From positions 4,260,001 to 4,292,000 of the forward strand of contig NZ_CP042905.2 in the NCBI RefSeq assembly GCF_008000775.2: DNA of 32,000 nucleotides. Direction: 5' to 3'. The DNA comes from Promethearchaeum syntrophicum (lineage in GTDB: Archaea; Asgardarchaeota; Lokiarchaeia; Sigyniarchaeales; Promethearchaeaceae). Every line of letters starts with the position of its first letter. Positions within the stretch are counted from its first letter, which is position 1. Position numbers and translations under genes: made by a program. Positions 1 through 32,000 of the stretch are shown piece after piece. The notes under the pieces are model-generated. The model ran no database searches. It was given only the letters and a program-made list of their open reading frames with translations, and had not been told where the DNA came from.

Positions 1-241
1 TCGCTACTGGATCAATTCTATTCTCCAAATTCTGAATCATCAAGGGTAATTATTTTTATTTCAATAAATTATTTCGTCCTCATTTTTTATAGTAGGAGAA
101 TTTATTCAAACAAAAAAAAAATTTCCCCATTTTCTTTGAAGTTCAAATCTATATATTGAGTATATGTTGATCTGAATATTTTTTCAAGTTTTTTCCCTTT
201 TCTCTTCATATTCTTATAAATGTCTTAAACAATTCATAAAA

Positions 242-2740
242 TTGAAAATTATAATGTTAATAAACGATATTTTCACGGGAATAGTTCTTTTATGCCTAAT
301 TCATATTATATATCTGATTTTAAACGATCGCAAAGATCTCCCAATTGAGATCAGTAAGAAAAACGGAAATCCATTTGTTAGTATTATTGTTCCTACATTA
401 AATGAGGAAAATAATATCTCAAAATGTATATCCAGTTTAGAAAAAATTGATTATCCCAATAAAGAAATTATCGTAGTAGACGGCGGCTCGAAAGACCGTA
501 CGGTCGAAATTGCTAAGGGATTTGGAGTAAAAATAATAACCTTTAATAAATTACCGGAAAATTGGGTCGGAAAGTCATATGCATGTCATTTAGGATATAA
601 AGAATCAAGAGGGGATATTCTATTATTTACAGATGCCGATACTGTTCACACACCTGATTCCCTAACTATTACGATTTCCAAATTGCTACATCATAATATA
701 TCTTTGCTTTCTACAATTCCCTATCAACAAGCAGAAAGATGGTATGAATATCTTTCGGGGTATTATTTCTTCTTAGCTTGGTTAATTAGAGGACCGAAAA
801 TAAATATTTATAATAAGAAGAAAAAGGATTTTTTTGCCATAGGGCAATATATGTTATTCCAAAGGGAAAAATATGAACAACTAGGTGGACATGTTGCTAT
901 TCATGAAAAAGTGGTTGAAGATTTTGCATTAGCCAAATTGGTTAAAGAAAAAGGTCATCATTTGTATTATCTTGATAAAAATAAAATCGTTTCATGTCGA
1001 ATGTATCCAGATGGATTTAGAAGTTTCTATGAAGGGTTTAGAAAATCAATTTGGACAGGAATGGAAATGCTTCCACTTTATAAAATATTTATAGCAGCAT
1101 CTTGGATTATTTTGGGCCTTTTTGCCCCTTATTTCCTCATAAAATCTTTATTGGACGGAGAAAATATACTCCGTATTGCATTTTACGGGGGAAGTTATTT
1201 ATTATTTGCATTCTCGTTGTATTATGATTGGCATCCAAACAGAAAGGATCATTTAATTGTCTATTTATTGTACCCTATCGGACTTTTGATTACAACCATA
1301 ATCTTGATCACATCGATTTATGATGGAATTTTAGGGAAACCCGTAAAATGGAAAGGAATAAATTATGAAACAAAAATAAAAAGTAAAAAAACAAAATTTG
1401 AACAAAAACCAGAAATACGGGTGAAAAAGAAAAGGTTAGCTACATTAGATTTTTTGAGAGGGGTTGCAATTTTAATGGTAGTAGGATTCCATTCAATTGA
1501 ACGAGCCCTACCTATCGATTTTTGGGATAATTTTATTTTGACAGCTCCGAAATGGCAATTTTATTTATTCGGACCTTTTTTACTTTTAATGAGTTGGCGG
1601 GGCTTTTTCATTTTAATTTCCGCAATTGTGTATATTTATACGTTTGAAGCAAGGGTTCGTATAACCAATAATCCGGGAATCCTTTTAAAGAAAAATATAA
1701 TGAAAGGAACAATTTTATTTCTTTTTGGATGTATTATAAACATCTTTTTGCATCCAGACGCAACAATTGGAACTTTTCTTCTAACTGGTCAATGGCAACC
1801 AGAACAATTCATCTTTAGATTAAATAACTCCAATGCTATTCAAATGATTGCATTGGGATTGATAATATTTTCTTTTATTCATTTTATACTCACTCGAAAT
1901 AAAGGTTATAAGAAAACAACTAGAAATTTAATAATATATACGTCTTTAATGATACTAATTATCTTTTTAACACCAATATTGAATCGAATTTTGTTTTCGA
2001 ACCGGGGAATAACTCGCGATGATATCCTTTTTATAGAAACAAATTCTCCTGCTGAATTTCTCAGTGGAATTTTCTTAGCAAATCTTGTAGGAAACGCTCA
2101 ACCGTTATTTCCATATTTATCCGTAACTTTTTTTGGGTGCATTATCGGGATTATTTTAAATCAAGATGAATGGAAAATAAAGAAGAAATTAACCAGAATA
2201 TTTCTATTGGGAGTTTTATGTATCATCGTAGCACTTCTAGATTGGATCTTTATTAGGGGAAGTGAACCGATAAGTGCTTTTATAATTGCACCAATTTGGT
2301 TCTTAATTCTAAATACTGGTTTGCAGACATTTCTAATTGCTATTTTCTTATATTTCTTTGATTATTCGAAAAATATTGAGAAGCGAATGAAACGAGTAAA
2401 AAAAGTTCGCTTTATAAGACGCGCAGGATTAGTTTCGTTAACTTTATTTTCGACTCAATATCTTGATATTATCCCTAGATTTCTATTAACTAAAATCACA
2501 GGAATTGATTTCTTGAATTTAGGTAATTTAACATCACTTTACCAATCATTTCTGTTACTCTGGATAATTATATTTTATTGGGTATTTTTATTGAAATTGT
2601 GGGAATATGGAAAATTTTACGGTTCTTTTGATTGGCTTATGGTGTATATCTCTTCTTCATTACTGAAGAAAAAATTGAATTGGCAAGATCCTTTGAATAT
2701 AAATAGAAATCTATATGAAATTGAACAAAATATGAAATAA
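242..2740 (+). CDS. Two-domain integral membrane protein: N-terminal family-2 glycosyltransferase (CrtQ-like lipid/carotenoid glycosyltransferase pattern) fused to a C-terminal DUF1624/HGSNAT-type acyltransferase-like multi-pass domain
   Basis: 832-aa ORF. GT2 signatures: VSIIVPTLNEE, IIVVDGGSKDRT, WVGKSYAC, DxD-like FTDADT, then CRMYPDGFRSFYEGFRKS and VKWKG. These are collinear with staphylococcal CrtQ as I remember it. A Lys-rich linker (aa ~375-395) is followed by RLATLDFLRGVAILMVVGFHS, the typical opening motif of the DUF1624/heparan-alpha-glucosaminide N-acetyltransferase family, and then about 10 hydrophobic segments. The track start is TTG 242; ATG 254 is equally plausible. Confidence 0.75.
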   Translation: MKIIMLINDIFTGIVLLCLIHIIYLILNDRKDLPIEISKKNGNPFVSIIVPTLNEENNISKCISSLEKIDYPNKEIIVVDGGSKDRTVEIAKGFGVKIITFNKLPENWVGKSYACHLGYKESRGDILLFTDADTVHTPDSLTITISKLLHHNISLLSTIPYQQAERWYEYLSGYYFFLAWLIRGPKINIYNKKKKDFFAIGQYMLFQREKYEQLGGHVAIHEKVVEDFALAKLVKEKGHHLYYLDKNKIVSCRMYPDGFRSFYEGFRKSIWTGMEMLPLYKIFIAASWIILGLFAPYFLIKSLLDGENILRIAFYGGSYLLFAFSLYYDWHPNRKDHLIVYLLYPIGLLITTIILITSIYDGILGKPVKWKGINYETKIKSKKTKFEQKPEIRVKKKRLATLDFLRGVAILMVVGFHSIERALPIDFWDNFILTAPKWQFYLFGPFLLLMSWRGFFILISAIVYIYTFEARVRITNNPGILLKKNIMKGTILFLFGCIINIFLHPDATIGTFLLTGQWQPEQFIFRLNNSNAIQMIALGLIIFSFIHFILTRNKGYKKTTRNLIIYTSLMILIIFLTPILNRILFSNRGITRDDILFIETNSPAEFLSGIFLANLVGNAQPLFPYLSVTFFGCIIGIILNQDEWKIKKKLTRIFLLGVLCIIVALLDWIFIRGSEPISAFIIAPIWFLILNTGLQTFLIAIFLYFFDYSKNIEKRMKRVKKVRFIRRAGLVSLTLFSTQYLDIIPRFLLTKITGIDFLNLGNLTSLYQSFLLLWIIIFYWVFLLKLWEYGKFYGSFDWLMVYISSSLLKKKLNWQDPLNINRNLYEIEQNMK

Positions 2741-5128
2741 TTAATTGTTTCGGAAAAAAGTTTGAGCTATTTCAACAGCTTGCCTAGCATCTTTTCCATA
2801 ATAATCAGCATTAATCATTTTTGCATATTTTTCATTGAGAACAGCCCCTCCAACCATAATTCTACAGTCTTTATCGCTATTTTGAAGCTTTTCAATGGTT
2901 TTTTTCATGTTTTCAACCGTCGGCGTCATTAAGGCAGATAAACCAACCAATTTGATTTTTTGTTCAATGCAAGTGGATACTATGGAGTCAATTGGGACAT
3001 CTTTACCTAAATCAATTACAGTAAATCCATAATTCTCCAGCAAGACTTTTACAATATTTTTACCAATATCGTGAACATCTCCTGCTACAGTAGCTAATAA
3101 TATTTTTCCTTTACTTAATCCTTTCTCATCTTCATGAGGCATGGTAGATTTGATTATTTTAAAAGCTTTTTTCACTGTTTCTGCTGATCGGATTAACTGA
3201 GGTAAGAATATATCTCCTTGATCATACATATCCCCAACAATATCAAGTGAGGGAATTAAATGTTCGTCAATTATCGAAAGCGGAGGAGTATTCTTTAAAA
3301 GATCTTGTGTTTTCTGCTCAACTTGATTTAGTAGACCTTTAATGATAATATTGGAAAGCGATTCCTTCGTTTCTTCTTTAAGAAGCTGTTTTTCAGATTG
3401 GTTATTACCAAACTTATTAATGAAATCCTCCGAATTTTTATCTGTATTTGATAATATTCTAAACGCAAAAATGGTTTCTATAATTTCTGGTACTAAAGGA
3501 TCTGTAATTGGAGCATCTAATCCGTATGTTAATGCCATTGCCATATAAGTTTGATTTATAAGATCTCTACGGGGTAATCCAAAGGATATATTACTTGCTC
3601 CTAAAACAGTTTTTACTCCGAATTTTTGTTTTATTATCTGCATAGCTTTAAGGCTTTTAAGGACTTGATCTTGGTGAGTACTTGCTGTTAATACCAAACA
3701 ATCAATTAAAATATCTTTTTTAGGAATTCCATATTGTTTTGCCGTGGTTATAATTTTTTCAGCAATTTCTACCCTTTGTTCAATTGTTTTTGGTAATCCT
3801 CTTTCATCCATTGTTAGACCAATAACGCAAGCACCATATTTTTTCGCAATCGGAAAGATTTGTTCCATGTTATTTTTTTTACCCGTAACGGAATTCAATA
3901 TTGTTTTTCCGTTAAATATTCGAGCTCCCGCTTCTAATGTCTTAATATTTGCACTATCTATCTGAAGTGGTATATCAATAATTCCTTGAAGTTCTTTTAT
4001 TACTTTAACCATCATTATCGGTTCATCAATTTCTGGAAGACCGATATTGACGTCGAGAATGTCTGCTCCTGCATCTTTTTGAGCAATTGCTTCGTTTATA
4101 ATTGCCCCGTAATCTTGGTTTATAAGAGCATTTTTTATTATTCCATTCCCAGTCGGATTGATTCTTTCACCTATAATTTTTGGCAGATTTGCATCAAAAA
4201 TTACAGTTTTTGTTGAAGAGCAAGCACAAGTATAAGAAACGGGTTTGGGAACCGAAGGATCAATATTTTTTAACTTCTCATGCAACTTGAGGATAAATTC
4301 CGGGGTAGTCCCACAACATCCTCCAAGAATTCGCACTCCTTTCTTCGCAATTTCGACCATAACTGTTGCAAATTCTTCAGGAGTAACATTGAAAACCGTT
4401 TCTCCATCCACATAATCGGGTAGACCTGCATTTGGTTGAACCATAACTGGAATTGTTGCATATTTTAAAATTTCATCCACAATAGGTAAAATATCTTTTG
4501 GACCCAATGAACAATTTACTCCGATAACATCCACACCCAAACCTTCTAAAACATTAACCATTGTAATAGGATCAGTTCCTGTGAGCGTTCTACCATTTTG
4601 ATCAAAAGTCATCGTGCAAAAAACAGGTAAATTAGAATTCTCTTTGGCTGCAAGAATCGCAGCTTTTGCTTCATATAAATCCGAGATGGTTTCAATAATA
4701 ATAAGATCTGCCCCAGCATCCGTACCAGCAATAACTTGACGTTTATAAAGATCGTAAGCTTGCTCAAATTTTAAAGATCCAAGAGGTTCTAATAATTGCC
4801 CTGTTGGGCCCAAATCAAGAGCTACGTATTTTTTTCCAGCAGCCTTTCTTGCAAGAGATACGGCTTTTTGAACCACATCTTCAACAGAATATAGACAACC
4901 TTTTAATTTTATTTCATTAGCTCCAAAAGTATTGGTAATTATAATATCAGAGCCCGCTTCAATGTTTTGTTTATGAATGTCAAGAATAACATCTGAATGT
5001 GTGAAATTAAATAATTCTGGGATTTCGCCCGCTTTTAATCCCATTTTCTGAAGCGTTGTTCCCATAGCGCTATCGAATAATATAAATTTTTTTTTGTTTT
5101 CTTCAAAGATTTTTTTTACGAAACTCAC
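2741..5128 (-). CDS. metH: Cobalamin-dependent methionine synthase core (Hcy-binding + pterin-binding + B12-binding domains; no C-terminal activation domain)
   Basis: 795 aa. Hcy S-methyltransferase zinc ligands GVNCSLGP and GGCCGTTP. Pterin-binding IGERINPTG. B12-binding DxHxxG (DVHDIGKNIV) plus GLSALMT. The protein ends directly after the B12 Rossmann domain. GTG start at 5128, preceded by GGAGGG about 8 nt upstream. Confidence 0.9.
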   Translation of the reverse strand: MSFVKKIFEENKKKFILFDSAMGTTLQKMGLKAGEIPELFNFTHSDVILDIHKQNIEAGSDIIITNTFGANEIKLKGCLYSVEDVVQKAVSLARKAAGKKYVALDLGPTGQLLEPLGSLKFEQAYDLYKRQVIAGTDAGADLIIIETISDLYEAKAAILAAKENSNLPVFCTMTFDQNGRTLTGTDPITMVNVLEGLGVDVIGVNCSLGPKDILPIVDEILKYATIPVMVQPNAGLPDYVDGETVFNVTPEEFATVMVEIAKKGVRILGGCCGTTPEFILKLHEKLKNIDPSVPKPVSYTCACSSTKTVIFDANLPKIIGERINPTGNGIIKNALINQDYGAIINEAIAQKDAGADILDVNIGLPEIDEPIMMVKVIKELQGIIDIPLQIDSANIKTLEAGARIFNGKTILNSVTGKKNNMEQIFPIAKKYGACVIGLTMDERGLPKTIEQRVEIAEKIITTAKQYGIPKKDILIDCLVLTASTHQDQVLKSLKAMQIIKQKFGVKTVLGASNISFGLPRRDLINQTYMAMALTYGLDAPITDPLVPEIIETIFAFRILSNTDKNSEDFINKFGNNQSEKQLLKEETKESLSNIIIKGLLNQVEQKTQDLLKNTPPLSIIDEHLIPSLDIVGDMYDQGDIFLPQLIRSAETVKKAFKIIKSTMPHEDEKGLSKGKILLATVAGDVHDIGKNIVKVLLENYGFTVIDLGKDVPIDSIVSTCIEQKIKLVGLSALMTPTVENMKKTIEKLQNSDKDCRIMVGGAVLNEKYAKMINADYYGKDARQAVEIAQTFFRNN

Positions 5129-5819
5129 AAAAAGTTCCCTCCTGTAAATATATACAATTTTTGTATCTCAAACAAGTCTTACATTTCTCATTATCTGCTC
5201 TTTTTTGAACTTTTCCAGTAGGTTTTTTTATATTTTTATCTTCAAAACCAATTATAGCAGTTACGGATTTTGAAGGAACTAAAATGTGTTCATTTGAGAC
5301 CGTCAATCCCATTGTTCTTGACGAATTTAAGACTTTTAATATATTATCTTGAACTTTGAGCGAAAAATCACCATAACCAGGACTAAATCGATATGTAAGA
5401 TTACAATTTGACTGATTTGCGATTTCTTTTATTTCACTTTCCAAATTATCACTAATTGCTTCAATATAGGTAGTTGCGCATGCATCAAAAATCACTGCTT
5501 TTGTCAAATCGATATTACTATAATATTTTATCTTCCGATCCACTTGAATTCCTAAAGTTACGGCCATAATTGCAACCTTTTTTGAATGAATCAGGTGTTT
5601 TATAATGTCTTTTCCCGTTAAAACTAAAATTGAATTTAAAATTTGAATGCTTTTTTGATTTTTTTTTATCTCAAATATTCGGTATTGGAATTTTGGGACA
5701 GAAATTTTTCTTACTTCTTCAATACTTTCATCTATTAGTTGATCCGTTATTTGATCATTATTTTTATCAGTCCCACCAAGATAGCGAAGAATTTCTTTCT
5801 TATCAATTTCTATATTCAT
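5103..5819 (-). CDS. Stand-alone methionine synthase activation (reactivation) domain-like protein with a C-terminal Cys cluster
   Basis: 238 aa. RFSPGYGDFSL and LVPSKSVTAIIGF resemble the R-x-x-PGYP and downstream motifs of the MetH AdoMet-binding activation domain. It sits between metF and the metH core, with a 4-nt overlap to metF and a 26-nt overlap to metH. C-terminal cluster CKTCLRYKNCIYLQEGTFC. Confidence 0.7.
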   Translation of the reverse strand: MNIEIDKKEILRYLGGTDKNNDQITDQLIDESIEEVRKISVPKFQYRIFEIKKNQKSIQILNSILVLTGKDIIKHLIHSKKVAIMAVTLGIQVDRKIKYYSNIDLTKAVIFDACATTYIEAISDNLESEIKEIANQSNCNLTYRFSPGYGDFSLKVQDNILKVLNSSRTMGLTVSNEHILVPSKSVTAIIGFEDKNIKKPTGKVQKRADNEKCKTCLRYKNCIYLQEGTFCEFRKKNL

Positions 5820-6679
5820 AGATTTACTTTCTCCAGAATTTTTTTGGCAATTTCTGGTCGATTCATAGTGTAAATGTGTATTCCATCAACACCGTTTGCT
5901 ATTAAATCATTAATTTGTTGGGCAGCATAATAAATTCCTTCATTTTGCAATTTCAAGGGATTCTGGTGATTTTTTGCAATTATTTTAGATAATTTTCGCG
6001 GAATGGTGCTTCCACATAATGTTGTTATTCGATTCATTTGTTTTGCGTTTGTAACTGGCATTATTCCTGCAGATAATGGAATTTTTAGACCCATCTCTTC
6101 AAATCGATCCTTAAAATGATAAAAATATGTATTATCAAAAAAAATCTGGGAAATCAGGAAACAAGCACCTGTTTCAACCTTGAATTTAACATATTTTAAA
6201 TCTGTTTCAAAATTTTCTGCCTCAATATGACCCTCCGGATAAAAGGCAGCGCCTATACAAAAATTATATCTGTGATTTAACTCTTCAATTAAATCAGAGG
6301 CATATTTGTAATGTAGGGGAGTAGGAAATTTAAAATTTGGATCTGAAGGTAAATCACCTCGAAGTGCTAAAACATTTTCAATATTGTTTTCGTTTAATTC
6401 TTTAGCAATTTGAATGATTTCTTGCTTTTTAGCAGACACACAAGTTAAATGAGCAAGAGATTCAATTTTGTACTTGTTTTTTATAATTGAGGCGATTTCT
6501 ACAGTGTGGTCTTTAGTACCTCCTCCTGCCCCGTAAGTTACTGATATAAAATCAGGATTTAGAGCTTTTAGGGCTTCTATTGTGGAATAAATTGAATCCA
6601 AATTATAATTACGTGTGGGAGGAAAAACTTCGAATGAGATAACTGGTTTTTTTTGTTTAAAAAATTCTTTAATTAGCAT
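5816..6679 (-). CDS. metF: 5,10-methylenetetrahydrofolate reductase
   Basis: 287 aa. ISFEVFPP and ISVTYGAGGGT motifs are typical of MetF/MTHFR. Operonic with the metH genes. Confidence 0.9.
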   Translation of the reverse strand: MLIKEFFKQKKPVISFEVFPPTRNYNLDSIYSTIEALKALNPDFISVTYGAGGGTKDHTVEIASIIKNKYKIESLAHLTCVSAKKQEIIQIAKELNENNIENVLALRGDLPSDPNFKFPTPLHYKYASDLIEELNHRYNFCIGAAFYPEGHIEAENFETDLKYVKFKVETGACFLISQIFFDNTYFYHFKDRFEEMGLKIPLSAGIMPVTNAKQMNRITTLCGSTIPRKLSKIIAKNHQNPLKLQNEGIYYAAQQINDLIANGVDGIHIYTMNRPEIAKKILEKVNL

Positions 6680-6708
6680 CTATTGAGTTAAAAAGGAATT
6701 AAAGAAAA

Positions 6709-7236
6709 TTAATTCTTTTGTAATTTTGAAGGTCGAATAATACATACTTGAGGTTGATGTTTATGTCTACTACGAGTTGATAACCGTTGTTCTCTTCTTT
6801 TTAGAGCTTCATTGTATCTACGCTTTTCTTCTTCTGTTTCTATTGATAAAGAAGGCACTTCTAATGGTTTATCATTTTTATCTAATGCAACAAATGTTAA
6901 ATACGCACTTGCAACATGCGTTCTTATTCCTGAAATTAAGCACTCAGCTTCAATTCTCACTCCAATTTCAAGAGAAGTTCTTGAAGTATAATTCACAGAA
7001 GCATATGCAATTACTAAATTTCCAACGTACACTGGAGTAATAAAGTCGATTTTATCCACTGAGGCGGTTACACAATTAGAATGAGTATGTCTGGTAGCTG
7101 CTATAAGTGCTGCATTGTCAATAATTTTCATTATCGATCCTCCATGCACATTACCTCCAGGATTTGCATGCTCAGGCATCATTAATTGAGCTAAATGTAT
7201 CTTAGATTTATTCGTTGGTTTTGATTTTAATTCCAT
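6709..7236 (-). CDS. Hotdog-fold acyl-CoA thioesterase (YciA/ACOT7-like) with a basic C-terminal tail
   Basis: 175 aa. MMPEHANPGGNVHGGSIMKIIDNAA and the following beta-rich core match the acyl-CoA hydrolase family pattern (compare E. coli YciA LAMPADTNANGDIFGG). Confidence 0.8.
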   Translation of the reverse strand: MELKSKPTNKSKIHLAQLMMPEHANPGGNVHGGSIMKIIDNAALIAATRHTHSNCVTASVDKIDFITPVYVGNLVIAYASVNYTSRTSLEIGVRIEAECLISGIRTHVASAYLTFVALDKNDKPLEVPSLSIETEEEKRRYNEALKRREQRLSTRSRHKHQPQVCIIRPSKLQKN

Positions 7237-7294
7237 ATAAGCAAGAAAACGATAAACTAATAAAAAATTTGTAAAAAAGAATTATAAGTTGTTA

Positions 7295-9190
7295 TCAATC
7301 TTTTACAATAACTGACTCAATAGCATCTCTAACTTCTTTTACTGAAGCACTGTCTTCAATTGTAGAAATATCCCCAATATTTTTTCCTTCAGCTATTGAT
7401 TTTATTATTCGACGCATAACCTTTCCGGATCTCGTTTTTGGTAATCGACTCACTACCAAAATTTCTTTAGGTTTAGCAATCGGTCCAATTCCATCTCGAA
7501 TTTTTTGTCGTAAACCATTTATTAATTCATCAGAACTAATAATATTTTCCTTTAAAACCACAAGAACGAGGGGAACTTGTCCCTTTATTGGATCTGCAAT
7601 TCCAATCACCATATTTTCTGCAACGGATGGATGAGAATTCAGTAATTCTTCTATTTCACGAGTTCCCAGTCTATGACTTGCGACTTTTATGACTTCATCA
7701 GCACGTCCGAGAACAAAATAATATCCATCCTTATCTTTTATAGCATAATCTCCTGTATAATACACGGGTTCTCCAGGTAACACCTTGAAATAGGTTTCGT
7801 TGTAACGATCATCGTCACCCCAAATTGTAAGCATATGTCCTGGAGGGGTTGGAGGTTTTGCAACTAGAAATCCTTTCACTCCCGCTCCAACAGTCTTATT
7901 ATTATCGTCTACTACTTCAAGATTCCATGTCCATGTTGGATATGTTGGAGAACCAGGTTTAATAGGAATATTATCAACACCAACGGGATTACATAAAACG
8001 GGCCATCCTGTCTCAGTTTGCCAATAATTATCGATAATTTCTGTTTTACCTAACACCCTCTTTGCAAATTCATAGGTCGGAGGATCTAGGGGCTCACCAG
8101 CCAGGAATAAATATTTTAAACAACTTAGATCAAATTTAGTGATATTCTCTTCTGGGAATTTCCTTAACATTCTAAATGCTGTTGGAGAACTAAAAACAAC
8201 GTCTGCTTTGACTTTTTCAATAATTTCAAACCAAATACCTGTATGAGGATGAATAGGAGTCCCATCATAGATAATGCTTGTAATTCCAGCAAAAAGAGGA
8301 AAATATATTGTATAACTATGCCCTACAACCCATCCTATGTCAGATGTGGCAAAATAAATGGAATCTTTTTTACAGCCATATAAGGAGAATATTGAATGAT
8401 ATCCTGCGACCATGTAACCTGCAGTATCCCGTAATGCACCTTTTGGTTTTCCTGTTGTTCCTGAAGTATACAAGATATAGGAAGGATCTTCCGATTTGAG
8501 AGGTACACATTCTACTTCTTTGATAGGACAGTTCTCAATTTCATGTTTCCAATCGATATCTCTACCTTCGATCTTATGATAATCAATTAAATTGAGATTT
8601 AGAACTAAAACTTTAGGAACTTTATATTCCGCGATATCTATCGCATCATCGATGATTTTTTTAAGAGGTGTTATTTTTCCTGCTCGTTTACTTCCATCAG
8701 CGCAAATAATCAATTTAGGTTTTGCATCATCAATTCTAACGGCTATCGATTCTTTGCTAAAACCTGCAAAAATTATGCTGTGAATTAGCCCTATTCGTGT
8801 GCAAGCGAGTGCCGCAACACAAGATTCGATAGACATTGGTAAATAAAAAATTACGCGATCACCTTTTTCTAATCCTAAATGTTTGAAAAGTCCTGCTACT
8901 TGATTTACTAATATCAATAAATCAGAATAAGTTATTATTTTGCTGATTTTCTCAACAGGATTTTCATAAATATATGCAGCTCTATTTTTATGCTCATCAT
9001 CTTTAGCCCATCGATCTACAGCATTATAACAAATATTCGTTTCTCCGCCTTTAAACCATCTATAGAATGGTGGATTTGATGTATCCAATACTTTATCCCA
9101 TTTTTTATACCAGAATAATTCATTTGCTATTTTTCCCCAAAATTCTTCGGGATTCTCTATTGATTTTTTATAATCTTCACTATAAGTCAT
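7295..9190 (-). CDS. prpE: AMP-forming short-chain acyl-CoA synthetase, propionate-CoA ligase-like (PrpE/ACSS3 type)
   Basis: 631 aa. Collinear with E. coli PrpE as I remember it: NPPFxRWF, RIDDAKP, YTSGTTGKPKG, DIGWVVGHSY, IDNYWQTETGWP, TIWGDD, LGTREIEE, LPKTRSGKVMRR. Substrate preference (acetate versus propionate) cannot be read from the sequence. Confidence 0.85.
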   Translation of the reverse strand: MTYSEDYKKSIENPEEFWGKIANELFWYKKWDKVLDTSNPPFYRWFKGGETNICYNAVDRWAKDDEHKNRAAYIYENPVEKISKIITYSDLLILVNQVAGLFKHLGLEKGDRVIFYLPMSIESCVAALACTRIGLIHSIIFAGFSKESIAVRIDDAKPKLIICADGSKRAGKITPLKKIIDDAIDIAEYKVPKVLVLNLNLIDYHKIEGRDIDWKHEIENCPIKEVECVPLKSEDPSYILYTSGTTGKPKGALRDTAGYMVAGYHSIFSLYGCKKDSIYFATSDIGWVVGHSYTIYFPLFAGITSIIYDGTPIHPHTGIWFEIIEKVKADVVFSSPTAFRMLRKFPEENITKFDLSCLKYLFLAGEPLDPPTYEFAKRVLGKTEIIDNYWQTETGWPVLCNPVGVDNIPIKPGSPTYPTWTWNLEVVDDNNKTVGAGVKGFLVAKPPTPPGHMLTIWGDDDRYNETYFKVLPGEPVYYTGDYAIKDKDGYYFVLGRADEVIKVASHRLGTREIEELLNSHPSVAENMVIGIADPIKGQVPLVLVVLKENIISSDELINGLRQKIRDGIGPIAKPKEILVVSRLPKTRSGKVMRRIIKSIAEGKNIGDISTIEDSASVKEVRDAIESVIVKD

Positions 9191-9288
9191 TTTTTTATCA
9201 CTTGATGAGAAATTGACTCTTAAATTTATAAATTTTTTAAGTTCATTACCTCAATAATAGATTAACACATTATTTTTGAAACAAAGGA

Positions 9289-10659
9289 ATGAAAAATTAT
9301 ATGAGTAACGAAAAAAATGAAAATGAAAAGAAAAAGGTTGAAAGCGAGAAATCTCAACCTTTAACTCCAGAACAAAAAGAAGAGCGAAATGAAAATATAA
9401 TTGTTACCATCATTTTATGGTTAACAACGATAGGTCTCTTTATTTCTGTTATTGGAATTATCTGGAGGATTAAAGATTTATTTACTGAAACGGGATGGCA
9501 AGATTTTCTACTATTATCTATTCAAACTCAGATTTTTGTAGTAGGATTAATTCTCTTGGGTACATTTTTCTTAACGCTATTTTTAGTAGTTCTATACCGA
9601 AGAGGAAAACGTTCCATGCACAATATGCTATTTAAAGATAAATACGATGAAATAAGCAAAGATGAGACCTATATACCAGCAAAAATTATCACTGCAGGAA
9701 CTTTACTATGCATTTTTACAATTTTTCTTGGATTGATTATTGCAACAATTGGGTTTTTCCTAAATCAGGGTGAAGGAGAAGATCCATTTGAATTATGGGA
9801 GTGGTTTACTAATTTAACCGGAGGTTCAAGGATTTTACTGGTAGGAGGATCAATTTTAACCTTAGATGCCCTTTTATACTCAGGGATCTATACTTGGGAA
9901 AATGGTCAATGGGTTGTAATAAATCAAATTTTAAAATATAATAAAAAAATGGAAGAGAAACATTCATTCGAGAAAAACCAGAAAATTATTGGCAATATCA
10001 CGTTTACGATAATTGTTATTGAAGTATTAATGATTGTTGTCGGGATAATCTGGGCAATTATTGATGCTGCATTTTTAGATTATGGAACTACATTTAGAAA
10101 TTACCCAGTTGGTATACAAATATCATTTTATGGTATCTTTGGAGCCTTATTATTTACAACATTAATATTCTCAATGTTTATTTATAAACGTGGACAAAAT
10201 TTAATCTTGATAGCACTTTTTGTTCAAATCAGCCCCAAAGAGATTGAAAAAGATAATAAAACAGCCAAAATAATAACGATTGGAATTTTAATCTCAATCT
10301 CACTGATGGTTGTAGGATTAATAATCTGGCTTTTATCTGTAATACTTGAAGCAGTGGATGGGACAACGGGCAATATTTTCACGATTTTAGCTGGAATGAG
10401 TGGTGGCTTAGCTCTATTATCATACAGTGTTATCGCCGCAGTTTTTACGATTCTTATTCTATTATTTACCTTCTTCTTCCATAATGGATACGGCTTCACC
10501 ATGGATAAGATTATTAAAATGGAGAAGTCTTTGGATGATGGCATGGAAAGTGGGAAGAAAAAAACTGATGAAAGAAAGGAAGAGAGAAAAAGACTTAAAG
10601 CATTGAAGAAAGAAGCGAAAAAGAAGGAAAAAGAAGCGAAGAAAGAGAAAAAGGAGTAA
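9289..10659 (+). CDS. Hypothetical 8-TM membrane protein built from internal repeats, with Lys/Glu-rich N- and C-terminal tails
   Basis: 456 aa. Four ~95-100-aa modules of two hydrophobic helices each, starting at about aa 37, 132, 233 and 327. Modules 1/3 share GIIW...Y(R/K)RG; modules 2/4 share KIITxG...GLII. Charged tails MSNEKNENEKKKVESEK and KKEAKKKEKEAKKEKKE. T10 terminator just downstream. Confidence 0.7.
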   Translation: MKNYMSNEKNENEKKKVESEKSQPLTPEQKEERNENIIVTIILWLTTIGLFISVIGIIWRIKDLFTETGWQDFLLLSIQTQIFVVGLILLGTFFLTLFLVVLYRRGKRSMHNMLFKDKYDEISKDETYIPAKIITAGTLLCIFTIFLGLIIATIGFFLNQGEGEDPFELWEWFTNLTGGSRILLVGGSILTLDALLYSGIYTWENGQWVVINQILKYNKKMEEKHSFEKNQKIIGNITFTIIVIEVLMIVVGIIWAIIDAAFLDYGTTFRNYPVGIQISFYGIFGALLFTTLIFSMFIYKRGQNLILIALFVQISPKEIEKDNKTAKIITIGILISISLMVVGLIIWLLSVILEAVDGTTGNIFTILAGMSGGLALLSYSVIAAVFTILILLFTFFFHNGYGFTMDKIIKMEKSLDDGMESGKKKTDERKEERKRLKALKKEAKKKEKEAKKEKKE

Positions 10660-10664
10660 TTTCA

Positions 10665-10674
10665 TTTTTTTTTT
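10665..10674 (+). terminator. Oligo-T (T10) tract, likely archaeal terminator of the 9289-10659 gene
   Basis: Ten consecutive T starting 6 nt after the TAA stop at 10657-10659. Confidence 0.5.
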
Positions 10675-10772
10675 ATTCCACGAATTTTTCACTCTCACTG
10701 AATAAATTTATGGACTTTTTTTAGCTTTTTAGATATTAATCTTGAAATTCTATCTAATTCAAGAAAAACTCT

Positions 10773-10793
10773 AAAAAAATCATTTAAAAAAAA
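10773..10793 (-). terminator. T7 and T8 tracts on the minus strand downstream of the 10843-12519 gene
   Basis: Plus-strand A7 (10773-10779) and A8 (10786-10793, followed by C7) read as oligo-T on the minus strand, 50-70 nt past the stop. A small hairpin (ATCCCA-CAT-TGGGAT, 10829-10843) abuts the stop codon. Confidence 0.4.
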
Positions 10794-10842
10794 CCCCCCC
10801 TTCTACAAGTAATCATGTACTTGGGAAGATCCCACATTGGGA

Positions 10843-12519
10843 TTAATAAACTCTCTCTATATAGCCTATTTTCTTTATCTTTTTACTTAAAATAGAAATG
10901 CTAACAATTGCAATACCAATAAAAAGAAAATATGGATACCCAGCCACCCCATTACTATCGCTTAAAATTATTACGCTAACATCATCTTGTATTGAACCCC
11001 CATACCCATCGAAAGCTATAATTGTGTAATTATAAATTCCAGGAATTAAGTTATTTACATCAACAATGATTAGTGAACCCGATGTCCATTCTCCTGTACT
11101 ATTTAGTGTCCCATTTTGATATATTGTATATGTTGGTGAGTGAACATTAATATCGGAAATGATCCAGGTAATGTAGTTCCCAATTTGGCCGTGTTCAAAA
11201 ATAATATCGCTCGGTCTATTAATGCTAATCCCATCTCCAGATTCCACTCCTTGCATATCATAATAAAGATATTGGTCGCTAAAGTTTTCATCAAGAAAAA
11301 AAGAACTTTTTGAATAACACCAAAAATCTTTATCTTCAAATGACATAGTTCCATATCCTCCTACGATAATTCCTAATTCTTGGTTAGCATCATAATGTTC
11401 CAATTCAGATTTCGGAATTTTGAATTCAAATTGGCGATGTGATGTAGAATTTAAAGAACTAGGTCCAAATCCAATACTATATTCTGCGTTTTTGATACTA
11501 CTTAATGGTTTATCCATAATATGATCATCTGGACCACCATGATTGTAGGAATCAACTTCAATGTAGAAAAATATGCGGTCATACAACACTTCAAATTCTA
11601 AACTGCTACTATTTGCAATTATACTTATCTTTAAAGTATTCTCTGCGGTTAAATTTCCTGAATTTATATATCCCCAATCATTATTTGGTACACTGTTTTT
11701 AGATAAATTAAAATTCTGATTGGGATCATCTAAATCAAGAGTACCATCGGGTTTCCAAGCAACAACTCTATGGGAATCAATAGTTGTATTTAAATCTGAA
11801 CGGATGTATAAATTAAATCTCTGAATATGACCTATGTAATCATCCAAGAGTTGCCCGTAAAAATTCTGCAAATCAAATTCAATATCTAACCGAGTAACAT
11901 TATAACCAAGATATGCTGTAGAATTTAAGCCATAGTACAAAGAATCGAAGGAGACTAAATCCTGATAATTGCCAAAATAATCACCATATATTACTGGTGT
12001 AATTAAATCTTCATCTGAAATTGGGTAAAAATCATTATCATATGAGCTAGAATCGCCAAATGGTTCCCATAACTCTTCTGAGCTTACATTTACAATTAAT
12101 GATTCTGCTCCATCATTAACTGTTTGAAGCCATTCATTTTCACCAGAAAACGAACTATTATTTGTATTAAGCCATATTCCTACCCATTCACTACTGGGAT
12201 CTACTGTCTGATCACAATTCAAATCCAAACCAATATATAAATTCTCTTCATCTTCTCCAATTAAAAGGCTGTTATTGCCATCGATATTCCCATCACTATT
12301 ATCAGCATCAATAAAAAATTGATCTCTGACATCTGCATCAATCCACTCAGTATCCCCGATGATTCCATCAAAATTTAGAGGTCCCATTTCAAGATTAGCT
12401 ATTGCTGGATTGTTTGAAGTAAGCAGAATTATTGAAGTTAAAAATAAACCAAGGAATATGCTCAGGAATTTTTTTTTAATTCTTATCATAATTATCACTT
12501 TGTTTTGTTGAATTTTCAA
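10843..12519 (-). CDS. Secreted/cell-surface protein with N-terminal signal/anchor, C-terminal TM anchor and many N-glycosylation sequons
   Basis: 558 aa. N-terminal KKKFLSIFLGLFLTSIILLTSNNPAIA. C-terminal hydrophobic YPYFLFIGIAIVSISIL followed by KKIKK. About 15 N-x-S/T sequons by my count. Acidic Asp/Asn-rich ectodomain, with an Ig-like-looking C-terminal module (YTIYQNGTLNSTGEWTSGSLIIVDVNNLIPGIYNYTIIAFDGYG). Confidence 0.7.
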   Translation of the reverse strand: MKIQQNKVIIMIRIKKKFLSIFLGLFLTSIILLTSNNPAIANLEMGPLNFDGIIGDTEWIDADVRDQFFIDADNSDGNIDGNNSLLIGEDEENLYIGLDLNCDQTVDPSSEWVGIWLNTNNSSFSGENEWLQTVNDGAESLIVNVSSEELWEPFGDSSSYDNDFYPISDEDLITPVIYGDYFGNYQDLVSFDSLYYGLNSTAYLGYNVTRLDIEFDLQNFYGQLLDDYIGHIQRFNLYIRSDLNTTIDSHRVVAWKPDGTLDLDDPNQNFNLSKNSVPNNDWGYINSGNLTAENTLKISIIANSSSLEFEVLYDRIFFYIEVDSYNHGGPDDHIMDKPLSSIKNAEYSIGFGPSSLNSTSHRQFEFKIPKSELEHYDANQELGIIVGGYGTMSFEDKDFWCYSKSSFFLDENFSDQYLYYDMQGVESGDGISINRPSDIIFEHGQIGNYITWIISDINVHSPTYTIYQNGTLNSTGEWTSGSLIIVDVNNLIPGIYNYTIIAFDGYGGSIQDDVSVIILSDSNGVAGYPYFLFIGIAIVSISILSKKIKKIGYIERVY

Positions 12520-12734
12520 TATAGAATCTTAGATTAAATTCTATTAGTGATAGTCTTTTTTTTTTATAGTAAAAAACATTTTGATTATGATAAGATTAGC
12601 GATTCTTCACACATTTAGTTGTTAAAGATACTAAAGTGTTATCGTATTGGTTAATACGTCAAATATAGCAGAAATTATGCCCCCATTAATTTTAGGGAGA
12701 AAAAAATATTAAAAATGAACACTATATTGTTAAT

Positions 12735-13262
12735 ATGGATTTTACAGACGTCATTATTAAAAGAAGAAGTCATCGAAAATTTACCCAGGACACAATATCT
12801 GATGAAAAAATAAAAAAAATTATTGAGGCGGGTAGACTTGCTCCCACATGGGCAAATAAACAGGGAGTAAACTATATAATTGTGAAAAATCGATCTTTAA
12901 TTAAAGAGATGGCTAATGGAATTAACCAAAAATGGACTGAAAACGCACCAATACTCATTGTTGTTTGCATAGAACCGAATAGATCGGGAAAAAATATTAA
13001 CGGTTTAGAATATTTTACTGTAGATGCGGCAATTTGTATGGAACATATTGTTTTAGCAGCAACTAATGAAGGATTAGGAACATGTTGGATAGGGTTGTTT
13101 GACGAACAAAAAATAAAAAAAACTTTGTCAATTCCAGAAAAGGTAAGAGTGATTGCTTTAACGCCACTTGGTTATTCAAGATATACTCCTCGGGAACAAA
13201 AGCGAAAATCTATTGATCAAATTTGCTTTAGCGAAAAATGGGGAAATAATATTAAATTTTGA
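12735..13262 (+). CDS. Nitroreductase-family flavoprotein
   Basis: 175 aa. IIKRRSHRKF, RLAPTWANKQ and GLGTCWIG motifs are typical of the nitroreductase fold. Confidence 0.85.
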   Translation: MDFTDVIIKRRSHRKFTQDTISDEKIKKIIEAGRLAPTWANKQGVNYIIVKNRSLIKEMANGINQKWTENAPILIVVCIEPNRSGKNINGLEYFTVDAAICMEHIVLAATNEGLGTCWIGLFDEQKIKKTLSIPEKVRVIALTPLGYSRYTPREQKRKSIDQICFSEKWGNNIKF

Positions 13263-13311
13263 ATGGACAATTTTAATTTGGATTCTGAACTATTTCAATT
13301 AGGTTTTTGTA

Positions 13312-14451
13312 ATGACAGAAATTAACATACGGAAAACGCCTTTAAGTGAAATGCACGAGAAATTGGGCGCAAAGATGGTAAATTTTGAAGATTGGTATAT
13401 GCCCGTAAAATTTGAAGGAGTTATTGAAGAACATATATGGACTCGGGAACATGCTGGAATTTTTGATATTAGCCATATGACTGAGTTCATGCTCGAGGGT
13501 CCTGATTGTATACCTTTTCTTAAACAAATGATGACAAATAGTATTGGAATTGGAGATTTTGCAGCTCAGTATCAACACATGTGCTATCCTAATGGAACTA
13601 TAGTCGATGATCTCTACATTTATCGAGAATCTGCTGAAAAAGTTAGAATTATTGCTAATGCTCAAACTTTGGAAACAGATGGAAAGGATTTCAATTGGTT
13701 AGAAGAACATATTGGAGATTATAAGGTAAAGATCACGGATCTTTCTTTAGAACGCACAAGATTTGCTTTTCAAGGTCCTGAAACCTTAAAATTATTAAAT
13801 CCAATTACTGATACAGATCTCGCAAAGATTAAGCGTTTCAGATGGTGTTATACAAATCTCATTGTCAATTCAGAAAAAATTCCGATTTTTTGTTCACGAA
13901 CAGGGTATACAGGAGAAGATAATTGGTCAGATTCATTGGCATCATTCGAAATATCGTGTGAAAATAAATATGCGACCAAAATTTATCAAATCTTCTTGGA
14001 TACTGGAGCAAAACCGATTGGTCTTGGAGCAAGGGATTCTTTGCGTTTAGAATGCTGTTATGCTTTATACGGAAATGATATTAATAATGAAATTACGACA
14101 GTAGAAGCTAATTTAGGATGGGTTGTCAAGGAAAAAGAAGGATTCGAATTTATAGGACAAGAAGTTCTACTTAAACAAAAAAGTGAAGGCCCGAAAAAAA
14201 TCAGTGTAGGCCTTAATTTACTTGATAAAGGCATTCTTCGAGCGGGATATAAGGTGTTCAAGGATGAAGAGGAAATTGGTTTTATCACATCAGGAACATT
14301 TGCTCCAACTTTAAAAAAAACTGTAGGATTAGCTATGATTAGTTCGGAATACAAAGCAATTGGAAATGAGCTTGATATATTAATCAGAGGTAAGAAAAAA
14401 CGGGCAGTTGTAGTTAAAACACCCTTCTATACACGCGGAAAGAAAAATTAA
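13312..14451 (+). CDS. gcvT: Glycine cleavage system T protein (aminomethyltransferase)
   Basis: 379 aa. TPLSEMHEKLGAKMVNFEDWYMPVKF, AGIFDISHM, GYTGED, ARDSLRLE. Small insertion (NWSDSLAS) after GYTGED. Confidence 0.9.
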   Translation: MTEINIRKTPLSEMHEKLGAKMVNFEDWYMPVKFEGVIEEHIWTREHAGIFDISHMTEFMLEGPDCIPFLKQMMTNSIGIGDFAAQYQHMCYPNGTIVDDLYIYRESAEKVRIIANAQTLETDGKDFNWLEEHIGDYKVKITDLSLERTRFAFQGPETLKLLNPITDTDLAKIKRFRWCYTNLIVNSEKIPIFCSRTGYTGEDNWSDSLASFEISCENKYATKIYQIFLDTGAKPIGLGARDSLRLECCYALYGNDINNEITTVEANLGWVVKEKEGFEFIGQEVLLKQKSEGPKKISVGLNLLDKGILRAGYKVFKDEEEIGFITSGTFAPTLKKTVGLAMISSEYKAIGNELDILIRGKKKRAVVVKTPFYTRGKKN

Positions 14452-14522
14452 AAATATTATTATTTGCCAATATATTAATTAAAAACGTTACCAATTTTTT
14501 TTTATAAATTAAAACTAAAAAA

Positions 14523-14906
14523 GTGAAAATTATGGAATTTCCAGGAGATTTAAAATATCAACCTACCCATGAATGGGCTAAAATTGAGGGAGATGTTGCG
14601 ACAGTAGGTATAAGCGCTCACGCCCAAGATCAATTAGGGGAGATAGTTTTTGTAGAATTGCCTTCTGTAGGCGATTCATTAGAAAAAGGAGCAGTTGCTG
14701 CAAATGTTGAATCATCTAAAGCAGTCGGAGAAGTAGTTACACCATTTACTGGAGAAATAACTGCTGTAAATGAAAATTTAGAAGATGAACCGGAAGTTGT
14801 AAACAGTTCACCATACGGTGACGGGTGGATCTTTAAAATTAAACTTAGTAATCCTTCTGAGACAGATGGATTACTTGATGCTGCTGGTTATCAAGGAACA
14901 TTATAA
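14523..14906 (+). CDS. gcvH: Glycine cleavage system H protein (lipoyl carrier)
   Basis: 127 aa. THEWAK, ISAHAQDQLGEIVFVELP and the lipoyl-lysine context VESSKAVGEV. The track start is GTG 14523; ATG 14532 is more likely. Confidence 0.9.
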   Translation: MKIMEFPGDLKYQPTHEWAKIEGDVATVGISAHAQDQLGEIVFVELPSVGDSLEKGAVAANVESSKAVGEVVTPFTGEITAVNENLEDEPEVVNSSPYGDGWIFKIKLSNPSETDGLLDAAGYQGTL

Positions 14907-14987
14907 TAGAAACAACCAAATTTTTCGATTTTTTTTTTATTCACTTTCACATTGATCGATATTAATTCTATTTAGAAGGAAAAAAAC

Positions 14988-16301
14988 ATGGATTATGTAC
15001 CGCATGATGAAGAAACAATTCAAACTATGTTAAAAAATATTGGAGTGGAGAAATTAGATGATTTATATTCAGATATTCCGAATAATCTGAAAATTAAAAA
15101 TCTAAATCTTCCCGAAGGATTACCAGAATCAGACCTACTTAAAAATTTAACCAACCTTTCTAAGAAAAACCATATTTATCAAACATCCTTTCTTGGTGCA
15201 GGTTCGTATTATCACTATATCCCATCTTTAGTTGATTTTGTTATCAGTCAAAGCCAGTTTTTCACATCGTATACACCGTATCAAGCAGAAATAAGCCAGG
15301 GAATGCTCCAAAGTATATATGAATACCAATCTGCAATATCAAGAATAACAGAAATGGATGTTACAAATGCTTCTATGTATGATTGCGCATCTGCATTAGC
15401 AGAAGCTGCAACAATGGCATTTTTTATCACCAAAAAGAGAAAAATTCTGCTTATTGAGGGAATTCATCCAGAATATATTGAAACCGTCAAGACTTATTGC
15501 TGGGGTCGGAGTATCGAAACAGAAATAATTCCTTTAAATGAACTTAATAATAAATTAACTGATGAAATTGCTGGAGTTTTAATCCAAAGCCCAAACTTTT
15601 TTGGAGAAATTGAAGATATCAGTCAAATTGCAGAAATTATTCGTTCAAAATCAAAAAAATGTTTGCTTATTCAAGCAATGAGTGATCCTACTTGCTTAGG
15701 ATATCTAAATCCTCCTGGAAAAACTGAGGTTGATATATTTGTTTCCGAAGGTGTGGGAATGCATCCATCTTTTGGGGGTCCGAATCTTGGAATATTATCA
15801 GTGAAAAATAAGTACATGAGAAAAATGCCTGGAAGATTAGTTGGGTTAACAAAAGAACTTCAAGGTGAAAAAGAGGGTTACGTTTTAACCATTCAAGCGC
15901 GAGAACAACATATCAGACGTGAAAAAGCGTTGTCCAATATATGCTCAAATCAAGGACTAGCTATGGTTGCTTCATTAGTGTACTTAGTTTCTTTGGGTAA
16001 AACTGGATTAAAAGAAGTTGCAATGCAAAATTTTCAAAAAGCAAATCATTTGAAACAGGCATTATCTCAAATCTCTGGATATGAAATTCTAAATACCAAA
16101 CCAACCTATAATGAATTCGTTGTTAAATGCCCAAACATTAACAAATTAATAAAAAGTTGCAAAGAGGAAAATATTTTGCCCCCTTTGAGATTATCTCATT
16201 ATTTTCCAGATAGGGAGGATGAAATTTTAATTTGTGTAACCGAATTGAATTCAAAAGAAGATATTATTAAATTCGTACATATTGCTCAGGAGGCCAAATA
16301 A
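14988..16301 (+). CDS. gcvPA: Glycine dehydrogenase (decarboxylating) subunit 1
   Basis: 437 aa. FTSYTPYQAEISQGMLQ motif. 1-nt overlap (ATAATG) with gcvPB. Confidence 0.9.
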   Translation: MDYVPHDEETIQTMLKNIGVEKLDDLYSDIPNNLKIKNLNLPEGLPESDLLKNLTNLSKKNHIYQTSFLGAGSYYHYIPSLVDFVISQSQFFTSYTPYQAEISQGMLQSIYEYQSAISRITEMDVTNASMYDCASALAEAATMAFFITKKRKILLIEGIHPEYIETVKTYCWGRSIETEIIPLNELNNKLTDEIAGVLIQSPNFFGEIEDISQIAEIIRSKSKKCLLIQAMSDPTCLGYLNPPGKTEVDIFVSEGVGMHPSFGGPNLGILSVKNKYMRKMPGRLVGLTKELQGEKEGYVLTIQAREQHIRREKALSNICSNQGLAMVASLVYLVSLGKTGLKEVAMQNFQKANHLKQALSQISGYEILNTKPTYNEFVVKCPNINKLIKSCKEENILPPLRLSHYFPDREDEILICVTELNSKEDIIKFVHIAQEAK

Positions 16302-17734
16302 TGACTCGTGAACTTTTAATTTTTGAGAAAGGATATAATACTGCAAAAAATAATTTCATTCCCAAAATGGATATTAAAGGAATAGATTTAGATGAAATAC
16401 TTCCAAAATCCCTTCAACGGAGTGAAGAAATAAACTTGCCCGATATTCCGGAATTTGAAATTGTACGGCATTATGTTAATTTAGCTCAAAAGAATTATGG
16501 TGTAGATAGTGGAATTTATCCTTTAGGCTCTTGTACTATGAAATATAATCCAAGAATTAATGAAATAACAGCACGATTGCCTGGATTTCTAAAAATACAC
16601 CCATTACAAGAAGAAAATGAAGGAGCTATTGAACTAATTTATAATCTTGGCCAACAACTGTGTGAAATATGCGGAATGAAAGCGTTTACGTTAAATCCCG
16701 CAGCTGGGGCTCAAGGGGAACTTACTGGCATACTAATTATTAAGAAATACTTTGAAAGTAAAGGAATAAAGAAGGATAAAATCATAGTCCCTGACAGTGC
16801 TCATGGAACGAACCCTGCTACATCAGCGATGGCTGGTTTTTCGATTATTGAAATAAAATCTGATGAAAATGGAGAATTACCATTAGATCAGCTTGAATTT
16901 GCCATGAAAGGTGGAGATGTTGCAGGGTTAATGTTAACTAATCCAAATACAATTGGTGTTTTTGATAGGAATATCGATAAAATCACTGAAATTGTTCATA
17001 AATACGGAGGATTATGTTATTATGACGGAGCGAATCTAAATCCAATTATGGGAATCGCCAAACCAGGTGAAATGGGCTTTGATATCATTCATTTAAATTT
17101 ACATAAAACATTTTCAACTCCACATGGTGGTGGTGGTCCAGGAGCAGGCCCTGTTGGAGTCAAAAAGGATTTAATCAAATATTTACCATGCCCCCAAGTA
17201 ATCAAAAATGAAGGAGGCTTAGTCTGTGTTGAAGATGATGGATCATCAATCGGACGGATGCGGAGTTTTTGGGGCAATTTTGGAGTTTTAGTTAGAGCCT
17301 ATACATATATTTTAGCATTAGGTAAGAATGGAATAAGAAGAGCCGCCCAAAATGCAGTTTTGAATGCAAACTATATCAGAACCCAAATAAAACATAAATA
17401 CTCCATCCCGTACGATCGAATTAATATGCATGAATTCCTTGTTGATGTTCACTTACCGAATGGTGTTAATTCTGAGGATGTTGCCAAAGGATTACTTGAT
17501 CGCGGTATTCACGCCCCGACTATATATTTTCCCTTAATTATTCATGAAGCAATGCTAATTGAACCTACTGAAACAGAAAATAAGCGTGAATTAGACAAAT
17601 TTATTAAAGCATTGTTAGATATTTATGAGGAAGCAGAGAATAATCCAGATCATCTTAGAAATGGTCCATATAATACTTTAATTGGAAGGTTAGATGCGAC
17701 ATTAGCAGCCCGTAAACCGCATTTACGCGATTGA
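16301..17734 (+). CDS. gcvPB: Glycine dehydrogenase (decarboxylating) subunit 2
   Basis: 477 aa. PLP-lysine context IHLNLHKTFSTPHGGGGPGAGP. Confidence 0.9.
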   Translation: MTRELLIFEKGYNTAKNNFIPKMDIKGIDLDEILPKSLQRSEEINLPDIPEFEIVRHYVNLAQKNYGVDSGIYPLGSCTMKYNPRINEITARLPGFLKIHPLQEENEGAIELIYNLGQQLCEICGMKAFTLNPAAGAQGELTGILIIKKYFESKGIKKDKIIVPDSAHGTNPATSAMAGFSIIEIKSDENGELPLDQLEFAMKGGDVAGLMLTNPNTIGVFDRNIDKITEIVHKYGGLCYYDGANLNPIMGIAKPGEMGFDIIHLNLHKTFSTPHGGGGPGAGPVGVKKDLIKYLPCPQVIKNEGGLVCVEDDGSSIGRMRSFWGNFGVLVRAYTYILALGKNGIRRAAQNAVLNANYIRTQIKHKYSIPYDRINMHEFLVDVHLPNGVNSEDVAKGLLDRGIHAPTIYFPLIIHEAMLIEPTETENKRELDKFIKALLDIYEEAENNPDHLRNGPYNTLIGRLDATLAARKPHLRD

Positions 17735-17753
17735 TTTTTTCTTTTTTCTTTTT
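17735..17753 (+). terminator. T6-C-T6-C-T5 tract immediately after the gcvPB stop
   Basis: T-rich run begins at the base after TGA 17732-17734. Confidence 0.4.
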
Positions 17754-17829
17754 ATTTCTTCTCATTAATGTATTTTATCCAAAACTTTTTATGGAAAATT
17801 GATTAAAATGTAATTGGTGAAACTATTTT

Positions 17830-18690
17830 ATGGTGAAATGTTTGTTAGTATATTATTCACTTGGGGGAACAACCAAGAGCATTGCTAATGAAATTTTGAA
17901 AGGATTAGAAAGTAAGGGATTTGAAGTTGATATCCATGATATCATTGAAGGTTTACCGCCTTCTATTGAGAATTATGATCTTTTAGGATTAGGAACGCCT
18001 ACTTACTATTTTCGTCCGCCCTTTATCATAACGGATTACATAAAATCTCTACCTAAAATAAAAATCCCATATTTTTCATTTATTTTGTATGGAACTATTA
18101 TCGGAGATGGTGGAAATCGGATTAGGAAGAAGCTTAACAGAAAAATTGGAAGGGATATTGGTTATTTTAAGTGTAATGGTACAGAGAATTTTTATGGATA
18201 TATTAAACGTGGTATTGTGACATACCCAAGTCATCCCGATCGTGAAGACTTAAAACAAGCGGAAAATTTTGGTAAATCAATTGAATCCAACTTAAATAAT
18301 AAAGATTATAAACCTGAGGATTTTGATAAAAAACCAGGTTTTATTTATCGTTTTGAGCGATTTACAACACAAAAATGGATAGTTCAAAAGTTTTATTATC
18401 GCTTTTTCAAGGTTAATAATTTGAAGTGCACTAAATGTGGAATTTGCGTAGATTCTTGCCCGACAAACAACATTAGCATGGAGACGGGTAATTTACCTAA
18501 GTTTGGAAAAAATTGTATTGGTTGTTTTAATTGTGAATTGAAATGTCCTGAAGCAGCAATTTCATCAGTCATAGATTGGAAAATTTTTAGCCCATTTATG
18601 AATTATAATGTGCGGAAAATTCCAAAAATCCCTTCAATTGAAATTATAAAAGTAAATCTAAACAAAGGAATAGCGGAAAAAATAGAATAA
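17830..18690 (+). CDS. Flavodoxin-like domain fused to a 2x[4Fe-4S] ferredoxin domain
   Basis: 286 aa. N-terminal LLVYYSLGGTTKSIA (flavodoxin-type FMN loop). C-terminal CTKCGICVDSCP and CIGCFNCELKCP (two CxxCxxCxxxCP motifs). Confidence 0.8.
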   Translation: MVKCLLVYYSLGGTTKSIANEILKGLESKGFEVDIHDIIEGLPPSIENYDLLGLGTPTYYFRPPFIITDYIKSLPKIKIPYFSFILYGTIIGDGGNRIRKKLNRKIGRDIGYFKCNGTENFYGYIKRGIVTYPSHPDREDLKQAENFGKSIESNLNNKDYKPEDFDKKPGFIYRFERFTTQKWIVQKFYYRFFKVNNLKCTKCGICVDSCPTNNISMETGNLPKFGKNCIGCFNCELKCPEAAISSVIDWKIFSPFMNYNVRKIPKIPSIEIIKVNLNKGIAEKIE

Positions 18691-18711
18691 TCGGTTTGAA
18701 TTGGTATATTT

Positions 18712-20337
18712 TTAGAATTCGTGCAAATCCGTAAAAATAGGGGTTAAACTCTTTAAAAATTGAAGGGAATTTTGCTTTTTCACTCTTTTATAAAGAGGAT
18801 TCTCTGGGAAAACTAAGAAATTTTGATTTTTTCTAAATAATTGTATAATATTTACTAATTTTCTTCCCGAAAACCGATTAAGTTGATGGAAATCGATTAA
18901 TAAAATTTTAAACAATTTAGAAATCATACCATCACTAACCCAAACTATGGAAGATACAAAGGTTATTTTATCAGAAAATTCAGTTCTAATTTGTGAAAGA
19001 ATAGACTTTTTGTTATTTTCCCCTTTAGAACGCTCGAGATTATTGTTTTTTATAGACCCAATAATATTTTGAAGTTTCTCATCAAGAATATATTCTATTT
19101 TTTTTATCACACCATCATTCATTGAAACATTAAAACCATAAATTTTATCCATTTTTTGAGTGTCCACTAAATTTGGAAGTTTTTTCCCTGTTAATAATAA
19201 AATATCTCCACTAAGATTAAAAAACATACATAATATCGAGTGTAGGAGTGTAGGAATTGACCAAAATGACAATTTTCGAGGATTGATATAAAAACCCAGA
19301 AAATAAATCCAAAATCTAATATTATTGTTATATATATAGGGTTTAGGAGACATATTCCATGGATTTCCAATATTCCTATAAAAATTCAAAAATTTTTCCT
19401 CAATTAGAATAAGTCTATCTTTTTGGATAGGAAATTGTGACTGAATCACCTCAAATATTAGCTCTTTTATATCTTTTAATTGGAAGATAAAATTAAGCTT
19501 AGTATTGCAATCTTTTTTCAAAAATTTAAGAATAGTTTCCTCTGTATTATTTGAACTGATTTTTGAAAAGATATGATCAGGTACTGGGTTGAATTGAATT
19601 GAAATCCTCGATTGAGAGATATTTATGAAATAAGGAAGAAATGCAGAATCTTCTTTTAGTCTAAAGGTAACAGTCATTTTAGATTTTGGTAAATATCTTC
19701 TAAAAGCTTTCATGAGATCAAAATAGGAAAAATTTCCAAAATAATCATGAAAATTGGAGAGAAAATCGAATACTGGGGAGGGAGGATAGCATAATAATAA
19801 TTGCTGATTTCGATTTTTAACAATTACATCTAAATATTCCCCAATCATCTTTAAAAAACCTCTATTAACACCATTTTTAAAATATTTCTCATGAATTGAG
19901 ACAAAATCGTTTATAGCTGCTAAGGGAATTATTCTTAAGTTTCCAATATCAACGCTATATGTCTTTTTTACCCAAACTCGAAGGATATTGTAGATTTCAT
20001 TCACATTTTTTAAATTGGTAGAGAAATTAGGTAATGTATCAACTTCAATCTTTTTTGTTTCTATGTACATGCCATCTTTATTTGATTTATGAAGGGTACA
20101 ATTACGTATTTCATCATTATCATCAACTATTAATTCAATTGAATTTGAATTAGAGTTCATTAATATCGGATATAATTCTAACCAAAGAAAATAAAAGGTT
20201 TTGATATCAATATCTAAAGATAATAAAGGAATTCTCGCTCCAAGGTTTAAGAATTTTTTATTAATCGTATAACCGTGGGCTCCACTTAATATTCGATTCC
20301 AATTATTCGAAGTTTCTTTTATTAGAGAATTATCCAT
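18712..20337 (-). CDS. Hypothetical protein, no recognisable domain (last gene of the radical SAM operon)
   Basis: 541-aa uninterrupted ORF. Its ATG lies inside the last codons of the upstream gene (8-nt overlap). No TM segment, signal peptide, P-loop or Cys-cluster motif seen. Confidence 0.65.
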   Translation of the reverse strand: MDNSLIKETSNNWNRILSGAHGYTINKKFLNLGARIPLLSLDIDIKTFYFLWLELYPILMNSNSNSIELIVDDNDEIRNCTLHKSNKDGMYIETKKIEVDTLPNFSTNLKNVNEIYNILRVWVKKTYSVDIGNLRIIPLAAINDFVSIHEKYFKNGVNRGFLKMIGEYLDVIVKNRNQQLLLCYPPSPVFDFLSNFHDYFGNFSYFDLMKAFRRYLPKSKMTVTFRLKEDSAFLPYFINISQSRISIQFNPVPDHIFSKISSNNTEETILKFLKKDCNTKLNFIFQLKDIKELIFEVIQSQFPIQKDRLILIEEKFLNFYRNIGNPWNMSPKPYIYNNNIRFWIYFLGFYINPRKLSFWSIPTLLHSILCMFFNLSGDILLLTGKKLPNLVDTQKMDKIYGFNVSMNDGVIKKIEYILDEKLQNIIGSIKNNNLERSKGENNKKSILSQIRTEFSDKITFVSSIVWVSDGMISKLFKILLIDFHQLNRFSGRKLVNIIQLFRKNQNFLVFPENPLYKRVKKQNSLQFLKSLTPIFTDLHEF

Positions 20338-22111
20338 TTACATCCCCCTCAATATATTTTTTCTTTATCCTCTTTACATTCTTTTTATAATTAAGGTCAA
20401 GTCGGTTCAAATTCCTTTTTAATTCATTATTAATTGTCTTAAGTTCCATTTGGTTTTTTGATTTTAATGGTTTATTTTTTTCTTTCTCTCGTTTCTTTAA
20501 TTTTTTCTTTGAATCACTTATGTTTGCTTTTATTTTTCTTTTATTATATTTCGGGAATGCATAAAATTCACGGGATATCTGAATAAAAAGGTTTAATGTT
20601 GAAATTTGTTTATTCTTCCAAAAATGGGATAGAGAAATGAGAGGATCCCATCCAAGAGGGGGATTACCAGGAATTTCCAATACCCTTTCGTTAAAGGCTA
20701 CATCTAATATTTTATTTTGAATAGATTGTTTTTTGTGTTTTGCAATTATATTTGTCCTCATTTTCTCAATTTGGTATTGATATTTATTGATTTTTAATTC
20801 CATTTTCATTTGCAATTTAACTTTGGTGGCTTCTTTGTCACTTTTAGCTGCTTCATCAGAAGTTTGCACAATATTATTTAGTGTATCTATTAATCCACTA
20901 TATTTTTTTCTAGTTTTTTCAACTTTTTGACGAGTTTTTCTTTGCTGAATTAAGATGGCTTTCTCCAACTCATCACCTTCTAAAGTCTCACCAACACCGA
21001 ATTCAAATCCCATTAAATTGATCAATTCAAAGATTTTCCCAGATATATTTCTAAATTTATATTTTTTTGTGGATTTAATTGCGGAGTCTCCAAAAACTAT
21101 TATATCACAATTAATCTCAGGATCTGGAGGATTAGTACCTGCTAAAATTGCCCAATTTCCAAAATTTGAGGCATCTTTTAGAAAAAGATTTTTAATCATG
21201 AAAAGAAATTGCAATAGAGCATATCGTTCACTGCTATTCAAATCTCCAGTATACACAGTTAATCCTTCTATATTTATATTAGTTGGTTCTATTTCAGAGA
21301 ATTTAATTAAAGGATTGTCCATTTGCATTTGAGATATTAAATTTATTGAATTTCTATCAATCAGGTTAAGTTCAGAAGCTTTTCTTAGAAATAAGTTCAG
21401 GGCTGGATCCAATCCAAAATGTTCATATGTAATCCAATCAACAGCCATAATGTTATTCGATATAATTATATTATTTGTTTTTACACATTTTGTAGTATTC
21501 CATGCAATTGGACCATTTCCTGTTAGAAGATAATAACTATCATTGATATATAAAGTTGGGATTTTTCGCTCAAGAAATTCAAAAACATGTTGAACTCTTT
21601 CTTCTCCAAAAATAGCATTATAATTCAATATATCATTCCATCTTTTCTTAGGAGATTTAATATTCCACAACATGAAGGAAGAACATGTCAATTTCCATAA
21701 TGGATCTGTTCTTATCTGTGATAAACATATAATTTTTGTGACTTCTTCTATAACAGGTGCAGAAAATTTGTAGAGTTCTTCGTATGTAATTGATGTAGCA
21801 CCATAATTTTGAATTAAATCTTCCAAACCTAAGGATTTCAAAGCTTTTTTTTGGTCTATCCCCCACATTACACCTGGTAAAATTTGAATTTTGGAAACAC
21901 CGATTATTTTGATGTTGTTAAGTAAACAATCTAATGTTTCTTGATTGATTGAGGAAGGACATGTAAAAGGACAATGAAGATCGATTAAAATAAGAACAGC
22001 ATCTTCTTTAGAAATAAATTTTGATAAACCTCCTAGAAGATTAAGTCCATTATTTAACGTCTCAGTTGGATTATTTCCTTCTGCAATTGCGACCGTATTA
22101 TTCATTCTCAC
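20330..22111 (-). CDS. Hypothetical protein: N-terminal DUF362-like region, a second unknown globular region, and a long Lys-rich coiled-coil-like C-terminus
   Basis: 593 aa. VAIAEG..LNLLGGLSKFISKEDAVLILIDLH, LTGNGPIAW and IIISNNIMAVDWITYEHFGLDP resemble the DUF362 pattern from memory. The last ~200 aa are Lys/Glu/Asn-rich with heptad-like character. The track start is GTG 22111; ATG 22105 is plausible. Confidence 0.65.
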   Translation of the reverse strand: MRMNNTVAIAEGNNPTETLNNGLNLLGGLSKFISKEDAVLILIDLHCPFTCPSSINQETLDCLLNNIKIIGVSKIQILPGVMWGIDQKKALKSLGLEDLIQNYGATSITYEELYKFSAPVIEEVTKIICLSQIRTDPLWKLTCSSFMLWNIKSPKKRWNDILNYNAIFGEERVQHVFEFLERKIPTLYINDSYYLLTGNGPIAWNTTKCVKTNNIIISNNIMAVDWITYEHFGLDPALNLFLRKASELNLIDRNSINLISQMQMDNPLIKFSEIEPTNINIEGLTVYTGDLNSSERYALLQFLFMIKNLFLKDASNFGNWAILAGTNPPDPEINCDIIVFGDSAIKSTKKYKFRNISGKIFELINLMGFEFGVGETLEGDELEKAILIQQRKTRQKVEKTRKKYSGLIDTLNNIVQTSDEAAKSDKEATKVKLQMKMELKINKYQYQIEKMRTNIIAKHKKQSIQNKILDVAFNERVLEIPGNPPLGWDPLISLSHFWKNKQISTLNLFIQISREFYAFPKYNKRKIKANISDSKKKLKKREKEKNKPLKSKNQMELKTINNELKRNLNRLDLNYKKNVKRIKKKYIEGDVNG

Positions 22112-22140
22112 TTTAAAATTAGATTTTGATGGTTAATAAC

Positions 22141-23445
22141 TTATTTTTTTGAATATCGAGTTTTCACCTTTCCAGCTTGTGATAGATGCTCACCATATGC
22201 TTTACCTATTTTGCTTAATTTCCCGATTATTTTTAAAATTGATGGATCTAAGATACCTTTAGGTTCATTTGAGAATGGTGTTCCAGGTAAAGGCATGAAT
22301 GTATGAGTATGAATTTTAACGTTTTTATATTTCCCTTCCAGAATTTCATTGAAAAAATTAAGGTTTTCTTTGATATCTTCTTTATTCTCTCCTGGAAATC
22401 CAAATATAAAATCTAACTCTATATTGAATTTAAATTCATTTAGCAATAAAATCGCCTTTTTAACTTGTTCAAATGTATGCCCCCGTTGAACACTGCGCAA
22501 TAATCGATTTGATGCCGATTGAGCACCGATTAAAATCTTTTTATTTGAAAGAAAGGGGGCAACGGTTTCTAAAACTTCATAAGTAACTGATTCTGGACGA
22601 ACTTCACTTGGAAATGTTCCAAAATAGATTCCCTTAATTGCGGGAATTGCATGAATTTGGGAAAGTAAATCAAAAAGAGCGTTTATATCTGGTGTAACCC
22701 CATTTCTTGAACCGTACCCAAAAGAATTTGGGGATAAAAACCAAACCTTATCAAATTTTATTTCACTGGCCATTCTCACCCATTTTACTATATTCTCAAC
22801 TGAAGCATGGCGCATTTTATTTGCACGATTACCTGTTTGACAAAATTTACACCGAAAGGGACAGCCTCTTGAGATTTCAATAGGTCCAAATAACCGAAAT
22901 TTTGCAGAAAATGGAGGATATTTGCCAACCTCTATTAATTTTGGTTGATTAGCGGGAATATAAATGGGAAATCCTCTTGATAGTCCAGAAATTAATTGTG
23001 TTTCAATCTTCTCCTTTGAAGTTCCTATAAGAACATGAAGAAGTTGAGAAAACGCATATTCTCCTTCATCAGGAATTATAAAATCTATTTTAAATCTTGC
23101 AAAATCTTCAGGAGATGCTGCAACATGAGAACCACCTACGATGGTTATTATTTTTGGATGGAATTTATTAAAAAAATTGTTGTGATTTATATTAAATTCT
23201 TCAAATTGCGGTATTTGAACTGAAAGGAGCGAATATGCTAAAATAACATAATCATATTTCTTGAAATCTATTTTCTCAAAATAGGCTTGATGAAGATGAG
23301 ATTTGTATAAATGAAATGGTAATGGATGGAAAGAATATTGATCCATAAGAACAGGATCAGATTCTAGATAACCCATCAAAATGCTCCATGTATACCGATT
23401 TGGTTTATCATACCCAAATAAAACTAAGGCTTTTGGCATTATCAA
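22141..23445 (-). CDS. Radical SAM enzyme with an N-terminal B12-binding-type (Rossmann-like) domain (class B-like)
   Basis: 434 aa. EISRGCPFRCKFCQTG (CxxxCxxC), preceded by a ~190-aa alpha/beta region (YDYVILAY, IVGGSHVAASPED, IIPDEGE) like the cobalamin-binding domain of class B radical SAM proteins. The track start is TTG 23445; ATG 23439 (MPKALVLF) is more likely. Confidence 0.85.
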   Translation of the reverse strand: MIMPKALVLFGYDKPNRYTWSILMGYLESDPVLMDQYSFHPLPFHLYKSHLHQAYFEKIDFKKYDYVILAYSLLSVQIPQFEEFNINHNNFFNKFHPKIITIVGGSHVAASPEDFARFKIDFIIPDEGEYAFSQLLHVLIGTSKEKIETQLISGLSRGFPIYIPANQPKLIEVGKYPPFSAKFRLFGPIEISRGCPFRCKFCQTGNRANKMRHASVENIVKWVRMASEIKFDKVWFLSPNSFGYGSRNGVTPDINALFDLLSQIHAIPAIKGIYFGTFPSEVRPESVTYEVLETVAPFLSNKKILIGAQSASNRLLRSVQRGHTFEQVKKAILLLNEFKFNIELDFIFGFPGENKEDIKENLNFFNEILEGKYKNVKIHTHTFMPLPGTPFSNEPKGILDPSILKIIGKLSKIGKAYGEHLSQAGKVKTRYSKK

Positions 23446-23966
23446 TTAGTTATTTCTTTAACTGAATTAATTTTTCGATTTATGAAATATTCAATAAAAT
23501 TCCTGTATTCAATTAGAGAATCAAAATTATTGAACTTGACGATAATTTTAACACTATTTTTTCGATAAATTTCAATATCTTTAATATTTAAGCTAGTAAA
23601 ATGCAGAATTAAGTGATCTACTAAATCATTTGAATGCTCAGAGATCAGTGAAAAAAAAATTTCTAAACCACTTTTAGGAAAAGATTGGACTGATAGATCA
23701 GAAGAAACTTGAAAATAATTTTCCTCACGTTTTTCAAAATTTTGTTTAATCAAATTCATTTTATCTTCAAAGCAAACGGGAAGAAATTCTAAAAATCCTT
23801 TATAACTTTTAAAAACAATTATTAACCCATTTTCAATCGATTCAATATAAAGTTTAGAGATTGGCTGTTTTTCAAAGCAATAATTCAAGAGACTATTATA
23901 TTTAATGAAATTCTTAAATATTGATTTGTATTTTATTGAGGATGTTATCCGTAATATTATTTTCAT
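23442..23966 (-). CDS. Hypothetical 174-aa protein (first gene of the radical SAM operon)
   Basis: ORF with ATG start. Its TGA stop (23442-23444) abuts or overlaps the radical SAM start. No recognisable motif. Confidence 0.55.
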   Translation of the reverse strand: MKIILRITSSIKYKSIFKNFIKYNSLLNYCFEKQPISKLYIESIENGLIIVFKSYKGFLEFLPVCFEDKMNLIKQNFEKREENYFQVSSDLSVQSFPKSGLEIFFSLISEHSNDLVDHLILHFTSLNIKDIEIYRKNSVKIIVKFNNFDSLIEYRNFIEYFINRKINSVKEITN

Positions 23967-24072
23967 GTGGTAATGAACAAATCCTAATTCATTCCTAAAT
24001 TTCTTTTGATAATATCTATTTTGAAAACAAATGCTTTTTAATTCATCCGAACAAGTTTAAAACTGAGTTATA

Positions 24073-24468
24073 ATGGCAAAACTTGATCTGGTGATTCTTA
24101 AAAAAAAATTTGCAATATGTCAACTTTCTCCAAAGGATTCGATACCAGATCCCTCAAATCTTGGTGATTTCTGGTCAATCACAAAAACTGATGATGAAAT
24201 TTCACTAATTGTCCCAGAAAATAAAATTCCTCATGTTAATTGCAAAACAGAAAAAAGTTGGCGAGCAATTAAGATAATTGGTCCATTATATTTCAGCTTA
24301 ACTGGAATAATTGCTACATTATCAACCGCACTTGCAAAAGCAGGAATTAGTATTTTTGCTTTTTCTACATATAATACTGATTATGTTTTGGTTAAAGAGA
24401 AAAATGTTGAACAATCAATAGAAGTTCTTGAAAAAAGTGGACACAAAATAATTGAATTACACCAATGA
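24073..24468 (+). CDS. ACT-domain (ACT_7/CASTOR-type) small-molecule-binding protein
   Basis: 131 aa. FAICQL...WSITKTDDEISLIV...IGPLYFSLTGIIATLSTALAKAGISIFAFSTYNTDYVLVKE matches the stand-alone ACT_7 family pattern as I remember it. Confidence 0.7.
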   Translation: MAKLDLVILKKKFAICQLSPKDSIPDPSNLGDFWSITKTDDEISLIVPENKIPHVNCKTEKSWRAIKIIGPLYFSLTGIIATLSTALAKAGISIFAFSTYNTDYVLVKEKNVEQSIEVLEKSGHKIIELHQ

Positions 24469-24675
24469 TGAATCAATTGAGCCATCAGGCAACAAATTAT
24501 CGGGATGAGACACCCCTGCTTCTTCTTTTTGATATCTAATGCAATTTGTATTCCCAATTAAACAATAATTATCAACCCAGTAGGAATCCAATTTCTTTTC
24601 ATCAGTAAAATATTTTATTGGACAGCAATAATACCATTTACAAATTCTATAATTAGGGGTCATTTTATATTTCAT
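24457..24675 (-). CDS. Small Cys-rich protein (72 aa), probable metal-binding, translationally coupled to the aminotransferase
   Basis: Five Cys in CKWYYCCP...YCLIGNTNC. 4-nt start/stop overlap with the upstream aminotransferase gene. Its 3' end overlaps the convergent ACT gene by 12 nt. Confidence 0.5.
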   Translation of the reverse strand: MKYKMTPNYRICKWYYCCPIKYFTDEKKLDSYWVDNYCLIGNTNCIRYQKEEAGVSHPDNLLPDGSIDSSLV

Positions 24676-25835
24676 GTTAGAGATCTTTTCTTTAAAAAGC
24701 GTTCTATTCGATTAAAGCCTTCTTCTAATAGTTCATCTGAGGTTGCATATGAAATCCTAAGCGAATAATCAGAATATGACCCAAATCCATTTCCAGGAAC
24801 ACAGGCAACGTGTTCTTCCTTAACTAGATCATTGGAAAACACTTCACTTGTCATATTCCAATTAGGATTTAACCTTGGCATGATGTAAAATGCCCCATAA
24901 GGTTCTACAACATCGAATTGTAACTCTTTTAAGCGTTTTAAGGTAAATTTTCTTTTTTTATCATAATTCTGGAGAATTTGAGGTATATCAGGGTTTCCTT
25001 TTGTTAATGCTTCTATTGCACCATACTGAGTAGGATGATTTACTCCTGCAGCTGTATATTGACCATATTTTTCCATTAATTCAATTATTTCTTTATTGGC
25101 CGCTACATATCCAAGACGAAGCCCAGTAGCACCAAATGTTTTACTTAGTGCATTTAAAGTGAGTGTTCTGTCCATCATTTCATCATAAGAACCAGGACTT
25201 ATATGAATGTGATCGTTATAAAGAAAATTTTCATAAACTTCATCGCTCACTAAGTACAGATCATTTTCAAGCACAATTTGGACCAATTCATCCATTTGTT
25301 TTTTTGAATAGACATACCCAGTTGGATTATTTGGTGAATTAATCATTATAAACTTTGTTTTGGGAGTAATAGCTTTACGAATTGCATCCAAGTTTGGACC
25401 ATAATTCTCCAATCTTGGAACTTCGACCAATTTAAGATGATAATAACTTGCTAGATAAATATATGAAAGAAAATTTGGGCTTGACATTATCATTTCATCA
25501 CCAGGATTGCTCAATACTGCAAAAGATAACTGCAGGGCTTGACTTCCTCCATTGGTAATCATAATATTTTCATTTTCTACCCCTTTCATATTATTTTCCT
25601 TCTGAAATTTCTGGGCAACAACTCTCCTTAATGTGGGTAACCCTAAAGCAGGAGCATATTGAGTCTTATGCTCATTTAATGCCTTAATTATTTCTTTATT
25701 TACGAAATCAGGGCTTGTAAAATCCGGTTGACCGATACCAAATGATATCCCATCAGAGCTTTGTAATAATAATTCAAATAATTTTCTAATTGCACTTTTT
25801 TGGGAATTGAGAATTGCATCTGAAAGTTGTTTCAT
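24672..25835 (-). CDS. Class I/II PLP-dependent aminotransferase (aspartate/aromatic aminotransferase-like)
   Basis: 387 aa. INSPNNPTGY and PLP-lysine context LSKTFGATGLRLGY. Confidence 0.9.
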   Translation of the reverse strand: MKQLSDAILNSQKSAIRKLFELLLQSSDGISFGIGQPDFTSPDFVNKEIIKALNEHKTQYAPALGLPTLRRVVAQKFQKENNMKGVENENIMITNGGSQALQLSFAVLSNPGDEMIMSSPNFLSYIYLASYYHLKLVEVPRLENYGPNLDAIRKAITPKTKFIMINSPNNPTGYVYSKKQMDELVQIVLENDLYLVSDEVYENFLYNDHIHISPGSYDEMMDRTLTLNALSKTFGATGLRLGYVAANKEIIELMEKYGQYTAAGVNHPTQYGAIEALTKGNPDIPQILQNYDKKRKFTLKRLKELQFDVVEPYGAFYIMPRLNPNWNMTSEVFSNDLVKEEHVACVPGNGFGSYSDYSLRISYATSDELLEEGFNRIERFLKKRSLT

Positions 25836-26039
25836 TATGATTTTTCCTCTTGATTAAGTTTTAGGTAAATTAGTAATAAATTTTACAATTGTGGGAAAAT
25901 CGTGGGCCAATTTTAAAATAACAGAATCTCTTCTTCCATCAAAATTTTTTTTTTAATTGTTAAATCGACGCCTTTTTATATCTGAATTTAGTTAATCTAT
26001 AAGGACATTTTTATAGAGAAAAAATAGGGGAAAAAAAAC

Positions 26040-26264
26040 ATGAAGAGAATATTTTGGGGGTTTATCATTATAGGAATTATTTTGAGCATTGCTTCAATTT
26101 TCCTTGCAGAAAGTCAACCTTTATTAGTGGTGGGTTTCTTTGGATTATATTTACTTGCAATGTGGGCGACTTTTACATATTTGTTTGACAATATTAAAGT
26201 TAAACGTGAACTACCGGAATTACTACCGGAATTACTTAATCAAAAAAACATTATTGCGAAGTAG
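26040..26264 (+). CDS. Small 2-TM membrane protein (74 aa) upstream of the P-type ATPase
   Basis: ATG preceded by AGGGG. Two hydrophobic helices (IFWGFIIIGIILSIASIFL, LLVVGFFGLYLLAMWATFTYL) and a charged tail with ELPELLPELL. Confidence 0.5.
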   Translation: MKRIFWGFIIIGIILSIASIFLAESQPLLVVGFFGLYLLAMWATFTYLFDNIKVKRELPELLPELLNQKNIIAK

Positions 26265-26405
26265 GAATTCCTTTTTTTCATTTCATAAACCAATCAGTTC
26301 AAATCTGTATTTTACTCTTCTACAATCTAATTTCTAAGTATAGTATATATTTAATACGAAAGATTTAAATTTTTAAAATTCAAAATTAAATTTCATATAA
26401 ATTAA

Positions 26406-29312
26406 GTGATATTTATGACAGAACTAAATACTCATGATAACATAACTGAAAAATGGTTTCTTCTAACACCAAAAGAGACAGAAGAGAAATTACAATCATC
26501 TCTTACTGAGGGTTTATCCAGTAGTGAATCTTTAACTAGATTGGAGAAATATGGCCCAAACGAACTTCAAGCAGGAAAAAAAACCCCTCGTTGGTTGGTT
26601 TTTTTACAGCAATTTCAAGATCCTCTTATTTATATATTAATAGTTTCAGCCATTATATCGGCGGTTGCAGAACATGGCGGACATGATTGGATAGTAATCG
26701 CTGTGATCATTTTCTTAAATGCAATAATTGGATTTTTTCAAGAAGGCAAAGCAGATAAAGCTATAGAAGCTCTCAAAAATTATTCCGCCCCGGATGCTCA
26801 AGTTATTCGCGATGGTAAAGAAATCTCTATTAAAGCTCGTGAACTAGTTCCAGGAGATATAATTGTAATTCATGAAGGGGATATGATTCCAGCCGATGGT
26901 CGCATCTTTGAAGAAAAAAATTTGAAAGCTGAAGAAGCAGCATTAACAGGTGAAAGTGTTCCTGTTAATAAGAATATAAATATTATTGAAGATCCAGAAT
27001 GTCCTCTAGCTGAACATAAAAATATGCTCTTTTCATCAACTTTGGCTACCTATGGTAGGGGAAAAGTAATAATAACTGAAACAGGAATGCAAACTGAAGT
27101 TGGTAAAATCGCAACAATGATTTCCCAAGCTGAAGTAAAATTAACTCCTTTACAAAAAAATCTAGAAGATTTTGGTAAATGGCTAGGTCTTGTTATATTA
27201 TTTATTTGTGCTGTAGTTTTTCTATTGTATTGGTTGTTGGGAGGAGAACCTTGGCTTAAAGCATTATTATCTGGTGTGGCTTTAGCGGTTGCAGCGATAC
27301 CCGAAGGATTACCTGCTGTGGTCACTGTTTGTCTTGCGATTGGAGTGACACGAATGTCTAACAGAAATGCTATCGTTAAAAAATTGCACTCAGTTGAAAC
27401 CTTAGGATGTACTACTGTTATTTGTTCCGATAAAACTGGAACTCTTACAAAAAACGAGATGACTGTTAGGGCTATTTGGACCGGTGGAAAGATGTATGAA
27501 GTGTCTGGTTCCGGTTATGAACCCGAAGGTAAAATTACTCTAGCTGATCAAGAGGTATCAGTAGCCAATATACCAGATCTTGAAATGACATTAAGAATTG
27601 GAATATTATGCAATGATGCTCGAATCAATCAAGATGAAAAAACGGGAAAATGGAATACATTTGGAGATCCAACCGAAGGTTGTCTAGTTACTTCAGCATG
27701 GAAAGCGGGAATGGAACCAAAATCTACAAACGACAAATTTCCACGAATTGATGAAATTCCATTTGATTCTACTAGAAAAAGAATGTCATCAGTTAATGAA
27801 ATAAACGGAAAAAAAATGGCTTTGATTAAAGGGGCTACGGAAATCATTTTAGATTTTTGCAAAAATATTCAATCTGATGGAATAATTCGTCCAATTACAA
27901 ATGAAGACAAGAATCAAATAATTAAAGCATACGAACAGAAAGCCAGTGAAGCTTTGCGAGGACTAGGGTTTGCTTTTCGAGAAGCGGAAGGAATTCCAGT
28001 TGAGATTGAAGAGCTTGAAAAAGATTTAACATTTGTGGGAATGCAATTCATGATTGATCCCCCACGAGATGAAGTTAAAGTTGCAATGCAAGAATGTAAA
28101 GATGCTGGAATTGGAGTTAAAATGATCACAGGGGATAATCTAATAACTGCAACTGCTATTGCAGTAGAATTAGGTATGATTGAAAAAGGAGAAATTACTC
28201 ATGAAGGCAAAGATATCCCCAATATGACAGATGAAGATATTGAGAAATGTAAGGTATATGCACGAGTCAGTCCTGAACATAAACAAAATATAGTTAAAGC
28301 TCTGCAAAACAGACAACAAATTGTCGCTATGACAGGAGATGGAGTAAACGACGCTCCTGCTCTGAAAAACGCTAATGTCGGAGTAGCGATGGGTATTACT
28401 GGAACTGATGTATCAAAAGAAGCGGCAGTGATGGTTTTGGCTGATGATAATTTCGCCACTATAGTTCACGCTGTTGAGGAAGGTCGTGGAATTTATGATA
28501 ATATCAAAAAATTCATTCAATATCTCTTATCTTCAAACATCATGGAAGTGTTAGTGCTTTTAATCGCAGCAATTTTAACTCTTCCCCCCCCACTTGTTGC
28601 TACACAACTACTATGGATAAATTTAGTCACCGATGGTGCTCCCGCTTTAGCTTTAGGGTATGATCCATACGATCCAACTTTGATGAAACAACAACCACGC
28701 CCTTATAATGAACCAATCCTAACCAAAAACTTTGTCATCCAGATGTTTTTCCGAGGAGGAGTTAAAACCATTGTAATTCTTGGTATTTTTCTATTATATA
28801 TTTATCCTACGGCTTTACAACCGACTGAAATGCATTATGAAGATCTTGTTTATTTATATGAAAATGTTGACGGAATTGCCGAAACGCTTGGAGCAACGGT
28901 TGAAGGTTTGAGTGATTTAGAATTATTGGTAATAAAATATGAAGACCATTCTACTTTAAGCCTTTTATCTTCTCAAGAATTATTGTTAGATAGATACGTC
29001 ATGTGGCATGCAAGATCAGTGTGTTTCTTAGCAATGATGTTTGGGGAAATGGCAAATGCATTTAATTGTCGTTCGGAATACAGCTCCCTTTTTAAAATCG
29101 GACTTTTTACCAATAAAATCATGCTCTATGCTGTAGGAATTTCAACGATCTTGACCATAGCACTTTATATTCCAGGAAGTCCATTAGGTTTAATCTTTAA
29201 AGTCATTCCTATGCCTTTCCTTGAATGGTTGTGGCTTATTCCAATGATAATAATTGTTATAGGTTCTGTAGAATTAATGAAACTGTTTTACCGCAAGAAG
29301 CTAAATCTATAA
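26406..29312 (+). CDS. P2A-type (SERCA-like) Ca2+-transporting P-type ATPase
   Basis: 968 aa. TGES (LTGESVPV), ICSDKTGTLT, KGATE, MITGDN, MTGDGVNDAPALK. Ca-site residues are conserved by motif: M4 AIPEGLPAVVT, M5 SSNIMEV, M6 LLWINLVTDG, M8 GEMANAFN. N-terminal Cation_ATPase_N-like LTEGLSSSESLTRLEKYGPNEL. The track start is GTG 26406; ATG 26415 is more likely. Confidence 0.92.
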   Translation: MIFMTELNTHDNITEKWFLLTPKETEEKLQSSLTEGLSSSESLTRLEKYGPNELQAGKKTPRWLVFLQQFQDPLIYILIVSAIISAVAEHGGHDWIVIAVIIFLNAIIGFFQEGKADKAIEALKNYSAPDAQVIRDGKEISIKARELVPGDIIVIHEGDMIPADGRIFEEKNLKAEEAALTGESVPVNKNINIIEDPECPLAEHKNMLFSSTLATYGRGKVIITETGMQTEVGKIATMISQAEVKLTPLQKNLEDFGKWLGLVILFICAVVFLLYWLLGGEPWLKALLSGVALAVAAIPEGLPAVVTVCLAIGVTRMSNRNAIVKKLHSVETLGCTTVICSDKTGTLTKNEMTVRAIWTGGKMYEVSGSGYEPEGKITLADQEVSVANIPDLEMTLRIGILCNDARINQDEKTGKWNTFGDPTEGCLVTSAWKAGMEPKSTNDKFPRIDEIPFDSTRKRMSSVNEINGKKMALIKGATEIILDFCKNIQSDGIIRPITNEDKNQIIKAYEQKASEALRGLGFAFREAEGIPVEIEELEKDLTFVGMQFMIDPPRDEVKVAMQECKDAGIGVKMITGDNLITATAIAVELGMIEKGEITHEGKDIPNMTDEDIEKCKVYARVSPEHKQNIVKALQNRQQIVAMTGDGVNDAPALKNANVGVAMGITGTDVSKEAAVMVLADDNFATIVHAVEEGRGIYDNIKKFIQYLLSSNIMEVLVLLIAAILTLPPPLVATQLLWINLVTDGAPALALGYDPYDPTLMKQQPRPYNEPILTKNFVIQMFFRGGVKTIVILGIFLLYIYPTALQPTEMHYEDLVYLYENVDGIAETLGATVEGLSDLELLVIKYEDHSTLSLLSSQELLLDRYVMWHARSVCFLAMMFGEMANAFNCRSEYSSLFKIGLFTNKIMLYAVGISTILTIALYIPGSPLGLIFKVIPMPFLEWLWLIPMIIIVIGSVELMKLFYRKKLNL

Positions 29313-29330
29313 CAATCATGCAAGAAATAA

Positions 29331-29350
29331 TTTTTTGTTTTTTTTTTTTT
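29331..29350 (+). terminator. T6-G-T13 tract downstream of the ATPase stop
   Basis: Begins 19 nt after TAA 29310-29312. It is the longest T run in the window. Confidence 0.55.
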
Positions 29351-29459
29351 CCACAAAATCCAGAGAAATTTCTCTTTAGATAGAAAATTGGGAAAAAATA
29401 TAAAAAATATTTAATTGCTCACTCCATATAATCTATTAGATTATCTTCTATTCAAATGA

Positions 29460-29684
29460 GTGAAAAAGATGAAATTAAAAAATATTCTTAAATTTGTATT
29501 TTGGGTGGGTTTAATTTCAGCGTTGGTTATTATTTTAGTGTTAATTCCGAGTCTCGAGTATTATACCTTTAGCATTCTTATTATACTTGCAATATTCGGT
29601 CTTAAAAAAGTACAGGAACGATTTTGGGTAAGGAAAAAAGAATCTGTAGATCAAATTACGAATGCCTCTTTAGGTAAGCAATAA
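29460..29684 (+). CDS. Small 2-TM membrane protein, cassette copy 1 (type A)
   Basis: 74 aa. Paralog of the next three ORFs (FWVGLISALVIILVLIP, LIILAIFGL, DQITNASLG). The track start is GTG 29460. ATG 29469, preceded by GAGTGA (SD-like), may be the true start. Confidence 0.65.
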   Translation: MKKMKLKNILKFVFWVGLISALVIILVLIPSLEYYTFSILIILAIFGLKKVQERFWVRKKESVDQITNASLGKQ

Positions 29685-29724
29685 ATCTTTGAGACCTTTG
29701 AGAAAGATTTAGTTAATTATAAAT
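29683..29724. promoter_or_regulatory. Junction element 1: palindrome AAATCTTT-N12-AAAGATTT overlapping the stop codon, followed by TATA-like TTAATTATAAAT
   Basis: Arms at 29683-29690 and 29703-29710. TATA-like box at 29713-29724, about 46 nt upstream of the next start (29770). Confidence 0.55.
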
Positions 29725-29769
29725 TGCTTAACTCTATACAATTTAGTATATAGTCATCTGCCAAAAAGA

Positions 29770-30003
29770 GTGAAAAATGTGAAATCAAAAAACATTCTAA
29801 AATTTGGAATATGGATAGTTTTAATCTCGGCATTGGTTATCTCTTTATTCCTTATTCCTAACCTCGCGGAATATACATTTAGCGTTCTTATGATACTTAC
29901 AATATTCGCTCTTGCAAAATTACGGGAACGATTAGGGGTAAGGAAAAAATTATCTGCAGAGCAAGTTACGAATGCCTCTTTAGGTAATCGTTCTATGCAA
30001 TAA
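29770..30003 (+). CDS. Small 2-TM membrane protein, cassette copy 2 (type B)
   Basis: 77 aa. MKNVKSK..SALVISLFLIPNLAEY..AEQVTNASLGNRS. GTG starts at 29770 or 29779. Confidence 0.65.
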   Translation: MKNVKSKNILKFGIWIVLISALVISLFLIPNLAEYTFSVLMILTIFALAKLRERLGVRKKLSAEQVTNASLGNRSMQ

Positions 30004-30043
30004 ATCTTTGAGGCATCTGAGAAAGATTTAGTTAATTATAAAT
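30002..30043. promoter_or_regulatory. Junction element 2: the same palindrome plus TATA-like box
   Basis: Arms at 30002-30009 and 30022-30029, loop GAGGCATCTGAG. TTAATTATAAAT at 30032-30043. Confidence 0.55.
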
Positions 30044-30088
30044 ACCTTAACTCTATACAATCTAATATATCCTCTTCTGCTTAAACGA

Positions 30089-30322
30089 GTGAAAAAGATG
30101 AAATCAATAAATCTCAAAAGATTTGGATTTTGGGTGGGTTTAATATCAGCTTTGGTTATAATATTAGTCTTAATTCCTAAGATCGAGCGATATACATTAT
30201 TTTTTCTTATTATACTTGCAATATTCGGTCTTGAAAAATTAGGGGAAAGAATATGTGTAAGGATAAAATTAACTGCAGAGCAAGTTACGAATGCCCATAT
30301 AAATAATCGTTCTAATCATTAA
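30089..30322 (+). CDS. Small 2-TM membrane protein, cassette copy 3 (type A)
   Basis: 77 aa. FWVGLISALVIILVLIP is identical to copy 1. AEQVTNA..NRS tail resembles copy 2. Confidence 0.65.
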   Translation: MKKMKSINLKRFGFWVGLISALVIILVLIPKIERYTLFFLIILAIFGLEKLGERICVRIKLTAEQVTNAHINNRSNH

Positions 30323-30362
30323 ATCTTTGAGGCATCTGAGAAAGATTTAGTTAATTATAAAT
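30321..30362. promoter_or_regulatory. Junction element 3: the same palindrome plus TATA-like box
   Basis: Arms at 30321-30328 and 30341-30348, loop identical to junction 2. TTAATTATAAAT at 30351-30362. Confidence 0.55.
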
Positions 30363-30407
30363 TGCTTAACTCTATACAATTTAGTATATTATCATCTGCG
30401 ATCAAGA

Positions 30408-30665
30408 GTGAAAAATGTGAAATCAAAAAGCATTGTAAAAATTGGAGTTTGGACAGTTTTAACTTCAGCTTTGGCTATCTCCTTATTTCTAATTCCTACC
30501 CTCGCGGAATATATAATAGTTGTTCTCACTATACTCATTATATACGGTATTGCACAATTTACGGCCCAATTAAGGGTAAGAAAAGAGTTGTCCATAGATC
30601 AATCTATAAATACCTCTTTACAGTGCTCTGTCCTTTTAGTAGTTTTACTTATATTAATTCTATAA
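30408..30665 (+). CDS. Small membrane protein, cassette copy 4 (type B) with a divergent hydrophobic C-terminal extension
   Basis: 85 aa. MKNVKSK..SALAISLFLIPTLAEY matches copy 2. Homology stops after NTSL and the ORF runs on into CSVLLVVLLILIL. Confidence 0.6.
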   Translation: MKNVKSKSIVKIGVWTVLTSALAISLFLIPTLAEYIIVVLTILIIYGIAQFTAQLRVRKELSIDQSINTSLQCSVLLVVLLILIL

Positions 30666-30698
30666 AATTAGGTTAAAAAAATAAAGGAAGAATATTGA

Positions 30699-31322
30699 TT
30701 ATTCTCCGAGTTCATCAAATGGAATATGCATAGTTTCAACTGAATTCATTGTAATTGCCATAATATCCATGGCATTTCCGGCCATTGCATCTCTTTTTAT
30801 TGCGTTTCTTACCACTTTTTTCATTAACTCAATGCCTTTTTTTACTGTCAGAGTTGGTTTATATTCTGCTTCCAAGATTGAAACTGCGAAGGTTGCTGAG
30901 CTTCCACTCACACCGTAATCGTCTTCCATTAAAGAACCAATAGCATCCATGGTGTAGACTCTAGGGCCATTTTCATCTATCCCTGCAACTTCTACATTAA
31001 CATATAAAGGAGCCATCTTTCTTTGATACATATAATTTGCTACCATTTTAGCCATAGCTTGAACTGAAATTTTATAGCCTTCTCGTAATTCATAGATGTT
31101 AGCTTGTGCATTCATGATTCGGGCTAATGCTTGGAAGTCTCCAATTAGACCGTAGCACGATATCGCTATCTTCTTGTCTTTTGTAAGAGGAAATATCTTC
31201 TTCACGTTCTTGTTATTAACCGTATAACCCCAAGTTGACCTTGTGTCATTACCTAAAACCACTCCATCCTTACATCTTATTGCCACGCTACAAGCGCCCG
31301 GAACCCAAATTTGCTGCGACAT
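30699..31322 (-). CDS. psmB: 20S proteasome beta-type subunit, apparently non-catalytic (Ala at the Thr1 position)
   Basis: 207 aa. Collinear with archaeal and eukaryotic beta subunits (KIFP, IYELREG, MVANYMYQRK, VAGID, DAIGS..DDYGVSGS, RDAMAGN). The N-terminus MSQQIWVPG-ACSVAIRCKDGVV places Ala where Gly-Thr1 is expected. Confidence 0.85.
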   Translation of the reverse strand: MSQQIWVPGACSVAIRCKDGVVLGNDTRSTWGYTVNNKNVKKIFPLTKDKKIAISCYGLIGDFQALARIMNAQANIYELREGYKISVQAMAKMVANYMYQRKMAPLYVNVEVAGIDENGPRVYTMDAIGSLMEDDYGVSGSSATFAVSILEAEYKPTLTVKKGIELMKKVVRNAIKRDAMAGNAMDIMAITMNSVETMHIPFDELGE

Positions 31323-31335
31323 AATCTTCAGTTTT

Positions 31336-31365
31336 TATAGTTTTCTATAGTTTTCTAATAGTTTC
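31336..31365. repeat. Three tandem 10-bp units (TATAGTTTTC x2, TAATAGTTTC) in the psmB / DUF4332-like divergent promoter region
   Basis: Read directly at 31336-31345, 31346-31355 and 31356-31365. On the minus strand they read GAAAACTATA, giving reiterated TATA-like elements 14-43 nt upstream of the psmB ATG. Confidence 0.6.
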
Positions 31366-31441
31366 GCAATTTAAATTTTTTCTTGTTTATTTTTATTAGT
31401 AAATAACAAAATTATTTACGGAGTTCTACAAAAATTCAATC

Positions 31442-32000
31442 ATGAGAACTAATATTTCACAATTTGAGAGTGTTGGGTATGAGTATGCAAATAAGCTCAA
31501 AAAGACTCTCAAAATAAAAAATGTGGATGATTTTGTTAAATACCCTATTGAATTTATCCATGAAAAATCGGGTATTGAAATTAAGCGCCTAGAACAATTT
31601 TCTGATTTATTTGATCTATTTAGAGTACCAAATCTATCCGCTCGGGAAACCGAATTGTTGTATAACGCTAATATTAATTCAGTTACGGAACTTTCTCATC
31701 GCCAAGCTATAAGAATTTATTACAAATTAAAAAACATTGATGAGGAAACATATTTTATCATTTTGCAGTTACCTACGTTTGCCAAAATTGACGAATGGAT
31801 TTATTTTGCAAAAATGTTAACAAAACGAATAAAAATCGGGCTGAATATTCCGATTATCTTATTCCCAATGGTTTCAATAAGATCAGCCAGCGAATTAAAA
31901 AATTTTAAGATTTTCACAGCAAACGATTTTATTACTAAAGAACCAAATATCCCAAAAATATGGCGTATGGTTGATATGAAAAGAAGAGATTATAAAAAAC
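31442..32000 (+). CDS. Partial CDS (runs off the window): protein with tandem DUF4332-like helix-hairpin-helix-type modules
   Basis: From ATG 31442 I translated 186 codons to the window end without a stop: MRTNISQFESVGYEYANKLKKTLKIKNVDDF...LFRVPNLSARETELLYNANINSVTELS... The repeated x-(I/V)-x-G/N-(I/L)-x5-L-x5-(I/V)-x-(T/D)-(V/F) pattern resembles DUF4332. It is absent from the ORF track, presumably because no stop lies within the window. Confidence 0.5.
   Translation, partial: MRTNISQFESVGYEYANKLKKTLKIKNVDDFVKYPIEFIHEKSGIEIKRLEQFSDLFDLFRVPNLSARETELLYNANINSVTELSHRQAIRIYYKLKNIDEETYFIILQLPTFAKIDEWIYFAKMLTKRIKIGLNIPIILFPMVSIRSASELKNFKIFTANDFITKEPNIPKIWRMVDMKRRDYKK

Follow-up and report, generated by a model that had tools for sequence, protein, structure and literature searches.

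Clade-restricted linkage of a TIGR04013 radical SAM enzyme to an obligate DUF362-type gene pair in Promethearchaeum syntrophicum

The window (the whole stretch of DNA analysed, 32,000 nucleotides from Promethearchaeum syntrophicum MK-D1) carries four tightly packed genes on its minus strand. They are tentatively explained as a three-gene operon specific to Promethearchaeota, to which a 174-aa gene has been added; the operon would encode a B12-type radical SAM enzyme (rSAM) and two proteins forming a heteromeric complex that acts with this enzyme and has co-adapted with it. Most likely, the complex either works with the rSAM or is modified by it. This is not the four-protein machine proposed in the initial annotation.

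All four ORFs were found where they had been reported (23442-23966, 22141-23445, 20330-22111 and 18712-20337). They are real genes under purifying selection (dN/dS 0.12-0.20 in comparison with two relatives; 0.18 for the 174-aa gene). The rSAM start had been placed at either TTG 23445 or ATG 23439; ortholog alignments support the ATG. The enzyme (22141-23439) has 432 aa (MPKALV...) and starts 2 nt after the TGA stop of the 174-aa gene (23442-23966). The start of the following gene, previously given 593 codons, was refined to ATG 22105 (MNNT...), which gives a protein of 591 aa (20330-22105), as annotated for DSAG12_00480; this widens the gap after the rSAM stop from 29 to 35 nt. The last gene (DSAG12_00479, 18712-20337) encodes 541 aa. 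The 174-aa gene is probably co-transcribed with the rSAM gene in MK-D1, and the operon promoter presumably lies in the 106-bp AT-rich region between it and the divergent ACT-domain gene (23967-24072).

The rSAM belongs to the TIGR04013 (MJ_1487) family (348 bits, cutoff 251; PF04055, 84 bits). The CPFRCKFC core reported behind a cobalamin-binding-type N-terminal domain was recovered (C193/C197/C200, 22840-22863), the B12-binding domain PF02310 being matched at 24.7 bits, under its cutoff of 32.1. CX3CX2C, the N-terminal Rossmann-type B12-like domain and the GGxH and E-G-E signatures are shared with the family, of which 41 of 44 conserved columns are retained. TIGR04013, an uncharacterised and normally stand-alone family, is found widely in archaea and in many bacteria that are anaerobic or thermophilic; hosts of stand-alone enzymes include other Asgard phyla, TACK, Euryarchaeota, DPANN and many bacteria. 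It is single copy in this genome, with one match per complete genome. Its sole published functional proposal, a speculative BzaE-like role, derives from 29% identity (PMC11742838).

The next-nearest models are MiaB/RimO (TIGR00089, 87 bits) and MgmA (TIGR04014, 76 bits). MgmA (QCMT), the MCR glutamine C-alpha-methyltransferase, has the same B12-domain plus rSAM architecture and is the closest relative to have been characterised and structurally solved (top PDB match 9CCB, from M. marburgensis, E 4.5e-20). The rSAM is not a member of its family (cutoff 360); MgmA acts on MCR, whereas the host of the rSAM has no MCR and TIGR04013 occurs in many non-methanogens and bacteria. The MiaB/RimO methylthiotransferases share the rSAM core (PDB RimO, 2e-8), but the score is far under their cutoff of 251, and their N-terminal three-Cys auxiliary-cluster domain is absent, the whole rSAM having just 3 Cys. 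Profile searches showed no TRAM domain. The rSAM is most likely a B12-type C-methyltransferase-like enzyme, methyltransferase chemistry being predicted from these relationships.

The 541-aa protein belongs to a family (~510-580 aa) restricted to the phylum Promethearchaeota (ex-Lokiarchaeota). An exhaustive profile search found 107 cluster representatives among 1.84 billion; all full-length ones have one common architecture, and all named members are from Promethearchaeota or Lokiarchaeota. Conserved features include N352-x2-K355-x3-W359-x2-P362 and a C-terminal ...HEF. No recurrent Pfam match was found among 46 divergent members. More generally, the 541-aa and 174-aa proteins and the rest of the 591-aa protein gave no above-threshold or recurrent match in Pfam, NCBIfam, PADLOC or PDB sequences, as expected from the earlier remark that they resemble no known family. 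The three proteins were also said to lack P-loops, TM segments and metal-cluster motifs: no P-loop or CxxC was found, and one hydrophobic stretch is borderline (residues 364-382 of the 541-aa protein).

In 11/11 lineages carrying all three genes (hereafter trio lineages), in lineages L093-L095 and in 69 of 80 metagenomic loci, the gene immediately preceding the 541-family gene is of DUF362 type; the other loci end without upstream sequence. The two genes, adjacent wherever the sequence allowed a check, are an obligate pair and the evolutionary core of the locus. Their junction (20330-20350) carries signals of probable translational coupling: the SD-like GAGGGGGA (20343-20350) precedes the overlap ATGGATAA (20330-20337), which holds both the 541-aa start codon (ATG, 20335-20337) and the 591-aa stop codon (TAA, 20330-20332) and is exactly the 8 nt noted earlier. 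In 8/8 lineages examined, the two genes either overlap (-8 or -4 nt) or are separated by a short gap (+10 or +13 nt), and a GGAGG-like block precedes the 541-family start by 5-12 nt; gaps in L093-L095 are 3-27 nt. The pair is found without a nearby rSAM gene in most loci (at least 34 of them with at least 2 kb of upstream sequence), and there is none within ±10 kb of the L094 pair. The pair is probably older than its link to the rSAM.

The N-terminal ~270 aa of the 591-aa protein (21296-22105) had been called DUF362-like. This holds: PF04015 is sub-threshold here (18.7 bits, cutoff 24, E 0.0019) and clear in homologs (46.5 bits in L011; matches in 6/9 family members). PF04015 is placed in Pfam clan CL0471 with the LarA N-terminal domain DUF2088 (PMC11770544). 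Canonical DUF362 partners (rSAM-free pairs L093-L095, and L155) are homologous to the 591-aa protein over its whole globular part, with the same N-terminal domain, a second domain with FGD-x-AI-x-ST and G-x-PP, and the same obligate downstream partner gene. Unlike them, the 591-aa protein falls under the Pfam cutoff, has L-x-D in place of K-x-N, and has N290/E293/S341/N481 in place of four Cys (NSSE...GDSA...GNPP for CSGC...GDCA...GCPP); the lost four-Cys site is a probable metal or Fe-S site. It also has two additions. A helical-hairpin (coiled-coil) insertion of ~85 aa (~aa 377-472, 20690-20977; 23% Lys+Arg) separates the canonical Cys3 and Cys4 positions, which are 120-142 aa apart in 14 trio-clade proteins versus 19-56 aa in 57 canonical partners. 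A Lys-rich helical C-terminal tail of ~70 aa (aa 523-591, 20333-20539) has 36% Lys+Arg and a net charge of +17. The AF2 model of this protein is confident only in the insertion (helices 380-415 and 420-474, pLDDT 66-86) and in the tail helix. Both AF2 models obtained are poor (pLDDT 49 and 46), so functions are given here as predictions. Most invariant positions of the two pair proteins are Pro, Gly, Trp or Asp, and no catalytic-looking residues were found among the conserved alignment columns.

Eleven lineages keep the gene order rSAM-591-541, with rSAM identity falling to 41% and even with completely different flanks, as in L. ossiferum (L009) and L011, where the trio stands amid unrelated genes; DUF362 homologs are directly downstream of the rSAM gene in all trio loci. 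This conservation argues for the lineage-specific co-transcribed module that had been postulated. The 174-aa gene, the fourth member of the quartet, is limited to the closest relatives. Trio-bearing rSAMs are monophyletic (49/50 bootstraps; 48/50 with L155 added). Residue 212, Arg in 77/77 stand-alone enzymes, is Ala in MK-D1 (22804-22806) and Ala or Val in 10/10 clade rSAMs (10/11 when L155, which has Lys212, is counted); G309 is replaced by Ala in 10/10. TIGR04013 scores are 348-356 bits in the clade versus 390-494 bits for stand-alone enzymes, that is, ~40-140 bits lower, and the clade enzymes differ from these also in being operonic with two extra proteins. On the partner side, 14/15 trio-clade DUF362 proteins examined lost the four-Cys site and gained the coiled-coil insertion and Lys-rich tail; all 14 derived ones have 0/4 Cys, the long insertion and the long tail. 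The metagenomic locus L155 is an intermediate (rSAM-linked, four Cys, no coiled coil, Lys at 212). Loss of the Cys does not coincide strictly with rSAM linkage: it also occurred without rSAM in L104, L123, L147 and L173, and L155 shows the opposite. As linkage to the rSAM is one evolutionary event, the changes seen together amount to an n=1 correlation.

The 174-aa gene has orthologs only in L001, L013 and L002/L003 (64-78% identity). In L005/L006 it survives as a pseudogene interrupted by in-frame stops, and the remaining trio lineages whose rSAM-upstream region was examined (L007-L011) lack it. HMM searches found no further relative of its product. It is best regarded as a genus-level accessory orphan, apparently a young add-on outside the conserved core.

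The block had been described as richer in AT and in Asn, Ile, Lys and Phe than its neighbours. This holds, for Tyr as well (GC 0.23-0.29 versus 0.31-0.36); the rSAM gene itself has a GC of 0.324. GC3 is uniform (0.18-0.24), the block matching its neighbours, and AT-richness reflects amino-acid composition, not foreign DNA. The suggested insertion of a module at this site does not agree with GC3 or with the conserved position of the locus, between the aminotransferase and gcv genes, which is kept down to 51% rSAM identity. The MK-D1-specific gene at this position is the flavodoxin-ferredoxin gene (17830-18690).

The dedicated system originally proposed, in which the rSAM and three obligate partners make a new lipid, cofactor or natural product, is highly improbable and largely refuted by the comparative data. 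Tight packing (gaps of 2 and 35 nt, 8-nt overlap) and purifying selection on all four genes agree with it, but the 174-aa gene, found only within a genus-level group, is dispensable, the pairs are mostly rSAM-free, the pair lacks conserved catalytic-looking residues and the DUF362 metal site is lost here. The rSAM itself belongs to a widespread single-copy family that does not generally need these partners: of the 80 GTDB species representatives that match it best, 76 have it standing alone within ±8 kb. The view that this is not a RiPP cluster is shared.

A more serious alternative, though still rather unlikely, is co-transcription without functional link: an autonomous pair would have landed 3' of the rSAM gene in one ancestor and been held there by promoter dependence. 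Pair and rSAM are each autonomous in most loci or genomes, Cys were also lost in an rSAM-free sub-lineage, and the rSAM and 591-aa genes are less tightly joined (gap 34-86 nt) than the 591-aa and 541-aa genes. This fits poorly, however, with an adjacency that outlasted extensive flank reshuffling, with the clade-specific invariant-Arg change and lower family-model score of the rSAM, and with the remodelling of the DUF362 partner in the same clade. That the pair is instead the substrate, the rSAM C-methylating the 591-aa and/or 541-aa protein, seems unlikely. It would parallel mgmA, which often clusters with mcr, the operon of its substrate, as in Methanobacteriales and Methanosaeta (PMC11796369), and the 3-Cys rSAM without auxiliary cluster fits a methyltransferase better than a methylthiotransferase. 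Similarity to MgmA is nevertheless far under the family cutoff and no conserved target motif was identified; the rSAM is also the only TIGR04013 copy and its family predates the pair, so that it has, or had, another, more universal substrate.

Under the preferred explanation of a pair complex acting with the rSAM, the DUF362 protein and the ~540-aa protein are most likely subunits of a stoichiometric heteromeric complex. This older pair would, in one clade, have joined the operon of the genome's single TIGR04013 enzyme and co-adapted with it, replacement of the otherwise invariant Arg being the rSAM side of this process. Against such a partnership speaks the fact that the rSAM family does without the pair in nearly all other lineages, and most pairs without a nearby rSAM. 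The losses and gains of the DUF362 subunit suggest that it gave up a catalytic or redox function and became a scaffold or adaptor. The 591/541 complex may bind the rSAM and recruit, regulate or present a macromolecular substrate for B12-dependent radical methylation. Such an uncharacterised system would be testable in cultured relatives of eukaryotes, the Asgard archaea.

As judged from gene comparisons, the DUF362-type gene and the gene of the 541-aa family that follows it form the older unit of this operon, and linkage to a radical SAM (rSAM) gene is restricted to one clade. All four minus-strand ORFs of the initial annotation were found in place; two starts were refined from ortholog alignments. 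The rSAM gene (22141-23439, 432 aa) starts at ATG 23439 (MPKALV...), 2 nt past the TGA of the 174-aa gene (23442-23966). The DUF362-type ORF, first given as 593 aa, starts at ATG 22105 (MNNT...), which gives 591 aa (20330-22105) and a gap of 35 nt from the rSAM stop. The ATG of the 541-aa gene (18712-20337) lies within the final codons of the 591-aa gene, in agreement with the annotated 8-nt overlap; the junction, GAGGGGGATGTAAATGGATAA, carries an SD-like purine block and then this ATG. The 541-aa and 591-aa proteins are DSAG12_00479 and DSAG12_00480, respectively (100% identity), of the cultured Asgard archaeon MK-D1, placed by the NCBI taxonomy in Promethearchaeaceae, phylum Promethearchaeota (former Lokiarchaeota). 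Purifying selection acts on all four genes (dN/dS 0.12-0.20 against two relatives). The Rfam scan of window positions 17500-25000 gave nothing, and a sigma-70 promoter scan was set aside as inapplicable to an archaeon.

The 174-, 591- and 541-aa proteins have neither P-loop nor CxxC, as annotated, and only a single hydrophobic stretch, borderline and interrupted by polar residues, was found. Apart from a sub-threshold DUF362 match, no above-threshold or recurrent match to Pfam, NCBIfam, PADLOC or PDB sequences was obtained for these proteins. Intact copies of the 174-aa gene are confined to L001, L013 and L002/L003 (L numbers: compared loci in related genomes or metagenomes); L005/L006 have a remnant with in-frame stops, and L007-L011 lack the gene. 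An HMM of its product matched no further relative.

The 541-aa protein belongs to an undescribed family, defined in this analysis. An exhaustive profile search of 1.84 billion cluster representatives with this family gave only 107 matches; the full-length ones are all of about 505-600 aa with end-to-end homology, and all named members belong to Promethearchaeota or Lokiarchaeota. When 46 divergent members were scanned singly against Pfam, no match recurred. The MK-D1 protein carries the marks of the family: the motif N-x2-K-x3-W-x2-P, a C-terminus in ...[HR]E[FY], and a gene that comes directly after one of DUF362 type. The 591-aa protein matches PF04015 over residues 118-226 only and below the gathering threshold (18.7 bits, E 0.0019; threshold 24). 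Its homologs score higher (28.6 bits in L010; 46.5 bits in L011, over the full-length profile). In L093-L095, which come from a 541-family subgroup of about 505-528 aa, a protein of 457-493 aa listed as PF04015 is encoded 3-27 nt upstream, and L094 has no rSAM gene within 10 kb on either side of the pair. A metagenome scan seeded from this subgroup gave 80 more loci. A DUF362 gene lies directly upstream in 69 of them, the remainder lacking upstream sequence, and a TIGR04013 gene lies beside the pair in one, L155; the pair is therefore considered obligate and the rSAM linkage clade-specific. Among metagenomic pairs without rSAM, upstream sequence reaches at least 2 kb in 34 loci and at least 5 kb in 16, this absence applying to the vicinity of the pair and not to the whole genome. 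In all 8 lineages compared, the two genes overlap by 8 or 4 nt or are separated by 10 or 13 nt, with a GGAGG-like block 5-12 nt upstream of the start codon of the 541-family gene. This conserved layout is, by its sequence features, a signature of translational coupling; the two proteins would therefore be made in fixed stoichiometry and probably form a complex. P0018, an ENA metagenome protein of 491 aa, has 61% identity to the 541-aa protein over 43% of the latter and a precomputed PF18135 match, and so could be either a fusion or a chimera of the assembly.

By its profile score, the rSAM is a clear member of TIGR04013 (B12_SAM_MJ_1487; 347.9 bits, cutoff 251; residues 8-419, profile positions 1-381 of 382), a model classed at NCBI as 'hypothetical equivalog', i.e. 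a family without known function. The PF04055 core scores 84 bits, and C193, C197 and C200 (CX3CX2C) are invariant across 14 Asgard orthologs. In the putative N-terminal B12-binding-type domain, G102-G103-x-H105 and the E125/E127 positions are invariant; PF02310 (B12-binding) scores 24.7 bits, under the cutoff of 32.1, and is listed for most orthologs. The enzyme has only three cysteines, all within CX3CX2C, and thus no auxiliary cluster. In the literature, the only functional statement found for MJ1487/TIGR04013 is a speculative BzaE-like assignment at 29% identity (PMC11742838); searches for functional studies of DUF362 and for the locus tags of the two partner proteins gave nothing.

The nearest characterised relative is MgmA/QCMT (PDB 9CCB, E 4.5e-20), a B12-dependent rSAM enzyme that C-alpha-methylates a glutamine of McrA (PMC11796369). 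The MK-D1 enzyme is nevertheless not a member of that family (TIGR04014, 75.6 bits against a cutoff of 360); no mcr gene is found in the window, and TIGR04013 occurs in bacteria and non-methanogenic archaea. Nor does it belong to the MiaB/RimO methylthiotransferases (TIGR00089, 87.3 bits, cutoff 251), which have an N-terminal Cys triad for an auxiliary [4Fe-4S] cluster and a C-terminal TRAM domain, whereas the rSAM has three cysteines only and no TRAM match. Because of the analogy with MgmA and the absence of an auxiliary cluster, the chemistry would most likely be B12-dependent C-methylation of a macromolecule.

The distribution of the rSAM was examined by a GTDB scan (one genome per species) with two TIGR04013 family peptides; the best 80 of at least 600 matches were used. 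These loci come from Asgard archaea, Thermoproteota, Bathyarchaeia, Methanocaldococcus, Archaeoglobi, DPANN and bacteria (Thermotogota, Thermodesulfobacteriota, Nitrospirota, Chloroflexota and others). Among the best 120 matches, each of the complete genomes of MK-D1, L. ossiferum and Harpocratesius repetitus is represented by one family member; the operonic rSAM of MK-D1 is therefore taken as the sole copy and not an extra paralog. Partners were searched with HMMs from our own alignments run on the ORFs of all loci. They lie next to the rSAM in 4 of the 80 best loci (Promethearchaeum sp., HM1_B6_4, L. ossiferum and H. repetitus) and are absent within 8 kb on either side in the other 76, which include Baldr-, Thor-, Njord- and Heimdallarchaeota and Asgardarchaeum. 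The split was unchanged when the search was repeated with profiles including canonical (four-Cys) DUF362 partners. Close relatives are little informative on functional linkage, because they have the whole neighbourhood in common. True homologs of both partners follow the rSAM at 66, 62, 60, 51 and 41% rSAM identity (L007, Harpocratesius, L. ossiferum, L010 and L011, respectively), with a partner identity of only 21-31% (tblastn E 1e-17 to 1e-79). In L. ossiferum and L011 the trio is still together and the flanking genes are wholly unlike those of MK-D1. In a neighbour-joining tree of 87 rSAMs (Kimura distances), those of the trios are monophyletic (49/50 bootstraps). Partners are missing from the closest outgroup, L012, and from the next, Baldrarchaeota.

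Both sides of the association differ in the linked clade. In the alignment of DUF362 partners, the rSAM-free ones have K-x-N and four aligned cysteines (CSGC ... FGDCA ... GCPP), a Cys3-Cys4 spacing of 38-56 residues and a 41-49-aa tail; the derived rSAM-linked ones retain none of the four cysteines (14/14) and have a spacing of 120-142 residues and tails of 64-177 aa. All four cysteines are kept in 50 of 54 full-length metagenomic partners, in L093-L095 and in L155. Where the canonical DUF362 has K-x-N and CxxC...GDC...GCPP, the MK-D1 591-aa protein has L-x-D and N/E/S/N at the Cys positions. Its insertion is a confidently predicted helical hairpin (about residues 378-472, 23% Lys+Arg), and its tail (residues 523-591) has 36% Lys+Arg and a net charge of +17. 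The MK-D1 rSAM keeps 41 of the 44 columns that are at least 95% conserved in stand-alone enzymes. At position 212, twelve residues past the final CX3CX2C cysteine, Arg is found in 77/77 stand-alone rSAMs, Ala in MK-D1 and Ala or Val in 10/10 clade members; Gly309 is replaced by Ala in 10/10. TIGR04013 scores are 348-356 bits in the clade versus 390-494 bits in stand-alone enzymes.

L155 has an rSAM in a trio with a DUF362 partner that carries K-x-N and the four cysteines and lacks the coiled coil. In the L155 rSAM, position 212 is Lys; this enzyme joins the trio clade in 48/50 bootstraps. L155 thus looks like an intermediate, and on that reading linkage would have come first and remodelling of both proteins later; the branching of L155 and L011 is beyond the resolution of a simple neighbour-joining tree. 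A small sub-lineage of rSAM-free pairs (L104, L123, L147 and L173) has also lost DUF362 cysteines (SDSN, SDDN or CENN), with the Cys3-Cys4 linker shortened to 19 aa, and by alignment represents an independent, second and different route of degeneration of the four-Cys site. A strict rule equating Cys loss with rSAM linkage is broken by these pairs and, conversely, by L155.

AlphaFold2 models of both partner families, built with 12-16 close homologs as alignments, were unusable (pLDDT 49.0 and 45.7). The Foldseek comparison of the 541-aa model with the PDB gave nothing significant (best E 0.054, TM about 0.1). The weak matches of this low-confidence model include an excess of RNase-H/ASKHA-type folds, and the model contains two beta-beta-beta-alpha-beta-alpha units. 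These point only tentatively to a degenerate RNase-H/ASKHA-like double domain in the 541-aa subunit, since the ASKHA-like 'DIGN' motif is not conserved across the wider family. PDB sequences searched with profiles from four alignments yielded no match, and no DUF362 protein with a solved structure could be detected.

The AT-richness of the block, initially taken as fitting an inserted module, is real (GC 0.23-0.29), but the insertion is not upheld. GC3 is flat (0.18-0.24) across the block and its neighbours, the rSAM has the GC of housekeeping genes, and the low GC of the block reflects the high Phe, Ile, Asn, Lys and Tyr content of its proteins. The position of the block between aminotransferase and gcv genes is common to L002, L005, L007 and L010. 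A horizontally inserted island was thus rejected on uniform GC3 and synteny of position. A real lineage-specific insertion, MK-D1-specific among the loci compared, is instead the gene at 17830-18690 (+), convergent with the 541-aa gene, which encodes an EFR1-family flavodoxin fused to 2x[4Fe-4S] (111 bits, cutoff 75) and is missing at this position in L002, L005, L007 and L010. Its product could conceivably pass electrons to the rSAM. Anti-phage defence was rejected: PADLOC gave no match for the 174-, 591- and 541-aa proteins and only a generic one for the rSAM core. The absence of a RiPP cluster, already annotated, holds: no SPASM or RRE match was found, and the sole conserved short ORF nearby, of 72 aa (24457-24675, minus strand), follows the aminotransferase and not the rSAM.

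There is a 4-nt overlap between this ORF and the aminotransferase stop. Its strongly conserved product (58-82% identity in 8 lineages) has no Pfam or NCBIfam match and shows the motif LPDG as well as invariant C12, C18, C38, C45, W14 and H57. In L007, L008 and L014 the ORF is the gene immediately upstream of the rSAM, on the same strand; in L. ossiferum it stays beside the aminotransferase, apart from the rSAM. One-carbon, B12 and methyl-cycle genes are dense at 2741-6679 (MetH-like B12 methionine synthase, 2741-5128; MetH activation-domain protein, 5103-5819; MTHFR, 5816-6679) and at 13312-17734 (GcvT, GcvH, GcvPA and GcvPB); gcv genes are also next to the trio in L002, L005, L007 and L010, not in L009 (L. 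ossiferum) or L011. Two further ORFs have no Pfam match: 9289-10659 (+; 456 aa; 74-82% identity in L002 and L005) and 10843-12519 (-; 558 aa; no tblastn match in the fetched loci). The stand-alone rSAM has a NOG1-type GTPase gene beside it in Thor- and Baldrarchaeota and L012 (L034, L044, L021, L012, L017, L018). In Thorarchaeota a proteasome subunit gene lies directly upstream of this rSAM; in MK-D1 one (30699-31322) is found about 7 kb upstream of the rSAM, and in L002 and L007 the distance is 2-3 kb. The rSAM-free pair of L094 and L095 likewise has both genes as neighbours, a setting that may be an ancestral Asgard neighbourhood common to rSAM and pair. YchF, TruB and PheS flank the stand-alone rSAM in Fervidobacterium; together with NOG1 and the proteasome, these neighbours are weak hints towards the translation apparatus. 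In L012 (GCA_041305945.1), the closest rSAM-alone outgroup genome, a 589-aa coiled-coil protein with a weak crescentin-type Rod_CreS match (4035-5804, minus strand) is encoded just upstream of the NOG1-rSAM pair.

What the comparisons show, at the level of genes and alignments, is an obligate and coupled pair, its operonic association with the single TIGR04013 gene in one clade, and changes specific to that clade in both the DUF362 partner and the rSAM. The reading tentatively preferred, with a probability put somewhat below even, is that the DUF362 and 541-family proteins form a heteromeric complex that would work physically with the rSAM in the linked clade, the Cys-less, coiled-coil and polycationic 591-aa protein acting as a scaffold or adaptor rather than a catalyst. 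That rSAM and pair are merely co-transcribed, with no functional link, is rather unlikely. It is unlikely that the pair is the methylation substrate of the rSAM, a reading for which the clustering of mgmA with mcr provides an analogy. The biosynthetic system of four partners proposed initially is very improbable; the conserved unit consists of 2+1 genes (pair plus rSAM), with the 174-aa gene outside it.

A more far-reaching version of the scaffold reading is decidedly doubtful: in Lokiarchaeota, the pair would have passed from a metal enzyme to a coiled-coil polycationic scaffold that recruits the rSAM or is C-methylated by it, with an RNase-H/ASKHA-like 541-aa subunit, in a new protein- or RNA-modification machinery. 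If true, such a machinery would have evolved in cultured prokaryotic relatives of eukaryotes, in the clade that contains Promethearchaeaceae.

TIGR04013, present in many archaeal lineages (Asgard, TACK, Euryarchaeota and DPANN among them) and in numerous bacteria of anaerobic or thermophilic habit, is among the more widespread radical SAM families still without function, and DUF362, a large orphan family, is sister to the LarA nickel-pincer enzymes; the two are linked at this locus, only in Lokiarchaeota. Both cultured Asgard archaea, P. syntrophicum MK-D1 and L. ossiferum, carry the trio, so these hypotheses are experimentally testable. The stand-alone rSAM, the autonomous four-Cys pair, the linked four-Cys trio (L155) and the remodelled trio with an Arg-to-Ala rSAM form a comparative series that is an unusually clean natural experiment, bearing on the role of the pair and on how an ancient housekeeping rSAM gains lineage-specific partners.

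Follow-up and report, generated by a model that had tools for sequence, protein, structure and literature searches.

A four-copy tandem array of orphan genes for predicted two-TM micro-proteins in Promethearchaeum syntrophicum MK-D1, with signs of recombination and fast change

Promethearchaeum syntrophicum MK-D1 is the first cultured Asgard archaeon, and hypothetical proteins account for 1755 of its 3946 ORFs. Here we describe four consecutive genes annotated as hypothetical, DSAG12_00488 to DSAG12_00491, which form a tandem array whose sole conserved neighbour is psmB. All coordinates refer to the window, that is, the whole stretch of 32,000 nucleotides that was analysed. The features of the locus are the following:

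26040 to 26264, plus strand: DSAG12_00486, encoding the 'FWG' protein (70 aa), which also has two TM segments but differs from the array proteins and is better conserved
26406 to 29312, plus strand: DSAG12_00487, a P-type (Ca2+-type, IIA/IIB-like) ATPase; context only, not a conserved neighbour of the array
29313 to 29468, plus strand: leader of cassette 1, with a T-run (29331-29350) that follows the ATPase stop, the TATA-like sequence AAATATTTAAT (about 29403-29418) and GAGTGA (29458-29463)
29469 to 29684, plus strand: copy 1, DSAG12_00488; alpha type, ATG start, 71 aa
29685 to 29778, plus strand: junction/leader 2, with an AU-rich inverted repeat right behind the stop, TATA-like TTAATTATAAAT at 29713-29724 and GAGTGA at 29768-29773
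29779 to 30003, plus strand: copy 2, DSAG12_00489; GTG start, 74 aa, chimeric, beta-like in its 5' half and alpha-like in its 3' half
30004 to 30097, plus strand: junction/leader 3, with a TATA-like box at 30032-30043
30098 to 30322, plus strand: copy 3, DSAG12_00490; alpha type, ATG start, 74 aa
30323 to 30416, plus strand: junction/leader 4, with a TATA-like box at 30351-30362
30417 to 30665, plus strand: copy 4, DSAG12_00491; beta-long type, GTG start, 82 aa
30699 to 31322, minus strand: psmB (proteasome beta subunit), convergent to the array, 33 nt from the stop of copy 4

The tandem repeat is far beyond chance. A repeat search returned four 300-nt copies spaced 310, 319 and 319 nt apart, confirming the period of 310-319 bp described in a previous sequence-only reading of this DNA, and TRF reported a period of 319 with 3.5 copies, 77% matches and a score of 1207. 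As that reading had also proposed, coding sequence and junctions are repeated together as one unit. The four ORFs that it listed were recovered on the plus strand at 29460-29684, 29770-30003, 30089-30322 and 30408-30665 (74, 77, 77 and 85 aa). Their listed starts are in-frame GTG codons within the conserved GAGTGA, including the alternative GTG of copy 1 at 29460. The GenBank starts lie 9 nt downstream, giving proteins of 71, 74, 74 and 82 aa, and at these starts the proposed alternation of ATG and GTG holds (29469 ATG, 29779 GTG, 30098 ATG, 30417 GTG). The spacing from GAGTGA to the start is 5 nt, as for the G-rich SD-like motifs of other window genes. Copy 3 is the most diverged of the alpha copies. 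Copy 4, which has orthologs in the relatives L007, L011 and L004, ends in a hydrophobic C-terminal extension, CSVLLVVLLILIL. The GC content of the array (0.27-0.31) resembles that of the genome, and a compositional anomaly was rejected.

Every cassette carries its own TATA-like box, the SD-like GAGTGA and an ORF, and the promoter and SD motifs are kept in all copies of all genomes compared; the TATA-like boxes may serve as promoters. Leader 4 is 100% identical to leader 2 over approximately 45 nt, and leader 1 contains, at about 29365-29412, a fragment resembling the leader of the FWG gene. By BLAST, positions 10004-10314 of the relative L001 match window positions 29364-29672 with 81% identity. 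Structured RNA in the junctions was rejected, with fold z-scores of -0.3 to +0.6 relative to shuffles, and Rfam gave no match for the array. A scan for bacterial sigma-70 promoters and terminators performed no better than on shuffles, its models being bacterial and not applicable to an archaeon. Published RPKM values for the array genes (189-239; unstranded, per gene) are at the level expected of uniform coverage, and they are uninformative on array expression because the range of the data set is compressed around that level (125-629, with tRNAs at 228-285). The array locus tags were found in no paper text.

The protein layout outlined in the sequence-only reading was upheld by the alignment, which contains 22 invariant columns, including W15, S20-A21-L22, P30, V57-R58, Q65 and N68. 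Hydropathy profiles give two hydrophobic segments per protein. The N-terminus carries a charge of +3 and the segment after TM2 of +2 to +5, the loop is net acidic in three of the four copies, and the positive-inside pattern (basic N-terminus, basic post-TM2 segment) is seen in all four. An AF2 model of moderate confidence (pLDDT 71, pTM 0.30) consists of a helix at 4-28, a break at P30 and a helix at 30-76. The protein is predicted to form a helical hairpin of N-in/C-in topology, and would run from a Lys-rich N-terminus through TM1, a short acidic loop and TM2 to a basic amphipathic cytoplasmic helix and a polar tail. We judged it unlikely that TM1 is a cleavable signal peptide: it spans approximately 19 residues and is the best-conserved part of the protein (omega ~0.37). 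The tail peptides are copy-specific, e.g. LSAEQVTNASLGNR.

A search of 5.8e9 proteins returned 13 homologs, none of them below 46% identity, and an exhaustive profile search of 1.84e9 representatives retrieved only family members and one spurious match, the 827-aa P0015, which was rejected as a low-complexity V/I/L/G/T repeat. Over both protein searches, the family amounts to approximately 15 members, all in close relatives. The JGI metagenome scan gave one locus, and no relatives were found in IMG/VR, GTDB species genomes (two scans), phage records or plasmid records (tblastn). Nothing in Pfam, NCBIfam, PADLOC, PHROGs or PDB sequences describes the family, as the earlier reading had suspected. 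The best family scores were all under cut-off (DUF3149 at E = 0.004, with 17 bits where 23.2 are required; MyrrNad at E = 0.02, with 14.7 bits where 40 are required), the best PHROGs holin, phrog_297, had E = 0.55, the best PDB sequence match had E = 0.31, and PADLOC gave none. Foldseek returned 0 matches against PDB and BFVD. Judging from these collections, it is an orphan family that does not extend beyond Promethearchaeum and its nearest relatives.

The number of cassettes differs among these relatives: none in L012 and L013, one in L006, two in L001-L003 and L009, three in L004 and four in the window (MK-D1). With 0-4 copies among congeners, the array is dispensable. Pieces of neighbouring sequence, from the 3' end of psmB and from the leader of FWG, were duplicated together with the cassettes.

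The sequence-only reading took copies 1/3 and 2/4 as nearest neighbours and concluded that an A-B unit had been duplicated. The pairing stands in the leader (2/4) and in the 5' coding part, but not in the 3' coding part or over the whole gene. Copies 2 and 4 are closest in the leader (up to 100%) and in the 5' coding part (77-90%), where copies 1 and 3 also pair (73-90%). The 3' coding half, by contrast, places copies 1 to 3 in one cluster (80-100%) with copy 4 apart, and when whole genes are compared, copies 1 and 2 are closest, with 43 differences. Likewise, the two-gene alpha-beta unit did exist as an ancestral state, but the array is not a clean A-B-A-B. A contig of the relative L011 holds an alpha (ATG)-beta (GTG) pair that is collinear with copies 3-4 (86% over 706 nt). 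Copy 2, on the other hand, is chimeric, its 5' half being nearest to the beta copies of other genomes (8/105 differences) and its 3' half to alpha copies (7/105). Therefore, recombination or gene conversion must join the duplication model.

Identity at third codon positions is 90-97% for the family genes versus 57% for psmB, and dS between the window copies and their nearest foreign copies is 0.15-0.25, against 0.54-1.95 for the flanking genes. Between L001 and L009, which are short metagenome contigs and could be strain chimeras, identity is 96.4% in the array, 78.7% in FWG and 82.7% in psmB. On these comparisons, lineages appear to have exchanged the array at a later time than that at which its flanking genes diverged.

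Regarding selection, frame 1 contains 0 stops over 13 distinct copies versus 13-119 in the other frames, and the probability that all copies stay open under unconstrained substitution is approximately 3e-7 (minimum spanning tree, 274 changes). Replacements are more conservative than random, with a BLOSUM sum of +11 versus -77 +/- 24 (0 of 2000 simulations reached +11), and the same is true of the hydropathy change that they cause (P = 0.003). Within codons 1-30 the second codon positions are the most conserved, and the 210-nt coding core is without indels; the leaders carry several. Over whole genes, dN/dS is approximately 0.5-1, the 177 replacements are not below the neutral expectation of 184 +/- 7, and divergence is equal in leader (0.23), coding sequence (0.20) and third positions (0.21). 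Equal change at all codon positions, which the sequence-only reading regarded as speaking against coding constraint, is indeed nearly what whole genes display (1174:1010:1140). This signal is overturned because the frame is preserved, the second positions of TM1 are conserved and the replacements are conservative. We regard the ORFs, from their substitution patterns, as coding yet fast-evolving.

The two halves of the alpha type evolve in different ways. The 5' half has 17 silent and 21 replacing events (omega ~0.37), and TM1 is under purifying selection (omega ~0.4). The 3' half has 5 silent and 49 replacing events, giving an omega of ~3 (binomial P = 0.006; Fisher test of 3' against 5' half, P = 1.3e-4), where the value above 1 comes from a crude count of distinct events in approximately 11 recombining sequences. 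Codon 56 alone takes seven different residues. Diversification pressure, which had been suggested for the array as a whole, is thus plausible for the alpha C-terminal half. DGR-like, A-specific mutation at the hypervariable codons was not seen, the changes affecting all three positions and all bases, and no reverse transcriptase is found nearby.

The best reading of the locus, which we hold to be probable with moderate confidence, is that of an accessory array whose cassettes encode a conflict-type membrane micro-protein and whose evolution is driven by recombination. The four cassettes would be autonomous, each with its TATA-like promoter, SD-like GAGTGA and ORF, and the array would grow, shrink and shuffle by homologous recombination between units, through unequal crossing-over and gene conversion. 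Selection would hold the frame and TM1, while in the alpha cytoplasmic C-terminal half replacement would outpace silent change. In such a protein, the conserved TM1 may be the anchor or oligomerisation part and the variable basic cytoplasmic helix a specificity surface toward a changing partner; the protein would act independently of the adjacent pump. More tentatively, and taken on its own as less likely than not, the conflict-type function may be that of an immunity/exclusion-like or a toxin-like micro-protein. The locus contains neither a partner gene nor a toxin, sensor or viral setting, so we infer the conflict role from evolutionary behaviour only, and the biochemical function of the protein is likewise inferred.

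Among the alternatives, we consider first that each cassette encodes a small membrane-active toxin, checked by a putative cis antisense RNA or by mRNA structure in the junction or coding region, as in type I toxin-antitoxin loci. We know of no type I system validated in archaea, and we judge this explanation unlikely. [quoted passage not shown] The array displays the same traits, with similarity extending past the ORF, a hydrophobic protein with a basic/polar C-terminus, and copies single, tandem or absent between strains; the lack of a protein partner gene and the orphan distribution are also typical of such loci. It thus resembles ldr/rdl 'long direct repeats', ibs/sib and zor/orz (Fozo et al. 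2010, PMC2887945), in which small membrane ORFs with a polar/charged C-terminus lie head-to-tail in one intergenic region with non-coding flanks in the repeat, are lineage-restricted, occur in single or multiple copies or not at all depending on the strain, and are without a protein partner gene. However, those loci are bacterial and encode proteins of less than 60-70 aa with usually one TM segment, whereas the array is archaeal and its proteins of 71-82 aa have two TM segments and exceed the size used in that search. Moreover, they share no sequence homology with the array family, nor did curated family searches link it to any toxin family. The minus strand has T5-T6 runs opposite the SD, KSK and VRKK codons as well as AT-rich, TATA-like strings opposite TM2, and an antisense RNA could be framed by these elements. 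Speaking against the type I reading, the leaders fold no more stably than shuffles and match nothing in Rfam. Finally, type I loci are reported to show purifying selection and no horizontal spread (PMC2887945), unlike the replacement excess and apparent exchange seen here.

A second and improbable explanation is that the cassettes are young, nearly neutral proto-genes with weak or no translation and no cellular role, the array being the by-product of a recombination-prone intergenic hotspot. The whole-gene omega of ~0.5-1.0, the equal divergence of leader, coding sequence and third positions, and the duplicated flank fragments would all be expected of such genes, as would a dispensable array limited to one genus. 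The frame that stays open in 13 of 13 distinct copies would not, nor would the low omega and conserved second positions of TM1, the conservative replacements, or the promoter and SD motifs conserved in every copy of every genome. Furthermore, the alpha 3' half departs from neutrality by a replacement excess, not by parity.

The position of the array directly downstream of a Ca2+-type ATPase had led to the idea that the two are linked. P-type ATPases are known to be regulated by small membrane proteins, and the cassettes would then be dosage-amplified regulatory micro-proteins of the adjacent pump, analogous to phospholamban, sarcolipin or KdpF. We consider this very improbable, even if the MK-D1 array starts 148 nt past the ATPase stop on the same strand and its products are small membrane proteins, like phospholamban, sarcolipin, KdpF, MgtR and MgtS. 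The known regulins have a single TM helix, as opposed to two hydrophobic segments here, and no homology connects them with the array. The adjacency is specific to MK-D1 and was found in 0 sampled relatives: in L001-L005 and L009 the array lies without the ATPase, between an aminotransferase gene and psmB, and the ATPase occurs without the array in L008 (an 88%-identical ortholog), L014 and L015, where it adjoins TFIIB. L012 and L013 are without any copy at the locus. Homology to L008 is limited to window positions 26357-29309, and therefore the pump gene moved as a separate block; beside the L008 ortholog, we found no array remnants beyond chance AT-rich matches. The adjacency is, as far as gene order tells, a coincidence of the MK-D1 genome.

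The recurrent small neighbour of the pump is instead the FWG protein, a member of an uncharacterised family found in Promethearchaeota and different from the array family. The two are alike in size and in the order of their features (MK..W, TM1, loop, TM2, basic V(K/R)K, polar tail), in the promoter core ATTTAGTTAAT-TATAA and in their slot between aminotransferase and psmB, and FWG leader fragments are embedded in the arrays. Unlike the array genes, FWG is single-copy and under clearer purifying selection (omega 0.2-0.7, with 18 invariant columns in 24 sequences). Homology between them was not demonstrable by profile-profile comparison, hhalign giving collinear alignments with probabilities of 4.7% (P = 0.0085) and 11.8% (P = 0.0025).

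We give hardly any credence to the idea that the array proteins belong to a (defective) provirus and serve in lysis or permeabilisation in the manner of holins or pinholins. Class II holins match the array proteins in size and two-TM architecture, and phage 21 S21, like the array proteins by prediction, has ~70 aa, two TM segments, an N-in/C-in topology and a charged cytoplasmic C-terminus. It also has two close in-frame starts with a Lys between them, and every array copy has two in-frame starts 3 codons apart in a comparable setting (V-K-K/N-M/V-K). The upstream GTG, however, is conserved because it lies inside the SD-like motif, which counts against a dual-start reading. In contrast to S21, the array is multi-copy and chromosomal, among housekeeping genes (aminotransferase, ATPase, proteasome); viral context, a lysis cassette or endolysin, and homology to S21 are absent, and IMG/VR, BFVD, phage records and PHROGs gave no matches.

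Equally far-fetched is a non-coding tandem repeat, an RNA or DNA element with fortuitous ORFs: nucleotide conservation is similar at the three codon positions and in the leaders, and the antisense -2 frame has few stops, as is expected opposite hydrophobic codons, but the always-open frame is frame 1 alone, all four copies keep the regular two-TM hydropathy and the positive-inside pattern, replacements are conservative, and neither significant RNA structure nor an Rfam match was found.

Altogether, the locus is compact, lends itself to experiments and shows how a gene family has changed very recently in the MK-D1 lineage, combining an orphan micro-protein, 0-4 copies, chimeras, an apparent inter-lineage sweep and a replacement excess in one protein half. 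It also corrects a tempting over-reading, in that the array does not consist of 'regulins' of a SERCA-like pump, whose recurrent small neighbour is FWG. As a speculation that we rate as unlikely, the array might be the first self-standing membrane 'conflict' module of Asgard archaea, either a two-TM, type I-toxin-like protein with antisense RNA or an anti-viral/anti-toxin exclusion protein, with a diversifying cytoplasmic helix and an array swapped by recombination between co-occurring Promethearchaeum lineages. If the protein proved to be membrane-active or virus-related, it would provide a first handle on Asgard genetic conflict systems or type I-like toxins.

In the cultured Asgard archaeon Promethearchaeum (Prometheoarchaeum) syntrophicum MK-D1, we found the four small genes DSAG12_00488-00491 to lie on a true tandem repeat. 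All four are annotated as hypothetical in the database. A repeat search of the window returned four 300-nt units under the four ORFs, spaced 310/319/319 nt, and TRF gave a period of 319 (3.5 copies, score 1207). The sequence-only reading had described four ORFs at a period of 310-319 bp with a shared protein layout; both points were borne out, the second by a protein alignment with 22 invariant columns, and a DNA alignment showed that the junctions are repeated together with the coding sequence. The locus is composed as follows (window positions).

24672-25835, minus strand, class I/II aminotransferase
26040-26264, DSAG12_00486 (hereafter FWG), 74-aa ORF with two transmembrane (TM) segments
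26406-29312, P-type cation ATPase (the pump)
29460-29684, plus strand, copy 1 ORF as called; database start 29469 (ATG), 71 aa, DSAG12_00488
29770-30003, plus strand, copy 2 ORF as called; database start 29779 (GTG), 74 aa, DSAG12_00489
30089-30322, plus strand, copy 3 ORF as called; database start 30098 (ATG), 74 aa, DSAG12_00490
30408-30665, plus strand, copy 4 ORF as called; database start 30417 (GTG), 82 aa, DSAG12_00491
30699-31322, minus strand, psmB, proteasome beta subunit, convergent to copy 4 across a 33-nt gap

The starts first called correspond to an in-frame GTG within a conserved GAGTGA, and the database starts lie 9 nt further downstream. GAGTGA stands 5 nt upstream of each database start, and other genes of the window commonly have a G-rich SD-like motif 5-10 nt ahead of their start. 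Therefore, the SD-like reading of this motif and the alternation of ATG and GTG starts both hold. Some 55 nt ahead of every cassette start lies a TTAATTATAAAT box, a putative promoter; the core ATTTAGTTAAT-TATAA is common to the cassette boxes and the FWG promoter. A run of about 20 T (29331-29350, 89% pure), beginning 19 nt after the ATPase stop, is likely an archaeal oligo-T terminator between the pump and cassette 1.

Published RPKM values for DSAG12_00488, DSAG12_00489, DSAG12_00490 and DSAG12_00491 are 231, 239, 223 and 189, respectively, with 261 for the ATPase and 288 for psmB (Imachi et al. 2020, Supplementary Table 3; PMC7015854). Since about 120 neighbouring genes range only from 125 to 629 (tRNAs 228-285, ribosomal protein L2 349; PMC7015854), and uniform coverage of the 4.43-Mb genome alone would give about 226, these compressed values neither prove nor disprove transcription of the array and are of little use for deciding whether any hypothetical gene of MK-D1 is expressed.

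The array proteins form a real, previously uncharacterised orphan family, as the sequence-only reading, which knew of no described family, had supposed. Among 5.8 billion proteins, a word-seeded profile search matched 13, each at least 46% identical; an exhaustive HMMER profile search, run on 1.84 billion cluster representatives, retrieved nothing but family members and one spurious low-complexity protein. Nothing significant was found in Pfam, NCBIfam, PADLOC, PHROGs, PDB sequences, Rfam, IMG/VR, GTDB species genomes (two scans) or phage and plasmid records; Foldseek gave no significant match in PDB or BFVD, and a JGI metagenome scan yielded one locus. Where members have genomic context, the host aminotransferase and psmB are 89-91% and 95-96% identical to MK-D1 at the protein level, which identifies the hosts as congeners.

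The hydropathy profile shows two hydrophobic stretches, TM1 (residues ~9-27) and TM2 (~31-48). Residues 1-9 include three Lys/Arg, the short loop has a net acidic character in three copies out of four, and TM2 is followed by 3-6 Lys/Arg and a polar tail. By the positive-inside rule, this charge distribution predicts an N-in/C-in hairpin, in line with the two-TM layout proposed earlier. AlphaFold2 (13-sequence alignment) modelled with moderate confidence (mean pLDDT 71, pTM 0.30) two helices, at 4-28 and 30-76, with the invariant Pro30 at the break between them. The family comprises two sequence types, alpha (...EYYTFSVLIILAIFGLAKLRERLxVRKKLTAEQITNAS...) and beta (...AEYIIVVLTILIIYGIAQFTAQLRVRKELSVDQSINTS...), and some beta copies (window copy 4, those of L007, the second copy of L011 and the third of L004, these being loci of relatives) carry a hydrophobic C-terminal extension (beta-long).

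Over whole genes, substitution appears nearly neutral: pairwise Nei-Gojobori dN/dS (omega) is 0.53-1.03 among the window copies, with a median of 0.87 between genomes, and divergence is alike in leader (0.23), coding sequence (0.20) and third positions (0.21). The sequence-only reading had held that equal change at all codon positions and frame-breaking indels would speak against coding. The former is nearly what we observed (1174:1010:1140 for positions 1:2:3 between genomes), but the 210-nt coding core is free of indels, several of which occur in the leaders. Frame 1 has no stop in 13 distinct copies, against 13-119 in the remaining five frames, and all copies would stay open under unconstrained substitution with P ~ 3e-7 (minimum spanning tree, 274 changes). 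Replacements are not lowered in number (177 vs 184 +/- 7 expected); they are more conservative than random (BLOSUM62 sum +11 vs -77 +/- 24, 0/2000 simulations as high; hydropathy change, P = 0.003), and over codons 1-30 conservation is highest at the second position (entropy 0.16-0.26 vs 0.27-0.60 elsewhere in the codon). Considering the open frame, the conservative replacements, the second positions and the indel-free core, we conclude that selection acts on a protein.

The paradox is resolved by splitting the genes by type and half. The alpha 5' half (N-terminus and TM1) shows 17 silent and 21 replacing distinct events (omega ~0.37), and the alpha 3' half (loop, TM2, cytoplasmic helix) 5 silent and 49 replacing events (omega ~3; binomial P = 0.006; Fisher vs 5' half P = 1.3e-4); beta copies have omega ~0.7. 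Codon 56 carries seven different residues and codon 70 five, with neighbouring codons nucleotide-identical across genomes. Because the counts are crude and the sequences recombine, we take the alpha 3' excess as suggestive. Purifying selection, expected along the peptide frame, is seen in the alpha 5' half and not over the whole gene: selection acts on the array frame and TM1, and the alpha C-terminal half may turn over by replacement.

Two further reading frames were observed. A 104-aa ORF in an alternative frame spans all of cassette 4 (30362-30676, plus strand), and a 76-aa ORF in the same frame lies at L004 10806-11036 (plus strand). Beta copies contain 0-2 stops in this frame and alpha copies 2-4, so the open stretch probably just reflects codon composition. 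An antisense ORF of 35-40 aa (MISHFSLFLAE(D/N)NFLDSI...) lies opposite the conserved leader/start region in three relatives (minus strand; L001 9998-10120, L005 2233-2355, L006 1047-1154). A stop shortens this ORF in the window, and it probably arises only because the leader is conserved.

The A-B-A-B pairing claimed for the copies was found in part. By sliding identity, copies 1/3 and 2/4 pair in the 5' coding part and identity between leaders 2 and 4 reaches 100%, but towards the 3' end of the coding sequence copies 1-3 form one group; the array is a mosaic. Copy 2 is chimeric: among all foreign copies, the beta-long ones of L007 and L011 come closest to its 5' half (8/105 differences) and the alpha copy of L006 to its 3' half (7/105). 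On L011, an alpha(ATG)-beta-long(GTG) pair with 319-nt spacing is collinear with window copies 3-4 (86% over 706 nt), so an alpha-beta pair beside psmB is the ancestral state. MK-D1 has gained a second pair, later remodelled by conversion or unequal crossing-over. The proposed duplication of a two-gene unit agrees with the ancestral pair but does not account for the chimeric copy 2. Copy number at the locus varies among congeners.

0 copies, L012/L013 (aminotransferase-FWG-psmB)
1 copy, L006 (DUF998 gene upstream)
2 copies, L001-L003 and L009
3 copies, L004
4 copies, the window

Pieces of the flanks (psmB 3' end, FWG leader) travel inside the duplicated segments. Pseudo-fragments of the psmB 3' end (e.g. 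...SVETMHIPFNEIGE) lie between copies in L004 (9677-9835 and 10259-10351, minus strand), so duplications must have crossed the boundary of this convergent gene, and after FWG in L001 (9582-9644); FWG-leader fragments stand ahead of window copy 1, the second copy of L001 and the first two of L004. Intra-array conversion is indicated in L009, where copy 1 resembles that genome's own copy 2 over its 5' half. The cassettes look autonomous, recombine, vary in number and are dispensable.

Divergence of MK-D1 from its relatives
Aminotransferase, dS 0.54-0.77, omega 0.06-0.10
psmB, dS 1.1-1.95, omega 0.02-0.03
FWG, dS 0.6-1.1, omega 0.2-0.7
Array family, nearest pairs, dS 0.15-0.25

At silent sites the flanking genes are far more diverged than the family genes. 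Read most simply, the cassettes have a later common ancestor than the surrounding genomes, owing to inter-lineage recombination. Between L001 (9566-10317) and L009 (290-1129), both short metagenome or MAG contigs, the array is 96.4% identical, compared with 78.7% for FWG and 82.7% for psmB (third positions, 90-97% in family genes vs 57% in psmB); this island reflects either recent exchange or chimeric metagenome assembly.

Our data do not support a link between pump and array, the most eye-catching earlier claim. The array occurs without the ATPase in L001-L005 and L009, so the expected P-type ATPase neighbours are missing there, and the ATPase is followed by TFIIB without any array family member in L008 (ortholog P0017, 88% identical) and L014/L015. 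Among the neighbours of the array, psmB alone is constant. The behaviour of the ATPase gene is that of a movable block.

26357-29309, ATPase block in the window
164-3089, ATPase block in L008
2697-5555, ATPase block in L014

Homology of L008 to the window is limited to 26357-29309. The 88% ortholog lies immediately upstream of the TFIIB gene in L008 and L014; in MK-D1, TFIIB (DSAG12_00506) is 19 genes from the ATPase, of which DSAG12_00551 is a 71% paralog.

If any small protein at this locus is pump-associated, FWG is a more plausible candidate than the array. FWG immediately precedes the ATPase in MK-D1, L014 and L015, and stands alone in L001, L005, L009 and L012. Its family (70-aa two-TM proteins, 25 members, none from outside Promethearchaeota and unnamed metagenome sequences, 18 invariant columns) is separate from the array family and better conserved, and homology between the two is not demonstrable (hhalign probability 4.7-11.8%). 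The MK-D1 gene contains a perfect 12-nt tandem duplication (26210-26236, ACTACCGGAATT x 2.2) adding four residues, ELPE, absent from all 23 other members. In L004, FWG lies between array copies 2 and 3 (10462-10660) as two overlapping ORFs, possibly a frameshift or pseudogene.

We consider this anatomical and evolutionary account of the array fairly probable. The variable basic cytoplasmic helix may act as a specificity surface, and a conflict-type role (immunity/exclusion or toxin-like) is a tentative suggestion that we would rather bet against. Chief among the rivals is a type I-toxin-like module: most of the criteria published for finding such loci (PMC2887945) apply to the array, but the array proteins differ in size and have two TM helices, the selection pattern differs, and no antisense RNA is known for the array. 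Weaker candidates are pump regulators, suggested by the adjacent ATPase but at odds with its separate distribution, holins and proto-genes, for which the two-TM layout and the near-neutral whole-gene dN/dS might speak, and a non-coding repeat, which would suit the even change across codon positions but not the open frame.

As a lineage-specific, tandemly amplified small membrane protein, the array is of an already familiar kind; the dynamics of its family at the population level are unusually lively, and they are found in a key organism.
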